Positions 1 to 64,000 of a stretch of DNA of 64,000 nucleotides are shown one piece after another. The notes beneath the pieces were generated by a model. That model had not been told where the DNA came from. It did not search any database and saw only the letters and a program-made list of their open reading frames with translations. A program made the translations under genes and the position numbers. Location of the stretch: positions 21,979 through 85,978 of the forward strand of contig CAKQGH010000004.1 of the NCBI GenBank assembly GCA_934232895.1, written 5' to 3'. This DNA comes from an uncultured Alphaproteobacteria bacterium (lineage in GTDB: Bacteria > Pseudomonadota > Alphaproteobacteria > Rs-D84). Numbering within the stretch: position 1 is the first letter of the stretch; the number at the start of each line of letters is the position of its first letter.

Positions 1-2037
1 GTCGTGCGCCCCCATTTCAATTTTCGAATTATACAGCGCGCGCATCAATGCCGGATACAATGTATCCAACAACAATGTCGATTTGCCCGACCCCGACACA
101 CCCGTCAGTGCGATAAATTTTCCCAATGGGAATTCAACATCTATGTTTTTCAGGTTGTTTTCGCGCGCCCCGGTAATCGTGATTGATTTGCCGTTGCCGG
201 CGCGACGCTTTTTGGGAACATCAATCTTGCGTTTGCCGGTCAAGTATTGCGCCGTTAGTGAATCTTTGCATTTCATCACCTGTGCCGGTGTTCCGGCGGC
301 AACAACATTACCACCATTTACCCCCGCCCCACGACCAATATCGACCAAGTAATCCGCCGCACGCATGGCGTCCTCGTCATGTTCAACAACGATAACCGTG
401 TTATCCTTGTCACGCAGGGTTTTCAATGTTTCCAGCAATTTGTCATTATCACTTTGGTGCAAGCCAATGGACGGTTCATCCAATACATACAGTACGCCGG
501 ACAGGCCACTGCCAATTTGCGATGCCAGACGAATACGTTGCGCCTCGCCCCCGGACAGGGTTCCCGCCATACGCGACAATGTTAAATACCCCAGGCCAAC
601 ATTTTGTAAAAATTGCAGACGCGATGTAATTTCGCGCAGGATTACGCGCGCGATGTCGTTTTCTTTCTGGGTCAAATGGTTCGGCAAATCTGTGAACCAA
701 CGCAGCGAATCATCCACCGCCAAATCGCACGCATCCATAATATCAAAACCATTGATTTTGACGCACAATGCCTGGATATTCAGGCGTTTGCCGTGGCACA
801 TTGGGCACGGCTTTTCCGATTGGTATTTCGCCAGTTCAGATTTCATCGCCTCGGATTCCGACTCGCGCCAGCGGCGTTCAATGTTCGGGATTACACCCTC
901 GTATGGTTTTTCATAAACGAATCCGTTCCAGTTGATTTTAATCGGTTCATCCCCACTGCCATACAAAATCAAATTCTTTTGTTCGGCGGTCAATGTATGC
1001 CATGGTTTCGACAACGGAATCTTGTATTTTTTATGCAACGCATCCAACAGATGGTCGAATTGACTGAGCATACCGCCCCGCGACCATGGCGCAATTGCCC
1101 CATCCAAAATCGACTTTGACGGGTCCGGAATTACCAAATCTGGCGACATATTCAGTTGCACACCCAAACCATCGCACGCCGGGCATGCCCCCAATGGTGC
1201 ATTAAACGAAAACAGACGCGGTTCAATTTTCGGCACGGTAAAGCCGCTGACCGGGCACGCATAGTTTTGCGAATATAACACATCCTCGTTCGTGTCCAGG
1301 CGACGCACCAATACCGACCCCGGCACCAGGCGCAACGAACCCTCGAACGAAGAATACATACGACTGCGGAATTCATCCACCGCGTTGCTGTCGGCGTCCG
1401 CCGCCGGCATGGCCAAACGGTCCACAATCACAAATATGTTATGCTTTTTGTTTTTATCCAGTGCCGGCACCGACGCCAAATCGTAAAGTTCACCATCAAC
1501 AATCGCGCGCTGGTATCCCTGCTTTATCAAGAATGCAATTTCTTTCTTGTATTCACCCTTGCGCTCGCGGACCAGTGGCGCCATGATGTAAATGCGCGTG
1601 CCCGCCGGAATTTTCATGGTCCAATCAACCATTTCGGCAATAGTCTGCGATTTAATGGGTAACCCCGTCACCGGCGAATGCGGCACCCCAATACGCGCCC
1701 ACAATAAACGCAGGTAATCGTAAATCTCGGTCACCGTTCCAACGGTTGAACGTGGGTTTTTCGATGTGGTTTTTTGCTCGATGGAAATTGCCGGGGCCAA
1801 TCCCTCTATTAAATCAACATCGGGCTTTTTCTGCATATCCAAAAACTGGCGCGCATACGACGACAGCGATTCAACATAACGACGTTGACCCTCGGCATAA
1901 ATGGTATTAAATGCCAACGACGATTTGCCAGACCCAGACACGCCAGTAAAGACCACCAATTTGTTTTTTGGTATGTCCAGATCAATATTTTTAAGATTAT
2001 TTTCGCGTGCACCGCGAATTTTTATTATTCCACTCAT
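1..2037 (-). CDS. uvrA: Excinuclease ABC subunit A (UvrA), first ~679 codons; the gene runs off the window start
   Basis: Absent from the supplied ORF track because it is open at the window edge. Manual minus-strand translation from the ATG (comp. 2035-2037) gives MSGIIKIRGARENNLKNIDLDIPKNKLVVFTGVSGSGKSSLAFNTIYAEGQRRYVESLSSYARQFL... An LSGGE ABC signature lies at ~545-560 and a second GVSGSGKST Walker A at ~85-115. Confidence 0.95.
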   Translation of the reverse strand, partial: MSGIIKIRGARENNLKNIDLDIPKNKLVVFTGVSGSGKSSLAFNTIYAEGQRRYVESLSSYARQFLDMQKKPDVDLIEGLAPAISIEQKTTSKNPRSTVGTVTEIYDYLRLLWARIGVPHSPVTGLPIKSQTIAEMVDWTMKIPAGTRIYIMAPLVRERKGEYKKEIAFLIKQGYQRAIVDGELYDLASVPALDKNKKHNIFVIVDRLAMPAADADSNAVDEFRSRMYSSFEGSLRLVPGSVLVRRLDTNEDVLYSQNYACPVSGFTVPKIEPRLFSFNAPLGACPACDGLGVQLNMSPDLVIPDPSKSILDGAIAPWSRGGMLSQFDHLLDALHKKYKIPLSKPWHTLTAEQKNLILYGSGDEPIKINWNGFVYEKPYEGVIPNIERRWRESESEAMKSELAKYQSEKPCPMCHGKRLNIQALCVKINGFDIMDACDLAVDDSLRWFTDLPNHLTQKENDIARVILREITSRLQFLQNVGLGYLTLSRMAGTLSGGEAQRIRLASQIGSGLSGVLYVLDEPSIGLHQSDNDKLLETLKTLRDKDNTVIVVEHDEDAMRAADYLVDIGRGAGVNGGNVVAAGTPAQVMKCKDSLTAQYLTGKRKIDVPKKRRAGNGKSITITGARENNLKNIDVEFPLGKFIALTGVSGSGKSTLLLDTLYPALMRALYNSKIEMGAHD

Positions 2038-2110
2038 AGTAGTCGATATAGATAATTTGTCGCGATTTTCAATACAAAGGGCGAAAATTCTTTCGCCCCT
2101 GTGAATTTAT

Positions 2111-2965
2111 TTAATTGGCCGATGCCATCAATTTGTCAGGGTTCAATGAAATCCCAGATTTACGGGTGTGGTCCGCCCCCGCGCGCGGTGCCAATTTGCC
2201 ACCGACCCAAATATCAATGCCGCCGGCATTACCAAAAGTCGCCTTTTGATTCTGGGCCGCCGATACATAGTACACATCACCCGGCACCAGGACACGGCTG
2301 AACACGGTGTTGCCACGCGCATCTTCGACCTTGACCCAGGATTCATCTATCGCCTGCAAAACCACGGTGCCCTTGGCACGATTGTCGGCGCCAAAACGTT
2401 CGCGAACGGCAACTGTGAATTTCGGCTCAACGGGCGCCTGCTCTGCGGTCACCGCACCATTTGATACAACGGTTGTATCGGTTTCCGGTTGGTCGCCAGA
2501 CAATAACGATGCTACCAAAACTATGACCAAAATCAGCGCGACCATACCCGCCGCAAACCATTTCCAATGAACGCGCACGAACGCCCACAGGTGTTGAAAC
2601 CATGCGCGCAATGTCTGACCACGTCCCGCACACGCACATGCGGCACCATCATCGGCGGCGTCATCTTTATCTGAATGCGCCTGGCATTCACCAGACAGCC
2701 CCATTTCGCGCTTTAACTTTGCAACGATTTCATCCGGATCCAATCCCAATTCCATGGCGTAATTACGAGCAAAACCCAAAATATAGACCGGCTCCGGAAT
2801 CACATTGTAATTGCCGTCTTCCAGTGCCTGTAAAAATTCCTCGCGAATACACAACTGCTTTGCGATGGTTGGAATTTCGCGTTTGCGGCGACCGGTTGTG
2901 CGCGCGTTGCGCAGCATTTCGCCCGCGGTAATTTCCAACTGTGGTAAAGTATTATTTTCATTCAT
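2111..2965 (-). CDS. rodZ: RodZ-like membrane protein (N-terminal HTH, single TM, DUF4115-like C-terminal domain)
   Basis: 284-aa ORF. HTH region GEMLRNARTTGRRKREIPTIAKQLCIREEFLQALEDGNY, TM WFAAGMVALILVIVLVASLL, and C-terminal VVLQAIDESWVKVEDARGNTVFSRVLVPGDVYYV. Confidence 0.7.
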   Translation of the reverse strand: MNENNTLPQLEITAGEMLRNARTTGRRKREIPTIAKQLCIREEFLQALEDGNYNVIPEPVYILGFARNYAMELGLDPDEIVAKLKREMGLSGECQAHSDKDDAADDGAACACAGRGQTLRAWFQHLWAFVRVHWKWFAAGMVALILVIVLVASLLSGDQPETDTTVVSNGAVTAEQAPVEPKFTVAVRERFGADNRAKGTVVLQAIDESWVKVEDARGNTVFSRVLVPGDVYYVSAAQNQKATFGNAGGIDIWVGGKLAPRAGADHTRKSGISLNPDKLMASAN

Positions 2966-2990
2966 AGTTGTTTTTCCTTGTTATGCACTA

Positions 2991-3923
2991 TCATAAACCT
3001 ATATTTTCCAGGTCGCAACCCCAAAATTCACGAATTGCATCACGCAGTGCATCCGCATCGGTAATTTGGTTTACCCATATGCGAAAACCCGCCGAATTTG
3101 GACGCCCCGCCGAATACCATGCGGCATGTTTCCGAAACATGGGCACCGCCACCGCCGCGCCATAGTATTCGATTGCATATTCCAAATGTTGCAACACCAC
3201 ACGCCCGACATTGTCCGGTGCGCATTCGCGCCCCGCAATTTGCCCCAGCACCCATGGCCGCCCCAACATTGCACGCCCAATCATCACACCCGCATAGCCC
3301 AAATTTTCCATGTCGGCGGCATCCGCCGCGGTTGCAATATCACCATTTGCAATAATCGGAATCGGCGCGTCCGAAACATCGGGATGCACCGCCGGGCCAA
3401 CATATAATTGGGCCCGTGTCCGCCCATGCAATGTTGCAAACCGAACCCCAGAATCCGCGGCAATATGTACCAGTTCACACCAATCACGATGCGCATCGTC
3501 CCACCCCAGTCGGGTTTTGACCGACACCGGAATATCAACCGCGCGCACCACCGCCGCCATTATTTTACCGGCCAACGCATGGTCCCGCATCAGGTACGCC
3601 CCCGCCCCGGCACGCGTTGCAACCTTGGGCACAGGACAGCCCATATTTATATCAATCCACCGCGCACCCGCGTCCTGTAAAATACGCGCCGCGTCGGCCA
3701 TTAAATTCACATCGGCACCAAAAATCTGGGCACCTATGGGCCCCTCATCATCATATCGGTCGAAATTGCGCGGACAATTTTTATGTGCCGCAACCAACGA
3801 ATGGCACGAAATCATTTCCGTCACCAGCGGTGCATTTGGTGCAAACGCGCGCAAGACCCGCCGAAACGGCCGGTCGGTAATTCCCGCCAATGGTGCAGCA
3901 AAAATTTGATTATCACTAAACAT
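2991..3923 (-). CDS. tRNA-dihydrouridine synthase (Dus family)
   Basis: FAAPLAGITDRPFRRVLRAF..., DINMGCPVPKV and TLHGRT motifs of Dus/NifR3 enzymes. Start moved to the internal ATG (MFSDNQIF, comp. 3921-3923) because the longer ORF to 4070 overlaps the divergent ftsB gene. Confidence 0.85.
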   Translation of the reverse strand: MFSDNQIFAAPLAGITDRPFRRVLRAFAPNAPLVTEMISCHSLVAAHKNCPRNFDRYDDEGPIGAQIFGADVNLMADAARILQDAGARWIDINMGCPVPKVATRAGAGAYLMRDHALAGKIMAAVVRAVDIPVSVKTRLGWDDAHRDWCELVHIAADSGVRFATLHGRTRAQLYVGPAVHPDVSDAPIPIIANGDIATAADAADMENLGYAGVMIGRAMLGRPWVLGQIAGRECAPDNVGRVVLQHLEYAIEYYGAAVAVPMFRKHAAWYSAGRPNSAGFRIWVNQITDADALRDAIREFWGCDLENIGL

Positions 3924-3933
3924 TTGTGATATA

Positions 3934-4269
3934 ATGGCACCGATGAAGGAAAAAATCAAAAATTTCTTTGGGTTTATTGGGCGCGCCTGGGATGCCAGTT
4001 GGCGCGGCAAAATCGGCGTTTTAATGGTCGCATTTGCGCTGTTTATGTTTGTACGCATATTTTGGGGCACGGTGAATGTTCAGCGGTTTATTGTAAATAT
4101 ATGGCGCCTGGATGTCGAGCAAACCGAATTGGCGACCCAGCGCGAAAAACTGGACGCCATAAACCGCCACATTGAATTATTACAATCGGCCAGCCCCGAT
4201 TATGTCCAGGAACTGGGGTTGAAATACCTGAACATTGGTGACCCAAAATTCAAGATTTTGAAAATATAG
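3934..4269 (+). CDS. ftsB: Septum formation initiator family protein (FtsB/DivIC-like)
   Basis: 111 aa. Single N-terminal TM (IGVLMVAFALFMFVRIFWG) followed by a coiled coil (EQTELATQREKLDAINRHIELLQ) and DYVQELGLKYLN. Followed by a hairpin terminator. Confidence 0.7.
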   Translation: MAPMKEKIKNFFGFIGRAWDASWRGKIGVLMVAFALFMFVRIFWGTVNVQRFIVNIWRLDVEQTELATQREKLDAINRHIELLQSASPDYVQELGLKYLNIGDPKFKILKI

Positions 4270-4275
4270 CCATTA

Positions 4276-4305
4276 AAAATCCCCGCACTTGCGGGGGTTT
4301 TTTTA
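4276..4305. terminator. Bidirectional rho-independent terminator between the convergent ftsB and tspO genes
   Basis: AAAAA-TCCCCGC-ACTT-GCGGGGG-TTTTTTT; GC stem flanked by an A-run and a T-run. Confidence 0.8.
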
Positions 4306-4776
4306 ATTCAACAAAATAATCATAACATTCAGGTATGTCGCAAACAGCATCCATAATAAATATGGCCACAGTAAATACGACGCCCATTTGTCGAAAACAT
4401 GAAACGCACTCATCATCCAAATGGTAATGCCAATCAGACCGATTAAAACTATCAATGCCGCACCTGCCAAATGCAGTCCAAAGAACATATACGACCACAT
4501 TGCATTCAACACCATTTGAACCAAAAACAGCAAGTATGCCGGCGTTTTCGAACGGCGTGTTTTGTCGTTGCGTATGACCAAGAATAACGCCACACCAATC
4601 AATGCGTATAATATCGTCCACGCCAGCGCAAACACCCACCCATCGGGCGTCAGTACCGATTTGCTCAACGCATTATACCAAACATCGGACGGCCCATGTG
4701 GTGAAAACATGGCACCAATAACACCGGGAATAAACGCCAACACCATGGCCAAAATAAATTGAAATACGCGTCGCAT
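4303..4776 (-). CDS. tspO: TspO/MBR family tryptophan-rich sensory protein
   Basis: Five-TM, Trp-rich protein. WYNALSKSVLTPDGWVFALAWTILY and LLWPYLLWMLFATYLN match the TspO signature. Start set at MRRVFQF (comp. 4774-4776), preceded by an AGGAGA RBS. Confidence 0.85.
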   Translation of the reverse strand: MRRVFQFILAMVLAFIPGVIGAMFSPHGPSDVWYNALSKSVLTPDGWVFALAWTILYALIGVALFLVIRNDKTRRSKTPAYLLFLVQMVLNAMWSYMFFGLHLAGAALIVLIGLIGITIWMMSAFHVFDKWASYLLWPYLLWMLFATYLNVMIILLN

Positions 4777-4908
4777 GTATGCTCTCCTTTGAACTCTGAT
4801 ACCCAAATTATACCGCGCACCCCGCCCCACCCGCCACAGGAACGATTTCCCGGGCGCATTTATACAAAACTTGAAATTTTCCGAAAGATAGTATAGAATA
4901 GCGACCGT

Positions 4909-4985
4909 GCGCCCTTAGCCCAGCTGGATAGAGCATCGGATTTCTAATCCGCAGGTCGCAGGTTCGAATCCTGCAGGGCGCGCCA
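4909..4985 (+). tRNA. tRNA-Arg (anticodon TCT)
   Basis: GCGCCCTTAGCCCAGCTGGATAGAGCATCGGATTTCTAATCCGCAGGTCGCAGGTTCGAATCCTGCAGGGCGCGCCA. 7-bp acceptor stem, TTCGAAT T-loop, anticodon loop TTTCTAA, encoded CCA. A hairpin terminator follows at ~4993-5032. Confidence 0.93.
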
Positions 4986-5092
4986 GAAATAAAGAATACC
5001 CACGGTGCGAAACCGTGGGGATTTTTTATTTTGTGCAAGTCTCAGGATTTGAACCTGCGAATAAGCGGTTCGACCCGCCGCAAATTTGCTTA

Positions 5093-7018
5093 TTAGAAAC
5101 CGATAAAAAATGATAGAGAAAAACTTTCTATGGCACCTATCGTACGTTGACCTGTGCCATTCTGTATTTCGCCCCGGAACACCCATACATAGTCCGATGC
5201 ATGATGGTCGTCATACGGATCGCTTTCTATGTATACTGGCTGACTATTAAAACTATATGGAAGATTTATCGCCTTGCCACTGGTCAGATATTGCATTCTG
5301 ACACCATACAATTTTCCTAGGTTTACTTGGACACCGGCTCCGAAGCGAAATACCGTTGCGCGCATAGAGCCAGTTGTAGCACGCAGATATTTGCTTGATT
5401 CTATTTCACCGCTCAAAAAACCTATTGCACCAATACCATAAATATAGACATCTTCATAAGCAATTAAACCAAAGTTACCATAAACCGGCTCATTATACGA
5501 CCAATTGACAACCTGGGCCTTTGGTGTGATGATAGGATTTTCTGGCTCGGAAAAATACCCCCAAAAACTATCTATTCCGGTGTGTTTACCATCATGATAC
5601 TTATTAAATCTTAACATTTGACATGTTTTGCCGGCAGGACACGGGCGACCATTATACATATCTGAAAGTGGGACGAATTCGTATTTATAATAGTCATATG
5701 CGACGGTTGTTGGTTGAACATCCATTTTTTCCAATTGCAAACCGAGTGCCGCACGAACGCCGAATTTGTTGTTTATACGCATCCTCGTTCCCAACTCAAA
5801 ACCAGCATCAACACTTGTGCCATAATTTGAATATGTTCCCCCCAGGAATGCCAGACCCGCAAAGGCAAGTCGACCTTGAGCCCAATTACTATTGTCCTTG
5901 CTAAATGTACGAACACCAGACGAATAGTATGTTGTTTGACCGCCAGTCACAGATACGGATTCTGATATATCAACAAAATCTTTCTTTGAAAACACAACAC
6001 GATGCTTATCATCTGGAGACAATTCGCCGGTGATGTTACCTTTTATCTTGGTACCATCAACTGATACACTGACACCAGGATTGCGCTTTTTGAATGCGGA
6101 AAAATCTATCTTGCCGGGCAATTTATCCATGCTGATAGTGTATTCACTGTCCGAGTATTTTGAAAATGTGCGTGCCTTTGTTATCTTAGTAGCCTCGGGG
6201 TTGTTGGCAGTGATTGTTTGTTCTATGCCCAATGGTGCATTAAATTTCACAGGTTCAACGCCGTGGTCAACACCATTAATGGAAATTCTGGAATTACCCA
6301 AACTGGTACGAACAGTTATGCGTTTGGTATCACGTTTTAATGTTTTTGATACTCGAACCTTGTTTTGTACAATCAATTTTTCCTGAACATCTGCATAGTT
6401 TTCTTTCGTAATTTCCAGTGTGTGCTTCCCGTTGCAAACATTGCCAAATTTAATGGGTGATGTACCTTGATATTTACCGTTGTCTAATGTGACAAATGCA
6501 TTTGCCGGTGTTGTAATAATTTCAACTGGTGCACCGCGACAACTGGTGTCGCCAGCAACCTCGGTAAAAACTATCGACCCAGATGCAGACGCTGGCAATT
6601 TTGCCAGACGCTGCTTTTCTTTTTGAAATTCTCGTTGGGAATAGCGATATTGCACACAACCTACCCAGCCACCAGATTCTTTATCAACATCGCCTTTTTG
6701 ACGTTCCAACCCCTTTAATGATAATGTGCCAATAGACCGCTCATATGACCGGGTTGTGCCTGCGCTGGTGGTTTCATCGGCATAAAATTCGGATTGCACA
6801 TTCAGCGCAACACCAAATAGACGCCCAAGTTGGCTGTCTATATCACGTTCTGCCTTGTTGGCGGCATCACTGACACTGGTGTCTGAATATGTTTTTGCAA
6901 CCAAATACTTATATTTTGTATCATCGGTTGGGGTGCTAGTGGCCCAATCGCATTTATTGGCAAAGGCCGACGTGGTGCACAAAATCATTCCATACGCAAA
7001 AATGGCAATCCGTTTCAT
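5093..7018 (-). CDS. Outer-membrane protein with PEGA-like repeats and a C-terminal beta-barrel-like region
   Basis: Signal peptide MKRIAIFAYGMILCTTSAFA. PEGA-type segments (VEIITTPANAFVTLDNGKYQGTSPIKF, ITVRTSLGNSRISINGVDHG). Gly/aromatic-rich C-terminal half ending in the OMP-like ...SFFIGF. GGGGGA RBS before the ATG at comp. 7016-7018. Confidence 0.7.
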   Translation of the reverse strand: MKRIAIFAYGMILCTTSAFANKCDWATSTPTDDTKYKYLVAKTYSDTSVSDAANKAERDIDSQLGRLFGVALNVQSEFYADETTSAGTTRSYERSIGTLSLKGLERQKGDVDKESGGWVGCVQYRYSQREFQKEKQRLAKLPASASGSIVFTEVAGDTSCRGAPVEIITTPANAFVTLDNGKYQGTSPIKFGNVCNGKHTLEITKENYADVQEKLIVQNKVRVSKTLKRDTKRITVRTSLGNSRISINGVDHGVEPVKFNAPLGIEQTITANNPEATKITKARTFSKYSDSEYTISMDKLPGKIDFSAFKKRNPGVSVSVDGTKIKGNITGELSPDDKHRVVFSKKDFVDISESVSVTGGQTTYYSSGVRTFSKDNSNWAQGRLAFAGLAFLGGTYSNYGTSVDAGFELGTRMRINNKFGVRAALGLQLEKMDVQPTTVAYDYYKYEFVPLSDMYNGRPCPAGKTCQMLRFNKYHDGKHTGIDSFWGYFSEPENPIITPKAQVVNWSYNEPVYGNFGLIAYEDVYIYGIGAIGFLSGEIESSKYLRATTGSMRATVFRFGAGVQVNLGKLYGVRMQYLTSGKAINLPYSFNSQPVYIESDPYDDHHASDYVWVFRGEIQNGTGQRTIGAIESFSLSFFIGF

Positions 7019-7034
7019 TTTTATTCCCCCAGAA

Positions 7035-7637
7035 TTATTGTTCAGACACAATGGTGTACTGCTCGCGAACCATGGCATCCCATTGCTGTGCGGCTTTCTT
7101 TTTCAGGTCATCTGATATACCCTTGCTGCCGTTCAGTGTGCGGTCTATTGCCTTTTTCATGTCGGCTTCACTGATTTTGACGCGTGCATATACAGAATAA
7201 AACATCTCTTTGTCATTATCGGCACTGACAGTACTCAAAACCTTTTCCCAATAACGATCGCTGACAACCGCCTTGGACATCAAAGCCTTGGCAGACTCTG
7301 TGCTAACAAATTGAACCTGGGCCGTGTCATATGTCGTGCCTTCCTCTGCGTTCTGGAACATGTATGTCAGATTCTGGTTTATTGCGCCCGCAATGGCATT
7401 TTTCGCATTATTTTCAGCGATTCTGTATCCCATAGAGATATTAGCTTTTTCAGCTGGAATTCGTGTCTCCCCCAAGAAATACAGGTCAGAGCCCTTTTTC
7501 GTCAGTGGTGTGCTTTCTTTTGCCCAGCTTGGTCGGCGACTCATATCGTCACTGCGTGCGATAACTTTGTCCGACATACCACCGCCACATGCGGCCAATA
7601 ATGCGGCCATAGACGCCGCAATTATAGATTTTTTCAT
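7035..7637 (-). CDS. Lipoprotein of unknown function, first gene of a two-gene operon with the PEGA OMP
   Basis: MKKSIIAASMAALLAAC|GGG is a signal peptide plus lipobox. The stop lies 17 bp upstream of the next gene's start. Confidence 0.7.
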   Translation of the reverse strand: MKKSIIAASMAALLAACGGGMSDKVIARSDDMSRRPSWAKESTPLTKKGSDLYFLGETRIPAEKANISMGYRIAENNAKNAIAGAINQNLTYMFQNAEEGTTYDTAQVQFVSTESAKALMSKAVVSDRYWEKVLSTVSADNDKEMFYSVYARVKISEADMKKAIDRTLNGSKGISDDLKKKAAQQWDAMVREQYTIVSEQ

Positions 7638-7834
7638 GTTCTTTCCCTTTGGTTGTAAAAACACCCGACGGAGCGGGTGGTTGGAGGTTCAGAACTATAA
7701 TGCGTTGAAAATAGCGGGCTTATTCTTATATATCGCCACCCTCCAACCATCGGTTGGAGGTATTTTTTGTCCCCACGGACACAACGCATAAACGGGTTCT
7801 GACGCCCCAACACGGCATCGCCATGTCGTCATAC
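7638..7834 (-). promoter_or_regulatory. Long structured 5' leader with a terminator-like hairpin (possible attenuator)
   Basis: Read on the minus strand: CCTCCAACC-GAT-GGTTGGAGG (comp. 7740-7760), a third CCTCCAACC (comp. 7679-7687), then CACCCG-CTCCGT-CGGGTG-TTTTT (comp. 7657-7679) about 19 nt before the start codon. Confidence 0.4.
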
Positions 7835-7862
7835 ATTTTATCATTGATGCGAATTTTTTCAA
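7835..7862 (-). promoter_or_regulatory. Putative sigma70 promoter of the lipoprotein/PEGA-OMP operon
   Basis: Minus strand TTGAAA (comp. 7857-7862), 16-nt spacer, TAAAAT (comp. 7835-7840). Confidence 0.45.
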
Positions 7863-7880
7863 GGTGATAATTAAGGCCAC

Positions 7881-7914
7881 AAAAAAATCCCGCCAGTTTG
7901 GCGGGGATTTTTTA
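7881..7914. terminator. Hairpin terminator, copy 1 of a duplicated hairpin bracketing the zeta-toxin cassette
   Basis: AAAAAAA-TCCCGCC-AGTT-TGGCGGGGA-TTTTTT. Near-identical to 8654-8685. Confidence 0.75.
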
Positions 7915-7924
7915 TCAGAAACTC

Positions 7925-8053
7925 TTATAATCTAACCTCGGTCAATTTACCATTTACAACATACGGAACAGGCACGCCGGCTTTCTTGGCGGCATGGCGC
8001 GCACCACGAACCCCACGTCTGGCCAGGCGTTGTATTTTTTCCGATAAATTCAA
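7925..8053 (-). CDS. Small ORF (42 aa, TTG start) immediately downstream of the zeta-toxin-like gene; possible partner or antitoxin
   Basis: Too short for the ORF track. Manual translation: (M/L)NLSEKIQRLARRGVRGARHAAKKAGVPVPYVVNGKLTEVRL*. It starts 7 nt after the toxin stop and ends just before the hairpin terminator. No homology was recognised. Confidence 0.3.
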   Translation of the reverse strand: MNLSEKIQRLARRGVRGARHAAKKAGVPVPYVVNGKLTEVRL

Positions 8054-8060
8054 CCGACTT

Positions 8061-8615
8061 TTAGTCACTTTTCATACCCTTGAATTTATTATAGACACGT
8101 TCATTTACAATTTCAAGTCGTTTTGAATCACTGCGTGCGACCAACTCAAAACGTTCACCGCCATTATAATATAATTCCCAATATTTAACGTTTGGTATCG
8201 TTTTCCAAAAATTATTCAAACTACGTTTATATCGACGAATTACATCAACCGTTGGCACATTATGCCCGCCTAACTTGACCCGCATTTTAATTCTGGCGAT
8301 GTTTTGTTTAACCGTTTCAAGGAAAATATATACAAACACAATATCGTAATGTTCCTGTTTGGCCCGTTCTATGGCACGCAAATGATATAACCCAGAAATT
8401 GTTGATTCCAACACGAATGAACATCCGCCACGAAATAATTCATCCATCTGGGATAATAATATTTTGCCGGATTGGATACCTATTTTATCATTCAGGTTCT
8501 TGGCTATCTCGTCTGCATTCAGAAAGGTAATATCGTCTTCCCTGACTATTTCTTTGGCTAACGTTGTCTTACCACTGCCATTTGGGCCGGCTATAATATA
8601 CATTATCTTGCTCAT
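8061..8615 (-). CDS. Zeta-toxin-like / AAA_33-type P-loop kinase
   Basis: MSKIMYIIAGPNGSGKTTLAKEI... has an N-terminal Walker A. The ~185-aa size and ...VFVYIFLETVKQNIARIKMRVKLGGHNVP... fit zeta-toxin-family ATPases. The region is visibly AT-rich. An extended -10 (TGCTATAAT, comp. 8623-8631) ends 7 nt before the ATG. Confidence 0.7.
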   Translation of the reverse strand: MSKIMYIIAGPNGSGKTTLAKEIVREDDITFLNADEIAKNLNDKIGIQSGKILLSQMDELFRGGCSFVLESTISGLYHLRAIERAKQEHYDIVFVYIFLETVKQNIARIKMRVKLGGHNVPTVDVIRRYKRSLNNFWKTIPNVKYWELYYNGGERFELVARSDSKRLEIVNERVYNKFKGMKSD

Positions 8616-8653
8616 GGTTGGTATTATAGCATAAAATACCCTTTGTTTCACAT

Positions 8654-8685
8654 AAAAATCCCCGCCAGTTTGGCGGGGTGTTTTA
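8654..8685 (-). terminator. Terminator of hdeD-like gene; copy 2 of the duplicated hairpin
   Basis: AAAAA-TCCCCGCC-AGTT-TGGCGGGG-TGTTTTA. Same stem and loop as 7881-7914. Confidence 0.7.
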
Positions 8686-8702
8686 TAGTTTTTTGTTGTT
8701 TA

Positions 8703-9347
8703 CTAATCCAATACGCTGCGTTTTAATTTCAGCAATTCGATATACATGTATATATCTGATGCCGCGTACAGCAACAATGTGATGGCCAGGTAATACACCA
8801 CCGCAACCGGTGCCGCCATTGGCCAGAACAGTAATGCCACCGCCAACGCGACCAACGCAATTGCGACAACCAGGTCAATCACCCAATGGCCAAACCGTGC
8901 ACGCGCCATATTGATGGCAAACACCAATGCACGCAATGCCTTGAAGAAAAACAGCACCACAAAAATCAATGCAATGCCGATAATTGAACCGGTCGGGTAC
9001 ACACAGAACAACACACCCAACACTATGTTGACCAGACCGAATATTACATCAATCCAACCGCCGCCAATATTACGCGACACGATGAATCCGGAAATCGCGC
9101 GATACATTCCAAACAGCACCAATCCGATGCCAATAATGAATGTCAGCACGGTCAAAATGGCAACTGGCTTGAAAAACATCCATATTGCCGCGGCACCGAA
9201 CAATATGGCCTCGCATACCAACAATGGTGCCGATTTATCGTACAGACGCTGGACCGCCGCCGCGGCCGGGTCCGATGGGGCACGCCGCACGCGTGTCGCA
9301 CGCACGCGTTTTGGTGCATATTTTTTAACTGGTTCTTTTTTTGGCAT
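8703..9347 (-). CDS. HdeD/DUF308 family membrane protein
   Basis: 214 aa. Basic N-terminal tail followed by six hydrophobic segments with the DUF308 pattern (ILFGAAAIWMFFKP, GIGLVLFGMYRAISGF, GWIDVIFGLVNIVLGVLF...). Confidence 0.7.
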   Translation of the reverse strand: MPKKEPVKKYAPKRVRATRVRRAPSDPAAAAVQRLYDKSAPLLVCEAILFGAAAIWMFFKPVAILTVLTFIIGIGLVLFGMYRAISGFIVSRNIGGGWIDVIFGLVNIVLGVLFCVYPTGSIIGIALIFVVLFFFKALRALVFAINMARARFGHWVIDLVVAIALVALAVALLFWPMAAPVAVVYYLAITLLLYAASDIYMYIELLKLKRSVLD

Positions 9348-9379
9348 ATTAAACTCCCTTTCCTTGTTTATGTGATAAC

Positions 9380-9408
9380 ATTGTAATACTTTTACCCCCG
9401 CGTTTCAA
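9380..9408 (-). promoter_or_regulatory. Putative promoter of the hdeD-like gene
   Basis: Minus strand TTGAAA, 17 nt, TACAAT. The spacer CGCGGGGGTAAAAGTAT is shared with the promoter-like site at 13956-13983. Confidence 0.4.
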
Positions 9409-9469
9409 GTCCCGCGCATCGGCAAAAATTCATATAAACGGCATAACTGTGCACGATTACCGATATTGC

Positions 9470-9775
9470 AATACCACTACCCCGCCCGCTTATGCGGGCA
9501 CCCCTTCGCTGGGCGAAGGGGACGACGGGGGCTCAGAATACATAATAAAAAAAATTGTCATTCCTACGTAGGCAGGAATAGGATCTTGAAAATTACTCTC
9601 ATTCGTTGTTGCACAATGTTCAATAAAAATGGGTTGATACCAATATTACCGTATTCCGCAATATTCTGTGTTTGGCTCGTTGTCACTCGCACTGTATAGT
9701 CCCTATTCCTGCCTACGCAGGAATGACAACATGGCAAGTGCGCCGAATGGCGCACTTCATTGCTCTCTGCTCTCT
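9470..9775. repeat. Repeat mosaic 1 (nested palindromic units; contains MITE copy 1)
   Basis: Units CCACTACC-hairpin-CACCCCTTCGC-N-GCGAAGGGGA and GCGCC-N-GGCGC + TTCATTGCTCTCTGCTCTCT recur at 30.3-30.9 kb, 38.76 kb, 46.7-47.2 kb and 56.4-57.1 kb. Confidence 0.8.
9555..9729. mobile_element. MITE-like element, copy 1 (~175 bp, ~27-bp terminal inverted repeats)
   Basis: TIRs TTGTCATTCCTACGTAGGCAGGAATAGG and CCTATTCCTGCCTACGCAGGAATGACAA. The interior is ~80% identical by eye to 56653-56830. No coding capacity. Confidence 0.7.
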
Positions 9776-9821
9776 AATAAAAACCGCCCCAGACGGGGCG
9801 GTTTTTAGTGACGCCATTCCA

Positions 9822-10271
9822 TTAAAATGGAATGTCGTCACCGATGTCGGCAACAGAAATTTCTTCGCGTGGGGCCGGTGCCGCCGCCGGGGCGTCATTC
9901 ATTCCCTGGTCCAGGCTTTTTGCACCAGATAGAATCACCATTTGACCCGCGAATTGGTTCAACACAACCTCGGTCGTGAAAACATCGGTGCCCTGTTGGT
10001 TTTGCCATTTGCGCGTGCGCAACGAACCCTCCAGATACAATTTGGTGCCCTTTTGCAACATACGTTCCGCAACATCAACCAAATTAGGATTGAAAATCAC
10101 AACGCGATGCCATTCTGTTTGTTCTTTCTGTTCACCGGTCGTGCGGTCACGCCATCTGTCCGATGTGGCCAACGAGAAACTGACAACTTTTTGTCCGCTT
10201 TGCATTGTGCGCACCTGGGGTTCTTGGCCCACATTACCAACCAATATTACTTTATTTATACTGCCTGCCAT
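9822..10271 (-). CDS. ssb: Single-stranded DNA-binding protein
   Basis: [43 protein letters not shown]...[11 protein letters not shown]-fold and the acidic tail ...DDIPF. Confidence 0.95.
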
Positions 10272-10346
10272 ATTCGCTTCCTTTGTTTAATTGTATGTTT
10301 AATGAAAGCAATTACGCGCCAATAAATCAAGCAAAAATAACAAATC

Positions 10347-10375
10347 TTGACTTTTTGGGGCAAAAGGCGTATAAT
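10347..10375 (+). promoter_or_regulatory. Putative sigma70 promoter of rho
   Basis: TTGACT (10347-10352), 17-nt spacer, TATAAT (10370-10375), ~65 nt upstream of the rho ATG. Confidence 0.55.
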
Positions 10376-10441
10376 AGTCGGGTCAAAAGACAAGTTGGGC
10401 GCGAATTCTCGCAACACCCCATTCCCACAAAAGGATTATTT

Positions 10442-11710
<1,269 letters not shown>

Positions 11711-11713
11711 CAG

Positions 11714-11739
11714 AAACGCGCCAATGGCGCGTTTTTTTT
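11714..11739 (+). terminator. Rho-independent terminator after rho
   Basis: AACGCGCC-AAT-GGCGCGTT followed by TTTTTTT. Confidence 0.8.
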
Positions 11740-11751
11740 GGAAATACCCCA

Positions 11752-11976
11752 ATGAAAATATATCTGATTGCGACGGTTGCCGCATTTATTTTATTTGCGT
11801 TTGCCGCCGGGGCGCGTATCGGCACCCTGCGATGCGAACGCGGCATGGCACAGAGCGCAACCCAGCACCAAAACGACATAATTCAACACCAGGTACAAAT
11901 AAATGAGAAAACTTTGCATACTGGCATGCGTGATATTCGCCGCATCTTGCGCGAAAAATACACCATTGCCGAATAA
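11752..11976 (+). CDS. Small N-terminally anchored membrane protein (i-spanin/Rz-like topology)
   Basis: 74 aa. TM IYLIATVAAFILFAFAAGA followed by a polar, helical-looking tail (QSATQHQNDIIQHQVQINEKTLHTGMRDIRRILREKY). Its 3' end overlaps the next ORF out of frame. Confidence 0.45.
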   Translation: MKIYLIATVAAFILFAFAAGARIGTLRCERGMAQSATQHQNDIIQHQVQINEKTLHTGMRDIRRILREKYTIAE

Positions 11977-12088
11977 TACTTGCCCACCATGCATACCGAT
12001 ATATGGGCGCGCAAATGATTGGGGCCAAATCAGTGACGATTTGGCCCGCAATATTTACCGACATAATCTGATATGTAGCGAAATTTAA
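11903..12088 (+). CDS. Small Pro/Cys-rich lipoprotein (o-spanin/Rz1-like), starting inside the preceding gene
   Basis: 61 aa. MRKLCILACVIFAASC is a signal peptide plus lipobox-like AASC. The mature part AKNTPLPNNTCPPCIPIYG... is Pro/Cys-rich. It overlaps 11752..11976 by 74 nt in another frame. Confidence 0.45.
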   Translation: MRKLCILACVIFAASCAKNTPLPNNTCPPCIPIYGRANDWGQISDDLARNIYRHNLICSEI

Positions 12089-12927
12089 TCAGCCAACGCA
12101 ATGCCGACCAATTCACGGACAATTTCCGCACTTTGCGCATCATCGTCGCGTGGGGCATATTCCACAAATTCGAAACTGTGTGCATCGGGCGCAAACGCGT
12201 GTGTCAACTGGCGCGCGACAGCCAATGTTATGCCGTTTGGCTCGGGCACCAATACCGATTTGAACACATCGGCATCAATTGCATCAAAATCAAACGATAC
12301 AACATACGGGCGACCGTCAATTTGGCGGAATATTTCCCCAATTACGGCGTCCAATCGGTCCGGCGAATTCAAATCATCGGGCGTGCGCATAAATATATTG
12401 TTGTCACGAACAAACTCTATTTCCGCCGGTTCATACGAACGCGAGCCCAAATAGAATATATTTTCGGGCTTTAATGCCGGCACGCGTTCTTGCAACCCCA
12501 ACCAGCGTTCATCGCCCTGGCCCACCAATGCGCGCACATTTGTGCCATGTGGCGCCCCCGACGCCTGGGCACGGGATGATTCCGGCGTGTGAATATCCAA
12601 ATGCGCATCAATGTAGACCAGGCATAAATCCTGGTCTGGGATACGGTCCGCCAACGCGGCAAAATGTCCAAAATTTACCGAATGGTCGCCACCAATCAAA
12701 ACATGCGGCGTACGCGGTGTTGTTGCATAGATTTTTTTCTGGACCAAAAAGTTTTCACCAAAACGGTCACGCGCCCACAGTTCCGCATCATACGCATCTG
12801 GCACAACGGTTGTGCAATCACAATCTGGGAACATTTTTTTGACCGCCGCCGGGGCCAATGCCGGCCCGCCCAAGACTACATTTGCGGTCGCGCCGCGTCC
12901 ATATTCAATTCCAAATAAAGATTTCAT
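12085..12927 (-). CDS. Arginase/agmatinase/formiminoglutamase family (ureohydrolase) protein
   Basis: Mn-ligand motifs IGGDHSV, YIDAHLDIHTPESS and SFDFDAIDADV. ATGA start/stop overlap with the upstream secreted-protein gene. Confidence 0.8.
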   Translation of the reverse strand: MKSLFGIEYGRGATANVVLGGPALAPAAVKKMFPDCDCTTVVPDAYDAELWARDRFGENFLVQKKIYATTPRTPHVLIGGDHSVNFGHFAALADRIPDQDLCLVYIDAHLDIHTPESSRAQASGAPHGTNVRALVGQGDERWLGLQERVPALKPENIFYLGSRSYEPAEIEFVRDNNIFMRTPDDLNSPDRLDAVIGEIFRQIDGRPYVVSFDFDAIDADVFKSVLVPEPNGITLAVARQLTHAFAPDAHSFEFVEYAPRDDDAQSAEIVRELVGIALAD

Positions 12928-13946
12928 TTATAAGACCCCACTATACTTTCGGCGGCAGATTTAATTTTTTGCAGCGACTGTTCGTACGACGCGCAATCAC
13001 GCGCGATTTCCGAACGATATGCATCGCGCAGGTTTGTCGCCATATAAAAGCACCCACGCAAATGCTGGGCGCAATAACTGTGCCCCGCCACAAACGCATT
13101 TTGACCATTGGTGCGGTTATCCGCACTGGACCAGTCAATATCCAACAAATTATCCAATTTAGTCCACGAATTATCCCCGGTGTATTTCCCCACACGGTCC
13201 ATCCAATATTCATTCATTTCATCATCAGACCACTGTTTCGTGGTTTTCAACGCCAATATTTTATTCACCAATTCCGTAATTGCCGGTTGGTATGTCGCGT
13301 CAATCTGGGCCAATCTGGAACTGCAAAAGCAACGATTATACGCCGTATCTTTGCGCTGGCAATAATCATTCATGCATTCGGTATAATCCGCATAGCACCG
13401 CGCCGATGTTATTGTTTCGCCCGTTGTGGTTGTTTGAACCAAATTGTCCGACGAACGCACAACCGATGACGCATCGTCACGCACGGCCCGCCCGCGCGCG
13501 GCACCGGTTGTCGACGACACACCACGCATCATATTTGCATTACCCGTCGCCGAACGCGCAGTGGTGCGCCGCGGAACAACACGACGCGCGGTGGTTGAAC
13601 TCGCACTTGATGCGGCGGATGTCGTGGTGCCAGTTGTTGTGGCGGCACGCGCCGCCGTCGTGGTACGCGGCACAACGCGGCGATTGCTGGACGATGCCGT
13701 TTGAACCGTACGCGCCAGCGTATTTATCTGCGCATTATTTTGTGTTGGTGTCGTCCCAGGGTTCAAACTGGTCCGCATTTTATTGTTCATATATGGATAC
13801 AAATTGTTGTATGTATTCGCACTGACATACCCCGCGGCGGCATTTGACGACGTGCTGCGTGCACTGCGTGCGGCGGCATTCGCATCAATCTGCGCCACGC
13901 CCCCCACCAGGCACCCAATAATCAAAATTCGCAAATACCTATACAT
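12924..13946 (-). CDS. Secreted protein, Thr/Arg/Ala-rich disordered region plus conserved Cys-motif domain (paralog of 47225..50596)
   Basis: Signal peptide MYRYLRILIIGCLVGGVAQIDANA. Low-complexity RRVVPRTTTAARAATTTGTTT... Then CYADYTECMNDYCQRKDTAYNRCFCSSRLAQID, which aligns with CREVYYNCMDEFCANKDSQLKRCACSSRVNEFD in the 1123-aa protein. Confidence 0.7.
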   Translation of the reverse strand: MYRYLRILIIGCLVGGVAQIDANAAARSARSTSSNAAAGYVSANTYNNLYPYMNNKMRTSLNPGTTPTQNNAQINTLARTVQTASSSNRRVVPRTTTAARAATTTGTTTSAASSASSTTARRVVPRRTTARSATGNANMMRGVSSTTGAARGRAVRDDASSVVRSSDNLVQTTTTGETITSARCYADYTECMNDYCQRKDTAYNRCFCSSRLAQIDATYQPAITELVNKILALKTTKQWSDDEMNEYWMDRVGKYTGDNSWTKLDNLLDIDWSSADNRTNGQNAFVAGHSYCAQHLRGCFYMATNLRDAYRSEIARDCASYEQSLQKIKSAAESIVGSYK

Positions 13947-13955
13947 CACCACTAT

Positions 13956-13983
13956 GATATAAACTTTTACCCCCCGCGTTCAA
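13956..13983 (-). promoter_or_regulatory. Putative promoter of the 12924..13946 operon
   Basis: Minus strand TTGAAC, 16 nt, TATATC. Spacer GCGGGGGGTAAAAGTT is nearly identical to that at 9386-9402. Confidence 0.35.
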
Positions 13984-14042
13984 GCACAAAATAATATAAA
14001 CATTTGCAATTCAAAAAATTGCTGTTATAATCTGTGTCGTTT

Positions 14043-14119
14043 CGGGGCGTAGCTCAGTCTGGTAGAGTGCTTGCTTTGGGAGCAAGATGTCGAAGGTTCG
14101 AATCCTTTCGCCCCGACCA
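14043..14119 (+). tRNA. tRNA-Pro (anticodon TGG)
   Basis: CGGGGCGTAGCTCAGTCTGGTAGAGTGCTTGCTTTGGGAGCAAGATGTCGAAGGTTCGAATCCTTTCGCCCCGACCA. Clean cloverleaf, anticodon loop TTTGGGA, encoded CCA. Confidence 0.93.
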
Positions 14120-14168
14120 GAAATAAAAAACGGTGCTTTACGCACCATTTTTTATTTCTGGTTTGGGC

Positions 14169-14212
14169 GAAATACGGATTTGACACCTGAACATTACGCA
14201 GTAATGTTGGTT
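14169..14212 (+). repeat. Direct repeat R1 (~44 bp; partner at 14666-14710)
   Basis: GAAATACGGATTTGACACCTGAACATTACGCAGTAATGTTGGTTC versus AAAATACGGATTTGATACCTGAACATTACGCAATAAGGTTGGTTC. Confidence 0.8.
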
Positions 14213-14479
14213 CGACTACGAGTCAGCGAGCCCCCGGCGAGCGCAGTCCGCGCCCAGCGGACGCGAACGAGTGCCCCGCAGGCACGGCGCATTTATGCGC
14301 CAGCCGAGGGAATCTTTCGCCCTGCACCGATTCCGACAACCACTTTGGGTCGTTTTTTATTTTTTCCGCGGGACGCGGATTCGAACTTGGTTCTCATCTT
14401 TCCCTCGTTGTGGCACGCCACAACTGCGGGGCATTCGTGACGGTTTGGTCGCGCTATACGCGTCCGCACCTACTCATTG

Positions 14480-14491
14480 TCGCCCCGACCA
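14480..14491 (+). repeat. Duplicate of the tRNA-Pro 3' end (12 nt, att-like)
   Basis: TCGCCCCGACCA is identical to tRNA positions 14108-14119 and is followed by a palindromic hairpin, as after the genuine tRNA. Confidence 0.6.
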
Positions 14492-14651
14492 TGAATAAAA
14501 AATCGGTATCGTCAGATACCGTTTTTTTGTTCATCGATTGAGTGGTTGGATTCGAACCTTCGAGGAAGAAGGTTCGAACCGCAGGCACAAGGCAGACGGC
14601 AGTATGCCGGTTCGCGCCAGCGAATGTGCCCAGGTGGGCGCCAGCCAATCA

Positions 14652-14665
14652 TTTCGCCCCGACCA
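14652..14665 (+). repeat. Duplicate of the tRNA-Pro 3' end (14 nt, att-like)
   Basis: TTTCGCCCCGACCA is identical to 14106-14119 and is directly followed by repeat R2. Confidence 0.6.
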
Positions 14666-14710
14666 AAAATACGGATTTGATACCTGAACATTACGCAATA
14701 AGGTTGGTTC
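14666..14710 (+). repeat. Direct repeat R2 (partner of 14169-14212)
   Basis: See R1; about 4 mismatches by eye. Confidence 0.8.
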
Positions 14711-14731
14711 TCATTTTGTCTTGCACCAAAC

Positions 14732-14760
14732 AAAAAATCCCGCGGATGCGGGATTTTTTG
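14732..14760 (-). terminator. Terminator of the SIMPL-domain gene
   Basis: AAAAAA-TCCCGC-GGAT-GCGGGA-TTTTTT. Confidence 0.8.
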
Positions 14761-14778
14761 TACGAATATTTGTTCTGA

Positions 14779-15543
14779 TTAATCCAACCAATATTCCACA
14801 GTAGATACCACGCGGACGGTTTTGTCTATGGATTGGGATTCCGAACCATCGGCGCCCTGTTCCCGCGGCAAGATGGAAAACACACCCTGGCTGGCGTGAC
14901 GAATGTTGCCAACACGGCTGTCCGATGCCTTGGCAAATTCAGCGGCCGCGGCCGCGGCGTTCTTGGTGGCCTGTTCCAACATTTGTGGTTTAATTTTGTT
15001 CAATCCGGTAAATACATAGGACACCGGCGAACCATATTGATTGTCCAGAATAATTCCGGCGGCAACCAAATCACCATTTTGGCGCACCGCATGGTCAACC
15101 AAATCAACATTCTTGGAACGCACGGTCACCGTTTGATTCAAAATAAAGCGCGATGTCATATCGGTACTGCTGCGATATGGGTTCGCCATCAAATCAGTTG
15201 TTTCTATGCGACCGTCGCTGATTTCTGCGGCATCAAATCCTTGCTCGGCCAAGAATTTATAGATTACAGTGCGTTGCGAGTCAATTTTCTTTTGCGCGGC
15301 GGTTAAATCATCCGATGTTATAACGAATCGCAAATTCCACACCGCCAAATCAGCACGAACATCCATTTCCGCCAGGCCCTTGACCGTGACAAAATTCGCC
15401 TTGATTTTAGATTGATAGTAATAATATCCCGGGAAAAATCCCCCCAATGCAATACCCACCGTCAGCAACAAAATAGCGCCCAATCTGCCGCCACGAGTGA
15501 ATTTTTTGTCCTGGTTGCAATCGCAATTTTCTTTATTTGCCAT
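14779..15543 (-). CDS. SIMPL (DUF541) domain-containing protein
   Basis: 254 aa. N-terminal TM LGAILLLTVGIALGGFF. Then FVTVKGLAEMDVRADLAVWNLRF..., VRSKNVDLV..., KNAAAAAAEFAKASDSRVGNIRHASQG and VSTVEYWLD, typical of the SIMPL/26-kDa periplasmic protein family. Confidence 0.8.
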   Translation of the reverse strand: MANKENCDCNQDKKFTRGGRLGAILLLTVGIALGGFFPGYYYYQSKIKANFVTVKGLAEMDVRADLAVWNLRFVITSDDLTAAQKKIDSQRTVIYKFLAEQGFDAAEISDGRIETTDLMANPYRSSTDMTSRFILNQTVTVRSKNVDLVDHAVRQNGDLVAAGIILDNQYGSPVSYVFTGLNKIKPQMLEQATKNAAAAAAEFAKASDSRVGNIRHASQGVFSILPREQGADGSESQSIDKTVRVVSTVEYWLD

Positions 15544-15651
15544 CTGATTTCCTCCTGTTCAAAAATTGATATGATCAATGTTATGCTAAACTTGTAAAAA
15601 CTGCAACTGTTTTTGTCCGTGTGTGCATCGGCAAATATACCGTTGTTTTAT

Positions 15652-15683
15652 AAAAATCCCCGCCATCGGCGGGGATTTTATTT
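15652..15683 (-). terminator. Terminator of the autotransporter gene
   Basis: AAAAA-TCCCCGCC-ATC-GGCGGGGA-TTTTATTTT. Confidence 0.75.
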
Positions 15684-18600
15684 TCAGAACCGATACGAAC
15701 CAGATATCTTGATGTTATGCAATTGGATATCCTGGTTATATTGATAGCGGTAATCCAAACCAACCTGAATTCCGGTTGCCGAAACAAATTCCACCCCGCC
15801 GCCGATATTTGCCCACATTGGGTCAATATTCAAATCATATTCGGTGAAACTGTCTGCCGCGGCAAATTTATATTTTGCCGTATCCGGCGCGCCCAGAACA
15901 TCGTATTCAATACCAATCGATGCATACGGGCGAATCTGGAACCACATTGACGGATAAATACGTTTTTGCGCCATCAATGAATATCCCGGCGTCAACATCA
16001 GGTATCCATCAGATTCCATTTTCATGTAATCATGACCGCCAACCTTTTCAGTGACGCTGAACCCGGTGTTATATCCCGCGCGCACATACATATTGCCAAC
16101 GATATACTGGTTCAACCAATCGTGCAACAGGCCCCATTCACTGGTCAAACTGAACGCGGAACCATTACCCGTGATTTCACCATCAACATACGTCTGGTTG
16201 CGAGAAACATCAAACAGGTGCAAATCCAAGAACGCAGTACCATACAAACGCGTTTTGTCGCCCAATATTTTCATCATGTATCCACCCATACCAATGTTCG
16301 TATCAGCAACCGATGTATCAATATGACCGGCAATGTAATCATTGGTCGCATTGTATGCCAAATCCAGCGCGCTGGCCGTATCGGTCGACATGTGCGACAC
16401 GCGCGCCGTCAAACCATATATAACCGTCTGGGAATGTTGCCAATCAAACCCGCCCGATACACTGAACCGATTACCATCGGCGTGCAAACCGTCGGTCGTT
16501 TTTTGGTACAACATACCAAAGTCCGTATCAACCCAGGCCTTTTTCAATTTGCGGTTGCGGTTCCATATAAATTCGTCGAACATACGGTCTTCGAATGAAC
16601 GCGCATTTGTGTGTTCATTCAACGCAACATTTCCGGCAATTTGTTCAATTTCGCGCGCCTGGAACAATTGGCTGAAACGTTCCAGCCCCGCGCCATTACG
16701 ATATTCATCATAGTTTTCCAACCGTTTGTACAATTCGTCGCCCATCGTGCCCAGCCCCGCGCCACGGAATATCAACGGCAACAATTCAATTGCCTGGGTG
16801 CCACTGAAACCGTTTTTCTGTTGCAGACCCGCAATCAAATTATCCAACGCACCCGCCGATACCGCGGCATCTGGGGAATAGCCCGGCACGCGTTCAACAA
16901 TAGGCTGAATTTTCGAAATCTTTATCGGACCACCAAAACGGTCATCAAATACGATATAAATATCGTTGCCATTTCGTACCGTCAAATATGCGCCGGCAAT
17001 GTCACTAGCATCGGCCAAATCCGCCGGATCAAAATATGTATAGCACATTGTGCCCGACGCATTGCAAATCGCAACACTCACATTGCGCAGTTTATCCAAA
17101 CCATCCAGTTCGCTGATGCCGCCATCGGCATGCGCCAACCATAACGCCTTGGATATATCGGGCAATTCGGTCAAACCAACGCCAATCAAACCGGTTCCAG
17201 ACGCCAGATTCGCCAGCGAAACTTGTGATTTGAATTCGCCCGTAATCTTGACCAGTGCCAGGTTTTCGACATTGTTCGAAATTTGACCGAATGTATTATC
17301 ATCGGCCAGGCTGATTGTTGACCAATGCAATGCACTGATTGGGCCACCCGCAACGACCAGACGACTGTTGTTATCAAATATATAATCGCCCCTAACGATC
17401 AAATCACCCAGGTTATTAAACCGCACACCGCCCGAAATATCACCAGTAATTTCAGCACTAATACTGTTGTAATCACGCGCCGAAATGGTCAGCAAATTGC
17501 CATTTGTTTCAATTGCGCCACGAACCTCCAAATTTGAAGTATTCAAATTCAGATTACCACCCGTTTGGTCAATTCCAGCAACACTTACGCTGTTGGCATT
17601 GATGGTGTAATCGTTCGCAATAATGTTTACATCGGTCCCGCGCACGGTTATATCGCCATTATAATTCTGGTACAAAATGCCCGCCTTGAAATCGCCATTT
17701 ACGGTAATTCCATTGCCACGCAATTCGGCATTACCCGCAACGATGTTCAGCCCCGACATAATAACACTGGCCGCGGTTGCGGTATTCGAATTCAATGTCA
17801 GCATCCCAGAATTCACCACAACATTACCCAAATCCGCGCCACTTGTCGCACTCAGCATCAAATTACCGGCATTCGTCACACCGCCCGCCGTGATTGATGA
17901 TGCATATAAACTGGTGGTTGCGCCCGACGCAACATTGATACCACCGTCAACCGTGGCATTTCCAGACAGAACATACCCGACCGAATTTGCGTTTGCGTTT
18001 AACGCACCCGACACGGTCAAATCGCCCGCCTGAACCATGGCAGTTGCATTGCTGCCAATAATATTAAATCCATTTGTCGTGGCACCGCTGGTCAACACAT
18101 GATTCAAATCGCCGGTGATTGTAATCGCATCGGTCACGGTGATATTATTCGCCGTTGTGTTTATTGCGCCGCCATTTACAGTAATTGAATGCGCATCAAC
18201 ATTTGGTGCGGTAATGTCCATTGCGCCATCATTTGCAACAATCGCGTTGGCGGTCACACTCGTTCCGGTGATTTTCAAAACGCCACTGTTGGTAATATTT
18301 CCAGTCGTCACCGATTCCGTATTTGCCCCGCCCAACACCATTGTTGCATTGGCGTTGTTTGTCACCGCACTGTCCGCCGCATCAATATGCGCCGCCGAAA
18401 TTTCAACCGTTGCGCCATTATAATTTATAATGTCGTCGCCCAGTTCCACATCCCCCGCCGCGGTAATGTCAATTTCACTGGTGCTGGATTCGGTTTCCAA
18501 TTTCCCCGTGATGTTTGCCGCGGCCGCGGATTTCAGTGTTAATTTTTTATCCTTGGTAATAATATCGCCACCAACCAAAATATCATCGGTTGTGGTGGTC

Positions 18601-20738
18601 AGTGTTAAATCATCGGTATCGGCAACCAATACACCGTTTGTACGATCCGGCGTGCCATCGGCCAATATGCCACCGGCCAAATCAACTTTGTCCGCCGTGA
18701 CCGACGCACCACGCAACACCAATGTGCCGGTTGCGTTGTTGGACAATGTGCCACCAATTACCGTTGTTCCCGCAGAAATATCAATGCGGCCACCATCTGT
18801 CACCGACAAATTGCCAGAAACATTAAATCTCTGGTCCCCGGCGGTTGCGACATCCGTCGCACCAAATTGCAAAACGCCCCGGCCCGACGCAAAAACATCG
18901 GCACCAACATCAATTTGCGCGGCATCAAAACGAATCGTGCGTGACAGCGCGGTGTCGCTTGCATGCACGCCACCACCAACCGAAATATTTTCGTCCGAAT
19001 GAATGGTCAACGCGCCCGTTTGCACATCAACCTTCAAATCGCCAACCTCCGCATCACCCGATGCGGCGTTTACATCACCCGCAATTATAATGGTATCTGA
19101 TACCGAGAATTTTTGTGTGGTTCCCCCAATGTTCAACGCACCATTTTCCCCAACCACAACCGTACCATTTGCACGGATTACACCATCCAGCGACGACAAC
19201 GACATATCCATATTGCCGCCATTTACCAGCATGGCACCATTGATTGTCATATTGTTGGTGGCATCGAATTTCATTTTCCCCGCATTGGTTGTCAATGCGC
19301 CAGTTGTTATATCATATCCCGAAACATTCATCTGGCCACTGTTATTTGTGACATTACCCAATAATTTGACAGTGTTAGAAACACCAGTACCACCAGTAAT
19401 TTGCAATAATTTCCCAGAGTTAACTACACCATCTGATATACTTACATTCGCCCCACTTAATGTAGTGTCTTGCCCTGCCGAGTTATTTACCGCCGATGCC
19501 GACAAAGTGCCACCGGCTGTAATATCTACCTTGCCGGTTGTACCGGACGTCGTTATCCCATCGGCAGTTATATCGCGGGCCGCCCCAATCGTCAATGTTC
19601 CGGCATTCATAACGGTACCCGTCTTGATATCAAGCGCGGACTGCAAGACCATATCCGAGCTGTTATCTATTAATGCCAATGTGATATTACCATTCGTGGC
19701 ATCTTTTGTTGTCAACTTGAATGTACCATTGGCATTATGCCACTCTAAATCCTGGGGCACACCAAAATCAATGGTTCCGGTTGACAAATCAAAACCGTTC
19801 GCGTTCGCAAAACTGATGCCATTTGCGAATTTCGTTGCGCCCGACACATAACCAGTAAACGTTCCACCGGTCAATGCCAACGACTTGTCTGCATCCAAGC
19901 CACCATTTACAGTTAAATTTTTGGCATTGATGGTCAGTGCGCCATTATCACTGGTGATGCGACCACCAGAAATAATATTGCCATTTGCCGCCGCCAAGTT
20001 TAATTCAGTCCCTGAATTTTTAACATCACCCGTGGTGTTGATATTACTGGCCATGATTGTCATTTTACCGGCCGCATTACCATTGCCAATTTCGCCCGCG
20101 GTAATCGTACCGTTTGTCGCCGTCACATCTGCGGTGCCCGTGCCACTATAATTCAACGCGGCGGTCACATCTATGTTGCCTGTCGATGTAATTGTTGCGG
20201 TTGCGCCACTTGCATCAATTGAATTCGCCTGAATACTATTTGCCGATAATGTTAAATCGGATGCCGCGGTCAACGCCCCATTCAATGTTAAACTGTTCAC
20301 ATTTGATATGCTCAGCGCGCCATTTGCGGTGATTGTGTTGGCGGTGCTGGTACCAATCACGACATCTATCGCCGCAACCGATGAGGCATTGTGAATTTGC
20401 AATTTATACCCAGATGCAATTTCCAAATCCCCAGCGATATTTAATTTGCCACCCGTTAAAATCGAAAATGGTGAATCAATTCCAATCAGCGCATACACAT
20501 TGCCATCTGTACCAGATGTCCCCGTGTTATCACGCCCAATATACATATTGCCCGCAACCGTCAGCGGCCCCGACGACGAAATACCATTACCATTCGTAAT
20601 TATAACATTTTCGCCCGCGGTACTGTTGCCCGGCAACCCCGACAAGTCGGCAGAATTACCCGTACCTGGTGTGAAATCGGCGGCGCCCGCACCAAACGGC
20701 ACCAGGCAGCACAAGAAAGAAACTAATTTTTTCATCAT
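15684..20738 (-). CDS. Large type V autotransporter (1684 aa) with a Gly/Thr/Asn/Ala-rich beta-helical passenger
   Basis: Signal peptide MMKKLVSFLCCLVPFGAGAA. About 1250 aa of degenerate GxxTxxG/NxxG repeats. C-terminal ~300-aa beta-barrel translocator ending ...LHNIKISGSYRF. Confidence 0.85.
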   Translation of the reverse strand: MMKKLVSFLCCLVPFGAGAADFTPGTGNSADLSGLPGNSTAGENVIITNGNGISSSGPLTVAGNMYIGRDNTGTSGTDGNVYALIGIDSPFSILTGGKLNIAGDLEIASGYKLQIHNASSVAAIDVVIGTSTANTITANGALSISNVNSLTLNGALTAASDLTLSANSIQANSIDASGATATITSTGNIDVTAALNYSGTGTADVTATNGTITAGEIGNGNAAGKMTIMASNINTTGDVKNSGTELNLAAANGNIISGGRITSDNGALTINAKNLTVNGGLDADKSLALTGGTFTGYVSGATKFANGISFANANGFDLSTGTIDFGVPQDLEWHNANGTFKLTTKDATNGNITLALIDNSSDMVLQSALDIKTGTVMNAGTLTIGAARDITADGITTSGTTGKVDITAGGTLSASAVNNSAGQDTTLSGANVSISDGVVNSGKLLQITGGTGVSNTVKLLGNVTNNSGQMNVSGYDITTGALTTNAGKMKFDATNNMTINGAMLVNGGNMDMSLSSLDGVIRANGTVVVGENGALNIGGTTQKFSVSDTIIIAGDVNAASGDAEVGDLKVDVQTGALTIHSDENISVGGGVHASDTALSRTIRFDAAQIDVGADVFASGRGVLQFGATDVATAGDQRFNVSGNLSVTDGGRIDISAGTTVIGGTLSNNATGTLVLRGASVTADKVDLAGGILADGTPDRTNGVLVADTDDLTLTTTTDDILVGGDIITKDKKLTLKSAAAANITGKLETESSTSEIDITAAGDVELGDDIINYNGATVEISAAHIDAADSAVTNNANATMVLGGANTESVTTGNITNSGVLKITGTSVTANAIVANDGAMDITAPNVDAHSITVNGGAINTTANNITVTDAITITGDLNHVLTSGATTNGFNIIGSNATAMVQAGDLTVSGALNANANSVGYVLSGNATVDGGINVASGATTSLYASSITAGGVTNAGNLMLSATSGADLGNVVVNSGMLTLNSNTATAASVIMSGLNIVAGNAELRGNGITVNGDFKAGILYQNYNGDITVRGTDVNIIANDYTINANSVSVAGIDQTGGNLNLNTSNLEVRGAIETNGNLLTISARDYNSISAEITGDISGGVRFNNLGDLIVRGDYIFDNNSRLVVAGGPISALHWSTISLADDNTFGQISNNVENLALVKITGEFKSQVSLANLASGTGLIGVGLTELPDISKALWLAHADGGISELDGLDKLRNVSVAICNASGTMCYTYFDPADLADASDIAGAYLTVRNGNDIYIVFDDRFGGPIKISKIQPIVERVPGYSPDAAVSAGALDNLIAGLQQKNGFSGTQAIELLPLIFRGAGLGTMGDELYKRLENYDEYRNGAGLERFSQLFQAREIEQIAGNVALNEHTNARSFEDRMFDEFIWNRNRKLKKAWVDTDFGMLYQKTTDGLHADGNRFSVSGGFDWQHSQTVIYGLTARVSHMSTDTASALDLAYNATNDYIAGHIDTSVADTNIGMGGYMMKILGDKTRLYGTAFLDLHLFDVSRNQTYVDGEITGNGSAFSLTSEWGLLHDWLNQYIVGNMYVRAGYNTGFSVTEKVGGHDYMKMESDGYLMLTPGYSLMAQKRIYPSMWFQIRPYASIGIEYDVLGAPDTAKYKFAAADSFTEYDLNIDPMWANIGGGVEFVSATGIQVGLDYRYQYNQDIQLHNIKISGSYRF

Positions 20739-20855
20739 ATTTTTATTTTATTCCGATCAGAATTATGGTTATATTATTACATAAATAGGAAAACAGGACA
20801 AGACCAAACTTGCCCCCATAAATCACTTTTTTATACTTATGCAAAGGAGTAAAAT

Positions 20856-22118
20856 ATGTATGAAATAGCAACGGTTCACGCGCGTCAAATTATGGACAGC
20901 CGCGGCAACCCGACGATTGAATGCGACATTACTTTGTCAGACGGTGCGTTTGGCCGCGCGGCGGTGCCATCGGGCGCATCCACCGGCAGTTTCGAGGCAC
21001 TGGAACTGCGCGACGGTGGCGACGCATATATGGGCAAAGGCGTTATGACCGCGGTAAAAAATGTGAATGAAATTATCGCCCCGGCAATCACCGGTATGGA
21101 CGCGTCCCATCAAACCGAAATTGATGAAAAAATGTTGGCATTGGATGGCACACCGAACAAGGCCAGATTGGGTGCAAACGCGATACTGGCGGTATCTATG
21201 GCGGTTGCACACGCGGTGGCCGCGGCCAAGAAAATTCCACTGTATAAATATATTGCCGAAATATACGGCAATGCAAACCCGTGTGTCTTGCCGCGCCCCA
21301 TGATGAACATCATCAACGGCGGTATGCATGCCGACAATGGACTGGACGCACAAGAGTTTATGATTATTCCAAACGGCGCGAAATCTGAAAGCCAGGCGAT
21401 TCGTATGGGCTCGGAAATTTTCCACAATTTGAAATCTATTTTGAAAAAAACCGGCAATTCAACCAATGTTGGTGACGAAGGCGGTTTTGCACCAAACTTT
21501 CATTCGTGCCGCCAGGCGTTGGATACAATTGTTTCCGCAATTCGCGCGGCCGGATACACCCCGGGCGACCAGGTTTCAATTGGTTTGGACGTGGCATCAT
21601 CGGAATTCTATGCCGATGGCGTATATAATTTCGAGGGTCAAAAATTATCGTCCGATGAAATGATTGCGTTTTACGAAAAATTGATTGCGGATTATCCAAT
21701 CATTTCAATTGAAGACGCATTGGCCGAAGAAGACTGGGATGGATGGCACAAATTGACCGATACAATTGGCAAAAAAATCCAATTGGTTGGCGATGATTTG
21801 TTTGTGACAAATCCGGCGCGCCTGGCCCGCGGCATTGAAATGGGCGTTGCAAACGCAATTTTAATCAAGGTAAACCAAATCGGCAGTTTAACCGAAACAT
21901 TGCGCGCGATAAAAATGGCCCAAGATGCAAAATATGGTGTTGTTATTTCGCACCGCAGTGGCGAAACCGAAGACACAACAATCGCCGACCTGGCGGTGGC
22001 AACAAACGCCGGCCAGATAAAAACCGGTTCTATGTCACGCACCGACCGCATGGCAAAATATAATCAATTGCTGCGCATCGAAGAAGAACTGGACAAATCC
22101 GCAAAATATGGTATATAA
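20856..22118 (+). CDS. eno: Enolase (phosphopyruvate hydratase)
   Basis: [47 protein letters not shown] and [17 protein letters not shown]. Confidence 0.97.
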
Positions 22119-22178
22119 TACGACCGGAAATAGCGAATGGGGGGCGCAAATGCGTCCCCTTTTTTGTTTTATGTGCGT

Positions 22179-22385
22179 ATGAATATTGTGAACATAATCT
22201 TGGTTGTTGCAAAATATGCGATTGCAATCGCAATCTTGGTTGGCGTGTGGATGGCGCCCGCGTGGGTTGCGCGCCAAACATCCAAAGACGGATACAATAT
22301 GGTTATGGTACGATTGGCCAGTTGGCTGTTATTCTGGACCGGCATCGGTTGGTTGTGGGCGCTGTTTTGCGCATCTAAAAAATAA
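22179..22385 (+). CDS. Small membrane protein, superinfection-immunity (Imm_superinfect/PF14373)-like
   Basis: MNIVNIILVVAKYAIAIAILVGVWMAPAWVARQ...LLFWTGIGWLWALFCA has two TMs and a GW..GW..A motif. The start was chosen after the eno terminator hairpin (22139-22165). No obvious separate promoter. Confidence 0.5.
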   Translation: MNIVNIILVVAKYAIAIAILVGVWMAPAWVARQTSKDGYNMVMVRLASWLLFWTGIGWLWALFCASKK

Positions 22386-22394
22386 GTAATATAT

Positions 22395-23018
22395 TTACCG
22401 TGTTTTGAACCGTTGTTCGGTAAACAACGCATTGCGAAATTCCGAATTTACGACGCATTCATAAACAAATTCACCCATGGCGCGGCTGGCGGCGGTGTCA
22501 CTGTTCAAATACAAATCTATGCCAACCCACAATGGTGCACTGCGGTCCAATTTGCCAGTGTTGCAATCGCGCCGAATAATCGTGCCAACAATCGCACCCG
22601 AATCCCAATCAGGCAATATATTTTGCACCCCGTTGCCGCGACCGGGGTATCTGGAAATATGGGCATTCATCGTAAGGCCGGCAACCAATTCATATTCCGG
22701 CGCCATACAAGTATCAAAAATAAATTTGAACAATTTTAACATCGGATATTCATTTACTGACACCAAACTGGATTGCCCAAACGCAGTCAATGCGTGATTG
22801 TCAAAATTATAGTAAACCATATCGGTCGCATAATGCCCCAAAATCTGTTCAATTTTATACTCATTCAACCGTTCACGGTCACACAGACAACGATTTGGAA
22901 CATTCAACAACAGGTCGCCATTTGGCAAAACGGAAATCGTGCTGCACGACACCATCCAACGGCCACGGCGACTTTTCATCAAATTTTTGTATTGCTGTTT
23001 ACTTATTTCACATTGCAT
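22395..23018 (-). CDS. Hypothetical protein (207 aa, cytoplasmic, no recognised domain)
   Basis: Clean ORF with no competing frame. No motif recognised. Confidence 0.55.
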   Translation of the reverse strand: MQCEISKQQYKNLMKSRRGRWMVSCSTISVLPNGDLLLNVPNRCLCDRERLNEYKIEQILGHYATDMVYYNFDNHALTAFGQSSLVSVNEYPMLKLFKFIFDTCMAPEYELVAGLTMNAHISRYPGRGNGVQNILPDWDSGAIVGTIIRRDCNTGKLDRSAPLWVGIDLYLNSDTAASRAMGEFVYECVVNSEFRNALFTEQRFKTR

Positions 23019-23091
23019 CGGTAAATCCTTGGTCTGTGCAACATAGCACCAATATAAATATTGTCAACATTTATATATGTTGCCCCAGGCA

Positions 23092-23127
23092 CAAAAAAGC
23101 GCACAGGGGGCAAAATCCCCCTGTGCG
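23092..23127 (-). terminator. Terminator of the small gene 23154..23312
   Basis: Minus strand: GCACAGGGGG-ATTTTG-CCCCCTGTGC followed by GCTTTTTTGT. Confidence 0.75.
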
Positions 23128-23153
23128 GAAATAAACTGTCACTGGCACATAAA

Positions 23154-23312
23154 TTATTTTTCACTCTGCTGGTGATTTTGCAGGCTGACACCGCGCGCCA
23201 TAAATTCGGCCGCCAGATTTACCGCCGCTATACCTTTCTTGTACCCTGCCCCTGCTGCCTTGCTGTTCAAGGCGTTGGTTGCGGTATTAAATTTGCTTAC
23301 ATTATCAGTCAT
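23154..23312 (-). CDS. Small protein gene (52 aa) with its own promoter, operator-like palindrome and terminator
   Basis: Below the ORF-track size cutoff. MTDNVSKFNTATNALNSKAAGAGYKKGIAAVNLAAEFMARGVSLQNHQQSEK*. AAGGG RBS ~8 nt upstream. Confidence 0.5.
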   Translation of the reverse strand: MTDNVSKFNTATNALNSKAAGAGYKKGIAAVNLAAEFMARGVSLQNHQQSEK

Positions 23313-23340
23313 TTTTAATGCCCTTTGTCAAAAACACCTC

Positions 23341-23382
23341 TCTGACACCTGTCAGATTATACCAACAAAACTTTTTTGTCAA
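23341..23382 (-). promoter_or_regulatory. Promoter (TTGACA, 15 nt, TGGTATAAT extended -10) plus abutting perfect palindrome TCTGACA-CC-TGTCAGA
   Basis: -35 at comp. 23377-23382. -10 at comp. 23356-23361 with TGG upstream. Palindrome at 23341-23356 covers the predicted transcription start. Confidence 0.5.
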
Positions 23383-23399
23383 GCGTTATTGTCAACTTT

Positions 23400-24908
23400 T
23401 TATTCGTCACAGCCATACATACCACATTCTTCGTCCATCGCATATTCTTCGACAACGATTGGCGCCTGCTGTGGTTGTTCGGTGTAATGCGTTTCCTTGA
23501 CAACACGCACACGACGGTTTGCCGCATTTGCAACACCATCGGCGGTTGGAACGGCTAAATCTTCCTCGCCCGCAGAAACCGCGACAATTTGGCTGGCCGG
23601 AATACCGTATTCAATCAACATTTTCTGTACAGCCTCGGCACGACGACCGCCCAATGCGTAATTATATGCCTTGGTTCCCATTGTGTCGGTATGACCAACA
23701 ACCGAAACCTTGATATTCTTGTTTGCCTGGGTCGCCTGGGCCAACTTTTTAATCAGTTCCTGGTATTCTGGTTTAATCACAGATTTGTTGAAATCGAAAC
23801 GAACCTCGAACACCTCTTCCATAACATGTTGTTTTGGTTCCAGCGGAATCTGTTGCACCTTGATAATGGTCTTTTCACCCTGGGCCGCCTGCATTTTGTC
23901 CAGACGCGCATTGATTGCCGCCAATTCGTCACGCATGGCCATCATCATATTGATGAATTCTTGACGTGTGACATATTCTTCGCTGACGGTTGGAATTTCA
24001 TTTGCAACCGGTGCCGGTTCATCGGCCACGCATTCAACATCGTCGGTGCAATCAACCGTACCATCGACCGCCAATGTGTTGTTGCTGTTAGAAATTGTTT
24101 TATCGCCACCATAAATATTCTGGTTAAATATCAACGGGCGCGATTCCTGAACCGGCACGGGGTTTATCAGATGTTCCGGAACATTTACATTGTTTACAAT
24201 AATCACACCCTCGCGCGTGCGGGCGGCGCCATCCATTGCGCGCAGCGAACGCGTTTCTGGGTAATATGTTTTGGTTGTGCGGTTGCTGGCATTTGTGGTT
24301 TTGGCAACGGTTGCCTGTTTGGTTTCGGTTTTTGCAACCGTGGATACGACCTTGCCATTCTTGCAATCACGCAGTGTTGCCAACGCCTTTTGAAAACGAT
24401 CGCGGCATTCGGCGGCGGTACCCGTTTGACCACTGGCCGTTGCGGACAACCAACAATCGAATTTCGCCTGAACCTCGGCCGCCAATTGCGGGTTATCGGT
24501 ACTGGCATCATTTTTTAATTGATCCAACAATTCATTGTATGCGGTGTACAATTCAAAAGATTCCTGTTCGTCATCGACCGGCCAATTATCCAATGTTTCT
24601 GGGAAAGGAACCTCGCCACTGAATGCGGCAACGGCCTTTTGCGCGAACAATTCGCCCATTTCAGAATATCCACTGGTACGGGCGTTATATATCGCATACG
24701 AACGATAATTCATCGCCAATTGGTTCAGAAAGGAATCCTGGTGCGGTGCAGAATATACATCCAATTGTTCAACATAGTCAACGGTTGGCGTGTCCACGGG
24801 GCCGTAGTCAACATTTTTATCATTCCCAGCACATGCCGCCAATGCAACCACCGACGCCGCCGCAATCATTCGTGATACAATCCATGTTGATACAGATTTA
24901 TTTTTCAT
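23400..24908 (-). CDS. OmpA-family lipoprotein (peptidoglycan-binding C-terminal domain)
   Basis: Lipobox VVALAAC|AG. C-terminal FDFNKSVIKPEYQELIKKLAQ...VVGHTDTMGTKAYNYALGGRRAEAVQKMLIEYGI...NRRVRVV is an OmpA-like domain. Confidence 0.85.
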   Translation of the reverse strand: MKNKSVSTWIVSRMIAAASVVALAACAGNDKNVDYGPVDTPTVDYVEQLDVYSAPHQDSFLNQLAMNYRSYAIYNARTSGYSEMGELFAQKAVAAFSGEVPFPETLDNWPVDDEQESFELYTAYNELLDQLKNDASTDNPQLAAEVQAKFDCWLSATASGQTGTAAECRDRFQKALATLRDCKNGKVVSTVAKTETKQATVAKTTNASNRTTKTYYPETRSLRAMDGAARTREGVIIVNNVNVPEHLINPVPVQESRPLIFNQNIYGGDKTISNSNNTLAVDGTVDCTDDVECVADEPAPVANEIPTVSEEYVTRQEFINMMMAMRDELAAINARLDKMQAAQGEKTIIKVQQIPLEPKQHVMEEVFEVRFDFNKSVIKPEYQELIKKLAQATQANKNIKVSVVGHTDTMGTKAYNYALGGRRAEAVQKMLIEYGIPASQIVAVSAGEEDLAVPTADGVANAANRRVRVVKETHYTEQPQQAPIVVEEYAMDEECGMYGCDE

Positions 24909-25005
24909 CGAAATTTCCTTTCCTTATCCCCCGTATTATACGATTTTTTGGTATATGAGTAAAGTAAAAAAAACATCCCCCACGGGGGATGCAATTTGAA
25001 TAATA

Positions 25006-25800
25006 TCACCGGTCGGCAAACTGGGACACAATTGTTCCAAGCGATGACAACCCGCCACCACCGCCGGCAACACTGCCCGCCACATCCATAATAGATGTCG
25101 TATTTGTTTTTTGTCCAATGCCACTGACTGTATTTGTTAAAAATTCGCCCCACAGCGCTTTTTTCTTGGCACTCAATCGCGCAGAACTGCAATTTTCAAT
25201 TTTTGAAATCAAGCGCGCCGCCATTGTGGCCTCGGTCTTGGTATAATCAGCCTCGGAAAAATCAATCAGGTTAAATATTTCATATATGTCCGACACGGTT
25301 TCCTTGTTCTTGCACGACAACGACCCGTCCGCACAATATGTTGCAACCGCCGCCATTGGGAATCCGGCCCAAACCTGGTCATCATTGCCGTCGCCCGCAA
25401 AATAGTCATAACAAATAGATGCAAATTCCGTACCCGCCGAGCGCGTAATAGCCGCCGCATAACCACCAGTTGCCACATTACACGGTTTGCGTTTCAGCGC
25501 GGTTTGCACATCATTCACATTCATTTCGCCAACGCGCGCCCATTCTTTCATGATATTGTTCACAAATGTAATTTCCGCCGAACTGGGGACGCATTCGGTG
25601 GTCAACGCCTTTTGCTGGGAACTTAATTGTTTCACATTACCAACCAACCCCAACACCGTTGGCACCAAACTGGCCGTTGTGGATGTGTCAGATTTCTGGG
25701 TTGCGACCGACGCGGCCTTTTTAACAGTGACCGCCGCCATCGCGCCACCAGACACCAGGCACGCAAACGCACATATCAAAGACAGTAATTTTTTATTCAT
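25006..25800 (-). CDS. Secreted protein of unknown function
   Basis: Signal peptide MNKKLLSLICAFACLVSGGAMA. Five further Cys and a Gly-rich C-terminus (VAGGGGGLSSLG). Terminator hairpin downstream. Confidence 0.6.
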   Translation of the reverse strand: MNKKLLSLICAFACLVSGGAMAAVTVKKAASVATQKSDTSTTASLVPTVLGLVGNVKQLSSQQKALTTECVPSSAEITFVNNIMKEWARVGEMNVNDVQTALKRKPCNVATGGYAAAITRSAGTEFASICYDYFAGDGNDDQVWAGFPMAAVATYCADGSLSCKNKETVSDIYEIFNLIDFSEADYTKTEATMAARLISKIENCSSARLSAKKKALWGEFLTNTVSGIGQKTNTTSIMDVAGSVAGGGGGLSSLGTIVSQFADR

Positions 25801-25850
25801 CTCTCGTGGTTGCATTATAACACAAAAAAAACATTGAATAAATATAAAAA

Positions 25851-26366
25851 TTGCTTTTTGTCATCTGGCGCGCTAAACTGGACACCGTGCAGACCGACAA
25901 ACGCAGTTTTATTATTTTCTCTAAACACAGACGATTAAAGCGCCTGTGGCAGTTTTTCTTTACTGGTTGGGGTCTGGTTATGGTGGCGGCATTGGTCGCG
26001 GGTGCCCTGTTTACCCAGCAATTATTATGGACACCAATCACGGCGATAAATATGTCCGACATCGTCAGTAATCAATTCAAAATGTCAAATGCATCGTTCG
26101 CCGGCACAGATACCAATGGGGAACCTTTTCGCCTGTATGCGGCATCTGGTCGCCAGGAATACGACAAGCCAGACATAATATTTTTAGAGAGTGTGTCGGG
26201 CAGTGTTGTGCGCCTGACGAACGGCACAAAAATAACTGATAAAATTCGCGCCAAATCGGGGAAATATAACCGTGCGGCCAGAACAATTACATTGTTGGGC
26301 AATGTTCGCATTGATTCCAGCAACGGGGACAAGGTTTTAACAGACGAATTGGTGATAAAATTATGA
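25851..26366 (+). CDS. lptC: LPS export system protein LptC-like (membrane-anchored OstA-fold protein)
   Basis: TM WGLVMVAALVAGALF followed by a beta-rich domain (FRLYAASGRQEYDKPDIIFLESVSGSVV...ITLLGNVRIDSSNGDKVLTDELVIKL). ATGA overlap with lptB. The exact start is uncertain (TTG 25851 or GTG 25887). Confidence 0.65.
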   Translation: MLFVIWRAKLDTVQTDKRSFIIFSKHRRLKRLWQFFFTGWGLVMVAALVAGALFTQQLLWTPITAINMSDIVSNQFKMSNASFAGTDTNGEPFRLYAASGRQEYDKPDIIFLESVSGSVVRLTNGTKITDKIRAKSGKYNRAARTITLLGNVRIDSSNGDKVLTDELVIKL

Positions 26367-27091
26367 AACAATCCGTATTACGCATTGAACACCTGTCTAA
26401 ATCATACGGCAAACGTATGGTCATTCGGGACATATCTATGGTTGCCCACCAGGGCGAATCGGTTGGGTTGCTGGGGCCAAATGGCGCGGGCAAAACAACC
26501 GCTTTTTATTGCATCACGGGACAATTGGCGGCAACGGGTGGACAAATATTCTTGAATTCCCAGGATATAACACACCTGCCGTTTTACCAACGCGCGCGTA
26601 TGCACATCGGATATTTGCCCCAGGAAAACAGTGTTTTCCGCGGTCTGACGGTGGAACAAAACATTATGGCCATTCTGGAGGTCGTGGAACCCAATCGCAA
26701 AAAACGGCAACAAAAGCTGGACGCATTGTTGGACGAATTTTCCATATCTGCACTGCGCCACAGTCCGGCAACCGCCCTGTCGGGTGGCGAACGCCGCCGC
26801 GTTGAAATTGCGCGCGCGTTGGCAAACGATCCAAAATTCATATTACTAGACGAACCGTTCGCCGGTATTGACCCGATTGCCGTAAATGAAATCCGCAGTT
26901 TGGTGTCCCAATTAAAAAACCGCGGTCTGGGCGTGATTATTACCGATCACAATGTACGCGAAACATTGGGCATTACCGACCGCAGTTATGTCCTGCACGA
27001 TGGTAAAATATTAAAGCAAGGCACCACCGATGAAATCGTCCAAGACGAAATGGTTAAAAAGGTCTATTTGGGCGAAGATTTCACGATGTAA
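26363..27091 (+). CDS. lptB: LPS export ABC transporter ATP-binding protein LptB
   Basis: GPNGAGKTT Walker A, LSGGERRRVEIARAL signature, ILLDEPFAGIDP Walker B. 242 aa, typical LptB size. Confidence 0.9.
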   Translation: MKQSVLRIEHLSKSYGKRMVIRDISMVAHQGESVGLLGPNGAGKTTAFYCITGQLAATGGQIFLNSQDITHLPFYQRARMHIGYLPQENSVFRGLTVEQNIMAILEVVEPNRKKRQQKLDALLDEFSISALRHSPATALSGGERRRVEIARALANDPKFILLDEPFAGIDPIAVNEIRSLVSQLKNRGLGVIITDHNVRETLGITDRSYVLHDGKILKQGTTDEIVQDEMVKKVYLGEDFTM

Positions 27092-27171
27092 TCGAACATA
27101 ACAAAACAATTAAAAAGCCGCCCCTTTGGGCGGATTTTTTTACAAAAAAAACGGGGCGATGCCCCGTTTTA

Positions 27172-27996
27172 TTATTTATCCAATGCCTTGATGATTTGTG
27201 CGTGTGGGATTGCGCCCGGGAACGCTTCTTCACCAATAATCAGGAACGGTGTGCCGCTGATTTCGAACTGTTGTGCCAAATCACGAACGTTCGCCAATTC
27301 ACGTGCGACAACCTCGCCCGACATATCTTGTTTCAACTGGGCTGTATCCAGACCAGCTTCTTCGGCCATTTTCAAAACATTCTTTTCGACCTTTTCGCCC
27401 AATTTGGACTGATCTTTCAAATCGTCCTGGGTATAGAAATTACGGGTCATCATCATGTCAACCAATTTGGCTGCTTTTTCTGGGCTCTGCAATTTTGCAG
27501 CAATAGCGGCCTTGGCTGGGGCATCAGATAATGCGCCATGAATCGAGAAGTTTTTGATAACAACGCGAACATCGTCACGATCAGCCAATACACGTTCCAA
27601 TTCGCCATGAACACGGCGGCAATATGGACAGCTGAAATCGGTCCAAACAAAGATTGTTTTCTTCGCGTCTGGTGCACCCAAAATCGGGGCATCTGCAATC
27701 ATCATATCCGAGTGTTCACGAACGAATGCACGAACGGCCTTGTTCTTTTCAGCATTCAATTGTTCCTGGGCACCGTTGGCCATTTCCTGGATAATCAGCG
27801 GATTTACCGATGTCAGGTAATATGGCACAAACAAGCGGCAAACGCTGCCTGCGACCAAGATGATGGCAATCAATTTAATAGATTTTTTTGCCAAGATGAT
27901 TCCTGTGCTGGGTTTCTTTGCATCATGTTTCAGCAGCATACCACCGAACATATACATGGCGATTCCCAAAACCAGGACCAATATTGTCCAAGTCAT
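27172..27996 (-). CDS. DsbA-family thiol:disulfide oxidoreductase, membrane-anchored
   Basis: Start at MTWTILVLVLGIAMYMF (GAAAGGAGAA RBS). Thioredoxin-fold active site WTDFSCPYCRR. The upstream extension of the ORF to 28329 overlaps recO and is rejected. Confidence 0.8.
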   Translation of the reverse strand: MTWTILVLVLGIAMYMFGGMLLKHDAKKPSTGIILAKKSIKLIAIILVAGSVCRLFVPYYLTSVNPLIIQEMANGAQEQLNAEKNKAVRAFVREHSDMMIADAPILGAPDAKKTIFVWTDFSCPYCRRVHGELERVLADRDDVRVVIKNFSIHGALSDAPAKAAIAAKLQSPEKAAKLVDMMMTRNFYTQDDLKDQSKLGEKVEKNVLKMAEEAGLDTAQLKQDMSGEVVARELANVRDLAQQFEISGTPFLIIGEEAFPGAIPHAQIIKALDK

Positions 27997-28090
27997 AGTT
28001 TTCTCCTTTCTGTTGAACACAAATACCATAATAAAAATTTGCAACCAGCGCAAGGAATAAATATGCAAAAAGTTATAAAAAATTTTGATT

Positions 28091-28747
28091 TTATTTATCG
28101 CCCAGCCGCCGCCGCGACAGCGGAATGTCCGCGCCCTGGGCCGTGCAAATATTTTCAATAAAATGCAGTGTCGTCGCCAATGTTGGTGGTAATTCGTACA
28201 GCCGCCCAATATACGGCGCGGCACAATTATCACACACCGCCCGCCCGGTGCGCGGCGACAAGAAATGTAAATTTTCACGCGAACCACAGCCCGAACAATG
28301 TGATAAATCCAGCGCATACCCCAATTCACGCAACAACACCATTTCCCAATTCAAATAGTTGCCATTATCATCGCCTGATGTTGCCAATTTTTTTATAAAT
28401 TCGATTGTTTCATTATACAGTTCCCGGTACTGTTCGCGTTCGGGCAGCAATACCGATATTAAATCAAAAGCACTGTTGAATAATGCTAATTTTTTTGCCG
28501 ACATCATTATCGGTGCGGTTGGATTTGTGGTTGCATCCCAATGGAACGCACCCAATTGCGAATCCAGACGCGCATTCCACGCCACATTGCCAATTTGTCC
28601 CACCAACGGTTTACGCCGTGTCATAATTTGCGCCGCCCGCATAGTGCCACACATAATACCAAAATCGCGGGTAAACACACGCGCCACAACATCGCGTTCA
28701 CCAAATGGTCGCATAGATATTAAAATGCCGGTTGATTCCAATTTCAT
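28091..28747 (-). CDS. recO: DNA repair protein RecO
   Basis: MKLESTGILISMRPFGERDVVARVFTRDFG OB-fold N-terminus. Zn-finger-like CSGCGS...CDNC in the C-terminal half. Confidence 0.85.
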   Translation of the reverse strand: MKLESTGILISMRPFGERDVVARVFTRDFGIMCGTMRAAQIMTRRKPLVGQIGNVAWNARLDSQLGAFHWDATTNPTAPIMMSAKKLALFNSAFDLISVLLPEREQYRELYNETIEFIKKLATSGDDNGNYLNWEMVLLRELGYALDLSHCSGCGSRENLHFLSPRTGRAVCDNCAAPYIGRLYELPPTLATTLHFIENICTAQGADIPLSRRRLGDK

Positions 28748-28815
28748 ACCGGCAATTATAGTTCCCACCCAACCCCATTGCAACAATCATCAACGATAAA
28801 AAGCAATAATAAAAA

Positions 28816-30132
28816 TTACATCGCCTGCATTTTGCTGACGGAGAAATCCAATTTCTTCGTCTTGCCCGAAACAACATTCATCGGCAATGCAATGTCTTTG
28901 AGAGCCTCCTCAATCGATGTCGTGCCACTGGCAACGCTGGTTCCCGTTGTGGTTGTGGTACCGGTGATTTTGGTCGTGGTCGATATGTCATCCGCCATCA
29001 CCTGGTCTGCAACCACCGCATCAGAAACCTGCATCTGTTGCTCAAGGGCTTTTTTTAATTCTTCATTGACCTCTGGTCTTGTGTACTTTTCTGCAAGGTT
29101 TGATGTTTGTTTCGTCTCGGTTTTGGTTTCTGTCGTATCTGGGACCATTTTGTTCAATGCCGTTAACATATTTTTTGCATTGGCCGCATCGTATGTGTTA
29201 TTGCATGCTTTCAAGACACTCTTTTGTATATTGGACAATGTATCGGGCGCCGTGCGATATATTTCCAGGCATTTTTTGAATTGAATATCCGACGAGCACC
29301 CATAACACTCATACATCATATCGCTTGAATATGTTTTTGTCGCTGATGTAATCTTTTGTGTGTCTTGCTTTTCAACACACCATTTTTTGTTTTTATCCCA
29401 AACCATATTATTCTTGCCACAATCCATACAGATTCCCGTTTTATCTGGACCTTGGGTTTCTGTTTCTGGGCAATATTCACACTTTTGTAAAAACGTATTG
29501 AAAATATAATCCGTCCCAGTGCATGTGACGCATTTGCCGTTGGCGTCCAATCCCTTGGTCAGCCCCGTGCAAGAATCATCGGATTTTGTTTCTTCCTTTG
29601 GTTTCTCGGGCTCTGTGGCTTGCTTTTTCGGTGTATCGTCTTTCTTTGCGGTGGTTTTTGGTGTTTCCTGTTTCACGGCGGTGCATTTGCCACCACTAAC
29701 AACCTGGCCACTGGGGCATGATGTTGGTACTGTGCAATCGCCCTCAACTGTACCGCATATTGTCACGGTCTCTGTATATTCACATGTGCCACCGCCAACG
29801 GATTTTGTCTTTTTCGTACTGCTTTTTTCCCAATTCTTGCCCTCTACAAACGTTCCTTGTTTGCCACCTTCGCCCTTTACACCATCACAGCACCAAAAGT
29901 GGCGGTTATTATGTTCAAAATCATCATGATGTGCCAATTCGTGCACGGTGTTTCTCTTTGCGGCTTTGTTGCCTTTACACGAGTGTATCTGATAACCGCA
30001 CAACCAATATTCGTCGTTGCCCTTGTCTTCAACCCAGCATTCACTCTGATACCCCGTATAGAAATCGGCCCAGACCGGGCATATAACCAATGCACAAATC
30101 ATAACCAGAAAAATTTTACGCAGCATATTCAT
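28816..30132 (-). CDS. Secreted CXXC-rich protein (VSP/furin-repeat-like Cys spacing), downstream of inverton 1
   Basis: Signal peptide MNMLRKIFLVMICALVICPVWA. Many Cys, including CVTC, CEYC, CMDC, CYGC and CPSGQVVSGGKC. Lys/Thr/Glu-rich linker. GGGGGA RBS. Confidence 0.7.
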   Translation of the reverse strand: MNMLRKIFLVMICALVICPVWADFYTGYQSECWVEDKGNDEYWLCGYQIHSCKGNKAAKRNTVHELAHHDDFEHNNRHFWCCDGVKGEGGKQGTFVEGKNWEKSSTKKTKSVGGGTCEYTETVTICGTVEGDCTVPTSCPSGQVVSGGKCTAVKQETPKTTAKKDDTPKKQATEPEKPKEETKSDDSCTGLTKGLDANGKCVTCTGTDYIFNTFLQKCEYCPETETQGPDKTGICMDCGKNNMVWDKNKKWCVEKQDTQKITSATKTYSSDMMYECYGCSSDIQFKKCLEIYRTAPDTLSNIQKSVLKACNNTYDAANAKNMLTALNKMVPDTTETKTETKQTSNLAEKYTRPEVNEELKKALEQQMQVSDAVVADQVMADDISTTTKITGTTTTTGTSVASGTTSIEEALKDIALPMNVVSGKTKKLDFSVSKMQAM

Positions 30133-30160
30133 TTCATCCCCCCTGTGGGCGCTATGTTCA

Positions 30161-30276
30161 TTGCCGAAAAAAACGGTGGTTTTTTGCGCAATAAATACCA
30201 CTTGACCTGATGGCGGATTTCTGGGTATAATTTCCGTATAAAAGTGCCGAAATTAAACCACCGTTTTTTTCGGCAC
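30161..30276. promoter_or_regulatory. Putative invertible promoter element 1 (promoter currently facing away from gene 28816..30132: OFF)
   Basis: Perfect 20-bp IR GCCGAAAAAAACGGTGGTTT (30163-30182) / AAACCACCGTTTTTTTCGGC (30255-30274). Interior promoter on the + strand: TTGACC (30202-30207), 18 nt, TATAAT (30226-30231). The interior is homologous to element 2 only when reverse-complemented. Confidence 0.6.
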
Positions 30277-30294
30277 TTCTTTTTTTGCGCCGCG

Positions 30295-30327
30295 CCCCGC
30301 CCACCGCGGCATTGCGGGGATTTTTTG
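30295..30327 (+). terminator. Hairpin plus T-run on the outer flank of inverton 1
   Basis: CCCCGC-CCACCGCGGCATT-GCGGGG-ATTTTTTG. Conserved at 56362-56392. Confidence 0.5.
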
Positions 30328-30329
30328 TG

Positions 30330-30860
30330 TTTTTTATTTGTCCCTGCGGGGCAATGGACCCCGACCTTCGTCGGGGTGACGGTCTTTTTTATTCTTAAAA
30401 CTTTATCACTCTATCACTGATGCGCTGCCGACACCCCGCCCTGCGTGCACCCCGACTTCCCAGAGGTGAACTTGACTTGCAACGAGAACGTAGCAAGTTC
30501 TCCTCCTGTGGAGGAGTACCGCGTAGCGGGGAGGTGGTCTTTTTATTTGTCCCTGCGGGGCAATAGATACCGGCCTACGCCGGTATGACGGAAGTTTTGT
30601 GGTTGATTACCAAATTTTACGAGTGTTGTTCGGCTGTAGGTGATTTATTATAGTCGTCACCCCGACACCCGGGTCCCACAAAATTGAAAATTTTGTGGGT
30701 GGTACCAGGCCGGGGGCCATTGCCCCGCAGGGACTTATTTACCACTACCCCGGCACTTCGTGCCACCCCTTCGCTTGGCGAAGGGGAATTTAGACCACAA
30801 CGGGAATGAAACAAGTGCGCCATCGGCGCGCTATCTATTCTCTATTATCTATTCTCTATG
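30330..30860. repeat. Repeat mosaic 2 (largest cluster of nested palindromic units)
   Basis: TTATTTGTCCCTGCGGGGCAATGGACCCCGACCTTCGTCGGGGTGAC, CCCACAAAATTGAAAATTTTGTGGG, CACCCCTTCGCTTGGCGAAGGGG and CTATCTATTCTCTATTATCTATTCTCTATGCTCT units all recur elsewhere in the window. Confidence 0.8.
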
Positions 30861-30892
30861 CTCTGAAAAACCGCCCCGGGATGGGGCGGTTT

Positions 30893-31957
30893 TTATTCCA
30901 TATTTGCCAATCGTTCCAATTGGTCGGCGGCAATCAAGGCGTCTATCATTTCATCCAATGCCACACCGCCCGCCAAAATATCATCCAATTTATACAGGGT
31001 CAATTTTATACGGTGATCGGTCACGCGTTGTTCTGGGAAATTATAGGTTCTGATTTTTTCACTGCGGTCGCCACTGCCCACCATGGTTTTACGGGCGGCG
31101 TTGCTGGCACCCTGCTGTTCGGCACGCTGCTTTTCATACAACTTGGAACGCAGAACCGCCATCGCCGCGGCCTTGTTCTGGAACTGGCTGCGCTCGTTCT
31201 GGCACGTAACGACAATCCCTGATGGAAAGTGCGTAATACGAATCGCACTGTCGGTTTTATTTACGTGCTGGCCACCCGCCCCAGACGCACGGAAAATATC
31301 AATACGAATATCCTTGTCATCAATTACAACGTCAATATCTTTGGCCTCGGGCATAACGGCGACAGACGCCGCACTGGTGTGAATACGACCGCCGGCCTCG
31401 GTTTCAGGCACACGTTGCACGCGATGAATTCCCGATTCGAATTTCATACGCGCATACGCCCCAACACCATCGATTTTGAATACAATTTCTTTGTACCCGC
31501 GCAGGGAGGTTGCGTTTTCTTCGATAACCTCGACCGTCCAGCCGTGACGCAACGCATACGATTTATATTGGTTATACAAATCACCCGCAAACAGTGCCGA
31601 TTCTTCACCGCCAACACCTGCGCGAATTTCCATAATAACACTGTTATCGTCGGCATCATCACGTGGCAGTAATGCGATTTGCAAACTCTTTTCAATTTCA
31701 GGCAAACGGTGATTTAATTCCGCCAACTGTTCCGCCGCAATCGCATGTAGTTCTGGATCGTGTTGCATTTCTGTTGCATCGGCAATGCCCGCGGTCGTTT
31801 GGAAATATTCGTTTATCAGCGGCAAAATCCCCGTCAGGCGCGAATACTCTTTGGACAATTTGGTCAATTCGTCCCCCGACACATTGCCCGAATTCATCTG
31901 GGCCTCTATTTCCGAGGCACGGGTTTGTATGTCTTTTAATTTTTGTTCTATAATCAT
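30893..31957 (-). CDS. prfA: Peptide chain release factor 1
   Basis: VQRVPETEAGGRIHTS (PxT tripeptide region) and SGAGGQHVNKTDSAIRITH (GGQ motif). Confidence 0.93.
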   Translation of the reverse strand: MIIEQKLKDIQTRASEIEAQMNSGNVSGDELTKLSKEYSRLTGILPLINEYFQTTAGIADATEMQHDPELHAIAAEQLAELNHRLPEIEKSLQIALLPRDDADDNSVIMEIRAGVGGEESALFAGDLYNQYKSYALRHGWTVEVIEENATSLRGYKEIVFKIDGVGAYARMKFESGIHRVQRVPETEAGGRIHTSAASVAVMPEAKDIDVVIDDKDIRIDIFRASGAGGQHVNKTDSAIRITHFPSGIVVTCQNERSQFQNKAAAMAVLRSKLYEKQRAEQQGASNAARKTMVGSGDRSEKIRTYNFPEQRVTDHRIKLTLYKLDDILAGGVALDEMIDALIAADQLERLANME

Positions 31958-31969
31958 ACCGTTATACCA

Positions 31970-33265
31970 TTACTTTAACAATTTAATTAAATTTTCTAAA
32001 TTCATTGCCTGCTGGTCGCCAGACTGCATATTTTTAACCCCGACAACGCCAGCGGTGCGTTCGGTTTCGCCAATAATTATGCTGTACGCGGCACCGATTT
32101 TATCGGCATATTCAACCTGGTTCTTGAATTTTTTATTTGTATCCAGATATGACACCGACGCAATTCCATTATCACGCAGTGCCGCCAAAACAGACGACGC
32201 ATACGCCAAATTTTCATCGCCCATCACCAAAACCGCCGCACGGATTGGCGCATCAAAACGCGTTAAATCAATTTGCCCCGCGTCCAGCAACGCGACAAAG
32301 ATTCGCGAAAAACCAATCGCCGCACCAACGCCGATAATTTTGGTCTTGGAAAACTTGCCTGCCAAATCGGCATAACGACCACCGCCGGCCGCCGTGCCCA
32401 ATTCCGGATGATTTATCAATTTGAATTCGAACACCAGTCCCGTGTAATACGCCAAACCGCGCGCAATTGACAAATCAATTTCCGCATTATTCACGCCCAT
32501 ATCGCGCAGCACATGAACAAAGTGCGTCAATTCATCAATCGCCGCGTCTAATTCTGGTGTGCGCCCCATAAATTCGGTATATCCACGTGTGAACACGGAT
32601 TTAATTTCGTCTTCTTTGGCCATGTCGTTTAACGCATCACGCAAACCAGATGCAAATTCGGCGTCGCCCATGGCGTCTTTTTTATCAATTAAAACGAATA
32701 CCGATTTCTTTTGCGCGTCATCCAACCCCAAATGTGCAAACATTGCATCCCAGAACGGACGCGACCCGACCAGCACGCGCGCCGGGCCAATAAATTCAGC
32801 AACAGATTTCAACGCGCGATCAATCACAGAAATAATTTCCGCGTCATAATTTGTGGACAGCGCATTGATACCCATAATGTCCATATCCATTTGGTAAAAT
32901 TCGCGATAGCGGCCCTTTTGCGCACGTTCCCCGCGATAACGTTTTGAAAACTGTGACGCACGAAATGGAAACACCAAATCGTTCAAATGACCCGCAACAT
33001 AACGCGACAGACCGACCGTCCCGTCATAGCGCAACCCCATTTTTGTATCGCCCTTTTGGAACAAGAACATTTGGGTTTCAATTTCGTCCCAGTTGTCTTT
33101 GTCGGTCAAAACCTCGGCCCGTTCAATGGCCGGTAAATCCAATTGCGAAAAACCCGCCACGCGCAAAACATTTAACATACGACGTGCGCATTCGTCAAAA
33201 CAGCGCTGTTGCGCCGGCAATAATTCTATGAAACCCGACAATGGTTTCGTTGGCTTTAATTCCAT
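31970..33265 (-). CDS. hisS: Histidine--tRNA ligase
   Basis: Start at MELKPTKPLSGF. Class II motif 2 RYRGERAQKGRYREFYQMDMD and motif 3 GGGRYADL. C-terminal anticodon-binding domain. Confidence 0.85.
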   Translation of the reverse strand: MELKPTKPLSGFIELLPAQQRCFDECARRMLNVLRVAGFSQLDLPAIERAEVLTDKDNWDEIETQMFLFQKGDTKMGLRYDGTVGLSRYVAGHLNDLVFPFRASQFSKRYRGERAQKGRYREFYQMDMDIMGINALSTNYDAEIISVIDRALKSVAEFIGPARVLVGSRPFWDAMFAHLGLDDAQKKSVFVLIDKKDAMGDAEFASGLRDALNDMAKEDEIKSVFTRGYTEFMGRTPELDAAIDELTHFVHVLRDMGVNNAEIDLSIARGLAYYTGLVFEFKLINHPELGTAAGGGRYADLAGKFSKTKIIGVGAAIGFSRIFVALLDAGQIDLTRFDAPIRAAVLVMGDENLAYASSVLAALRDNGIASVSYLDTNKKFKNQVEYADKIGAAYSIIIGETERTAGVVGVKNMQSGDQQAMNLENLIKLLK

Positions 33266-33440
33266 TTTATATTCCTGTGGTTTATACGGAAAATCGTGAC
33301 ATATCAATGTCAATTATATCATAAAAAATGCAAAACGCTAATATTCACGCCGCGGGGCGTGGTGAAATGTAAAAAAGATAACTGCAAATTTATTCATACC
33401 AAAACCATAGCCGATTTTTGCGATTTTTCAAGCAATTTTG

Positions 33441-34145
33441 TCAAAAATATTGGTGCAATTCCGCGCCGTGCACGATCAGCCACCGCTTTGCGCGCCCCAC
33501 CCCGTCGCCATATAATTGTGCAACCGTTGCCCAGAACGCCGGCGAGTGGTCCAAATGCACACGGTGTGCCAATTCGTGCATAACGACATAGCGCATAATA
33601 TCCGTCGGCGCAAACGCCAGACGCCACGAAAACGAAATTGTCCCCGATGACGAACAACTGCCCCAGCGACTGGTCGTGTCACGCACCGCAATGCGCGTTG
33701 GCCACAGTTCACGCGGCGCGGTTTTAATCATTTCACGTGCGGCAATCTGGAACCGTTCTTTGATAAAATCGCGAACGCGGCGTTCAAACATATCGGCATC
33801 GCCACCAACAACCAAAGTGCATTCACATTCATTGCAAATAAACCTGTTTCCGCGGTACGATGGGTCATGCGCCAATGAGACGCGTCGCCCCAAAAATTCA
33901 ATTGTGTCCCCGGGGCGCACATGCGCCTTGTCGGGTGCGGCGGCATAAATGCGTTCAATCCATTTGCGTTTTTGTTCCAAAAATCGCATGGCCGATGCGG
34001 TTGTTGCCAACCATGGTTTTGAAATATGAATTTCGCGCACTGGGCGCGTTTTTGGCCGCAATGTAATATTGCGCAGCCCACGCCGCGTTTCAATCACAAT
34101 GGGGATATGTTCCCCCCACGATGTAATAAATTCGTATTCAGACAT
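33441..34145 (-). CDS. YgjP-like M48/DUF45 family metal-dependent hydrolase
   Basis: SRWGSCSSSGTISFSWRL...VVMHELAHRVHLDHSPAFW is an HExxH motif in the DUF45 context. Confidence 0.75.
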   Translation of the reverse strand: MSEYEFITSWGEHIPIVIETRRGLRNITLRPKTRPVREIHISKPWLATTASAMRFLEQKRKWIERIYAAAPDKAHVRPGDTIEFLGRRVSLAHDPSYRGNRFICNECECTLVVGGDADMFERRVRDFIKERFQIAAREMIKTAPRELWPTRIAVRDTTSRWGSCSSSGTISFSWRLAFAPTDIMRYVVMHELAHRVHLDHSPAFWATVAQLYGDGVGRAKRWLIVHGAELHQYF

Positions 34146-34151
34146 ATATTG

Positions 34152-35936
34152 CTATTTTAATTTTTTCATAATATCACGTGCGACCGCATCAACATCAAAA
34201 CCCATGGCGCGGTATACCGCATCGCCCGGCCCAGACAATCCAAACCGGTCAATTCCAACAACCGCATCGGCAAATTCAAACCATGGGACGGATGCCGCCG
34301 CCTCTATCGCAACGACAAATCCACGCAATATTTGTTTTTTATACCGCGCGTCTTGGGCACGGAATGCCGAAACACACGGAACACTGGCCACCTGGACAAA
34401 GGGGCCCAATTTTTTTGCAACGGCAACGGCGAATGGAACTTCGCTGCCGGTGGCAAGTATTGTTGCGCGCACGCGCCGCGCGGTGGCGGAATATATAATG
34501 TATCCACCGCGCGAAATATCCGCGCCATCGGGCGTTGGAATTTGCTTTATTTTCTGGCGCGACAAAATCAAGCAGGATGGGCAATTGGTATCCGACACCG
34601 CCATACGCCATGCGTACGCAACCTCGGCCCCGTTGCATGGGCGAAATACATTCAAATGCGGAATCAGACGCAACGACGGCAATTGTTCAACCGGTTCATG
34701 GGTTGGTCCATCCTGGCCCACACAAACACTGTCGTGTGTAAACACATAAATCACGGGCAATCCCGACATTGCCGCAATGCGAATCGCCGGGCGCATATAG
34801 TCACTGAACACCAAAAATGTTGAACCATACGGCCGCAGGCCCGATGCCGCCAACCCGTTCATAATGGCACCCATTGCATGTTCGCGCACACCATAGTTTA
34901 TGAAATTACCATTAAAATCACCCGGGGTAATGTCGTGATGTGCGGCCGTTTTTGCATTTGTACTGTGTGATAAATCCGCACTGCCCCCGACCAGACGCAC
35001 GCCCGCCGCAACCATTGATTGCAAATAAATTCCCGACAGTTCACGCGTGGAAATATCGGCATCTGAATTCAGCGATGGCATATCCGCGACACTGACATCG
35101 GGTTTATTCAAAACATATTTCGCACTGACATTTTGTGCAACCTGTGCCCACAATTCGTCACCCACCGTTGACGCATATTTTTCAATCAATTGTGCCAATT
35201 CCACATCTGGAATTTCAAAACCATGTGCCGCCGCCGCACCCGCCAATGACGAGCCCGCCCCAATAACCGTGCGGCAACGAATAAATGTCGGCGCGTCTGC
35301 CGCGACCGCCGCATGCACCGCCCGATCCAACGCATTAAAATTATTACCCGCAACCGTGACCACACGCCATCCCGCCGCACGCATACGCGCCGCCACATCA
35401 ACATCGGTCAACGCCATGCCATCAATGGTAATGCCATTATCATCCCACAATAAAACCAGATTGTTTAATTTATACCGACCGGCAAACACAATTGATTCGG
35501 ACGCGACACCTTCGGATAAATCGCCATCGCCACACAGGCAATACACCATTTCATCCGCCCCCTGAATCTTGGCCGCCAAAGCCATACCAACCGCGTTTCC
35601 AACACCCTGGCCCAGGGGGCCCGTTGTTGCCATAACGCCATCAATACCAAATTCCGGATGCCCCGGCAACCCGCCAATTGTGCGAAACGATTCCAAATCG
35701 CCAATATCATACCCGGCCAATTTTAATGTTGCATACAGCAGTGCACTGCCATGGCCCGCCGACAGAACAAATCTGTCACACCCCGGGCGCAAGAAATTTG
35801 CATAAATGGTTGTTATAATATCGGCCGCACCCAACACAATTCCCAAATGCCCCGAATGCGCACGACGCACCGCGTTCAGCGCATGCGCGCGAACGGAACT
35901 GGACATATCGGCTAATTGTTTGGCATCAAATTTCAT
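34152..35936 (-). CDS. tkt: Transketolase
   Basis: AHSGHLGIVLGAADI, SAGHGSALLY, GDGDLSEGV (TPP binding) and THDSVCVGQDGPTHEPVEQL. Confidence 0.92.
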   Translation of the reverse strand: MKFDAKQLADMSSSVRAHALNAVRRAHSGHLGIVLGAADIITTIYANFLRPGCDRFVLSAGHGSALLYATLKLAGYDIGDLESFRTIGGLPGHPEFGIDGVMATTGPLGQGVGNAVGMALAAKIQGADEMVYCLCGDGDLSEGVASESIVFAGRYKLNNLVLLWDDNGITIDGMALTDVDVAARMRAAGWRVVTVAGNNFNALDRAVHAAVAADAPTFIRCRTVIGAGSSLAGAAAAHGFEIPDVELAQLIEKYASTVGDELWAQVAQNVSAKYVLNKPDVSVADMPSLNSDADISTRELSGIYLQSMVAAGVRLVGGSADLSHSTNAKTAAHHDITPGDFNGNFINYGVREHAMGAIMNGLAASGLRPYGSTFLVFSDYMRPAIRIAAMSGLPVIYVFTHDSVCVGQDGPTHEPVEQLPSLRLIPHLNVFRPCNGAEVAYAWRMAVSDTNCPSCLILSRQKIKQIPTPDGADISRGGYIIYSATARRVRATILATGSEVPFAVAVAKKLGPFVQVASVPCVSAFRAQDARYKKQILRGFVVAIEAAASVPWFEFADAVVGIDRFGLSGPGDAVYRAMGFDVDAVARDIMKKLK

Positions 35937-35972
35937 TTTATGATATTATATCACAAAACAAGGTGTAATAAA

Positions 35973-36398
35973 ATGTTAAAAATTTGGACAGATGGCAGTT
36001 GCCTGGGCAACCCTGGTCGTGGCGGATGGGCATTCGTTGCAACCGATGGGAAAAATATCGCCGAGCGCAGCGGGGGCGAAGCGAACACAACCAACAACCG
36101 TATGGAATTAACGGCTGTAATCCGGGCGTTGACCGCGGCACGCCGACACAGTGAAATTGAATTGCACACCGACAGTCAATATGTAAAAAACGGAATGCAA
36201 TCCTGGATAAAAAATTGGAAGAAAAATAATTGGCGCACCGCGGATAAAAAACCTGTTAAAAATCAAGATTTATGGATGCAACTGGACGAATTGTCAAACG
36301 CGATAACAATACACTGGCATTGGGTACGCGGACACAACGGTAACGAATTCAACGAACGGTGCGATGAATTAGCCCGCACCGCCGCCGAAAAAGCGTAA
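35973..36398 (+). CDS. rnhA: Ribonuclease HI
   Basis: MLKIWTDGSCLGNPGRGGWAF...TNNRMELTAVI...LHTDSQYV...WHWVRGHNGNEFNERCDELA carries the DEDD catalytic residues. Confidence 0.92.
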   Translation: MLKIWTDGSCLGNPGRGGWAFVATDGKNIAERSGGEANTTNNRMELTAVIRALTAARRHSEIELHTDSQYVKNGMQSWIKNWKKNNWRTADKKPVKNQDLWMQLDELSNAITIHWHWVRGHNGNEFNERCDELARTAAEKA

Positions 36399-36407
36399 TA
36401 CACACAT

Positions 36408-37481
36408 TTAATCTTCTTTGAATAATCGCACCGGATCAACCGCGGCATCGCCACGTCGAACCTCCAGATACATTTCGGGCTTGTCCGGATTCATACGCCC
36501 AATCGGTTCACCGGCCAGAACCTCTTGCCCAACCATAACATCAATATCGCCCAGATTGGTCATAACCGTGTTATATCCGTTTTTGTGCGACATAATTACC
36601 ACGCGCCCAAAACCGCGAAAACTGTCGGCAAATTTCACCGTGCCATCAGCCGGCGCCAACACCAATGCATCACCACGCGTGCGAATACGCCAACCGTCTG
36701 ATTTCAGGCCCAGTGCGGTCTTTTCGCCAAAATGCACCACCACGCGGCCGCGCACCGGCTGGTTCAATTTACGATACGAAAAACGCGAATCCCCCGACAT
36801 TTGCGAACTCCCCACGCCGGCGGACAATTCCGAAATGCTTTTTGCGCGCGCCGACAATTCGCGCAATTTTTTCTGCAAGGCCGCCTGCTCGGTTTTTAAC
36901 TGTTCGTTCTGGGCGGCACGCGTACGCAACAATTTATCCAACTGATTTTTTTCCGCGGTATATTTTTTCGCGGTACGGTCCAGTTTTTCTTTTTCAATCG
37001 CGCGCGCTTCGCGTATCTTTTCCAGTTCGCGCAATTTTTCCGTGGCATCTTGGATTTCGGCATCAAATTGTGCCGCCGTACCCGACAAAATGGCCGATGT
37101 CAAAACATATTCACGCATATTGTCGGCATCAAAACCCGGGTGCATAGATATAAACAGAATACTGGCCGCCGAATCCGCAATTCGATTTCGGTTTTCATCC
37201 AACGATTTATTTAATTTCTCGCGCTGGGCATCCAATTCGGCAATTTTTCGCGCAACCGCACCGCGTTGTTCTTCCAGATTACTGACCTGGTCGGCGGCAC
37301 GCACCAATTTTTTCTTGGTCGATGCAACCTCGCGCTCGGATGATGCGACGCGTTGGCTCAATTGTTTATTTTGCTGTTCGGTTTTGGCAATCTGGGCATT
37401 TATTTGTGACAGTTCGCTGGTGGCAAACACGGGGCTTGCCATCAACGCAACCATCAAAAACAGCACCAGTTTTTTCATCAC
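36408..37481 (-). CDS. Murein hydrolase activator / M23 peptidase-domain protein (EnvC-like)
   Basis: Signal peptide, long coiled-coil region, C-terminal LytM/M23 domain (GDALVLAPADGTVKFADSFRGFGRVVIMSH). 4-nt overlap with tyrS. Confidence 0.8.
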   Translation of the reverse strand: MMKKLVLFLMVALMASPVFATSELSQINAQIAKTEQQNKQLSQRVASSEREVASTKKKLVRAADQVSNLEEQRGAVARKIAELDAQREKLNKSLDENRNRIADSAASILFISMHPGFDADNMREYVLTSAILSGTAAQFDAEIQDATEKLRELEKIREARAIEKEKLDRTAKKYTAEKNQLDKLLRTRAAQNEQLKTEQAALQKKLRELSARAKSISELSAGVGSSQMSGDSRFSYRKLNQPVRGRVVVHFGEKTALGLKSDGWRIRTRGDALVLAPADGTVKFADSFRGFGRVVIMSHKNGYNTVMTNLGDIDVMVGQEVLAGEPIGRMNPDKPEMYLEVRRGDAAVDPVRLFKED

Positions 37482-38692
37482 TTTTTCACAACACGCAGGA
37501 ATGTTTTTTTGCCTTTTTGTACAACAATTTCATCGGCCGGCGCAACAATGTGTTTTGGGTCGGTAATTTTTTCACCATCCAATTGAATGCCGCCCTGTTC
37601 CACATTACGACGCGCCTCGGATTTCGATGTGAACAGCCCCGCCGCGCACAGGAAATCCAAGATACCCATTGCCGCACCAAATTCAATCTGGACAGATGGC
37701 ATATTTTCGGATTTTGCCCCACCGCCGAACAATGCGTCGGCCGCATTTTGCGCCGCCACCGCCGCATCGTGACCGTGCGCAATTTCGGTTGCATTAAACG
37801 CCAACACGCGTTTGACCGCATTCAGTTCCGCGCCACGCGCCGACGCCAGACGTGCGATTTCATCCAATGGAATTTCCGTAAAGATTTTCAAGAATTTTTC
37901 CACCAAATCATCCGGCGTATTGCGGAAATACTGGTAATATTCGTATGGCGATGTCTTATCCTCGTTCACCCAAACGGCATTGCCCGCCGATTTGCCAATT
38001 TTGTTTCCATTGGCATCGGTAATCAATTGCGTTGACAGAACAAAAACCTCTTGCCCCAATTTTTTGCGCACCAGTTCAACCCCCATAACACAGTTGCCCC
38101 ACTGGTCGGCGCCGCACAATTGAACCGTGCATCCATATTTTTTATACAGCGTCAGGAAATCGACCGCCTGGAACGTCATATAGTTAAATTCCAAGAACGT
38201 CATACCGTTTTCCAAACGGCGGCGCACACTTTCCATACCCAGCATACGCGGCACGGTGAAATCGGTACCAAATTCGCGCAGGAAATCCATGTGGCTGTAC
38301 CCCGACATCCAATCGTTATTATCAACCATAACCGCCCCAGTCGGCGAGCCATCAAAATGAATAAATTTTTCAATCGAATGGCGCAGCCCCGCACAGTTAT
38401 GTTCAATTTGCGCATCGGTCAACATTGGGCGTCCCTTGTCCCGACCAGACGGGTCGCCAATGCGCCCGGTTGCACCACCAACCAACGCAATTGGACGATG
38501 GCCATATTTTTGGAACCAACGCATCAACATCAATGATGCCAAATGTCCCACATGCAACGAATCCCCGGTTGGATCGGTTCCCCAATATGCCGTCACATGC
38601 CCCGCATTCAACGCATCATTTAACCCATCCATATTTGATGATTGGTTGATAAAACCGCGCGCCTCTAATTCCTGTAATAATTCGTTTTTCAT
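37478..38692 (-). CDS. tyrS: Tyrosine--tRNA ligase
   Basis: DPTGDSLHVGHL (HIGH), KIGKSAGN (KMSKS-like), C-terminal S4 domain (SEARRNVEQGGIQLDGEKI). Confidence 0.93.
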   Translation of the reverse strand: MKNELLQELEARGFINQSSNMDGLNDALNAGHVTAYWGTDPTGDSLHVGHLASLMLMRWFQKYGHRPIALVGGATGRIGDPSGRDKGRPMLTDAQIEHNCAGLRHSIEKFIHFDGSPTGAVMVDNNDWMSGYSHMDFLREFGTDFTVPRMLGMESVRRRLENGMTFLEFNYMTFQAVDFLTLYKKYGCTVQLCGADQWGNCVMGVELVRKKLGQEVFVLSTQLITDANGNKIGKSAGNAVWVNEDKTSPYEYYQYFRNTPDDLVEKFLKIFTEIPLDEIARLASARGAELNAVKRVLAFNATEIAHGHDAAVAAQNAADALFGGGAKSENMPSVQIEFGAAMGILDFLCAAGLFTSKSEARRNVEQGGIQLDGEKITDPKHIVAPADEIVVQKGKKTFLRVVKK

Positions 38693-38756
38693 ATCTTTTT
38701 CCTTGATTCACATAATGCTAGCAAAGTTTCGTCCCCCGCGCAAATATTTTATCACG

Positions 38757-38844
38757 ACGGCGCGCCGCTGGCGCGCGTCATTACTCTCTGCTCTCTTTAT
38801 CGCGGCGCAGCGTCAGCGGAGACGGATGCGCATTGCTCTCTATG
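38757..38844. repeat. Repeat mosaic 3
   Basis: GCGCGCCGCTGGCGCGC + TCATTACTCTCTGCTCTCT + CAGCGTCAGCGGAGACGGATG matches units at 9740-9775 and 47085-47158. Confidence 0.75.
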
Positions 38845-38893
38845 AAAAAATACCGCCGAACGGCGGTATTTTTTTGTTTGTTCCCAAATGTTG

Positions 38894-39763
38894 TTATGCC
38901 AACATTTTTGCGACTTCATCCGCCAGATTATCTTCGCGTTTCTGGATACCTTCGCCCAGTACGTAATACGCATAACCGGCCAATTTGCCACCATGTTCTG
39001 CAATAACTTCTTTGACGGTTTTGGATGGATCCATAACGAACGGCTGTTCTTCCAGAACGGTTTCCGCATAGTATTTATGGATACGACCCTGAACCATTTT
39101 TTCAACCACAGCCTCTGGTTTGCCAGCGGTTGCGCCAGATTCAATGAACACTTTCTTTTCGCGTTCAACGGCGGCCGGGTCAACATCGGCAATTGTCATA
39201 AATTCAGGTTTGTTTGCCGCGATGTGCATTGCAATTTTATTGCCGATTTCGTCGATTTTTTCGGAATCGCCATCAATTGCAACCGCAACACCAATCTGGC
39301 CCATGCCTGGAACCAATGCATTGTGGATGTATGTGTAAATATGTTGACCCGAAACGCGCGCAATACGACGCAGGTTCATATTTTCACCAATTGTGGAAAT
39401 GGTCGCCGCAATGTCGTCTTTGACCGCCGCCATTGTCGCTTCAAAATCGCCATTCAATTCCAATGCCTTGGCCGCAACATCGGCAACCAATTTCTGGAAT
39501 TTGTCGTTTTTCGCAACAAAGTCTGTTTCGGCGTTCAATTCAACAACGCAACCCATATTGTCGCATTTTACAACGGTCACCAATCCCGATGCCGCAACAC
39601 GGCCGGCCTTGGATGCCGCCTTGACAATACCTTTCTGGCGCAACCAATCGGCCGCGGCCTCGATATCGCCATTTGATTCAACCAATGCTTTTTTGCAATC
39701 CATCATACCTGCGGATGTTTTTTCACGCAGTTCTTGAATCATTTTTGCGGTTACTTCTGCCAT
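38894..39763 (-). CDS. tsf: Translation elongation factor Ts
   Basis: MAEVTAKMIQELREKTSAGMMDCKKALVESNGDIEAAADWLRQKG is a UBA-like N-terminus. Classic tsf-rpsB pair. Confidence 0.95.
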   Translation of the reverse strand: MAEVTAKMIQELREKTSAGMMDCKKALVESNGDIEAAADWLRQKGIVKAASKAGRVAASGLVTVVKCDNMGCVVELNAETDFVAKNDKFQKLVADVAAKALELNGDFEATMAAVKDDIAATISTIGENMNLRRIARVSGQHIYTYIHNALVPGMGQIGVAVAIDGDSEKIDEIGNKIAMHIAANKPEFMTIADVDPAAVEREKKVFIESGATAGKPEAVVEKMVQGRIHKYYAETVLEEQPFVMDPSKTVKEVIAEHGGKLAGYAYYVLGEGIQKREDNLADEVAKMLA

Positions 39764-39792
39764 TGTTTTCCCCCATGTATTATGTGTTTATA

Positions 39793-40638
39793 TTATTTGT
39801 CGGCTTTGTCGGCCAATTTGCCACGACGTTCCGCGCGTGCTTCAGATGTTTTGGACTTCTGGCGCGCTTCTTTGTCCTTGGTATCGGCTTCGAAATCATC
39901 GGCCGCAGACATATCTGCTTCGGCTTTTTTACCAGCCGCACCGCCCAAACGTTTTTCAATACCAGACAAAATGGCGTCTACGAACAGGTCGCAATACAAT
40001 TGTGTTGCGCGTGCCGCGTCATCGTTGCCCGGAATTGGGTAATCAACCATTTCAGGATTCGCGTTTGTATCGCAGATGGCGATTGTCGGAATGTCCAAAT
40101 TGCGCGCTTCGCGAACAGCATTCATTTCGCGTGGCACATCAATAACAATCATCGCCTGGGGCGTGCCGTGCATTTCCAAAATACCGCCAAAGATTTCACG
40201 CAGTTTTTCAACTTCTTTGGTCATAACGCCAACTTCTTTCTTGGTCAAGCCCAATTTTTCGGCGTTTGCAATGTCGGATTCCATCTTTTTCAGACGGCGG
40301 ATAGACTGGGAAACGGTCGTCCAGTTTGTCAGCATACCACCCAACCAGCGGTTGTTGACATAATATTGACCACAGCGTTCGGCCGCATCTTTGACAATGT
40401 CTTTGGCCTGGTGCTTGGTTGCAACGAACAGAACCTTGCCACCGGCGGCCGCAATAGCTTCCAATGCGACCAGTGCGCGATACATCAACGGCGCAGTTTT
40501 GTTCAAATTGATGATGTGAATTTTATCTTTGACCCCATAAACATACGGTGTCATCAACGGGTTCCAGCGACGTGTGTGGTGACCAAAATGGACGCCCGCT
40601 TCCATCAACTGTTTCATAGTAAATGTTGGCAATGCCAT
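39793..40638 (-). CDS. rpsB: 30S ribosomal protein S2
   Basis: Start at MALPTFTMKQLMEAGVHFGHHTRRWNP (AAGGA RBS). Charged C-terminal tail. Confidence 0.95.
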   Translation of the reverse strand: MALPTFTMKQLMEAGVHFGHHTRRWNPLMTPYVYGVKDKIHIINLNKTAPLMYRALVALEAIAAAGGKVLFVATKHQAKDIVKDAAERCGQYYVNNRWLGGMLTNWTTVSQSIRRLKKMESDIANAEKLGLTKKEVGVMTKEVEKLREIFGGILEMHGTPQAMIVIDVPREMNAVREARNLDIPTIAICDTNANPEMVDYPIPGNDDAARATQLYCDLFVDAILSGIEKRLGGAAGKKAEADMSAADDFEADTKDKEARQKSKTSEARAERRGKLADKADK

Positions 40639-40863
40639 GATTTTATCCTTTTTTCTGTTGTTATCCTCGCCGTGGGCACCAGACCAGATTTTATCAATCC
40701 AGACAGAAATTTTGTCCAACGGTTGTGTTCTTCACGCATCGGCGTGTAGCCCGATAATAGAACAATTCCCCAATAAAATCAAGGAAAATTTAATGATTTG
40801 AATATAAACCCACCCAGCAAAAGAAAAGTTGACAAATATTTTTTATGTGCTAATAATCTAGGT

Positions 40864-42678
40864 ATGAAGTCAAGGAACGGATTCTTTGCAATTATTATTT
40901 GTTTGGCCATATTTTGCCGTACGGCGATGGCCGGCGATTGCAGCGATACAAAATACCGTGGAAACAATCCGATTGAATGCCAATTTTTCATTGATGGCGC
41001 AACATCATTTTTTGGCACGGCGGGACTGGTCGGCGGCGCATTGGCGCTGGTTGGCATATCTATGTCGGGCGGTGGCGACAATGGTACCGCGGGCCCGTCA
41101 CAACCTACATTGACCGTGCCCGCCTATGTCGGCGATGACATCAGTGCCGCAGAACTGGCCGGTGTTATGCAAAACGCATCGTACGCCCGCAATATGGACC
41201 AATATAATAATATCCGCCTGGCGTGGTCACTGGCGCGCGGATACACCGGGCGCGGCACAACAATCGCGGTACTAGACGCCGGGGCCGACACATGGCACGG
41301 GAAAACCGTGGCATCATTTGCGTCGGGCGCAATTGCCCCAGACGTCAATGTTGTGCAATATAAAATCGTTGATGAAAATATGAAATTTTTATCATACCGC
41401 GAAATAGGCAACGCAATTGCCAGCGCAACGGAGGCAAATGTATATAATTCCAGTTGGGCCGTGTCAATGTCCGCAACCAGCTTAACATCGCGCGCGCAAC
41501 TGGAACGCGTGACCGACAAACATTTTGTTGATGAAATATCCGCCGCCGCGCGCACGCGCGACGCCATATTTGTGTGGGCGGCCGGGAACGATGGGCTGTC
41601 CCAATCCAGTGCCCTGTCCGCCATGCCCCGCGTTATTCCCGAATTAAATGGCCATTTTGTAAATGTTGTTGCGTTTGACGATGCAACGGGGGCGCTGGCC
41701 GATTACAGCAACGCATGCGGCATCACGCGTGATTGGTGCATAACCGCGCCGGGGTCACTGCACACCGATTACACGACGGCCCATGGCACCAGTTTTGCCG
41801 CCCCGGTTGTATCGGCGGCAATCGCCGTTTTGCGCCAGGCATTTCCATATATGACCGCATCACAAATAACATCACTGTTGTTCGAAACCGCGCGCGATCT
41901 GGGGGCACCCGGGGTTGACGATGTATATGGTCACGGTATGTTGGATTTGGAACGCGCAACCCGCCCCGTTGGCGCCGCATTGGTACCAATTGGCGGCACA
42001 ATGCAACCGTTGGCCGTGGCACGCGTATCGGGGCAAATTGCACATAATATAAAATCCGCCAATCCGCAATTTGCATTCTTTGATGAATACGGCCGCGCAT
42101 TTTCAGCGGACATATCCGAAAATATCACCATTCAAAACCAGTCCCAGGCGTGGCGGCATCTGCACGGAAATGACGACATTGTGGCCACGGCCGCGGGCAA
42201 TTTTGAATTTGGGTTCCGCGACATGGATTTTTTACCGGCCGACGGCCTGTTCGGCATTGGCGATAAAAATTTCATCAGTTTTGTATCCACCGCCCGCCAA
42301 TGGAAATTGGACAACATAACATTATTTCAAACGGCATCGGTTGGTATGGGCCGCCCACATACGAACGACAATTCGATGATTACCGATATTTCCGGAATAA
42401 CAACCGCATCGGCGGCAATTGGCGCACGCGGCCGCGATTGGCAATTTGCACTGCGCATACCAGACACAATTATTTCCGGCAATATGACCATGCACACCCC
42501 GGTTGGTCGCATGGCAGACGGCGCCATTGTGTACAATGATTATACCATAGATTTATCGGCCACCCGTCCGTCGGTTGAATTCACCGCCAAATATAAATTT
42601 TTAACCGCCGGATTTGTTGATAACCCATACGGCACCGATGAATTATTCGTTGTCGGCCGTTGGAACATACGATTCTAG
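40864..42678 (+). CDS. S8 (subtilisin-like) serine peptidase, secreted, with a beta-rich C-terminal domain ending in Phe
   Basis: Signal peptide MKSRNGFFAIIICLAIFCRTAMA. Catalytic D (IAVLDAGAD), H (WHGKTVASF), S (HGTSFAAPVVSAA). C-terminus ...LFVVGRWNIRF suggests an autotransporter or OMP-like anchor. Confidence 0.8.
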   Translation: MKSRNGFFAIIICLAIFCRTAMAGDCSDTKYRGNNPIECQFFIDGATSFFGTAGLVGGALALVGISMSGGGDNGTAGPSQPTLTVPAYVGDDISAAELAGVMQNASYARNMDQYNNIRLAWSLARGYTGRGTTIAVLDAGADTWHGKTVASFASGAIAPDVNVVQYKIVDENMKFLSYREIGNAIASATEANVYNSSWAVSMSATSLTSRAQLERVTDKHFVDEISAAARTRDAIFVWAAGNDGLSQSSALSAMPRVIPELNGHFVNVVAFDDATGALADYSNACGITRDWCITAPGSLHTDYTTAHGTSFAAPVVSAAIAVLRQAFPYMTASQITSLLFETARDLGAPGVDDVYGHGMLDLERATRPVGAALVPIGGTMQPLAVARVSGQIAHNIKSANPQFAFFDEYGRAFSADISENITIQNQSQAWRHLHGNDDIVATAAGNFEFGFRDMDFLPADGLFGIGDKNFISFVSTARQWKLDNITLFQTASVGMGRPHTNDNSMITDISGITTASAAIGARGRDWQFALRIPDTIISGNMTMHTPVGRMADGAIVYNDYTIDLSATRPSVEFTAKYKFLTAGFVDNPYGTDELFVVGRWNIRF

Positions 42679-43284
42679 GTATTCGGCATGCAACCGGTGC
42701 CGTATTTTCAAAAACCGATTTAATGTATCGCGATGCACGCCCAGGCGCCGTGCAATTTTTGATTTGGCGCGCCCGTCACACAATTTTTGCAATATATATT
42801 CCTCGCGGCTTATCAGTTTTGACATACTTTTACTGCCCGTGGGGCGCCCAATGCGCCCACCCTGGGACCGCACACGGGCCAACGCCTCTTTGGTGCGCTG
42901 GGATATTAAATTTCGTTCGATTTCCGCAGACAACCCAAATGCAAAAGCCAAAACCTTGCTGGTAATATCCGAGCCCAATCGATAATTATCTTTGATTGTC
43001 CAAATTTTTGCGCCAACATCCATACAGTGATGCAAAATACTCATTACCTGCAACAAATTTCGGCCCAAACGCGACAATTCCGATGCTATTATCATATCGT
43101 CTTTGCGCAATTGTTGCAGCAATCGCCCCAGTTTACGTTTTGATAATTCCTTGGTTGATGAAATTGTTTCTTCTATCCAGCAATCTATGATTAAATCCTG
43201 TTTTTTACAAAATCGCTCTATTTCAAAATGTTGATTTTCTGTTGTCTGGTGATCGGTGGAAACGCGAACATACCCGTATATCAC
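42643..43284 (-). CDS. Serine site-specific recombinase (resolvase/invertase family, Hin/Gin-like size)
   Basis: MIYGYVRVSTDHQTTENQ holds the catalytic Ser. SRLGRN and ERNLISQRTKEALA are present. C-terminal HTH (GRAKSKIARRLGVHRDTLNRFLK). AAGGAG RBS. The last 36 nt overlap the 3' end of the convergent S8 gene. Confidence 0.85.
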   Translation of the reverse strand: MIYGYVRVSTDHQTTENQHFEIERFCKKQDLIIDCWIEETISSTKELSKRKLGRLLQQLRKDDMIIASELSRLGRNLLQVMSILHHCMDVGAKIWTIKDNYRLGSDITSKVLAFAFGLSAEIERNLISQRTKEALARVRSQGGRIGRPTGSKSMSKLISREEYILQKLCDGRAKSKIARRLGVHRDTLNRFLKIRHRLHAEYLESYVPTADNE

Positions 43285-43472
43285 ATTAAACTCCTTGGAT
43301 TATCGTTTCTGTATATAAAACAACGAATATACACCAGGAAATTTTTCCGCGCGCGCCGCGGCCAAATAAAAATTTGCCACCGCCCATACAAAAAACGGGT
43401 GCACAACATCGCACCCGCAGAATTCAAGACATTACAAAATAATTACCGGCACACATTGCCGCGTTTTTTTGA

Positions 43473-44345
43473 TTACATCAAATCAAATTTAGTAATGTAA
43501 TTGAACGAAACACCCAGCATAAAATTGCTGCCGTATACATCGGCACCGCGCGCCTTGGCCAAACGATATTTCAAATACGGTCCCATGGTTAAATCGCCCC
43601 ACAAATTAGTATCCAGACGCAACACAGCGTTCAAATCGCGTTTCAGGTCGGTTTTCACATAATCAGAATAGTTAAAATATTCACGATAATAACCACTGGT
43701 AGATATTTTCACCCCATCACGCACGGTATATTCGGCGCGCCATCCGGCCTCGGCACCGGTTTTGCTGGTTTGTTCGCCGGCGTATGTGAAATCATATTCG
43801 TACAGCCCCGTCACATACAGGCTTTTCAATATTTTATGGTCAAACAGCGATAAACCGCCACTGGCACGGATAATATTCTGGCGCGGTGCATCGGGATTAT
43901 CGCGAAATTGGGTATCGTATGCGCCACGAACCGTCGGACCAAATTTTAACCCACCAAATTCCCAGCACGCGTATGACAAATCACTGGATGCGATGATTTT
44001 ATCGGCATTTTGGTCGGTTGTGGTTGGGCCATCATACGGGCGCAATGTTGTTTTACCGTATTCCGCATACAGACCGTTATCCCATTTGAATTTGTTTTTA
44101 TTGTATTCCAAAACGGTATCAAACACGCCCTTGATATAATCCTGGCTGGATGCATTCAGGGCCGACACCGGAGAATCTGCATATTCACGGGCATTTTTTA
44201 CCGATGTTTTGGATAATTCCAAACCTATGCGGCGAATGTCCAGTTTTAACGACGGCGCCCCCGCATCCGTCGCGGCATCATCCGCACGCGATGCACACGG
44301 CATTAAAACAATGGCAATCAACCCTGCTAGCAATATCTTGTTCAT
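43473..44345 (-). CDS. DUF3078-like outer-membrane beta-barrel protein
   Basis: Signal peptide MNKILLAGLIAIVLMPCASRA. Alternating beta-strand pattern with LSYACWEFGGLKFGPTVRGAYDTQF and GLYEYDFTY. Ends ...GVSFNYITKFDLM. Confidence 0.6.
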   Translation of the reverse strand: MNKILLAGLIAIVLMPCASRADDAATDAGAPSLKLDIRRIGLELSKTSVKNAREYADSPVSALNASSQDYIKGVFDTVLEYNKNKFKWDNGLYAEYGKTTLRPYDGPTTTDQNADKIIASSDLSYACWEFGGLKFGPTVRGAYDTQFRDNPDAPRQNIIRASGGLSLFDHKILKSLYVTGLYEYDFTYAGEQTSKTGAEAGWRAEYTVRDGVKISTSGYYREYFNYSDYVKTDLKRDLNAVLRLDTNLWGDLTMGPYLKYRLAKARGADVYGSNFMLGVSFNYITKFDLM

Positions 44346-44360
44346 ATTTTCACCCCACGA

Positions 44361-44984
44361 CTATTTTGAAATTCGCAACACACCATTGTCATCGGCATAT
44401 TTCCACCCGGCCGCGCGCAATGCGGCGGTGAATTCACCACGGGTCGCCACCGGCAATTCAATCGTAGCCGTGGTGGCATCAATGTATTTGGTTGCCAAAT
44501 CTATTTTTTCGGCACGCGCAATTTCCTGTAAATTTGCCCAGTTTGCAATCGGGTCGGTCATATTTGCAACAACCGTAAATTTATCACCCCCCGATGACGC
44601 CGGCATCCAGTTTTGCACGCCCGTCGCATTCATCCAATTTGTTGCCGCCGCATTATCAATAACCATGGTGATATTTGCGGAATATGTTGTATCAGATTGT
44701 TGTTCCCCAGAAATATTGGTTGCCCCAATCAGATTCATTAAGTCGGCATTCGTCGCCGCACCAATTGCATCGCGCAATTGATCAGGCATAGAATATTGCG
44801 ACAATTTTTCAAACAGAATTTGACGACGCGCCTCGTCCATGGCAATGGTCTTGGCCGCGGCGGCGGTTTCACTGGTAATATTTACCGATGCCGTACCCGA
44901 CAACGGCGCGGCATTCGCCGCGGTTGCCATAACGCCAACCAGTCCACAAATCGCGCACAAAAATTTTGACATAACACCCATCAT
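44361..44984 (-). CDS. Secreted/periplasmic protein of unknown function
   Basis: Signal peptide (M)SKFLCAICGLVGVMATAANA. 1-nt start/stop overlap with the upstream OMP gene. The start may instead be 44972. Confidence 0.6.
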   Translation of the reverse strand: MMGVMSKFLCAICGLVGVMATAANAAPLSGTASVNITSETAAAAKTIAMDEARRQILFEKLSQYSMPDQLRDAIGAATNADLMNLIGATNISGEQQSDTTYSANITMVIDNAAATNWMNATGVQNWMPASSGGDKFTVVANMTDPIANWANLQEIARAEKIDLATKYIDATTATIELPVATRGEFTAALRAAGWKYADDNGVLRISK

Positions 44985-46483
44985 TAAAACTTTGCGTTGA
45001 TTCCAACACGAATTCCCATGGATTTATAGAACGATTTAACCTCGTTTTCCGCCGTACAGGTCCAACCACTGCACTGCGATTCCAAATCCTTGATATTTAT
45101 CGCAACCGGGTCGCCGTTTGTTGGATCCAAAATGTCATCCAAACTTTTACCGGCCTCGGTCCACGCCTTTTCACGCGCCGCATACAACGAATCGTAATAC
45201 GAACCGTTCAGGTATGTTTTTGCCTCGGCATCGCTGACGGTATAGTAATCGTATGTCAGTCCCACCGACAACGACACTGTATTTGTTATTGCGGTCACCC
45301 AATTTGTCCCAAAACCCAGGTGCAGACCACTAGCCATACCCGCACTGTCTTCCACACTTTTTGGATGTGCCCAATCCAAACGATATGGCTGGTCACCCGT
45401 GGCGGTATACCCCGGCAGTCCCAATTCCACACGTCCATTGATGGAATTATTTTGGTTTATTGTGTAATCCATATCCAATGCAACATACGGGCCCGACCAT
45501 TCAACCTCGTACGAATGGGATGTGCCCGGTTGTTCATAGTAATATGAACCCTCGCTGCTTATCCATTCGGCGCCGGACGCCACTTGCATTTGGCCGGTTA
45601 AACTGTCGCGCCAGATAATCTGTTGCTGGCCATCCGACAAATGAATAACAATTGCCGGGTCACATTGAATTTCGTCACTGCCATCAACCCGGAAACATGC
45701 CGCCGTATCAACCGACAGACCATAATTATTTTTCGTTTCCAGTTTATATTTCAAATACCGATACCCAATCGACGGCGTGATTTTCACATTGCCCCACTTG
45801 AAAAAGTCGGTCAATCCAAACCCGATATTAAATCCCATCATATTGCCGCCACTGCTGGTGCCAACAGATAACGCGTGCCCAATTTGGTTGCCAATGATGT
45901 TGTCGCTGCTGTCAACCCAGGTGGTGACCAAATATCCGCCATTGGTAATATCGTCGTCGACCATGGAACTGTCGCCAGATTGAATACCGTATCTAAATCC
46001 GGCATCAATTTGCATCTTGGTATTGCCACCAAACACATATCCGCCGCGCATATCCAACACATTCCACCCAATATTGTCATAGTGCAATATTGATGCGGAC
46101 TGCTTCATTTCAAATTGCCACTGGGCAAATTCGTGTGAAATGCCGGCATCAACCCAAAATCCTTGTTTTTTCCCGGTATTATTTGCGGTGTTCGCACTGT
46201 TTGTGGTGCGCGCATATTGTGTTTGCGTGGTGCGCGTGCCAACAACCGGCCGCGTTGACGAGTATGACGAAAAATTACCACTGTTGCTGTACCCGGTGTT
46301 ATAATTTCTGGACTGCGTATTTGTGTTGTAATTGCTGTATCCGCGTTGGGCGTATGTTTGGGTGTTATATCGTGACTGGGGCGATTGATAATTGCCATTA
46401 TAATATGTGCCCGCCGCATTGGCCGCAACCGGAGCAAACGCAACCAGCGATGCCCGCAACAAAAATCGTGGTAATTTTGTCAT
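44984..46483 (-). CDS. Outer-membrane beta-barrel protein with an N-terminal Asn/Gln/Tyr/Ser-rich low-complexity region (possibly omptin-like)
   Basis: Signal peptide MTKLPRFLLRASLVAFAPVAANA. ~90-aa region YYNGNYQSPQSRYNTQTYAQRGYSNYNTNTQSRNYNTGYSNSGNFSSYSS. Barrel ending ...GIRVGINAKF. Asp-rich MVDDDITNGGY loop. Confidence 0.6.
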   Translation of the reverse strand: MTKLPRFLLRASLVAFAPVAANAAGTYYNGNYQSPQSRYNTQTYAQRGYSNYNTNTQSRNYNTGYSNSGNFSSYSSTRPVVGTRTTQTQYARTTNSANTANNTGKKQGFWVDAGISHEFAQWQFEMKQSASILHYDNIGWNVLDMRGGYVFGGNTKMQIDAGFRYGIQSGDSSMVDDDITNGGYLVTTWVDSSDNIIGNQIGHALSVGTSSGGNMMGFNIGFGLTDFFKWGNVKITPSIGYRYLKYKLETKNNYGLSVDTAACFRVDGSDEIQCDPAIVIHLSDGQQQIIWRDSLTGQMQVASGAEWISSEGSYYYEQPGTSHSYEVEWSGPYVALDMDYTINQNNSINGRVELGLPGYTATGDQPYRLDWAHPKSVEDSAGMASGLHLGFGTNWVTAITNTVSLSVGLTYDYYTVSDAEAKTYLNGSYYDSLYAAREKAWTEAGKSLDDILDPTNGDPVAINIKDLESQCSGWTCTAENEVKSFYKSMGIRVGINAKF

Positions 46484-46586
46484 AGAAAATCCTTACCTTT
46501 CCATTTTTTCACATATATATTATCATAAAAAAGGTTGAAAAACAAACATCAACTTGATAAGAATATAGCCAAGTTTTTGATTTGCC

Positions 46587-46671
46587 GCGGGCATGGCGGA
46601 ATTGGTATACGCGCAGCACTAAGGATGCTGTGGAGCAATCCTTGGGGGTTCAAGTCCCCCTGCCCGCACCA
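46587..46671 (+). tRNA. tRNA-Leu (type II, long variable arm); anticodon reads AAG
   Basis: GCGGGCATGGCGGAATTGGTATACGCGCAGCACTAAGGATGCTGTGGAGCAATCCTTGGGGGTTCAAGTCCCCCTGCCCGCACCA. Anticodon stem CAGCA/TGCTG, loop CTAAGGA, 14-nt variable arm, encoded CCA. Confidence 0.85.
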
Positions 46672-46680
46672 AAAACCAAA

Positions 46681-47165
46681 GTTCAGAGTTCAAAGTGAAA
46701 AGTTCAAAGAACGTGTCCGCATCCGCGGACAACACCAATAACCTGGATTCCGGGGTCAAGCCCCGGAATGACACCTATGAGGAGGTCCGCAACCAAGACC
46801 TAAACTATGTTCATAAAATAAAAATCAGTATTCCGCCTTTGTCATCCCGGTGCTTGTCCGGGCCCCACAAAATCGTCAGATTTTGTGGGTGGTTCCCGAA
46901 GGGGAACTTAGTACCTTCTTTACTCTTGTTATCTCGTAGTGCGCTAGGCTATTTCCATAACCGTCACCCCGACGAAGGTCGGGGTCCATTGCCCCGCAGG
47001 GACTTATTTACCACTACCCCGGCACTTCGTGCCACCCCTTCGCTAGCGAAGGGGAATTCATCCCACGACGGGGATGAAACAAGCGCGCCGGATGGCGCGT
47101 TTCATTGCTCTCTGCTCTTTGCTCTCTCTGTCGGAGCGTCAGCGGAGACGGATGAACTTTATTAA
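46681..47165. repeat. Repeat mosaic 4
   Basis: The first ~185 bp (46681-46866) is an inverted copy of 56861-57046. The remainder contains GTCACCCCGACGAAGGTCGGGGTCCATTGCCCCGCAGGGAC, CACCCCTTCGCTAGCGAAGGGG and GCGCGCCGGATGGCGCG+TTTCATTGCTCTCTGCTCT units. Confidence 0.8.
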
Positions 47166-47224
47166 AAAGCTGTTTTTTCCCTTGCCCGGCGTTTTGAATT
47201 TTTGCTAACATTACCACATACAGA

Positions 47225-50200
47225 ATGAAAGGATTCAGACTAATTTTCGCGCTGTTCCTTGGGCTGTGGGCGTTTCAGCCTGCCCGGGCGGCTGATTCTG
47301 ATGACACTGCGCGCGCCGCAACGCGCCGCGGTGCGTCGTCTGTTGTTGCCGCCGCACGTGGAAATTCAACCGCCACCGCCCCACAATCGACAACCGGCAC
47401 GTCCCGCATCACAAACGCAACCAACAATAAATCAACCACAACAAATTCGAACCAAACCGTGCGTGGCCGGGGCACGGCAACAACGACAACTACGCGCGGC
47501 ACAAATGTTGTGGCGGACACTAGTCGCACCGCAACCACCCGCAAAACGGTATCAACCCGCACCACATCGGGCACCCAAACCCGTGGCGCGGCCAGCACCA
47601 ATGTCATTTCGGCGCCATCGCGTGCGGCAATCGTTCGCGGTACAATCGGCGCGCCCAAAGCAACCACATCTGTGTCGCAATCGTCGGGGGCCGCATCACG
47701 CGCATCTGTATCGCGCGCCGCCACAACCACCGCCGCGCGCGCGTCAACCACATCATCGGCGCGGCGCACAACCGGCGCATCGTCACGCGTGGCGCGTGCC
47801 GCAACCACAACAAACACCGTTGACAGTGTTATCAATTCAAACTATAAAAAATGCCGCGAGGTTTATTACAATTGCATGGATGAATTCTGTGCGAACAAGG
47901 ACAGCCAATTAAAGCGCTGTGCATGTTCGTCACGCGTGAATGAATTTGACAGCACCAAAAAGCGTCTGGCCAATGTCGAAGAAAAAATGTTGGATTTCAA
48001 CCAGCGCCTGTTGACCGTAAATATGGACAAGGAAGACGCCGCCGCATTAAACCAGGCGACCGAGGGCGAAACCGCATTCCTGCAAAAGGACACATCGAAA
48101 TCCAAACAAATGCTGGACGATATTTCCAAAAAATTGAACGCCAGTTTTAATGACACCAATTTCAACCAATCAATGACATCTATATCATTGTCGTTGGATA
48201 CCGATTCGGCGTTTGACACGGTCGATTCATTACAGGCCGCATCAACCACGGCCAAAACCGGCATGGCGTTGTATTCGGCCGCCCTGCCCATCTGTCGCGA
48301 AATGGCGACCGAGGTTTGTTCCGACGACGAATTATCTTTGGCCGAAAGTGGTTATCAAATGGTTATCGAACAGGATTGCAATGCGGTTCAAAAATCGTAC
48401 CAGACCCAGGTTGACCAGGCCCGTGACAAAGTACGCGAGGGCAGCGCCCTGTTGGATATGTCGCGCTTGGATGTGTACCAGGAACGCAATTCCGACGATA
48501 TTTTGACATGCAAAGAAAAAATGTTGACCATGTTGACCGATTCAACCGTATGCGGCGACGGGTTGGGCAAATGTCTGGATACAACTGGGCAATACATTGA
48601 CCCATCCACGGGCGAGGCTTTGCTGTCCGATAAATTGGTCAATTTGGCAAACCTGATTGTGCGGCCATCTGCCGACCAAGAATGGACATCGGTACCCGCA
48701 AACCAGGTGTTTGTCACATATCTGAATTCCAAGAAAACATTTTTGGCCCCTGCAATGGAAAATTGCCAGGACATTGCCGACGCCGTATGGGATGCATTTA
48801 TCGAGGACGCATTGGCGCAAATTAAATTGGCGCAAACAAAAAAATTGGAAGATGTCCGCCAAAGCTGTACCACATTGACCACGCAATGTTTGACCGACAC
48901 CACCAAAACAATCCAGGATTTTGACGCGCGTGCGTTATCTACATTTGGTGTATTGGCGGATAAAACCGTAAATGAAATGTGTGCCAGCATCAAAAACGCT
49001 TGCACCGCGGTGTTGAACTATTCTGTCACGGGGGACGCAGAAACAGACTCTGAATGGACCGCCGGTATGAACGACATCGCCACCGACAAAACATACGATA
49101 CTTTGATGCAAACATGCCGCGAGGTTGGCCGTGCATGCATTATCCAGGCATGTAAATCTGTATCGGGCAACTTTGGCCTGTGCGAAGATATTCAAACATC
49201 GGTCAACCGTAAATCAATTATCAATCGTACAGCCTGCTGGGACGAGGTTCAAAAATGCATTGAACAAACGGGCGACGCCTCCATCAAGGCCATATTCGCA
49301 CGTAAATCCGACCCAAACCCAAACGAAACCAAAACCAAAACAGATACCGTGTTCGCCAACCAACAAGAAGGGTATAAATTTTATAGCAAGCTGTATAACA
49401 ATCTCGACGAAACCGAAACGTGTTCAGCGGACACAACTGATAACAACGGGTCACCAGCAGAATGCGGAGTATACGATTTGTGCAGAATATCTTGCAAAAA
49501 TTCAGATTCCACAGAATGTATGAAATGTCGTTTGACCGAACGCATTTGGGGCAACTGCGAATTTTCACCAGAAGCATCATTATCACAATCATACAGTCAT
49601 AACTATATCAAGACCAGTTTCCGGAATTCAGATGACGAAACATTGTTGTCCTGGTTTGCAAAAAATACAAACACCAACAACAATCCAGAGTCATGTCGCG
49701 ATACATCATGTCCCCCAGGGCAACAATTGCACGATGGAGTATGTGTGGATAAATCAACATTGACAGATGACGATGTATTCTGTCCGCCCGAAAAATTCTG
49801 GCAGATAAACATAAAAACAGAGGGAACCGACAAACATACGGATGGTATCATAACCAACTGTTGCAACGTTGATGATACCAACGCGGGTCAAAAGGATGTG
49901 TTTGGGAATTGTTGCCTGGACAATATAATTGATGGCCTGCCCGGCGGCGACGACACCACAGATAATAGCAAAACAAGCTTTTTCTTGAGGGGGACCTCGG
50001 ACAAGTCTATGACATTTGGCGAGAAATCTAGTGGCACCCGTGTTACGACACTTGACAGTAAAAAAACACCACACGGACTGTGCCTGCCAAGCACTTCTCG
50101 TTTGGTTGCCAAGTATCAAAAAGCCAATGACAATGCGTATGTTTATGTGATATGCACTAGTGGCGCCCCGAACCCATCAGATGGCCCAAACACCACAACA

Positions 50201-50596
50201 ACAAAAAATTACCCAGATGGTCAAAAATTAACCTGCACGAATGGCGAATATGTATACGTGGTCGTCACAGACAGGACGCCGGACGGAGGCAACACACAGG
50301 CATACTTTTATAGTGGCCGGTATCTGTCCCCAACTTACACCATGGATCAAGACGGAAAAAACACTACCAACCACAGCGTTGGTACAAGCCCAGCACAGTC
50401 TTACAAAGCATCCTCGACACAGCAATGTAACTTGACTTACCCCAAAGGAACAGATCTTGATCTTGGTAAAATTGTCGCAGAATGGAACGCCCCGCAAACA
50501 TCGACCGACGAAGGTGTATCATCACAAGACACCACAGGGTGCACCGCCGGTAAAAAAGACATGCCGTGGCGTTGGATCATTGGCAAAAAAGAATAA
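47225..50596 (+). CDS. Large secreted protein (1123 aa): Thr/Arg/Ser/Ala-rich disordered N-region, conserved Cys-motif domain, Cys-rich C-terminal half
   Basis: Signal peptide MKGFRLIFALFLGLWAFQPARA. ~190-aa low-complexity tract. CREVYYNCMDEFCANKDSQLKRCACSSRV motif shared with 12924..13946. Numerous Cys later (CMKC, CRDTSCPPGQQLHDGVCVD...). Confidence 0.75.
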   Translation: MKGFRLIFALFLGLWAFQPARAADSDDTARAATRRGASSVVAAARGNSTATAPQSTTGTSRITNATNNKSTTTNSNQTVRGRGTATTTTTRGTNVVADTSRTATTRKTVSTRTTSGTQTRGAASTNVISAPSRAAIVRGTIGAPKATTSVSQSSGAASRASVSRAATTTAARASTTSSARRTTGASSRVARAATTTNTVDSVINSNYKKCREVYYNCMDEFCANKDSQLKRCACSSRVNEFDSTKKRLANVEEKMLDFNQRLLTVNMDKEDAAALNQATEGETAFLQKDTSKSKQMLDDISKKLNASFNDTNFNQSMTSISLSLDTDSAFDTVDSLQAASTTAKTGMALYSAALPICREMATEVCSDDELSLAESGYQMVIEQDCNAVQKSYQTQVDQARDKVREGSALLDMSRLDVYQERNSDDILTCKEKMLTMLTDSTVCGDGLGKCLDTTGQYIDPSTGEALLSDKLVNLANLIVRPSADQEWTSVPANQVFVTYLNSKKTFLAPAMENCQDIADAVWDAFIEDALAQIKLAQTKKLEDVRQSCTTLTTQCLTDTTKTIQDFDARALSTFGVLADKTVNEMCASIKNACTAVLNYSVTGDAETDSEWTAGMNDIATDKTYDTLMQTCREVGRACIIQACKSVSGNFGLCEDIQTSVNRKSIINRTACWDEVQKCIEQTGDASIKAIFARKSDPNPNETKTKTDTVFANQQEGYKFYSKLYNNLDETETCSADTTDNNGSPAECGVYDLCRISCKNSDSTECMKCRLTERIWGNCEFSPEASLSQSYSHNYIKTSFRNSDDETLLSWFAKNTNTNNNPESCRDTSCPPGQQLHDGVCVDKSTLTDDDVFCPPEKFWQINIKTEGTDKHTDGIITNCCNVDDTNAGQKDVFGNCCLDNIIDGLPGGDDTTDNSKTSFFLRGTSDKSMTFGEKSSGTRVTTLDSKKTPHGLCLPSTSRLVAKYQKANDNAYVYVICTSGAPNPSDGPNTTTTKNYPDGQKLTCTNGEYVYVVVTDRTPDGGNTQAYFYSGRYLSPTYTMDQDGKNTTNHSVGTSPAQSYKASSTQQCNLTYPKGTDLDLGKIVAEWNAPQTSTDEGVSSQDTTGCTAGKKDMPWRWIIGKKE

Positions 50597-50597
50597 T

Positions 50598-50628
50598 AAA
50601 AACTCGGGGCAATGCCCCGAGTTTTTTT
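50598..50628 (+). terminator. Terminator between the convergent 47225..50596 and pth genes
   Basis: AAAA-ACTCGGGG-CAAT-GCCCCGAGT-TTTTTTT. Confidence 0.8.
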
Positions 50629-50634
50629 GTACAA

Positions 50635-51156
50635 TCAAAACAATTTTATGTCGGATATCGCCGCGTTTATTTTTTCCAATTGGTCGGCGGTAAAACGTCC
50701 CAACACCCAATCCGCCGAGGCCATTACCATACCGAAATCACGCGGGTGCGCAATGCCGATGCGAACACGCATATATTCACGCCCAACGGCGGCATCAATT
50801 GATTTTATGCCGTTGTGGCCGGCACTGCCCCCGCCGATTTTTGTACGCGTTGTCCCAACCGGCAAATCCATGTCATCATGAATCACAACCAGATTTTCCA
50901 ACGGAATTTTATAATATGCCATCAATGGCCGCACGGCATCGCCCGACGCGTTCATAAATGTTTGTGGCATGGCAAAAATCACACGCCGCCCGTCAACGGT
51001 GCCGGTTGCGGTCAACGCATTATGCTCGCGCCGCCATTTTGCATCCGTGCCGGCCAATTGCGCCACCGCCATAAAGCCAACATTATGACGCGTGCGGGCA
51101 TATTCGGCCCCGGGATTGCCCAATCCAACAATTAAAACAGGTTTATTTTCTTGCAT
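50635..51156 (-). CDS. pth: Peptidyl-tRNA hydrolase
   Basis: Start at MQENKPVLIVGLGNPGAEYARTRHNVGF. HDDMDLPVG and GHNGIKS motifs. Confidence 0.92.
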   Translation of the reverse strand: MQENKPVLIVGLGNPGAEYARTRHNVGFMAVAQLAGTDAKWRREHNALTATGTVDGRRVIFAMPQTFMNASGDAVRPLMAYYKIPLENLVVIHDDMDLPVGTTRTKIGGGSAGHNGIKSIDAAVGREYMRVRIGIAHPRDFGMVMASADWVLGRFTADQLEKINAAISDIKLF

Positions 51157-51204
51157 ATCGGTATCTCTTTCTTTTATTATAATATCATACAAAGGAGAAT
51201 TACA

Positions 51205-51750
51205 ATGAAATTAAAAACAGCGGGTGTTTTGACCGCGATTTCAGTGATGTTTATGGGCGCAAATGCCAATGCCGGCAATGTTCTGTACGATTTTTACGCC
51301 GGCGCAACAGTTGGTGTTGGCGCAATCAGCCAATTTGGTGCGCACAACAATAAAACCGAAAATGCCCAATCGTTTGGCGCGGTTTTGGGTCTGGATATTC
51401 CCGTTTTGCGTATCGAGGCCGAATATAACATGAGCAACAACGACATATTGAAAATGCACACCGCCATGGCGAATTTGTACCTGAAAATGCCATCAACGGT
51501 TGTTCATCCGTACTTGGGTGTTGGTGTTGGTGGCGTATTTGGCGGCAGTGTCAAAGACACCGACATTGATTTATCGCACGGCGCCGCATACCAGGGTATG
51601 TTGGGTTTAACATTTGATGTGCCGGTATTGCCCATCAAAATTGATGCCGAGGCCCGCGCCATATACGCGCCCGATGTGTATAACACATCCGATGGCAAAC
51701 CAGATGTTCTGCAATACGAAGGTCGCTTGAAATTGCGCTATATATTCTAG
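51205..51750 (+). CDS. Small outer-membrane beta-barrel protein (OmpA-barrel/opacity-type)
   Basis: Signal peptide MKLKTAGVLTAISVMFMGANANA. 8-strand-like alternating pattern. Ends ...GRLKLRYIF. AAAGGAG RBS. Confidence 0.7.
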   Translation: MKLKTAGVLTAISVMFMGANANAGNVLYDFYAGATVGVGAISQFGAHNNKTENAQSFGAVLGLDIPVLRIEAEYNMSNNDILKMHTAMANLYLKMPSTVVHPYLGVGVGGVFGGSVKDTDIDLSHGAAYQGMLGLTFDVPVLPIKIDAEARAIYAPDVYNTSDGKPDVLQYEGRLKLRYIF

Positions 51751-51809
51751 GTGACGGTTCATTACAACAAACGGGGCGCGATGGGCGCCCCAAATTGACG
51801 GGGCAAAAT

Positions 51810-54602
51810 ATGCTGACACTGATTGATGGAAATTCGTTGTTATTTCGCGCGTATTATGGCGTGCACAGCCGTCTGACCCGGCGCGACGGCACGCCCGTTG
51901 GTGCGGTTTATGGATTTTTCAATATGATGTTGCCGGTATTGGCGTCGGCGCACGATGGCGATGCATTTGTGTGCGTGTTTGACGCGTCGCGCATTTCTTT
52001 CCGCCAAAATATTTACCCCGCGTACAAGGCCAACCGCCCCGAATTACCCGTCGATTTGGTCATTCAATCATCCATGGTGCGCAGCGCCGCCGCCGCAATG
52101 GGTATGCCGGTGCTGTGCATCCCTGGGGTCGAGGCCGACGATGTCATCGCCACAATTGCACGTCAAAATTGCACCGGGGCGGACGCCACACGCATTATCA
52201 CCGGGGATAAAGATTTGATGCAATTGGTGTCCGATTGCGTGTTTTTGTACGACGGCATGAAACAGCGCGAAATTCGCGCCGCGGGCGTTATGGAAAAATT
52301 TGGTGTGGCGCCCAATCGTGTGGTTGATGTCCAGTCGCTGATGGGCGACGCCACGGACAATGTGCCAGGCGTGCCAGGCATTGGTCCGAAAAAGGCCACA
52401 GAATTGATAACCCAATTTGGCTCGCTGGATGAATTGTATGCGAATCTGGATACCGTGAAAAATGAACGCATACGCAATTTGCTGCGCGATAATCGCGAAT
52501 TGGCGTATGTTTCACGCAAACTGGTTCAATTAAAAGATGATGTGGATTTATCGGGTCTGGAAATTGCACCATTTCATTTCAACACACCAGCCGCTTTGGA
52601 TTTCGTTCGCACAAAATTGGAAAGCAATTCGTTGGCGGTAAAAATTGAAAAAATGTTTCCACTGGCCGATTTCGATGAAACGAAAATAGCGCCAGAATTC
52701 CACTATGTTGGCAACGATTGCCCGGTGGATATTGCCGCAGAATTGGCAACCGACATCCCTGACCCGGCGCCATCAGAATACCCCGAAATTACATACGAAA
52801 CCATTACCACGCCGGCGGCATTGGATAAATTTTTGATGGGCGTTAAATCGGTCATTGCGATTGATACCGAAACAACCGGTCTGAATCAAATCAGCGATAA
52901 AATCGTGGGTATATCATTGGCCACAAATGGTACACATGGCGCATATATTCCAATTCGCCATAAAACCCATTCTGATGATTTATTCGGTGCCGATGTGCCC
53001 GCCCCCAACCAATTGCCAATTGATTTGGTATACTCAAAATTGCGCCCAATATTTGAAAACCCGAATATTGTAAAGGTTGGGCATAATTTGAAATATGACC
53101 TGCACATAATGGCGAACGAGTGTTGGGATACCACCAAAATTGCCCCGATTGACGACACAATGCTGTTGTCGTATGCGTTGCACGGCACCACGCACGGCCA
53201 CGGATTGGATGAACTGGCACTGAAATACCTGGGGCATGCAAATATTCATTTTGCGTCCCTGTTCCCACCAAAAATGCGCAGTGCCGACATGCACTTTGAT
53301 TTGTTGCCGGTTGACATCGCCGCCCCATACGCGGCCGAGGATGCAACCATATCAATGGCACTGTATACGCAATTTCGCCCACAATTGAATGCAAATGAAA
53401 AATTGCGCAAATTGTATGAAACATGCGATTTGCCATTGATGCCCATATTGATGAATATGGAACGCACCGGCGTTTTGGTGAACCGCGCCGGGTTGCAACA
53501 ATTATCGTCGGCGTTTCACAACGATTTGGAAAAAATCCAGTCCCAAATTTGGCAATTGGCCGGGCATGAATTTAATATTGCCAGTCCCAAACAATTGGCA
53601 ACCGTATTGTTTGATGAATTGGCATTGCCGGGCAACAAGCGCCGTTCAACCGACGCCGACACATTAAACGAATTGATTGACGCGCATCCAATCATTGAAA
53701 AAATTCTGAATTGGCGTTCTGTGGCCAAGTTGGCGGGCACATACGCGGACGCATTGCCGCACCAGATTGCCCCCGATGGCCGTATTCATACCACATATTT
53801 ACAAACCAGTACCAATACCGGGCGCCTGTCCAGCCGCGACCCGAACCTGCAAAATATTCCAATTAAAACAGAATTGGGCGAACAAATTCGTAAATGCTTT
53901 GTCGCGCCACCAGACCGCGTGATAATTTCGGTCGACTATTCACAAATTCAGCTGCGCCTGTTGGCCGATGTTGCCGATGTTAAAACGTTCAAGGAAACTT
54001 TCCACGCCGGCACCGACATTCACGAACAAACCGCGCGTCGCATATTTGGCATTGCGCCGGGCGCGCCCGTGCCACGCGAAATGCGCCGGGCGGCAAAAAC
54101 CGTGAATTTTTCAATAATATATGGCATTTCGTCATTTGGCCTGTCGGGGCAATTGGGCATTTCGCGTGCCGCCGCCGCCGAATTGATAAATTCATATATG
54201 GCCGGCCTGCCAGAAATCAACGAATATATGGAGCGAACCCGCGAATTTGCATTGAAAAACGCATACGTGTACACGCCGTGGGGGCGCCGCATCGAATTGC
54301 CCGAGGTTAAAAATCCCCGCCTGCGCGGGTACGCAATGCGCGCCGCCGTCAATGCCCCAATCCAGGGATTCGAGGCCGATTTAATGCGTCGCGCCATGGT
54401 TGTGATTGACGAAAAACTGATGCGCCCAAATGCCGACAAAATCAAAATGATTATGCAGGTTCACGATGAAATGGTATTTGAATGCGACGCCACCGTTGCC
54501 GACGAATTTGCCCGCCGCATAGAATTTGAAATGGAAAACATTGCCAAATTATCGGTGCCATTGGCCGCCGAATATGTAATTGGCCCGGTGTGGGGCAAAT
54601 AA
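51810..54602 (+). CDS. polA: DNA polymerase I
   Basis: 5'-nuclease N-terminus (LIDGNSLLFRAYYG, TGDKDLMQL), 3'-5' exo (IAIDTETTGL), polymerase motifs (DYSQIQLRLLA, RRAAKTVNFSIIYG, QVHDEMVFE). ATG at 51810 is preferred over TTG at 51795. Confidence 0.95.
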   Translation: MLTLIDGNSLLFRAYYGVHSRLTRRDGTPVGAVYGFFNMMLPVLASAHDGDAFVCVFDASRISFRQNIYPAYKANRPELPVDLVIQSSMVRSAAAAMGMPVLCIPGVEADDVIATIARQNCTGADATRIITGDKDLMQLVSDCVFLYDGMKQREIRAAGVMEKFGVAPNRVVDVQSLMGDATDNVPGVPGIGPKKATELITQFGSLDELYANLDTVKNERIRNLLRDNRELAYVSRKLVQLKDDVDLSGLEIAPFHFNTPAALDFVRTKLESNSLAVKIEKMFPLADFDETKIAPEFHYVGNDCPVDIAAELATDIPDPAPSEYPEITYETITTPAALDKFLMGVKSVIAIDTETTGLNQISDKIVGISLATNGTHGAYIPIRHKTHSDDLFGADVPAPNQLPIDLVYSKLRPIFENPNIVKVGHNLKYDLHIMANECWDTTKIAPIDDTMLLSYALHGTTHGHGLDELALKYLGHANIHFASLFPPKMRSADMHFDLLPVDIAAPYAAEDATISMALYTQFRPQLNANEKLRKLYETCDLPLMPILMNMERTGVLVNRAGLQQLSSAFHNDLEKIQSQIWQLAGHEFNIASPKQLATVLFDELALPGNKRRSTDADTLNELIDAHPIIEKILNWRSVAKLAGTYADALPHQIAPDGRIHTTYLQTSTNTGRLSSRDPNLQNIPIKTELGEQIRKCFVAPPDRVIISVDYSQIQLRLLADVADVKTFKETFHAGTDIHEQTARRIFGIAPGAPVPREMRRAAKTVNFSIIYGISSFGLSGQLGISRAAAAELINSYMAGLPEINEYMERTREFALKNAYVYTPWGRRIELPEVKNPRLRGYAMRAAVNAPIQGFEADLMRRAMVVIDEKLMRPNADKIKMIMQVHDEMVFECDATVADEFARRIEFEMENIAKLSVPLAAEYVIGPVWGK

Positions 54603-54629
54603 AAAATGCGCCATTGGCGCATTTTTTTT
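54601..54629. terminator. Bidirectional terminator between polA and the DUF805 gene
   Basis: AAAAAA-TGCGCC-ATT-GGCGCA-TTTTTTTT. Confidence 0.8.
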
Positions 54630-55131
54630 ATTCCCGATTAAATTTATGGTACGGATTGTCGTGATTGCATGTGGGCAAGACCAAAAATATGAACATAACC
54701 ACACTGACCATTATCGACAATAATGGCACCCCACATAAAATGTACAGCATCATCCACCACGCGGACAGCCCCGCATCATGCAAACGGCGCACACGCATAG
54801 ATATTGCCGGAACGACCGCCGCAAAGCAATAGATTATTGGAATCACCAGCATCATACCGGTCATAACGCCGAAATCGCCCGCCAGCACATATTCCATTGC
54901 GGCAACCATACATCCCAAGAATCCCCATGCAAAAATCAGCAAGCAATTGACCAAATATGTCCACCAATATTCCGAACGCGACGAAGTGCCCGCCCATTCA
55001 GAAAACCCGCGACGCCAAAACGCCCCGTATGCCAGGAACATATTCGTGTATGTTTTACTGGTTTGAACCTTTTGCTTTTTCGCGCCCGACGCGCGTTTAG
55101 TATTTTTAACTGTTGTTTTTGTTGATGGCAT
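54628..55131 (-). CDS. DUF805 family inner-membrane protein
   Basis: SRSEYWWTYLVNCLLIF... and RRLHDAGLSAWWMMLYIL are hallmark DUF805 (YhaH-like) motifs. Confidence 0.8.
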   Translation of the reverse strand: MPSTKTTVKNTKRASGAKKQKVQTSKTYTNMFLAYGAFWRRGFSEWAGTSSRSEYWWTYLVNCLLIFAWGFLGCMVAAMEYVLAGDFGVMTGMMLVIPIIYCFAAVVPAISMRVRRLHDAGLSAWWMMLYILCGVPLLSIMVSVVMFIFLVLPTCNHDNPYHKFNRE

Positions 55132-55200
55132 ATTTTCCCCCTGTACCCCGCCATTATATCACATTTCGCCAGCAATTGAAATGATTATCACACCACGCCC

Positions 55201-56211
55201 CTATTTCCACGCCGCCGGAATATCCGCATAGTCCGACAACCCGGTTGCACCGCTATACATACCACCAACTTGTGCTGTTGTTGCATACGGGAATACATTA
55301 TAAAGTGGTGTCCCATCTGGGTTTCGCGCCGATGGTCCGGTCAGTCCACTGCATCCAGCAAATGTGTAGGCAAACATACCGTAAGCGGAGGGACCAGATA
55401 TGCCCGCAAATAGCCCCGCGGGGATTTCACCGGTCAAACCACTGCAATCATAAAATGTGTAACTATACATATTATCCGCTGGGACGCCTTCATCAATGCC
55501 AGCAAATAAATCTGCGGGGATTTGACCCGTCAGATTTCCGCACCCATAAAATGTATGAACGAAAATCGGCATACTTGTGCCAACATTCGGAAATATCCGT
55601 CCCAGGCTACCGGAAATGCCTGCCAAGTTCTGATTCTTATCAAATGCTATTACAGGACTATCAAAATTGCTACCATACCCCGTTGCGCGGCCACCAATAC
55701 GGATGTCGTATGCGCCGGCGGTGGCGTATGTGTGGCTGATGGTCTGGTCACCTGTCGCGGGTTTTATTACTTTCTGCATCGCCGTGCCATCACCCCAGTT
55801 TATATAGAAAGAACCTGCCGCGCTGATACTAAAACTGAACGTTGTGGTGTCCGATGTTGTGGTTGCCGTAAAGTGGTATTTCGGTTTTATCAATGTGCGT
55901 ACGGCCTTGATACTGGTGTTCACATTTGCCGCAAAACCCGTCGCATATTCACTGTGCTGGTAATCGGTTTTGGTGCCAACCTTGCTGTTTGCGGCATCTA
56001 TCACCGCAAACAAGTATCGCATATTTGCCGGTGCCGACGGACGTCCGGACACAATTGGAATGTTTATTCCCCATTCGTGTTCAATCAGATTATGGACATA
56101 CCGCAGGTTTACCATTGGCGACATACCGGGCGCGTCTGCACCGTGTGCCGCACCAAACACCAGTGTAAATGTGCACATCACCGACAGTAATATTCTGCGT
56201 AATTTGGTCAT
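55201..56211 (-). CDS. Secreted BspA-type (DUF285-like) leucine-rich-repeat surface protein, downstream of inverton 2
   Basis: Signal peptide MTKLRRILLSVMCTFTLVFGAAHG. Repeats FYGCGNLTGQIPADLFAGI / FYDCSGLTGEIPAGLFAGI / FAGCSGLTG. The ORF-track extension to 56505 runs through the promoter switch and is rejected. Confidence 0.7.
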   Translation of the reverse strand: MTKLRRILLSVMCTFTLVFGAAHGADAPGMSPMVNLRYVHNLIEHEWGINIPIVSGRPSAPANMRYLFAVIDAANSKVGTKTDYQHSEYATGFAANVNTSIKAVRTLIKPKYHFTATTTSDTTTFSFSISAAGSFYINWGDGTAMQKVIKPATGDQTISHTYATAGAYDIRIGGRATGYGSNFDSPVIAFDKNQNLAGISGSLGRIFPNVGTSMPIFVHTFYGCGNLTGQIPADLFAGIDEGVPADNMYSYTFYDCSGLTGEIPAGLFAGISGPSAYGMFAYTFAGCSGLTGPSARNPDGTPLYNVFPYATTAQVGGMYSGATGLSDYADIPAAWK

Positions 56212-56230
56212 TCCCCATTTCCCCCACATT

Positions 56231-56341
56231 GCGCAAAAAACGGTGGTTTTTTGCGGCATATTTTTATTGTGTAATAATAGCCGTTTTCTGCGGTTTCTGT
56301 CAACCGGATAACGCATAATAAAAACCACCGTTTTTTTCGGC
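56231..56341. promoter_or_regulatory. Putative invertible promoter element 2 (promoter currently facing gene 55201..56211: ON)
   Basis: 17-bp IR AAAAAACGGTGGTTTTT (56235-56251) / AAAAACCACCGTTTTTT (56320-56336). Interior promoter on the minus strand: TTGACA (comp. 56298-56303), 18 nt, TATTAT (comp. 56274-56279). The outer flank is near-identical to that of element 1. Confidence 0.6.
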
Positions 56342-56361
56342 ACTTCTTTTTTGGCGCCGCG

Positions 56362-56392
56362 CCCCACCCACCGCGGCATCGCGGGGATTTTT
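56362..56392 (+). terminator. Hairpin plus T-run on the outer flank of inverton 2
   Basis: CCCCAC-CCACCGCGGCATC-GCGGGG-ATTTTTG. Paralog of 30295-30327. Confidence 0.45.
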
Positions 56393-56399
56393 GTGGAGT

Positions 56400-57105
56400 T
56401 TTTTTTATTTGTCCCTGCGGGGCAATGGACCCCGACCTTCGTCGGGGTGACGACGATAAAATCATAAATCACCCGCCCCCGAACAATATTCGTAAAATTT
56501 GGCAATCAACCATAAAACTCTCGTCATACCGGCGTAGGCCGGTATCCATTGCCCCGCGGGGACATATTTACCACTACCGCGTATGCGGACACCCCTTCGC
56601 CAGCGAAGGGGAATTCACCCCGCGACAGAGATACAGAACACAGCATAAAAAGAATTGTCATTCCTGCGTAGGCAGGAATAGGGACTTGGAAATTACTCTC
56701 GCTTGGTGTTGTACAATATTTGGTAAAAAAGCGAATATCAATATTACCGCATTCCGCGATATTCTGTATTTGGCTCGTTGCCACTCGCACTGTATGGACC
56801 ATATTCCCGCCTGCGCGGGAATGACAATTGAGTGCTCGCGTTGCTCGCTGCATTTTTATGACCTGGATCCCGGGGGCAAGCCCCGGGATGACAAAGGCGG
56901 TATACTGATTTTTTTTATGAACGTAGTTTAGGTCTTGGTTGCGAACCTTTTCATAGGTGTCATCCCGGTGCTTGACACCGGGATCTAGGTATATAGTGTT
57001 GTCCGCCAACGGCGGACACATCCTTTGAACTCTGAACTCTGAACTTTTTAGCAGCGCGCCATTGGCGCGCTATCTATTCTCTATTATCTATTCTCTATGC
57101 TCTAA
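56400..57105. repeat. Repeat mosaic 5 (contains MITE copy 2 and an inverted copy of 46681-46866)
   Basis: Shares TTATTTGTCCCTGCGGGGCAATGGACCCCGACCTTCGTCGGGGTGAC, CACCCCTTCGCCAGCGAAGGGG and CTATCTATTCTCTATTATCTATTCTCTATGCTCT units with the other mosaics. Confidence 0.8.
56653..56830. mobile_element. MITE-like element, copy 2
   Basis: TIRs AATTGTCATTCCTGCGTAGGCAGGAATAGGG and ATATTCCCGCCTGCGCGGGAATGACAATTG. Interior is collinear with 9555-9729. Confidence 0.7.
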
Positions 57106-57133
57106 ATAAAACCGCCCCATGGGGCGGTTTTAT

Positions 57134-57340
57134 TTAGAATCCGAATACCATTCTTTGTTTGGACTGGCGTTTCTTTTCGTTACGCACGGCCTCTTCTTTC
57201 AAACGTTTGCGCTTGGTTGTTGGTTTTTCATAACGCTGACGTTCTTTCATTTCGCGGTACAGACCTTCTTTTTGCGATTTACGTTTTGCAACGCGCAGAG
57301 CCTGTTCGACATTGTTGTCGCGAACCAGAACTTTCACCAT
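57134..57340 (-). CDS. rpsU: 30S ribosomal protein S21
   Basis: [51 protein letters not shown]... Start at comp. 57338-57340 with an AAGGGGGTGA RBS. Confidence 0.9.
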
Positions 57341-57455
57341 AATGCATTCACCCCCTTTCGGCGTTTTATCTTTCAAACTTGATGCCCGTCGGCATAAACG
57401 CCGCCGCGGCACTCAAATTTCCTAAATGTTTCGTTGCCGAAACACTAACTAAATT

Positions 57456-57531
57456 TGGTGGAGCCAATCAGACTCGAACTGACGACCCCCTGCTTGCAAA
57501 GCAGGTGCTCTACCAACTGAGCTATGACCCC
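57456..57531 (-). tRNA. tRNA-Ala (anticodon TGC)
   Basis: Reverse complement: GGGGTCATAGCTCAGTTGGTAGAGCACCTGCTTTGCAAGCAGGGGGTCGTCAGTTCGAGTCTGATTGGCTCCACCA. G3:U70 identity pair, anticodon loop TTTGCAA, encoded CCA. Confidence 0.93.
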
Positions 57532-57647
57532 AAAACTTTGCGCCTTCATATTCTGAAAGCCCACGCATTTTATACACTTTTGCGCGCGTTGTCAATGCAA
57601 ATCTTTCACTGGACAGAATTTATTCAGACATTTATAATGTATGCGCT

Positions 57648-59486
57648 ATGTCTATAAAAATATCTGAAAAAATCAAAAAGTTGGTCAAGGGCGACGCGTC
57701 CAATGGCCGCATTAAATGGTCTTTATATGCGCGCGTGTGGCGCGAAATCGGTGTTCCACAGTGGAAATGGTTGCTGGCGGGCGTATTGGCCACAATCGGC
57801 GCATCTGGGGCCGAGGCGTATACCATCACCCTGGTCCAGCGCATTGTCGATAACGCGTTTATTGAACGCAGTATGCAATCGATATACCTGTTCGGGCTGC
57901 AAATCATCGCCGCGTTTGGGTTCAAGGGCGCATTCACGTACGCCAAGGCGTTATTGATGGCCAAGGCCGGATTATTGGCCAGTGCAAACCTGCAACGCCA
58001 TATCTATGACCACATGGTGAAAATGAGCATTTCCAAATTCTATGGCGACGGAATTGGCAAAAATTTGAATTACTTTAATGTCCAGGCCAGCGCGGTTTTA
58101 ACCCTGGTGACCAGCACGATTGTCAGCACAATTCAACAAATTGCCACATTGGCAATGACACTGGGATTGATGGTGTACTATGCGCCACAAATGTGTGCCG
58201 TGTTGATATTCTTGGTGCCGGCGATTATGATTCCAATGGTGCTGATTATGCGGCGACGCCGTCGCCTGTCGCGCGAATCGTTTGGCATTGCAAACAATGT
58301 GGCACAACATTTGAACCAAACACTGCGCGGGATAAAGACCATCCAGGCATTCGCGACCGAGGATTCTGAATCTGAAAAATTCAAAAATGTTTTGGATTCG
58401 TCAATGTGCAATTCATATAAAACCACCCAGGCACATGCGTTGCAATCGCCACTGTTGGAATTGATGATTTCAATTGGGCTGTGTATGGCGCTGATTATCG
58501 GTGGCCACTTTATCGTGACGGGCGCGATTTCGACCGGTGATTTCACGGCGTTCTTGCTGGCGTTGACCGCGGCATATAAACCGGCCAAGGGCATTACCGG
58601 CACCGGAAACACAATCCAACACGGACTGTTAGCGGCCGAGGTTCTGTTTGATTTCCTGGACAGCAAACCCGAAATCCAAGATGCCCCAGATGCCCGCGAA
58701 TTAAAACCTGGCAAAATGTCGGTTGATTTCCGCCATGTGAATTTCGCCTACGACCCGGCCGAGCCCGTGTTGCACGACATAAACCTGCATGTGCCGGCGG
58801 GCCGCGTGTGCGCGTTGGTTGGGCCATCGGGTGGCGGCAAAACGACAATGTTCAATTTGCTGGAACGGTTTTACGAACCCCAATCGGGCAAGGTCGAAAT
58901 AAACCGCACCGACATCAAGAAATACACTTTGAAATCTTTGCGTAAAAACATTGCCGAGGTTTCCCAAGATGTGTTTATGTTCAATGGCACAATCGAGGAT
59001 AATATTCGATATGGTCACCCCGATGCCACCCTTGAACAGGTCCAGGCCGCGGCGCGTGCGGCAAACGCCCACGATTTCATTATGGGATTCCCGAAACAAT
59101 ATCAATCCCAGGTTGGCGAAGGCGGCGCATTGCTGTCGGGCGGCCAAAAACAGCGCATTGCCATTGCCCGTGCGATATTAAAAGACGCCCCAATCCTGTT
59201 ATTGGACGAGGCCACATCCGCACTGGACACACAAAGCGAGAAATTGATTCAGGCCGCATTGAAAGATTTGATGGTTGGTCGCACAACATTTGTGATTGCG
59301 CACCGCTTGTCAACCATATTGGATGCTGATATAATATGCGTGATAAAAGACGGTCATATTATTGAACAAGGAACCGACGCAGAACTGTGCGCGTTGGGTG
59401 GCGAGTATAAAAAGCTGCGCGACATTCAATTCAAGGCGGCGAAAAAAACAGCAACCGCGCGCCACACAAAAAGCAAGGGTAAATAA
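57648..59486 (+). CDS. ABC transporter permease/ATP-binding protein (MsbA-like lipid exporter family)
   Basis: Six-TM N-domain. GPSGGGKTT Walker A, LSGGQKQRIAIARA signature, LLLDEATSALD Walker B. Confidence 0.85.
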   Translation: MSIKISEKIKKLVKGDASNGRIKWSLYARVWREIGVPQWKWLLAGVLATIGASGAEAYTITLVQRIVDNAFIERSMQSIYLFGLQIIAAFGFKGAFTYAKALLMAKAGLLASANLQRHIYDHMVKMSISKFYGDGIGKNLNYFNVQASAVLTLVTSTIVSTIQQIATLAMTLGLMVYYAPQMCAVLIFLVPAIMIPMVLIMRRRRRLSRESFGIANNVAQHLNQTLRGIKTIQAFATEDSESEKFKNVLDSSMCNSYKTTQAHALQSPLLELMISIGLCMALIIGGHFIVTGAISTGDFTAFLLALTAAYKPAKGITGTGNTIQHGLLAAEVLFDFLDSKPEIQDAPDARELKPGKMSVDFRHVNFAYDPAEPVLHDINLHVPAGRVCALVGPSGGGKTTMFNLLERFYEPQSGKVEINRTDIKKYTLKSLRKNIAEVSQDVFMFNGTIEDNIRYGHPDATLEQVQAAARAANAHDFIMGFPKQYQSQVGEGGALLSGGQKQRIAIARAILKDAPILLLDEATSALDTQSEKLIQAALKDLMVGRTTFVIAHRLSTILDADIICVIKDGHIIEQGTDAELCALGGEYKKLRDIQFKAAKKTATARHTKSKGK

Positions 59487-59488
59487 AA

Positions 59489-60310
59489 TTGGAACCAAAT
59501 AAAGACATTTTGAAACGATTTACAAACACCACGGAAATGGGGCGTTTTTATCAATTGAGAATGCGTACACCCGACGGGCATATCGTTTCAATGCCAGAAC
59601 TGGGCGCATCGCACAAACCATTTCAATTGGTGGCGACATTCCCGGGGCAACCATTTGTCGCAATAAAGCGCACATTGAACACGCCACTGGGCGAAATGAA
59701 TGTGTTGTATTTGGTAAATACGAACACATGCACGGTTTCAGATAAAACGCCATTCGGCACAGATATGATTGTATATGACGCGTTGCGCGCCCAATTCTAT
59801 TGTTTTGATCGTGGGCAATATGATGCGGCAAAATTGGCACAAATTATGGCGGTGCACCAAAATACGGCGGTTGCGGCCACGGATTCTATGTTTGTATCGC
59901 CAATGTTTCAAAACATATATTCTGATGCGGTTGGCATTAACATTCCAATGGCGGACACGGAAAAAGTGGTATATAAATTGCAAATGCCATACACATTAAA
60001 TGCAACCAATTCGCCCCGCCCCGCCGCACCCGCACCACGCAAGCGCAAAAAATCCAAAATCGCGCGTCGCCGCAAACACCGTTTAACGACAAAAATGCGA
60101 CCGGCACCGCGCCGCTCGAAAAAATTGCACTATCAAATTAAAATGCCGTATGCATTGCGCCAAAAACAACAAATAAAATATGCGGCGCCGAAACTGCGCA
60201 CATTGCATCACCCAAATATTCGCGGAAAATTGCGTCCCCAGCATTTAATGACGCCCCAGCAAATATTGATGCGCAATCTGTATGCATTGCGGCACCAGCA
60301 GACAATCTAA
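59489..60310 (+). CDS. Hypothetical protein with a strongly basic C-terminal region
   Basis: TTG start 3 nt after the msbA-like stop (alternative ATG at 59537). C-terminus PRKRKKSKIARRRKHRLTTKMRPAPRRSKK with repeated (K/Q)MPY(T/A)L motif. No domain recognised. Confidence 0.45.
   Translation: MEPNKDILKRFTNTTEMGRFYQLRMRTPDGHIVSMPELGASHKPFQLVATFPGQPFVAIKRTLNTPLGEMNVLYLVNTNTCTVSDKTPFGTDMIVYDALRAQFYCFDRGQYDAAKLAQIMAVHQNTAVAATDSMFVSPMFQNIYSDAVGINIPMADTEKVVYKLQMPYTLNATNSPRPAAPAPRKRKKSKIARRRKHRLTTKMRPAPRRSKKLHYQIKMPYALRQKQQIKYAAPKLRTLHHPNIRGKLRPQHLMTPQQILMRNLYALRHQQTI
60282..60306 (+). repeat. 25-bp direct repeat, copy A (inside the 3' end of 59489..60310)
   Basis: ATGCATTGCGGCACCAGCAGACAAT is identical to 60941-60965. 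Both copies are followed by N-TAAAA. Confidence 0.85.
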
Positions 60311-60649
60311 AAACTAACAGAACGAATCCACGCATTTTTTACGACGCGTCAGAAATGTTAGTTGTTCTTCGGTGTTTTTGCTGTATACTATGAATTGAAT
60401 CCAATGGGAATTGGGTTTGGGGCTGTCGTAAGCTTCTACTATAGCCGGTACAAAATGTGTTCCACAGTTCATACAACGGTGTTGCGCGTTTGTATCGTTA
60501 AATCCCCCGACTGTATTGGTCGGGGAGCTGTTGGTTATATAACAGGACTTGTCCAAAGACCAACAGAATCAACGCTATAGTGATTTACGAACTCCCCGAC
60601 CGTCAATTTCTGTTGACGGTTTTTACCTTTTATAAAATGGGGAACAAAG

Positions 60650-60940
60650 ATGAAAAACTATTATCTTGTAATGGCGTTGTGTGCATTGACAGCGTGCAGC
60701 CAAAATTTAGATGTTTTGTATTCAAGCACACCTTTGGGGTGTGAGTACTCTGAGCGGTTTCAGACGCGCCGATTTCTGCCCGATTGGTTCGGCATTCGCG
60801 ACAACGACTTACGTGTTGTATACGAGGGTGTAAAGCGCGAAACAATTATCAACAGTGAATTAAAGAAAGGTATGCACAAAACCCCATATGGTGTTGCACC
60901 GGTAGTTGTACAAAAATTCGAAGAAACCGCAACCAAGTAA
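60650..60940 (+). CDS. Small lipoprotein of unknown function (inside the DR-flanked insert)
   Basis: MKNYYLVMALCALTAC|SQN is a signal peptide plus lipobox. GGGGAACAAAG RBS region. The stop abuts DR copy B. Confidence 0.55.
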   Translation: MKNYYLVMALCALTACSQNLDVLYSSTPLGCEYSERFQTRRFLPDWFGIRDNDLRVVYEGVKRETIINSELKKGMHKTPYGVAPVVVQKFEETATK

Positions 60941-60965
60941 ATGCATTGCGGCACCAGCAGACAAT
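60941..60965 (+). repeat. 25-bp direct repeat, copy B (followed by a terminator hairpin at 60968-60995)
   Basis: ATGCATTGCGGCACCAGCAGACAAT, then AAAACCCGCCCCATTTGGGGCGGTTTTT. Confidence 0.85.
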
Positions 60966-60993
60966 GTAAAACCCGCCCCATTTGGGGCGGTTT

Positions 60994-62076
60994 TTAATTA
61001 AACAATGTGGCATTCTGGGTCCCCAGAACATTGCCCAACGATGATGAAAAATCGGTACTGTTTGATGTGTTAAATATTTCTGTCGCATCACGACCGCGCA
61101 AATTTGACATTGATGAAAAATCTATTTTATCAATCACGCCGGACATACCACTCAGATCCAATTTGGAAAAGTCTAATTTATCAACATTGGTCATACCGTT
61201 TGATTTAAGCCCCTTTTTCAATTTATCTATGACAGATTTATTTGCACGGGAAACCGACCGTTGGTTCTTGTTTTCCTTTATCATTTCACCCAATTTTCCA
61301 TTGATAACGGTATTGCCAATCGCGCCACCAACCGCGCCCACACCGGTCAACACACCGCCCGCCGTCACACGATTTTTCGACGCCTTTTTGTCTGCATCTA
61401 TGCGGGCCTGGTCGGTTTCGCTGTTTTGCATTTTGGCGCGGTATAAACTGGCATACGCACCATCCGTTGTACCGACACCCGCATTATCATACAGCCCGGT
61501 ATTTGCCACATCTGTAATTTCTTGGCTTTCAATTCCCGCGGGCATTTCCAGCGCCACCTTGCGTTCACGCAAATCCGATGCCAGCGCAAAATATTCACTG
61601 CGCAACGCCATCAAATTTTCGTCGTTTCCACCCGGCAATTCTATTTCAGTCTGGCCCGCGGGCACATTTTTACTATCGCCGTATGTGCATCGCATTGTCG
61701 CAATATATGCCGTCATATCCGTATCGGCGGCGGCATCCGCATTTTGTTCCGCCAAACCGCGCGCCAATTCCATGCCGCCTATGCCCGTTGCCGCCATGGT
61801 CAACCCACCCAGCACCTTGTTCGCCGTTGATTGCTCGCGCGCCTTGGCCTCTTGATATGCTTGTTTTAATTCCTCTAACCTGGAATTCAGATACAACGAA
61901 TTTGCCTGTTGGTACATATCCATATATTTGCTGGTTATATCTGGTTGTGTTTCATCCGGGTGCATATTATTGACAATTTCATACAATACCAAGTATTCAG
62001 AGTTTTCCGCAGCAAACGAACCACATGGAAAAAACATCACAATCAAACTTAAAAGAAACATACAACCTTTTATCAT
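60994..62076 (-). CDS. Secreted protein of unknown function (360 aa)
   Basis: Signal peptide MIKGCMFLLSLIVMFFPCGSFA. Gly-rich central segment (AGGVLTGVGAVGGAIG). ATGA overlap with the upstream gene. Confidence 0.6.
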   Translation of the reverse strand: MIKGCMFLLSLIVMFFPCGSFAAENSEYLVLYEIVNNMHPDETQPDITSKYMDMYQQANSLYLNSRLEELKQAYQEAKAREQSTANKVLGGLTMAATGIGGMELARGLAEQNADAAADTDMTAYIATMRCTYGDSKNVPAGQTEIELPGGNDENLMALRSEYFALASDLRERKVALEMPAGIESQEITDVANTGLYDNAGVGTTDGAYASLYRAKMQNSETDQARIDADKKASKNRVTAGGVLTGVGAVGGAIGNTVINGKLGEMIKENKNQRSVSRANKSVIDKLKKGLKSNGMTNVDKLDFSKLDLSGMSGVIDKIDFSSMSNLRGRDATEIFNTSNSTDFSSSLGNVLGTQNATLFN

Positions 62077-62948
62077 TCTGACCGTCTTGTAATCCTATTA
62101 GTATAATTTTCCACGAAATTCAGCGATATGGATGGTGGAAACAAATTGGATTTATATGTTTCTGAATTAGTATCACACTTGATGAGAGTAGTAGTCCTAT
62201 TATTGATCCAACAATCTTTACACGTAATTTCACAATCTTTTTTCAACATATCTTTTGTCACATAATACCTAAATTTAGCGATTTTATCGTATTCCTGATC
62301 AATTGCAGTATAAGCCAACATATAGCTCTGATTTTCGTTCTGATCTTGTGGGCTTAATGAAAATTGATAAAACGAAGATCTGTTTTCTTCTGGCACATCT
62401 TTGGAAACGGTCAACGTTCTGTGTCCGACATTTTTATTTTCTGAATATTTGACTGAATACCTAATGTACCCGTCCGGCTCATAACACACCGTGTCTCCAA
62501 AAAGCGGCTCTTTATAACAATCTGTTAAATCCTTGGTTGATAATTCATACTGAAGTATCACAAGATTTTCGTTTTTTGAAGAATCTCTTTTTTCTATCTC
62601 TCTTCCAAGCCTTTGCGAATAAGCCTGTAAATCGTTCATATATTTTTGATAAAAATCTTCAAAGGTCTGTCGCGCCAACCAAGACTTATACTTCCCTGCC
62701 TTTACAATATCAGATGCATCTTTCAAGCTTTCTACCAACTCTGGATTCATTTGTTGCATATCTGATTCTAACTTTTCCAGATCCCGCTCTTTCCAATTAC
62801 TACCAATTACCAAGTATTCTGCATTGGTAACAGATTCATCCCTCTTTATACTGGATAAATTTGATTTCAAATATTCTTCATCAGATATCTGCGCAAATGC
62901 CAGCACAGGCATCAGGAAAAACAACAAACAAACCAACACTCTCTTCAT
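62073..62948 (-). CDS. Secreted protein of unknown function (291 aa), AT-rich gene
   Basis: Signal peptide MKRVLVCLLFFLMPVLAFA. Lys/Glu/Asn-rich. Cys cluster CEITCKDCW...C near the C-terminus. Confidence 0.6.
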   Translation of the reverse strand: MKRVLVCLLFFLMPVLAFAQISDEEYLKSNLSSIKRDESVTNAEYLVIGSNWKERDLEKLESDMQQMNPELVESLKDASDIVKAGKYKSWLARQTFEDFYQKYMNDLQAYSQRLGREIEKRDSSKNENLVILQYELSTKDLTDCYKEPLFGDTVCYEPDGYIRYSVKYSENKNVGHRTLTVSKDVPEENRSSFYQFSLSPQDQNENQSYMLAYTAIDQEYDKIAKFRYYVTKDMLKKDCEITCKDCWINNRTTTLIKCDTNSETYKSNLFPPSISLNFVENYTNRITRRSE

Positions 62949-63244
62949 ACGAAATATTGTTTCAAAAACGACCGTTTGTGTAATAACCAGTGGTCAGTAT
63001 TTTTGCAGCAACGGAAAAATGTCTGAAATCCGTTATAATCGAGACATTTTTTGTTGTAGAATAATATTGTTTGAATATCAAAAAACAGTTGATTTAAACG
63101 GTCATTTAAAATGACAGAAATTTTCAACCAGACAATTTACAGTCTGCCGTCAACGGATAAAAGTTTCTATTCCTGTTCACATAAATGGTCGTGCATATTA
63201 CGAAACGGTGTGTTATAATCAACAACGGAACAAAAGGAAAAAAT

Positions 63245-63607
63245 ATGAAAAAAATATCTGTATTGGTTATTGCCGGTGCGTTGACATCCCCAGCGCTTGC
63301 CGGGTTTATTGCTGATGCACCTGTTGCATCGTCCCAGAGTGCAGATGCGATTGTCACTGTGGCACAGGTTAAAAAAATGCGCGATGACGCACCGATCGTT
63401 ATCCAGGGCAATATTGTTCAACGCATGGGGGATGAAAAATATTTGTTCAGCGACGGAACAGATTCTGTGATTGTTGAAATTGATGACGACGATTGGGGCG
63501 GCATTGATGTCCGCAAAACAGACACCGTAAAATTATATGGAGAGGTTGATTCTGGCCTGTTCAAAACCGAAATTGATGTTGACCGAATAGAAAAAATTGA
63601 AAAATAA
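63245..63607 (+). CDS. YgiW/YdeI family (BOF) periplasmic OB-fold stress protein
   Basis: Signal peptide MKKISVLVIAGALTSPALA. VAQVKKMRDDAPIVIQGNIVQRMGDEKYLFSDGTDSVIVEIDDDDW...VKLYGEVD is the typical YgiW pattern. Extended -10 TGTTATAAT upstream. Terminator at 63608-63640. Confidence 0.8.
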   Translation: MKKISVLVIAGALTSPALAGFIADAPVASSQSADAIVTVAQVKKMRDDAPIVIQGNIVQRMGDEKYLFSDGTDSVIVEIDDDDWGGIDVRKTDTVKLYGEVDSGLFKTEIDVDRIEKIEK

Positions 63608-63777
63608 CCAACACCCATTTGGGTGTTTTTTTAATCTGGTGGCCCTGGTCGGATTGTAAATTCCCATCCAAAATCATACCAATCGCAAATGCTCTTGGTG
63701 ATTTTGGCGGCCCCCTTTCACCGTGCGACACATCCGCGTCGCTTGTTCCGAACCTACGGGGGAAAGTCAAATTGCGT

Positions 63778-64000
63778 TTATTTTGCGCGCGTAATATATT
63801 CAAAAATTTGTGAATAATCTGTGCGTTGTCGGCATCGCATAACCGGCACGGTCGCGCATTGTAAAAAATCGGCTATTTCGGCATTTATTTGGCGATTGAT
63901 TTTATCATATTCCATAATCTTGGCGGGTGTGATTTTACGATAGTGGTACGCCTGGACCGGCAAATCTGGGGATACATGTTTACCAATCAATTTTTTTGCG
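63778..64000 (-). CDS. Hypothetical protein, C-terminal part (gene start lies beyond the window end)
   Basis: The frame stays open to position 64000 upstream of the TTG used by the ORF track. ...LIGKHVSPDLPVQAYHYRKITPAKIMEYDKINRQINAEIADFLQ... No motif recognised. Confidence 0.35.
   Translation of the reverse strand, partial: AKKLIGKHVSPDLPVQAYHYRKITPAKIMEYDKINRQINAEIADFLQCATVPVMRCRQRTDYSQIFEYITRAK

What the first reader, a model, noticed from the sequence alone, without database searches (positions are those of the whole stretch)
30161..30330. Invertible-promoter switch in the OFF orientation upstream of the CXXC-rich protein gene
- Inverted repeat: a perfect 20-bp IR (GCCGAAAAAAACGGTGGTTT at 30163-30182 and its exact reverse complement at 30255-30274) brackets a 72-bp segment.
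- Promoter: the segment contains a near-consensus promoter, TTGACC-18-TATAAT, on the + strand.
- Orientation: the promoter points away from the only adjacent gene (28816..30132 on the minus strand, ATG 30 bp outside the left IR). It fires into a hairpin plus T-run (30295-30327) and repeat DNA. No + strand gene follows before prfA, which is itself on the minus strand.
- Site architecture: each IR site is itself a dyad, GC(C/G)G-A-tract / CGGTGG / T-tract-CGGC-like. These are symmetric arms around an asymmetric core, as in hix/gix crossover sites of serine invertases.
- Paralog comparison: the interior aligns with that of the paralogous element at 56252-56319 only after reverse-complementing it, while the flanks align directly. 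The two copies are therefore caught in opposite switch states.
Basis: partly seen in the sequence, partly recalled or inferred. Interest (0 to 1): 0.85.

Follow-up and report, generated by a model that had tools for sequence, protein, structure and literature searches.

The report
Flippable promoter switch, currently off
This is a real, very small (84 bp) flippable promoter of the kind gut Bacteroides use to vary their surface, found here in an uncultured gut alphaproteobacterium and sitting in the OFF direction upstream of a secreted cysteine-rich protein gene.

Summary
A perfect 21-bp inverted repeat (30162-30182 / 30255-30275) brackets a TTGACC-18-TATAAT promoter. The promoter points away from the only adjacent gene (28816..30132, minus strand) and into two tandem terminators.

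The repeat arms are the outer parts of two 30-bp dyad sites: TGCCGAA-A-rich-AAAC(G/C) half-sites around a central GT. These sites occur in the window only as two promoter-bracketing pairs (locus A here, locus B at 56229-56342).

The same architecture recurs in related gut Alphaproteobacteria assemblies:
- The core-to-core distance is always 84-86 bp.
- The promoter sits at a fixed offset with an 18-nt spacer.
- The neighbours are mostly genes for proteins with signal-peptide-like N-termini.

At one sister locus the 103-bp element is 100% identical but inverted between collinear flanks in different metagenomes. At orthologues of locus B the interiors match at 87% only after reverse-complementing.

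The window's sole recognisable recombinase (42643..43284) scores above NCBIfam's cutoff for the "master DNA invertase Mpi family". A 76%-identical homologue lies 2.1 kb from a switch in another contig.

Locus A itself was OFF in all five assemblies examined, so flipping at this locus is inferred, not seen.

Verdict: a new member of a known kind (Mpi-type invertible promoters), notable for its extreme compactness.

The parts
30162..30191 (+). Gene-proximal recombination site (site L): TGCCGAAAAAAACG-GT-GGTTTTTTGCGCAA, two 14-bp half-sites around the central GT (30176-30177). Its outer 21 bp form the left IR arm (30162-30182).
30246..30275 (-). Distal recombination site (site R), read on the minus strand: TGCCGAAAAAAACG-GT-GGTTTAATTTCGGC. 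The central dinucleotide is AC on the + strand (30260-30261). Its outer 21 bp form the right IR arm (30255-30275).
30176..30261 (.). Predicted invertible segment, from crossover dinucleotide to crossover dinucleotide. The core-to-core distance is 84 bp, and 84-86 bp in all family members.
   Evidence: The crossover position is inferred from the dyad axis and is consistent with the flipped sister loci.
30202..30231 (+). Sigma-70-type promoter TTGACC-18-TATAAT inside the segment, pointing away from the gene (OFF). The predicted transcription start is near 30238.
   Evidence: The position and the 18-nt spacer are the same in all family members.
30242..30288 (+). Terminator 1, met by the OFF-state transcript: the dyad of site R folds as an 11-bp hairpin (GUGCCGAAA...UUUCGGCAC) followed by UUCUUUUUUU.
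30290..30335 (+). Terminator 2: a G+C-rich hairpin plus T-runs. It is part of a flank of about 130 bp that is nearly identical at locus B.
28816..30132 (-). Target gene. It encodes a 438-aa cysteine-rich protein with a signal-peptide-like N-terminus and no Pfam or NCBIfam match. It is fast-evolving between strains (63-78% identity). A GGGGGGA ribosome-binding site lies at 30137-30143.
42643..43284 (-). Candidate invertase: a 213-aa serine recombinase of the Mpi master-invertase family, about 12.4 kb from switch A and 13 kb from switch B.
56229..56342 (.). Paralogous switch B. Its sites lie at 56229-56258 and 56313-56342. The promoter TTGACA-18-TATTAT (56303-56274) is on the minus strand and points at the gene (ON).
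55201..56211 (-). Target gene of switch B: a 336-aa repeat protein with a signal-peptide-like N-terminus. It belongs to a family of at least 392 proteins; the few named by a source are from Alphaproteobacteria MAGs or unclassified bacteria.

Best explanation
Region 30162-30275 is an invertible promoter (inverton) of the Mpi type, caught in the OFF orientation.

The sites. Two 30-bp recombination sites lie in inverted orientation. Each is an imperfect dyad of 14-bp half-sites, TGCCGAA-(A/T-rich)-AAAC(G/C), around a central non-palindromic GT.

The reaction (inferred):
- Dimers of the Mpi-family serine invertase encoded at 42643..43284 bind each site and synapse.
- They cut at the central GT/AC dinucleotide, rotate and religate.
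- This inverts an 84-bp segment that carries one TTGACC-18-TATAAT promoter.

OFF state (as sequenced). Transcripts start near 30238 on the + strand. They run straight into a terminator made of the site-R hairpin plus a flanking U-run, backed up by a second terminator. The gene 28816..30132 has no promoter facing it from the switch.

ON state (modelled). After inversion the promoter faces the gene. The predicted start is near 30199 on the minus strand, giving a leader of about 67 nt. The site hairpin then lies in the leader without a U-run, so transcription should read through to the ribosome-binding site and to the gene for the signal-peptide-bearing, cysteine-rich protein.

A second copy (switch B, 56229-56342) is ON. 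Together they look like part of a small regulon of phase-variable, presumably secreted or surface proteins, set by one trans-acting invertase.

Shown here:
- the sequence anatomy;
- conservation of the architecture across species;
- natural inversion at sister and orthologous loci;
- family membership of the recombinase.

Inferred:
- this recombinase acts on these sites;
- the crossover is at GT;
- the promoter and terminators function;
- locus A itself flips.
For: - IR significance.
- Promoter and terminators.
- Only four sites in the window, always bracketing a promoter.
- Ten family members share half-site consensus, invariant CGGTGG and 84-86 bp spacing, and a promoter at offset 21-23 with an 18-nt spacer.
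- Identical element inverted between collinear flanks in independent metagenome contigs: L022/26/27 against L029/31/32.
- Orthologues of locus B in opposite states: interiors 87% identical after reverse-complementing against 55% directly.
- Sites at locus A are identical in all five assemblies and the interior shows only a few substitutions, although the downstream protein has diverged to 63-78% identity. This implies selection on a promoter that is useless unless it can flip.
- The recombinase is NF009949 'master DNA invertase Mpi family', 299.9 bits against a cutoff of 272.
- Its sequence is identical in 22 contigs read, in a fixed chromosomal context in the five places shown.
- A 76%-identical homologue lies 2.1 kb from a switch in L034.
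- No tyrosine recombinase among 38 window ORFs scanned.
- Most neighbouring genes begin with a signal-peptide-like N-terminus, judged by eye; the L025 gene does not.
- Precedent: B. fragilis Mpi inverts 13 dispersed regions (PMC4747536). A B. fragilis invertible promoter was OFF in all three sequenced genomes (PMC3090145).
Against: - Locus A was OFF in all five assemblies that carry it (the window, L006, L035, L036 and the paralogous L037). No flipped copy of this particular locus was seen, and raw reads could not be examined.
- The pairing of recombinase and sites rests on co-occurrence and analogy. The rest of the genome is unseen and could encode another recombinase.
- An 84-bp segment leaves only about 54 bp of DNA between the two 30-bp sites. 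That is very tight for a serine-recombinase synapse. From memory, it is shorter than classical switches such as fimS (314 bp) or the Mpi targets (about 170-190 bp).
- Promoter and terminator activity are consensus matches and folds only.
Confidence: 0.8

Rival explanations
1. Locus A is a decayed or effectively locked-OFF copy. The family is invertible, but this copy no longer flips, or flips so rarely that the gene is in practice silent or is transcribed from elsewhere.
For: All five assemblies with this locus are OFF. Natural locking does seem to occur in the family: in L042/L043 the distal site of locus B carries GT->AT in the core plus two other changes, and the promoter is fixed in the ON direction.
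Against: - Both sites of locus A are perfect and identical in every strain, including the central GT.
- The promoter is intact at 11 of 12 positions.
- Consensus assemblies report only the majority orientation. A mostly-OFF phase-variable promoter looks exactly like this, as for the B. fragilis large-capsule promoter, which was OFF in three genomes (PMC3090145).
Confidence: 0.1
2. The switch is real, but a different recombinase encoded outside the window inverts it (for example a tyrosine recombinase). The Mpi-family gene at 42643..43284 serves other targets.
For: Only 64 kb of the genome is visible. The recombinase is 12-13 kb from both switches, and no site lies next to it.
Against: - The site layout is that of serine-recombinase crossover sites: two ~14-bp half-sites with an A-tract next to a central 2-bp non-palindromic core.
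- The Mpi family is defined by action on dispersed promoters (PMC4747536).
- A homologue lies 2.1 kb from a switch in L034.
- No tyrosine recombinase was found in the window.
Confidence: 0.07
3. This is not a switch. It is either a fixed outward promoter making a short RNA flanked by palindromic terminator or REP-like hairpins, or a miniature transposable element with terminal inverted repeats that inserted in either orientation.
For: The region is full of REP/MITE-like repeats. Each site folds as a hairpin, and the OFF transcript would be a terminated RNA of about 45 nt.
Against: - The same locus carries an identical element in both orientations with unchanged junctions.
- There is no target-site duplication.
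- The sites are found only as promoter-bracketing pairs.
- The pairs sit 8-42 bp from start codons of unrelated genes, apart from L010, where the likely start is about 165 bp away.
- No Rfam family matches.
Confidence: 0.03

Closest known systems
Bacteroides fragilis Mpi (FinA / Ssr2) master DNA invertase and its invertible promoters (capsular polysaccharide loci and other 'fin' regions)
   Same: - A serine recombinase of the same NCBIfam equivalog family.
- One chromosomal, unlinked invertase.
- Several dispersed short IR-flanked promoter segments upstream of genes for surface or secreted products.
- A human-gut organism.
- hix-like sites: per the title of Patrick et al. 2003 (cited in PMC3090145), the B. 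fragilis repeats resemble the hin repeats.
   Different: - The host is an uncultured alphaproteobacterium, not Bacteroidota.
- The promoter is the TTGACA/TATAAT type, not TAnnTTTG.
- The site core is CGGTGG. The Bacteroides consensus I recall, ARACGTWCGT, comes from memory and could not be verified in the library.
- The segment is only 84-86 bp, against about 170-190 bp (from memory).
- The targets are single protein genes rather than polysaccharide operons.
- A terminator is built into the OFF side.
Hin/Gin/Cin/Pin enhancer-dependent DNA invertases with hix/gix sites
   Same: - A small serine recombinase with a C-terminal HTH and a GR-x-GRP arm. The best solved-structure match is a chain deposited as 'DNA-invertase', which I take to be phage Mu Gin.
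- The crossover site is a dyad of ~12-14-bp half-sites with an A-tract abutting a central 2-bp non-palindromic core.
   Different: - The recombinase gene is neither inside nor next to the invertible segment.
- The segment is 84 bp rather than about 1-4 kb.
- Several targets rather than one.
- No enhancer was identified.
- Only about 30% identity over the catalytic domain.
Mycoplasma penetrans mpl (P35 family) invertible promoters (from memory)
   Same: Many surface-protein genes each have their own very short IR-flanked invertible promoter, giving combinatorial ON/OFF variation.
   Different: Those are reported to use tyrosine recombinases, with segments of about 135 bp and 12-bp IRs. This comparison was not tested here.
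E. coli fimS / FimB-FimE switch
   Same: A promoter on an IR-flanked invertible segment gives ON/OFF control of a surface structure.
   Different: fimS uses tyrosine recombinases encoded next to the switch, 9-bp IRs and a 314-bp segment, and depends on IHF and Lrp. None of these features is seen here.

Membership tests
Mpi-type master-invertase promoter inversion system | Serine recombinase belonging to the Mpi family | tested here: met
   NCBIfam NF009949 (equivalog): 299.9 bits against a cutoff of 272, positions 1-197 of 213. PF00239 Resolvase, E = 7e-32. The nearest clusters that carry a source name are called 'master DNA invertase Mpi family', mostly from Alphaproteobacteria MAGs.
Mpi-type master-invertase promoter inversion system | Several dispersed promoter-containing segments flanked by IRs that share one consensus | tested here: met
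   Two switches lie 26 kb apart in the window. Two were found in MAG CAKQNS. Ten family members share one half-site consensus.
Mpi-type master-invertase promoter inversion system | Both orientations occur in natural populations | tested here: met
   Met for the family: L022/26/27 against L029/31/32 and L009 against L042. Not met for locus A itself, which is OFF in 5 of 5 assemblies.
Mpi-type master-invertase promoter inversion system | Inversion depends on the recombinase (a deletion locks the promoters) | not testable with these tools
   This needs genetics or a heterologous assay. Only co-occurrence is available.
Hin/Gin-type enhancer-dependent invertase system | Recombinase gene within or adjacent to the invertible segment, with a Fis-bound enhancer in cis | tested here: not met
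   The recombinase lies 12.4 kb and 13 kb from the two switches, and no site lies near it. The enhancer and Fis could not be tested.
Hin/Gin-type enhancer-dependent invertase system | Crossover sites with dyad half-sites around a 2-bp core | tested here: met
   14-bp half-sites, dyad axis on GT, invariant CGGTGG. Cleavage at GT is inferred, not shown.
Tyrosine-recombinase promoter switch (fimS-like) | Tyrosine recombinase gene(s) next to the switch | tested here: not met
   No Phage_integrase-type hit among 38 window ORFs scanned in Pfam. Genes outside the window are unseen.
MITE / REP-type dispersed repeat | Many copies regardless of context, target-site duplications, no required cargo | tested here: not met
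   Only two copies in 64 kb, both bracketing a promoter just upstream of a start codon. No direct repeat at the junctions. Inversion occurs in place.

The most novel reading that the evidence does not exclude
These may be the most compact serine-invertase switches described. The crossover-to-crossover distance is held at 84-86 bp (about 8 helical turns) in every member, leaving only about 54 bp between two 30-bp sites. Synapsis would then need a sharply bent loop or an unusual enhancer-free geometry. The system would be a lineage-wide Mpi regulon in uncultured gut Alphaproteobacteria, and it would include:
- simple ON/OFF switches with a terminator built into the OFF side;
- a two-gene toggle between divergent paralogues;
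- naturally locked alleles.
Probability: 0.3. Interest if true: 0.65.

Novelty: new member of a known kind. Interest (0 to 1): 0.5.

Why it matters
It extends master-invertase phase variation, best known from gut Bacteroides, to an abundant but uncultured gut alphaproteobacterial lineage. It also names concrete targets: genes whose products mostly carry signal-peptide-like N-termini (so probably secreted or surface proteins), the locus A product evolving fast between strains.

It gives a precise site model (a 30-bp dyad with a GT core) and a candidate enzyme, both testable in E. coli without culturing the host.

The fixed spacing of about 84 bp poses a clean mechanistic question about how short a DNA segment a serine invertase can flip.

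There are two practical consequences:
- Gene callers mis-extend ORFs through the switch (P0133 and P0253).
- Metagenome comparisons of these loci need orientation-aware mapping.

Tried and rejected
Comparisons that did not discriminate:
- A direct comparison of the interiors of A and B by identity gave 55% against 56%. I replaced it with comparisons to orthologous and sister loci.

Look-ups that gave little:
- Exact-protein look-ups of the 438-aa and 336-aa products found nothing, because the gene callers chose other start codons.
- The prfA and EF-Ts look-ups gave few extra strains. One contig (L039) ends in the REP-like repeats before the switch.
- The S21 look-up was far too broad (6771 blocks, many genera) and gave only one distant member, L017.

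Observations I did not use as evidence:
- Contig ends inside or next to the switch (L037, L044) were considered as evidence of population heterogeneity. I rejected this because the switch and its flank are repeated in the genome, which alone breaks assemblies.
- Four hits of the metagenome pattern scan (L021, L023, L024, L030) lack the half-sites and the promoter and were set aside as unrelated.

Literature:
- Papers on the Mpi site consensus and on inverton size ranges (Coyne 2003, Johnson 2015, Jiang 2019, Trzilova 2021) are not held. The string ARACGTWCGT is not in the library. Size and consensus comparisons with Bacteroides therefore rest on memory.
- No paper linking 'master DNA invertase' with Alphaproteobacteria was found.

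RNA families:
- Rfam finds nothing in the switch.

Full report
**1. What is in the sequence**

Bases 30162-30182 (TGCCGAAAAAAACGGTGGTTT) and 30255-30275 are perfectly complementary, with 72 nt between them. This is the longest perfect inverted repeat with a 20-150 nt gap in the whole 64-kb window. Thirty shuffles never exceeded 13 bp.

Inside lies TTGACC (30202-30207), an 18-nt spacer, then TATAAT (30226-30231) on the + strand, matching 11 of 12 consensus positions.

The only adjacent gene is 28816..30132 on the minus strand.
- Its ATG lies 30 bp outside the left arm, with a GGGGGGA ribosome-binding site at 30137-30143.
- It encodes a 438-aa cysteine-rich protein with a signal-peptide-like N-terminus and no Pfam or NCBIfam match.

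The promoter therefore points away from the gene. Downstream on the + strand there is no gene before prfA (30893..31957, minus strand), only terminators and REP-like repeats.

A second copy lies at 56229-56342, upstream of 55201..56211 (minus strand). There the promoter (TTGACA-18-TATTAT, 56303-56274) is on the minus strand, so it faces the gene.

**2. Anatomy of the sites**

I aligned the four half-sites of ten switches on the centre of the repeat. The ten were window A and B plus L008, L009, L010, L017, L022, L025, L034 and L036.
- All 40 half-sites fit TGCCGAA-(A/T-rich)-AAAC.
- Outer halves always end in CG and inner halves in CC.
- CGGTGG is invariant.
- The dyad axis falls in the middle of GT.

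Each arm of the IR is thus the outer part of a 30-bp imperfect palindrome around a non-palindromic 2-bp centre. This is the layout of crossover sites of serine recombinases (established knowledge of hix, gix and res site I). The centre-to-centre distance is 84 bp at A and B, and 84-86 bp in every member.

A weight-matrix scan finds only these four sites in the window and none in 20 shuffles. In 283 kb of related loci the sites occur as convergent pairs. The exceptions are:
- two loci whose partner site is mutated (L042, L043);
- one pair cut by a contig end (L037);
- one weak stray match in an unrelated contig (L030).

The repeat is therefore not a generic dispersed palindrome.

**3. Who carries it**

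The recombinase, prfA and EF-Ts of the window are found in human-gut metagenome assemblies, including Hadza samples. An exact-pattern scan of species-representative genomes hit only two MAGs labelled uncultured Alphaproteobacteria.

**4. Do members of the family invert?**

A metagenome scan for the two site cores returned 14 loci. Four are unrelated sequences (L021, L023, L024, L030). Six of the others represent one locus lying between two divergent genes. These genes encode 160-168-aa paralogues with signal-peptide-like N-termini.
- In L022, L026 and L027 the promoter faces the right-hand gene.
- In L029, L031 and L032 it faces the left-hand gene.
- The flanks are collinear, and the 103-bp element is 100% identical in reverse orientation.

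That is in-place inversion, here acting as a toggle between two genes.

Orthologues of the window's locus B behave the same way. L009 carries the promoter antisense to the gene and L042/L043 carry it sense. The interiors are 87% identical after reverse-complementing against 55% directly, with collinear flanks.

The interior of locus A is homologous to these: 72-87% identity to L010, L009 and L042 in promoter sense. Relative to the gene-proximal and terminator-side flanks, locus A is in the L009 (OFF) arrangement.

Across the distinct loci, by the direction of the best promoter match relative to the neighbouring gene:
- OFF: A, L009, L010, L017 and the L025 group.
- ON: window B, L008, L034 and L042/43.
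- Both states: the L022 group.

**5. Locus A itself**

Five assemblies carry this locus or a close paralogue: the window, L006, L035, L036 and L037. The encoded proteins are 63-100% identical. All five have the promoter antisense to the gene. In all five both sites are identical, and the interior shows only a few substitutions.

So flipping at this locus was not observed. On the other hand, the switch is conserved while the coding sequence drifts to 63-78% identity, which is hard to explain unless the promoter is used. A mostly-OFF phase-variable promoter looks like this in consensus assemblies. A B. fragilis invertible promoter was OFF in all three sequenced genomes (PMC3090145).

**6. The enzyme**

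ORF 42643..43284 (minus strand, 213 aa) has these properties:
- It has a Resolvase catalytic domain plus a C-terminal HTH.
- Its best solved relative is a chain deposited as 'DNA-invertase', which I take to be phage Mu Gin (4m6f).
- It matches NCBIfam NF009949, 'master DNA invertase Mpi family serine-type recombinase', over its full length at 299.9 bits against a cutoff of 272.
- Its sequence is identical in 22 contigs read (out of 44 index blocks). In the five places shown it sits in the same chromosomal context, between a DUF3078 protein gene and an S8 peptidase gene.
- In the one contig checked for both (ERZ26858507 NODE_63), the recombinase is 100% identical while the locus A protein is only 78% identical.
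- More than 100 clusters at 71-83% identity exist. Those that carry a source name are called Mpi family, mostly from Alphaproteobacteria MAGs.
- In contig L034 a 76%-identical homologue lies 2.1 kb from a switch.

No tyrosine recombinase was detected among the 38 window ORFs scanned.

In B. fragilis, Mpi inverts 13 dispersed regions, seven of them capsule promoters (PMC4747536). Its repeats were described as similar to the hin repeats (title of Patrick et al. 2003, cited in PMC3090145).

**7. How the switch probably works**

Steps shown here:
- the site anatomy;
- the promoter position, always 21-23 nt from one site with an 18-nt spacer;
- inversion in nature within the family.

Steps inferred:
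- Invertase dimers bind both sites and exchange strands at GT/AC, reversing 84 bp.
- In the sequenced OFF state, a transcript from near 30238 folds the site-R dyad into an 11-bp hairpin followed by UUCUUUUUUU. It then meets a second hairpin plus U-run (tandem terminators).
- This terminator-side flank is nearly identical at A and B and recognisable in L009, L010 and L036.
- In the modelled ON state the same hairpin lies in a leader of about 67 nt, followed by AAUGAACAU with no U-run. Transcription should then continue into the gene.

In L042/L043 the distal site has GT->AT in the core plus two other changes, while the proximal site is intact. Mismatched cores are known to block serine-recombinase inversion, so this looks like a natural locked-ON allele. 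That reading is an inference.

**8. Rivals**

- Locked or decayed copy at locus A: probability 0.10.
- Another recombinase does the job: 0.07.
- Not a switch at all (small-RNA promoter, REP or MITE): 0.03.

The in-place inversions, the absence of target duplications, the strict pairing of sites with promoters, and the recurrent position just upstream of start codons argue against the last rival. No Rfam family matches the region.

**9. Comparison and novelty**

Functionally, and by recombinase family, this is an Mpi-type system, so it is a new member of a known kind. It differs from the Bacteroides system in several ways:
- host lineage;
- sigma-70-type promoter;
- the CGGTGG core;
- single protein genes as targets;
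- the built-in OFF-side terminator;
- above all, size.

Eighty-four bp is shorter than the classical switches I can recall (fimS 314 bp, Mpi targets about 170-190 bp, M. penetrans about 135 bp). Those figures are from memory, because the relevant papers were not available. I found no paper describing Mpi-type switches in Alphaproteobacteria, although NCBI's pipeline already names the recombinase.

**10. Verdict**

I put 0.8 confidence on locus A being a functional Mpi-type invertible promoter in the OFF state. Interest is 0.5: it is a clean, testable new example with an unusually compact geometry, not a new principle.

Noticed in passing
L042 1381-1470 and L043 (orthologues of window locus B): The distal recombination site is mutated to GCCGAACAAAACGATGGGTTTT (core GT->AT plus two other changes). 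The proximal site is intact and the promoter is sense to the gene. This is a candidate natural locked-ON allele, seen in two independent samples.
   Followed up: partly
L022 4522-4636 against L029 1304-1418 (also L026, L027, L031, L032): One switch lies between two divergent paralogous genes for 160-168-aa proteins with signal-peptide-like N-termini, and it occurs in both orientations. It is a single-promoter toggle rather than an ON/OFF switch. L031 2859-3013 is 99% the reverse complement of L022 3046-3200, so the toggle lies within a larger inverted duplication.
   Followed up: partly
window 56211-56379 (proteins P0133 and P0253): Public gene calls extend the locus B ORF 35-56 codons upstream, through the switch (371 and 392 aa against 336 aa). 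The annotated N-terminus therefore depends on the switch orientation and is probably wrong.
   Followed up: yes
window 30340-30734, 56407-56567, 9555-9729, 56653-56829: There are two families of REP/MITE-like palindromic repeats: GTCCCTGCGGGGCAATGG... and TTGTCATTCCTGCGTAGGCAGGAATAGG. They occur as inverted pairs in intergenic DNA, including directly beside both switches. One contig (L039) ends inside these repeats.
   Followed up: no
window 14043-14563 and 4909-5060: tRNA-Pro (14043-14119) and tRNA-Arg (4909-4985) are each followed by an inverted partial copy of their own 3' end (14523-14563 and 5043-5060). The meaning is unknown.
   Followed up: no
window 42643-42678: The 3' end of the recombinase gene (minus strand) overlaps the 3' end of the convergent S8 peptidase gene (40864..42678, + strand) by 36 bp. 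The arrangement is the same in the five metagenome loci shown (L001-L005).
   Followed up: no
window 15684-20738 (-) and 47225-50596 (+): Two very large ORFs (1684 and 1123 aa) have no Pfam match. Neither has a switch of this family upstream.
   Followed up: no
window 27172-28317 (-): A DsbA-like thioredoxin-fold protein gene lies two genes downstream of the switch-controlled gene for the cysteine-rich protein, with RecO between them. A functional link (disulfide formation) is possible but was not tested.
   Followed up: no

Follow-up and report, generated by a model that had tools for sequence, protein, structure and literature searches.

Mpi1, a probable trans-acting master DNA invertase, and its dispersed promoter switches in a Candidatus Enterousia genome

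Here we describe Mpi1, a small serine recombinase of the Mpi master-invertase family that is encoded in a 64,000-nucleotide stretch of Candidatus Enterousia DNA (the window). Mpi1 is probably the trans-acting master DNA invertase of this genome, where it would flip about ten dispersed promoter switches. We infer that Mpi1, and not its paralogue Mpi2, is the catalyst and that it continues to act in this strain; the switches presumably turn transcription of their target genes ON and OFF. An earlier note, written from the letters of the sequence, had proposed a trans-acting Mpi-like invertase for dispersed promoters. The match to the family model, an exact inversion between two related genomes and the co-occurrence of switches with Mpi1 orthologues all argue for that proposal. 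The same note had expected such a system to be new for this kind of organism. The lineage is indeed new, but homologues have already been named 'master DNA invertase Mpi family' by NCBI, which limits the novelty; the strategy itself is known.

The mpi1 gene occupies positions 42643 to 43284 on the minus strand and is an intact ORF for a protein of 213 amino acids. The start codon is GTG, and AAGGAG can be read 7 nt 5' of it. A resolvase-type N-terminus and a C-terminal helix-turn-helix had been described for the protein, and both are borne out. A Pfam search places the Resolvase domain at residues 2 to 143 (E=7e-32), and a weak match to the NarL response-regulator model at residues 133 to 207 is read as the helix-turn-helix. 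Ser9, the nucleophile, is part of the RVST motif in the N-terminus (YGYVRVSTDHQ), and this catalytic motif is intact. So is the SRLGR motif of the Mpi family, which stands where Gin has DRLGR.

NF009949 ('master DNA invertase Mpi family'), a curated NCBIfam equivalog model with a whole-protein cut-off of 272 bits, gives Mpi1 scores of 299.9 and 297 bits. Mpi1 is 55-61% identical to Bacteroidales members of the family, and its orthologues form a single clade in the tree (support 100/98). The closest solved structure in the PDB is Gin (E=4e-13), with resolvases matching more weakly (E about 5e-7). The former label 'Hin/Gin-type' is imprecise: NF009949 assigns the protein to the Mpi family, and Gin is no more than its closest match among solved structures.

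The switches that Mpi1 would act on form a uniform class. Each class-1 switch consists of two dyad sites, GCCGAAAAAAACG-GT-GGTTTTTTnCGGC, around a sigma-70-like promoter, with the site centres 84 bp apart. Two such switches flanked by inverted repeats had been noticed in the window, and both exist (30161-30276 and 56228-56343), but the 0.92-Mb genome holds at least ten loci, not two. The inventory comprises eight complete cassettes and three copies truncated at contig ends. One of the truncated copies is the same locus as C14:66, so that the number of loci is about ten, with the cassettes spread over 8 contigs. A reversed-pattern control for the class-1 site gave 0 matches. Both arms of the sites are near-perfect at all loci, and the centre-to-centre spacing in 57 elements is 83-86 bp with a mode of 84. 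As assembled, 3 of the approximately ten cassettes are oriented toward the gene and 7 away from it. A terminator-like distal module (flank GCGCCGCGCCCC..CCGCGGCATYGCGGGGATTTTT) is kept at about 7 of 10 switch loci. The target genes code for cysteine-rich secreted proteins and for repeat proteins, as well as for an autotransporter and a GT92 glycosyltransferase.

Breaks in the assembly coincide with switches. Two sets of similar sequences from other organisms were set aside. Palindromic-unit arrays containing AACGGTGGTT in the Prevotellaceae MAG Hm464_bin62 come with no Mpi homologue and no internal promoter and were judged to be unrelated REP-like repeats. Matches to the site pattern in other phyla, outside the Alphaproteobacteria, look like chance.

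Switch A (30161-30276) lies 12.4 kb from mpi1 and is in the OFF orientation. Its left dyad site (30161-30192) has a central GT at 30176-30177, and its right dyad site (30245-30276) a central AC at 30260-30261, 84 bp away. The sigma-70-like promoter between them (30202-30231, plus strand; TTGACC-18-TATAAT, 11/12 matches) is directed away from the target gene. A terminator-like hairpin with a T-run in the distal flank (30304-30327, plus strand) would be positioned to halt OFF-state transcripts. The target gene (28816-30132, minus strand) encodes a 438-aa cysteine-rich protein whose hydrophobic N-terminus, judged by eye, resembles a signal peptide. The protein has no Pfam family match. Its two paralogues, at C2:23428 and C20:7862, carry the same switch.

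Switch B (56228-56343) lies 12.9 kb from mpi1 and is in the ON orientation. Its crossover dinucleotides, a central GT at 56243-56244 and a central AC at 56327-56328, are again 84 bp apart. The sigma-70-like promoter (56274-56303, minus strand; TTGACA-18-TATTAT, 11/12 matches) is directed at the target gene, and the terminator-like hairpin and T-run in the distal flank (56371-56394, plus strand) are homologous to those beside switch A. The target gene (55201-56211, minus strand) encodes a repeat protein of 336 aa whose N-terminus is hydrophobic and resembles a signal peptide. Its only family matches are to PKD, all of them sub-threshold; by eye, the repeats look like BspA-type LRRs.

The distribution of switches within the genus associates them with Mpi1. 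In a set of 120 genomes from the genus, 26 of the 42 with an Mpi1 orthologue and 6 of the 78 without one contain the switch pattern (Fisher p=3e-10, a value that ignores shared ancestry). The class-1 core alone is found in 14/42 and 2/78 of the same genomes, respectively. The remaining 16 of the 42 orthologue-bearing genomes have no switch-pattern match.

The recombinase had been called stand-alone, but it is not alone in the genome: contig C2 carries Mpi2 and contig C3 a large serine recombinase that is split, and XerC/XerD-like genes are present as well. It is conceivable, although unlikely, that the class-1 switches are flipped by Mpi2 or by an unassembled recombinase, and that Mpi1 serves some other target such as the class-2-like element at 62960-63115. 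Mpi2, the second Mpi-family gene, is 51% identical to Mpi1 and scores 263 bits on NF009949, just below the cut-off. The sites of both classes have the core AAACG-NN-SGTTT in common, and the class-2-like element agrees with class 1 in its central AC/GT dinucleotide. Moreover, the assembly is 78% complete, so a further recombinase may be unassembled. However, Mpi2 is without a canonical start codon and directly adjoins its own switch element, which has a different core (AAACG-AA-CGTTT). Genomes rich in class-1 switches also argue against Mpi2 as the catalyst, since the Mpi1 orthologue is the only Mpi-family match in G030 (7 switches), G157/G145 (6) and G221 (5). Conversely, genomes that have other Mpi clades only are devoid of class-1 cassettes, save two single-copy exceptions. 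A single class-1 cassette occurs despite a missing Mpi1 orthologue in two genomes: G024, where mpi1 has been cleanly deleted (about 650 bp), and G153, which has no Mpi-family match.

Elements of the class-1 type flip in nature. Two related genomes (L014 and L016) have colinear flanks that are ~97% identical around an inner segment that is exactly inverted, and in-silico inversion between the site centres raises the identity from 288 to 325 of 334 positions. Likewise, the switch at C19:9540 of G000 is flipped relative to the orthologue at the corresponding position of the sister genome G061, and paralogues with homologous flanks are found in flipped orientation in three other genomes.

For the strain studied here, one might still suppose that the cassettes have ceased to invert and persist as fossil or static promoter modules that duplication has spread, with Mpi1 kept for another function or for none. 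No orientation polymorphism was seen in this strain, in a comparison that covers one independent assembly for switch A and one metagenome contig. Switch A is likewise OFF in that ENA assembly. A scan of metagenomes with a 19-nt site gave 19 loci, 18 of them unrelated to the Enterousia lineage; the one related contig begins inside the switch and has the OFF form. For switch B, the contig with the chosen neighbour gene ends short of the switch in other assemblies. The inner cassettes also diverge faster than their flanks and seem to have been swapped between loci, for which gene conversion could suffice without inversion. Yet static modules are improbable given an intact mpi1 at a fixed locus with 72-82% identity over 42 species, the near-perfect arms at every locus and the exact inversion in close relatives. 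A weaker indication to the same effect comes from contigs C15 and C14, which share a 77-nt k-mer overlap ending exactly where ON and OFF forms would diverge.

The genomic position of mpi1 bears on its origin. The last 36 nt of the gene (42643-42678) overlap the convergent S8 peptidase gene (40798-42678, plus strand) exactly as first described, an arrangement that had been taken to hint at a secondary insertion. That suggestion does not hold, because the mpi1 orthologue lies in the same place, adjoining [S8]-rpsB-tsf, in 9/9 other species, and it is S8 that comes and goes. From this synteny, mpi1 is judged to be a core gene. Its neighbours in the window are the S8 peptidase, a DUF3078 protein, an ORF without a family match and a Pom-type outer-membrane protein. 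As the earlier note had stated, no transposase or phage gene is among them (Pfam search of the adjoining ORFs) and no inverted repeats bracket or adjoin the gene, the nearest sites being 12.4 and 12.9 kb away. The idea that mpi1 is the remnant of a transposon or plasmid resolvase inserted beside S8, for which the resolvase N-terminal domain and the 36-nt overlap might be cited, is already contradicted by the 9/9 synteny, the score above the equivalog cut-off, the structural matches that favour Gin over resolvases and, unlike in Tn3/gamma-delta systems with their linked transposase and three-subsite res site, the lack of a transposase or res-like repeats near the gene.

Site anatomy and the general chemistry of serine recombinases suggest how Mpi1, as master invertase, would operate. 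A dimer would bind each 28-30-bp dyad site, and the two sites of one cassette would then synapse. Four strands would be cleaved at the central GT/AC dinucleotides 84 bp apart, followed by subunit rotation and religation with the promoter core of about 56 bp reversed. In one orientation, the TTGACa-N17/18-TATAAT promoter would transcribe through the proximal site into a gene whose product is secreted or located at the surface. In the opposite orientation it would read outward into the conserved hairpin-plus-T-run terminator. The expected outcome would be combinatorial surface variation.

Mpi of Bacteroides fragilis inverts 13 regions, 7 of which are capsule promoters (PMC4747536; PMC10403206). 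Mpi1 falls, above the NF009949 cut-off, in the same curated family as this enzyme (Ssr2/FinA). Both are small serine recombinases encoded apart from many dispersed promoter cassettes, and the presumed targets of Mpi1, like those of Mpi, belong to the surface of a gut symbiont. The Enterousia site core, we assume, resembles the Bacteroides Mpi repeat. However, Enterousia is an alphaproteobacterium whose genome measures about 0.9 Mb, and its promoters are of the sigma-70 type instead of the -7/-33 type of Bacteroides. In place of capsule operons, the targets are for the most part individual genes for secreted or surface proteins, along with the autotransporter and the glycosyltransferase. The Enterousia cassettes are much smaller, with 84 bp between crossover points as compared with about 170-230 bp in B. 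fragilis, and the module includes a conserved OFF-side terminator, which sets it apart from the B. fragilis system. A further difference is that the order Rs-D84 has at least six Mpi clades, apparently with differing site cores.

Mpi1 shares with Hin, Gin, Cin and Pin a small size, a putative C-terminal helix-turn-helix and dyad sites that are about 26-30 bp long and have an asymmetric centre of 2 bp. Unlike these invertases, mpi1 lies neither inside nor beside an invertible segment, and its targets would be many instead of one. The Enterousia inverted segment is also about ten times shorter. Hin, Gin, Cin and Pin are Fis- and enhancer-dependent, whereas a Fis-type HTH (PF02954, HTH_8) has no match in the 78% of the Enterousia genome that is assembled. 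Many small switches, one per surface-protein gene, and a recombinase whose gene lies elsewhere in a small genome are likewise found with the mpl promoters of Mycoplasma penetrans and the RecV switches of Clostridioides difficile. Those systems use tyrosine recombinases. In Enterousia such a mechanism was rejected because the only tyrosine recombinase genes found are XerC/XerD-like.

To our knowledge, an 84-bp loop is shorter than any documented invertible segment of a serine invertase. A loop this short would probably depend on bending by HU/IHF, of which the genome has three family genes, or on A-tracts within the sites. A more speculative reading, which we consider possible yet doubtful, is that Mpi1 works on the 84-bp loop (eight helical turns) without Fis and also recombines sites of different loci. 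If so, the Enterousia cassette would be the most compact serine-invertase switch known, made up of two 28-bp sites and a 56-bp promoter. Recombination between loci would carry promoter cassettes from one gene to another and lead to chromosomal rearrangements. It would fit the assembly breaks at switches, as well as the cassette at one sister-genome locus that is 86% identical to a different locus here and 73% identical to its positional orthologue. The 0.9-Mb genome would then rely on a fixed core enzyme as a general source of variation, both at the surface and in the genome.

Candidatus Enterousia (order Rs-D84) live in the guts of people and livestock; they are uncultured, their genomes are <1 Mb, and their biology is little known (PMC12306168). 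The cassette described here is very small and self-contained, with two 28-bp sites, a sigma-70 promoter and an OFF-side terminator. Should the enzyme work in E. coli, it may provide a compact genetic switch and a test case for serine-recombinase synapsis of sites only 84 bp apart. With Mpi1 as master invertase, the Mpi strategy would extend beyond the Bacteroidales. A fixed enzyme of this kind and roughly one switch per 90 kb in a reduced genome suggest that the lifestyle of these bacteria centres on variable surface presentation, probably directed against phages or the immunity of the host.

The recombinase gene of the window, mpi1 (42643..43284, minus strand), encodes a protein of 213 aa from a GTG start, and AAGGAG can be read 7 nt upstream. 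Residues 2-143 of Mpi1 match the resolvase catalytic domain (Pfam, E=7e-32), and the nucleophile serine is present in the motif RVST. The C-terminal 60 residues are weakly matched by a NarL response-regulator model and can be read as a helix-turn-helix. Against NF009949, the NCBI curated equivalog model "master DNA invertase Mpi family serine-type recombinase" (cut-off 272), Mpi1 scores 299.9 bits, and 297 bits in a genome search. Among the control genomes the cut-off was passed by Bacteroides thetaiotaomicron only. By this curated test Mpi1 is a member of the Mpi family. It had initially been described as a Hin/Gin-type enzyme, and Gin invertase is indeed the closest solved structure (E=4e-13), but passing the Mpi-family cut-off gives the more exact classification. 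The gamma-delta and Tn3 resolvase structures match less well (~5e-7). All Mpi-family sequences examined share with Mpi1 the motif SRLGR, which reads DRLGR in Gin. The nearest homologues in public data (71-83% identity) are "MAG: Alphaproteobacteria bacterium" records already annotated by NCBI as Mpi family; the family name of the protein was thus known. An Mpi-family protein was found in 3 of the 81 Bacteroidales genomes sampled (threshold E<=1e-25), the best match in each being 55-61% identical to Mpi1. In a tree, the Mpi1 orthologues group in one clade with strong support (100/98), apart from at least five other Mpi clades of the order Rs-D84; the Bacteroidales proteins join these clades in an unresolved polytomy.

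An inverted-repeat search found none bracketing mpi1, as the earlier note had stated. The overlap that it described with the convergent S8 peptidase gene (40798..42678) is also real, the mpi1 stop lying 36 nt inside the S8 reading frame. The secondary insertion of the recombinase suggested from this overlap does not hold. Orthologues of Mpi1 adjoin rpsB-tsf in 9/9 other species and the S8 gene is present at the orthologous locus in only five of these nine, which argues for the recombinase as the old, fixed gene and S8 as the variable one. Further neighbours encode a DUF3078 protein, an ORF without family match and a Pom-type outer-membrane protein (Pfam). An in-frame TAG occurs in the mpi1 orthologue of another species (G148/G181, C9:15265-15891); either decay to a pseudogene or a sequencing error may account for it.

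Both inverted-repeat promoter switches claimed for the window are real. Switch A (30161-30276) has a perfect 21-nt inverted repeat (30162-30182 / 30255-30275) and switch B (56228-56343) a 20-nt repeat (56232-56251 / 56320-56339). They are not the whole set. A search of the genome of the window (G000) with the repeat core found eight complete cassettes, at C2:23428, C2:73293, C4:52149 (switch A), C4:78216 (switch B), C14:66, C15:1830, C19:9540 and C20:7862. Three more copies are truncated by contig ends; one of these coincides with the C14:66 locus, as a 77-nt overlap between contigs C15 and C14 shows, and the total is ~10 loci. A reversed-pattern control gave 0 matches.

Each arm of these class-1 cassettes forms a dyad of its own, GCCGAAAAAAACG-GT-GGTTTTTTnCGGC, with a nearly invariant outer half-site, a looser inner half and the asymmetric dinucleotide GT/AC at the centre. 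A dyad site with an asymmetric central dinucleotide is the usual design of serine-recombinase crossover sites. The spacing of site centres is 84 bp in the switches of the window and 83-86 bp (mode 84) in 57 elements of the genus; 84 bp amounts to eight helical turns. The promoters are near-consensus: TTGACC-18-TATAAT on the plus strand in switch A, pointing away from its gene (OFF), and TTGACA-18-TATTAT on the minus strand in switch B, pointing towards it (ON). Three cassettes face their gene in the assembly and seven face away. A conserved hairpin with a T-run lies on the gene-distal side at ~7 loci (30304-30327 and 56371-56394 for switches A and B). In the sheep-rectum MAG RGIG6210 (L088:2965-4378) a class-1 cassette upstream of a gene for a 932-aa protein is only ~700 bp from the mpi1 orthologue, so the distance from enzyme to target is not fixed.

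Other repeats occur near the switches. Palindromic clusters distal to both (30340-30734 and 56407-56990: GTCCCTGCGGGGCAATGGACCCCGACC; TTGTCATTCCTGCGTAGGCAGGAAT; ATCCCGGGGGCAAGCCCCGGGAT), with a further copy at 9555-9729, look like REP or MITE-type repeats. The motif ctatctattctctattatctattctctatgctct is repeated directly before a terminator hairpin at 30825-30865, at 57060-57100 and at the 3' ends of C4 and C24. In the Prevotellaceae MAG Hm464_bin62, at least 11 loci (L012, L024, L026 and others) contain palindromic units in tandem, based on AACGGTGGTT / AACGACCGTT and with GC-rich spacers. These were rejected as switches: no Mpi homologue was found in that MAG, and the arrays are an unrelated REP-like family sharing a 10-mer by chance.

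Inversion was assessed by comparing assemblies. Loci L014 (G024) and L016 (G145) have colinear flanks of ~97% identity around an exactly inverted inner segment, and in-silico inversion between the site centres raises identity from 288 to 325 of 334 positions. At C19:9540 the cassette faces its gene, unlike its positional orthologue in the sister genome G061, which points away; between flanks of 91-93% identity, the inner part reaches 72% identity when reversed and 61% when aligned forward. Three other genomes contain paralogous loci with homologous flanks and near-identical, oppositely oriented inner segments. Switch A is likewise OFF in an independent ENA assembly. The 77-nt assembler k-mer common to C15 and C14 stops precisely at the final base that the ON and OFF forms have in common (...AAACGGTGGTTT); this hints faintly at a mixed population in the strain, and a paralogous flank could also give it. 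The contig ends C15 3'/C14 5', C14 3'/C21 5' and C22 3'/C16 5' share 77-nt k-mers that fall inside or beside switches and inside the family of repeat-protein genes; fragmentation of the assembly is mainly due to these elements. The inner segment of the G061 locus (L093:5304-5397) shares 86% identity with the cassettes of switch A and its paralogues and only 73% with its positional orthologue at C19:9540, which suggests that cassettes have been exchanged between loci.

Mpi1 had been called a stand-alone recombinase. It has no linked repeats, but the genome also encodes Mpi2, a split large serine recombinase and XerC-like and XerD-like proteins. Mpi2 (C2:59884-60540; L004:1483-2145) is a second Mpi-family protein (263 bits, just below the NF009949 cut-off) and is 51% identical to Mpi1. 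Upstream of its catalytic GYIRVSS, back to the in-frame stop, there is no ATG, GTG or TTG; an ATA stands at suitable spacing behind AGGAGG and could be a rare or an inactivated start codon. Directly beside Mpi2 is an element of its own with the core AAACG-AA-CGTTT. The region just upstream of Mpi2 is 81% identical to a third switch-like element of the window (62960-63115), where inverted AAACGACCGTTT (left) and AAACGGTCATTT (right), ~130 bp apart, enclose a TATAAT between the genes 62073-62948(-) and 63185-63607(+). The large serine recombinase (C3:1460-3057; L002:374-1971) is broken into two ORFs, of 228 and 319 aa, which overlap; it is probably the integrase of a mobile-element remnant, disrupted by a frameshift.

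The distribution of cassettes points to Mpi1. Among 120 genomes of the genus, a relaxed cassette pattern occurs in 26 of the 42 with an Mpi1 orthologue (>=72% identity) and in 6 of the 78 without (Fisher p=3e-10, shared ancestry ignored). Two of these six exceptions have an AA-centred core of another class, two have single class-1 cassettes, and two look like chance matches in coding sequence. Single non-class-1 matches carry little weight because the reversed control pattern matches ~1 genome in 7. The class-1 core alone, with shared ancestry again ignored, gives 14/42 versus 2/78. The orthologue is the sole Mpi-family match in G030 (seven cassettes), G157/G145 (six) and G221 (five). G024 is a natural mpi1 knock-out: compared with G145:C8 (L151), a clean ~650-bp deletion in G024:C15 (L129, L150), at the syntenic place flanked by the S8 gene and the following conserved block, removes exactly the orthologue. 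This genome, one of the six exceptions, still carries one class-1 cassette. Sites of the Mpi1 clade keep the outer half-site and vary at the centre by locus and species (GT, GA, TC, GC, TA, TT), which fits a serine recombinase, as such enzymes require matching centres in the two partner sites. Clade and synteny, co-occurrence and the sole-enzyme genomes together assign the class-1 cassettes to Mpi1 as their likely catalyst.

Site anatomy, family and natural inversion support a scheme in which a dimer of Mpi1 would bind each dyad site, two sites would synapse, both strands would be cut at the central GT/AC, and subunit rotation would precede religation. A promoter facing its gene would then drive it, and the gene-distal hairpin and T-run would terminate transcripts and silence the OFF state. 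No Fis-type HTH was found in the 78% complete genome, which has three HU/IHF-family genes; this makes a Fis-enhancer mechanism like that of Hin/Gin unlikely. Formation of the 84-bp loop probably depends on HU/IHF or on A-tracts in the sites.

The genome (0.92 Mb, 24 contigs) has relatives described as Candidatus Enterousia sp. from the gut of human (Hadza), sheep, goat and deer. Enterousia is a member of the alphaproteobacterial order Rs-D84, which is uncultured and has genomes mostly <1 Mb (PMC12306168). That paper mentions neither recombinase nor phase variation, and none of the literature searched connects Enterousia with invertible promoters. The genes behind the cassettes encode three paralogous cysteine-rich proteins with signal-peptide-like N-termini, a 705-aa cysteine-rich protein, a 336-aa repeat protein (switch B), a Ser/Thr-rich protein, a 1180-aa autotransporter (PF03797, E=6e-37) and a GT92-type glycosyltransferase.

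In Bacteroides, the single serine recombinase Mpi flips 13 regions, including seven capsule promoters (PMC4747536; PMC10403206). The parallel with B. fragilis Mpi drawn in the earlier note is supported by the family of Mpi1 and by the ~10 cassettes, and the Enterousia system appears to be the Mpi strategy of Bacteroides. It differs in belonging to another phylum and a minimal genome, in its sigma-70 promoters and much smaller cassettes, and in targets that are mostly proteins.

Follow-up and report, generated by a model that had tools for sequence, protein, structure and literature searches.

A candidate Mpi-type invertible promoter upstream of a secreted-protein gene in an uncultured gut alphaproteobacterium

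In the 64-kb stretch of DNA analysed here (hereafter, the window), the gene at 55201–56211 on the minus strand is preceded by a promoter that lies between the two arms of a short, perfect inverted repeat, which raises the question of whether this promoter can be turned around and, if so, by which enzyme. The data presented below make it likely that the segment at 56.2 kb is an invertible promoter (inverton) of the Mpi type, which would be flipped by a recombinase encoded at 42643–43284. The window is chromosomal and contains the genes for PolA, a release factor, HisRS, TyrRS, enolase, Rho, transketolase, and RecO, together with four tRNA genes. Its assignment to uncultured gut Alphaproteobacteria agrees with the named homologues and with a genome scan.

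Direct reading of the sequence confirmed the existence and the coordinates of the inverted repeat described in the original prediction: the 17-bp sequence AAAAAACGGTGGTTTTT at 56235–56251 is followed by its exact reverse complement at 56320–56336, with 68 bp between the two arms. The gene-proximal arm (56235–56251; AAAAAA-CGGTGG-TTTTT), a candidate crossover site, is embedded in the quasi-palindrome TGCGC-A6-CGGTGG-T6-GCGGCA (approximately 56230–56258), and its sequence is the same in the orthologous loci L004, L001, and L006. The outer arm (56320–56336) represents the second candidate crossover site, and this half-site runs on as ...TTTTTTTCGGCAC to position 56343. The interior (56252–56319) carries a minus-strand promoter motif, TTGACA-18-TATTAT (56303–56274), composed of a -35 hexamer (TTGACA, 56303–56298), an 18-nt spacer, and a -10 hexamer (TATTAT, 56279–56274), with 11 of 12 positions matching the sigma-70 motif in a consensus scan. 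As had been proposed, this motif is directed towards the signal-peptide gene on its left, the ATG of which is located at 56209–56211, i.e. the interior is in the ON orientation. The gene-proximal arm and the ATG are separated by a conserved inner flank or leader (56212–56234, minus strand), in which a purine-rich ribosome-binding region, GCGCAATGTGGGGGAAATGGGGA, precedes the ATG, and nearly identical inner flanks are present in L001 and L006 in front of different genes. A search of the window against Rfam identified the four tRNAs only, with no RNA family overlapping the switch.

The product of the gene at 55201–56211 is a putative secreted or surface protein of 336 aa, which begins with MTKLRRILLSVMCTFTLVFGAAHGADA and has a signal-peptide-like N-terminus. 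At least 413 homologues were found in gut Alphaproteobacteria MAGs, and the family is uncharacterised and has no Pfam entry. The sole Pfam signal in the protein is a weak one for a PKD-like beta-sandwich (approximately residues 119–172), and its C-terminal part consists of repeats of about 32 aa with the pattern F-x-x-C-x-G-L-T-G-x-I-P-x-x-L-F-x-G-I. The protein had been described as a BspA-type LRR protein, a label that we have dropped: none of the LRR families of Pfam matched the protein or three of its homologues at E ≤ 10, no LRR match to the protein was obtained in NCBIfam, and a Foldseek search with its confident AlphaFold (AF2) model (42 homologues; pLDDT 90.8) found nothing in the PDB at E ≤ 0.001, and its 50 best hits did not include any LRR protein. 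The motif pattern F..C..LTG.IP is the only feature of the protein that is reminiscent of LRRs. Control by a switch is not a constant property of this gene family, since a paralogue locus (P0008; L017–L026) lacks any switch.

A second, paralogous switch (copy 1; 30168–30270, plus strand) is present at 30.2 kb, with arms at 30169–30184 and 30253–30268. It lies upstream of a gene at 28816–30132 (minus strand) for a Cys-rich, putatively secreted protein of 438 aa, which begins with MNMLRKIFLVMICALVICPVWAD and is unrelated to the 336-aa product, in line with the prediction that one switch design precedes two unrelated surface-protein genes. The two copies are 26 kb apart, and each is 12–13 kb from the recombinase gene. 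They have in common the repeat core, a core-to-core spacing of 84 bp, and the outer flank, and their promoters are on opposite strands. When the window was searched for the 16-mer repeat core with two or fewer mismatches, five matches were obtained against an expectation of 0.19, a number that was reached in none of 100 shuffles, and four of the five are the paired arms of the 56.2-kb and 30.2-kb copies. The fifth, a core-like sequence at 62964–62979 with two mismatches, has no partner, looks like a chance occurrence, and was rejected as a candidate site. The outer arm of copy 1 contains two mismatches to the core, whereas the arms of copy 2 match perfectly (17/17).

The promoter motif of copy 1, TTGACC-18-TATAAT, is on the plus strand (30202–30231). 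It also scored 11/12 in the sigma-70 consensus scan, and the 18-nt spacing between the -35 and -10 hexamers is the same in both copies, as had been noted previously. Copy 2 is ON and copy 1 is OFF, because both genes are located to the left of their switches on the minus strand, with the copy-2 promoter facing its gene and the copy-1 promoter facing away. The original prediction had gone further and regarded the copy-2 interior as an inverted version of that at 30.2 kb. The opposite strands of the promoter hexamers agree with this description, but reverse-complement homology between the two interiors was not recovered: in the shuffled-alignment test suggested along with that prediction, run with A/T runs trimmed, the reverse-complement score was -4, a value equalled or bettered by 7% of the shuffles, the same-strand alignment scored +2, and separate scoring of the two orientations gave 9 versus 8. 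Therefore, the two copies can be called inverted with respect to each other only by the strands on which their promoter hexamers lie, and the two interiors are, judged from their alignment, different sequence variants.

The outer flanks of the two copies are closely similar, with 107 of 119 positions (90%) identical in a gapped alignment of 56338–56456 with 30271–30385. The alignment score was 94, compared with -6.2 ± 4.6 in shuffles, and the similarity was also recovered as the window repeat families D7 and D3. This confirms the predicted match between the flanks, but its distal half (56398–56452) belongs to family D3, a REP-like hairpin repeat (TTATTTGTCCCTGCGGGGCAATGGACCCCGACCTTCGTCGGGGTGACG) that also occurs at 30327–30381 and 30536–30590 and to which family D1 is related. 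The distal half is thus best regarded as one of the general intergenic repeats found in this genome rather than as a switch-specific sequence. Since this repeat family is found elsewhere in the window, the switch-specific part of the flank is reduced to approximately 60 bp (56337–56397, plus strand), which contains a terminator-like hairpin, CCGCGGCATCGCGG, at 56371–56384, followed by T-runs. The outer flank of copy 1 (30271–30381, plus strand) has the same composition, i.e. a terminator-like hairpin at 30304–30317 and the REP-like repeat. Both terminator-like sites are at the same position in their flanks and on the plus strand, which is the strand that OFF-state transcripts would meet. An outer 'insulator' hairpin had been predicted for both copies. 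A terminator-like site is indeed present at an equal position in each, but its folding energy is no better than that of shuffled sequences, so that a role as a terminator is suggested by position and conservation only.

Whether a switch of this design inverts in nature was addressed with metagenome assemblies. A scan with a pattern containing both arms, AAAACGGTGGTTTT-N50-80-AAACCACCGTTTT, detected seven loci, six of which represent one locus from six different assemblies; the same pattern found no match in viral contigs. At this locus, the 79-bp interior is present in one orientation (state A) in L007, L009, and L010 and as its exact reverse complement (79/79) in L011, L012, and L013 (state B), and the flanks on both sides are the same in the two states. 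The outer half-sites are fixed in both states (A8 before the left core and A6 before the right core), whereas the inner half-sites, TTTAGATTCGGCAT and TTTTTTTCCGACG, swap sides between them. Strand exchange must therefore have been confined to CGGTGGTTT. The orientations are not congruent with the flank haplotypes: in the left flank, L010 (state A) has its nearest match in L013 (state B), with 72 differences compared with approximately 275 to the other state A contigs, and in the right flank, L009 (A) is most similar to L011 (B). These relationships indicate that flipping has been recurrent. The switch at this locus is 100% conserved, whereas the divergent signal-peptide genes that flank it differ by 4–48%, and the switch works there as a toggle between two genes.

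Additional evidence was obtained from loci with the 'type A' interior, which is homologous to that of copy 1. In the orthologous copy-2 locus of another strain (L001 and L002), this interior is ON, and it is OFF in copy 1 and in L006 and L005, both from a Hadza MAG (the sequence of the L005 locus ends inside the switch). The L001 and L006 interiors align as reverse complements with a score of 56, compared with 1 on the same strand, and the comparison of the copy-1 interior with L001 gave a z of approximately 10. All of these 'type A' loci share conserved flanks on the outer and inner sides. Thus, both orientations of a switch of the same design occur naturally. Further copies of the switch are present in related MAGs and contigs. 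One of these loci, L027, is possibly a three-site double switch.

These comparisons also bear on two readings that do not invoke inversion. In the first, the cassette would be a MITE-like element, with the repeats as its terminal inverted repeats and an outward promoter, and the different orientations would reflect independent insertions. Such a reading would accommodate the occurrence of the whole module (flank, repeats, promoter, and leader) before unrelated genes and the richness of this genome in small repeated elements. Re-insertion, however, would move whole termini, whereas the outer halves and the flanks are unchanged between L007 and L011, and the orientation has changed repeatedly, on different flank haplotypes; moreover, neither a target-site duplication nor a transposase is associated with the cassette. 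The fixed outer halves and swapped inner halves therefore exclude re-insertion of a mobile cassette at the L007/L011 locus, and we consider this reading very improbable for the 56.2-kb segment. In the second, the promoter would be fixed, and the repeats around it would be static hairpins, i.e. RNA or DNA secondary structures with the role of a terminator, attenuator, or operator. Each arm can form an A/U-rich hairpin and was itself picked up as a terminator-like site, and the long-range stem folds better than shuffled sequences (z = -4.7). Because the promoter lies between the arms, however, the transcript would contain one arm only, and this reading explains neither the exact inversion at the L007/L011 locus nor the constant 84-bp spacing nor the co-resident Mpi-family gene; the probability that we assign to it is smaller still, close to negligible. 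In both cases, the rejection is founded on the comparison of L007 with L011, in which the outer half-sites were retained and the inversion was exact.

At the two loci of the window itself, only one orientation each was observed. No OFF state of copy 2 was present among the assemblies found, the window, L004, L001, and L002 all being ON, and the N-terminal extensions of the only two clustered protein variants, P0001 (5 contigs) and P0121 (1 contig), are read through an ON-oriented interior. For copy 1, the OFF state was seen in each of five assemblies (the window, L014, L015, L016, and L005), including strains in which its product is only 70–78% identical. In the orthologous locus of L001 and L002, the interior is different and the outer arm is degenerate (AAAACGATGGGTTTT), which shows that the cassette has undergone turnover. 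In view of these constant states, each of the two copies could be heavily biased or locked. One explanation would be a fossil cassette that owes its origin and spread to inversion of the Mpi type and to duplication and is now without meaningful switching, leaving copy 2 constitutive and copy 1 silenced. The unchanging orientations, which extend to divergent strains, the degenerate outer arm in L001/L002, and the two mismatches in the outer arm of copy 1 speak for such a state. Assemblies show the majority state only, however, so that a constant orientation fits a strong bias as well as a locked cassette, and many invertons are strongly biased, with approximately 2% reversed reads (PMC11602134). 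The arms of copy 2 are perfect, an intact Mpi-family gene is found, 100% conserved, on 60 contigs, and an identical design flips in relatives; furthermore, a permanently OFF copy-1 promoter that faces a terminator and is kept across strains would be hard to explain without flipping. We therefore regard a locked cassette as unlikely, though still a reading to be kept in mind, and favour the view that copy 2 is an inverton, possibly a strongly biased one, that probably still flips.

The reading of the ORF through the ON-oriented interior has a practical consequence: since gene callers extend the controlled ORF through the switch, existing annotations carry wrong starts. Exact-sequence look-ups of the 336-aa product, the 438-aa product, and P0001 gave no match, the gene callers using other starts.

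As for the enzyme, the CDS at 42643–43284 (minus strand) encodes a serine recombinase of 213 aa that belongs to the Mpi master-invertase family. The protein matches the NCBIfam model NF009949 ('master DNA invertase Mpi family serine-type recombinase') with 299.9 bits (E = 8.5e-90), above the curated equivalog cut-off of 272 bits, and its catalytic domain matches PF00239 (resolvase; 7e-32). The closest solved structure is that of the Gin invertase (E = 4e-13), a modest similarity limited to the catalytic domain. The catalytic Ser is at residue 9–10, within YVRVST. The gene is intact, and an identical protein is encoded on 60 contigs, the longest of 803 kb. Homologues with 70–83% identity number in the thousands, and several homologues in Alphaproteobacteria MAGs are named as Mpi family by NCBI. 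None of the papers found in our literature search connects Alphaproteobacteria with a master DNA invertase of the Mpi type. In the 50 ORFs of the window that were scanned, the protein encoded at 42643–43284 is the sole site-specific recombinase, and no tyrosine recombinase or phage-integrase-type domain was detected in any of them. On the basis of this co-occurrence alone, we infer that the recombinase probably turns the switch 13 kb away.

The sites themselves are compatible with such an enzyme. All of them, when aligned from the outside to the inside, are quasi-palindromes composed of (T)GCCG or GCGC, A6–8, CGGTGG, T3–7, and (C)GGCA(C/T), a layout that fits a crossover site bound by a recombinase dimer. 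Their centre, AAAACG-GT-GGTTTT, resembles that of the hix/gix sites, which have the centre AAACC-NN-GGTTT (hixL is TTCTTGAAAACCAAGGTTTTTGATAA). The core-to-core distance is 82–85 bp in every copy, corresponding to approximately eight helical turns, and this constant spacing, together with the A-tracts, hints that helical phasing and bending may play a part in synapsis. A distance of 84 bp is very short for a serine-invertase synapse and raises the question of how such an enzyme synapses sites so close to each other.

It is also conceivable that the switch inverts through the action of a recombinase encoded elsewhere in the genome, e.g. a tyrosine recombinase, rather than that of the Mpi-family protein in the window. 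The window makes 64 kb of the genome visible, and in Bacteroides, master invertases of the serine type occur alongside those of the tyrosine type (PMC4747536). Against this stand the membership of the window protein, by the equivalog cut-off, in a family named for its master-invertase role, the result of the tyrosine recombinase search described above, and the quasi-palindrome around AAAACG-GT-GGTTTT, which, by comparison with hix, has the pattern of a serine-invertase site. We judge the involvement of another recombinase to be improbable and retain the protein encoded at 42643–43284 as the candidate invertase.

Based on these data, the following mechanism can be proposed. The Mpi-family recombinase would synapse the two inverted sites, the cores of which are 84 bp apart, cleave CGGTGG at its asymmetric centre, and rotate and rejoin the strands, and the 68-bp interior would thereby be flipped. 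In the ON state, the sigma-70-type promoter would fire leftward, with transcription predicted to start near 56267, and the transcript would cross the gene-proximal site and the purine-rich leader (GCGCAATGTGGGGGAAATGGGGA-ATG) into the gene at 55201–56211 on the complementary strand. In the OFF state, which is that of copy 1, the promoter would fire outward into the terminator-like hairpin and T-run and produce a short, dead-end transcript. With one invertase acting in trans on many dispersed switches, the surface proteins could be subject to combinatorial phase variation. The original prediction of a dedicated phase-variation module is supported by the Mpi-family gene, by the presence of both orientations in relatives, by the homologous interiors that are inverted elsewhere, and by the terminator-like flank.

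A broader interpretation, which is offered tentatively and which we would not yet call probable, is that these loci represent a minimal, enhancer-less serine-invertase switch with a fixed spacing of approximately 84 bp and A-tract-flanked, hix-like sites. This switch would form a portable cassette with its own terminator and leader, which has been copied before many unrelated, fast-evolving secreted-protein genes and sometimes forms a two-gene toggle or a three-site double switch, and the loci would together constitute an undescribed Mpi regulon in an abundant clade of uncultured gut Alphaproteobacteria. The presence of Mpi-family logic in gut Alphaproteobacteria would mean that this strategy is shared across gut phyla or has been exchanged between them. 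Pairs of the signature TGCCG-A(n)-CGGTGG-T(n), 84 bp apart, could be used to enumerate the regulon and to read ON/OFF ratios from metagenomes.

Among known systems, Mpi (FinA/Ssr2) of B. fragilis, which acts on capsular polysaccharide and other loci, resembles the present system in that a small, remote serine recombinase is combined with multiple dispersed promoter switches and one repeat consensus. The B. fragilis enzyme acts in trans and inverts 13 dispersed promoter regions (PMC4747536, PMC10403206). Both systems have surface or secreted targets in a gut bacterium, with ON and OFF states mixed between loci (PMC4747536, PMC10403206, PMC3090145). They differ in the host, which here is an uncultured gut alphaproteobacterium and not a member of Bacteroidales, and in the targets, which here are single protein genes and not polysaccharide operons with UpxY/UpxZ; in addition, a terminator-like, conserved outer flank travels with the switch here. 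The repeat core identified here is AAAAACGGTGGTTTTT, whereas the B. fragilis Mpi sites have the consensus ARACGTWCGT, and the flipped segment is 68 bp (84 bp core to core), whereas those of B. fragilis are roughly 170–230 bp. Of the 10 positions of ARACGTWCGT, 8 agree with AAACGGTGGT, a similarity that serves as a lead only.

The repeats of the B. fragilis invertible promoters have been reported to be similar to hin repeats (Patrick 2003, as cited in PMC3090145). The recombinase described here shares the serine-recombinase catalytic domain with Hin, Gin, Cin, and Pin, with Gin being its closest solved structure. The sites also look similar to hix/gix: each is a quasi-palindrome in which an A-tract is followed by C/G, a putative asymmetric centre of 2 bp, G/C, and a T-tract. 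Crossover sites of the Hin/Gin type are palindromes of about 26 bp, and the exchange in the present design is mapped to within CGGTGGTTT. In the Hin system, too, a promoter is flipped for phase variation (PMC4513852, PMC11868660). Hin-type enzymes, however, are encoded in or beside a segment of 1–3 kb and depend on an enhancer that lies in cis and is bound by Fis (PMC4513852), whereas here the recombinase gene is 13 kb away from a segment of 84 bp, and the 68-bp interior would offer no room for a Hin-type enhancer beside the promoter. Given the remote gene and this shortage of space, the switch is therefore unlikely to be a Hin/Gin-type cassette.

The invertons catalogued across bacterial phyla with PhaseFinder, PhaVa, and DeepInverton, which were identified from reads or isolate genomes, also consist of short inverted repeats around a promoter, lie upstream of surface-related genes, and commonly show an orientation bias (PMC11602134, PMC11868660). 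A further parallel is fimS of E. coli (FimB/FimE), an invertible promoter that controls a surface structure and the OFF transcripts of which terminate. The fimS element is 314 bp in length with 9-bp repeats, is flipped by adjacent tyrosine recombinases, and depends on IHF and Lrp, whereas no tyrosine recombinase is present among the 50 window ORFs scanned here. In gut Bacteroides, the genome-wide inversion of promoters by one master invertase is the textbook route to surface diversification, and the strategy proposed for the system described here, a Bacteroides-like surface variation by a master invertase, is in this sense already known. What is new in comparison with these systems is the host clade, the repeat sequence, the tiny flipped segment, the portable flank bearing a putative terminator, the two-gene toggle (L007), and the possible three-site double switch (L027).

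In public gene calls, the ORF controlled by the second switch copy (copy 2; 56235-56336) is pushed upstream across the switch, within positions 56212-56505 on the minus strand, giving predicted products of 371 and 392 aa in two clustered variants (P0001 and P0121, respectively). Because these calls run through the switch, the annotated N-termini consist of translated promoter and repeat DNA; the true start is likely the ATG at 56211. The product of 55201-56211 (minus strand) belongs to a family of >400 members in which no Pfam domain was found, and its AlphaFold model is confident (pLDDT 90.8), with no significant PDB neighbour. Some relatives (L017, L027, and L006) encode, immediately upstream, a 65-90-aa secreted protein that carries the conserved motif Y-x-V-S-G...V-P-x-P-P-L-P.

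Several families of intergenic, GC-rich, REP-like hairpin repeats are present in the window. Two families have three members each (30707-30775, 46976-47044, and 56536-56604; 30327-30381, 30536-30590, and 56398-56452), two further repeats occur as pairs (9523-9729 and 56623-56827; 30814-30870 and 57053-57109), and some of the repeats are stacked into composite blocks of ~200 bp. The original prediction regarded the region beyond the outer arm of copy 2 as a conserved outer flank of the switch, but one portion of it belongs to these generic repeats. Two very large ORFs, 15684-20738 (minus strand; 1684 aa) and 47225-50596 (plus strand; 1123 aa), lack Pfam domains at E<=0.001, and the switch core is absent upstream of both. 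The invertase gene is adjoined by genes for outer-membrane-type proteins at 44984-46483 and 43473-44345 (both minus strand); these are, respectively, a weak match to Pom, a family of Protochlamydia outer membrane proteins, and a DUF3078 protein.

A switch of identical design is located at about 4530-4628 of L007, a locus from related genomes, between two divergent genes for small Cys-containing secreted proteins. Both orientations were found (L007, L009, and L010 versus L011, L012, and L013), and this switch serves as a toggle between the two genes. It is 100% conserved between samples; the flanking genes differ by 4-48% and are mosaic.

Three core sites spaced by 82-84 bp are present at 780-960 of L027. 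The first, near position 787, is a degenerate CGGTGTG; the other two are CCACCG (869) and CGGTGG (953). A TTGAAG-17-TATAAT promoter motif lies between the first and second sites, and downstream follow a gene for a small secreted protein and a paralogous member of the copy-2 gene family. This arrangement may represent a double switch. In L005 (CAKQNS010000012.1, a 10.5-kb contig), the locus sequence stops within a switch (2400-2500), in the A-run immediately before the core of the second arm; if this is also the contig end, such a break would be expected when reads hold both orientations. In L008 (Ga0307928_10194905), an AT-rich contig from an unrelated organism, 73 bp at 945-1045 are flanked by AAAACGGTGGTTTT and its complement, a 14-bp core shared with the switches; this pair may have arisen by chance or may mark a related inverton in another organism.
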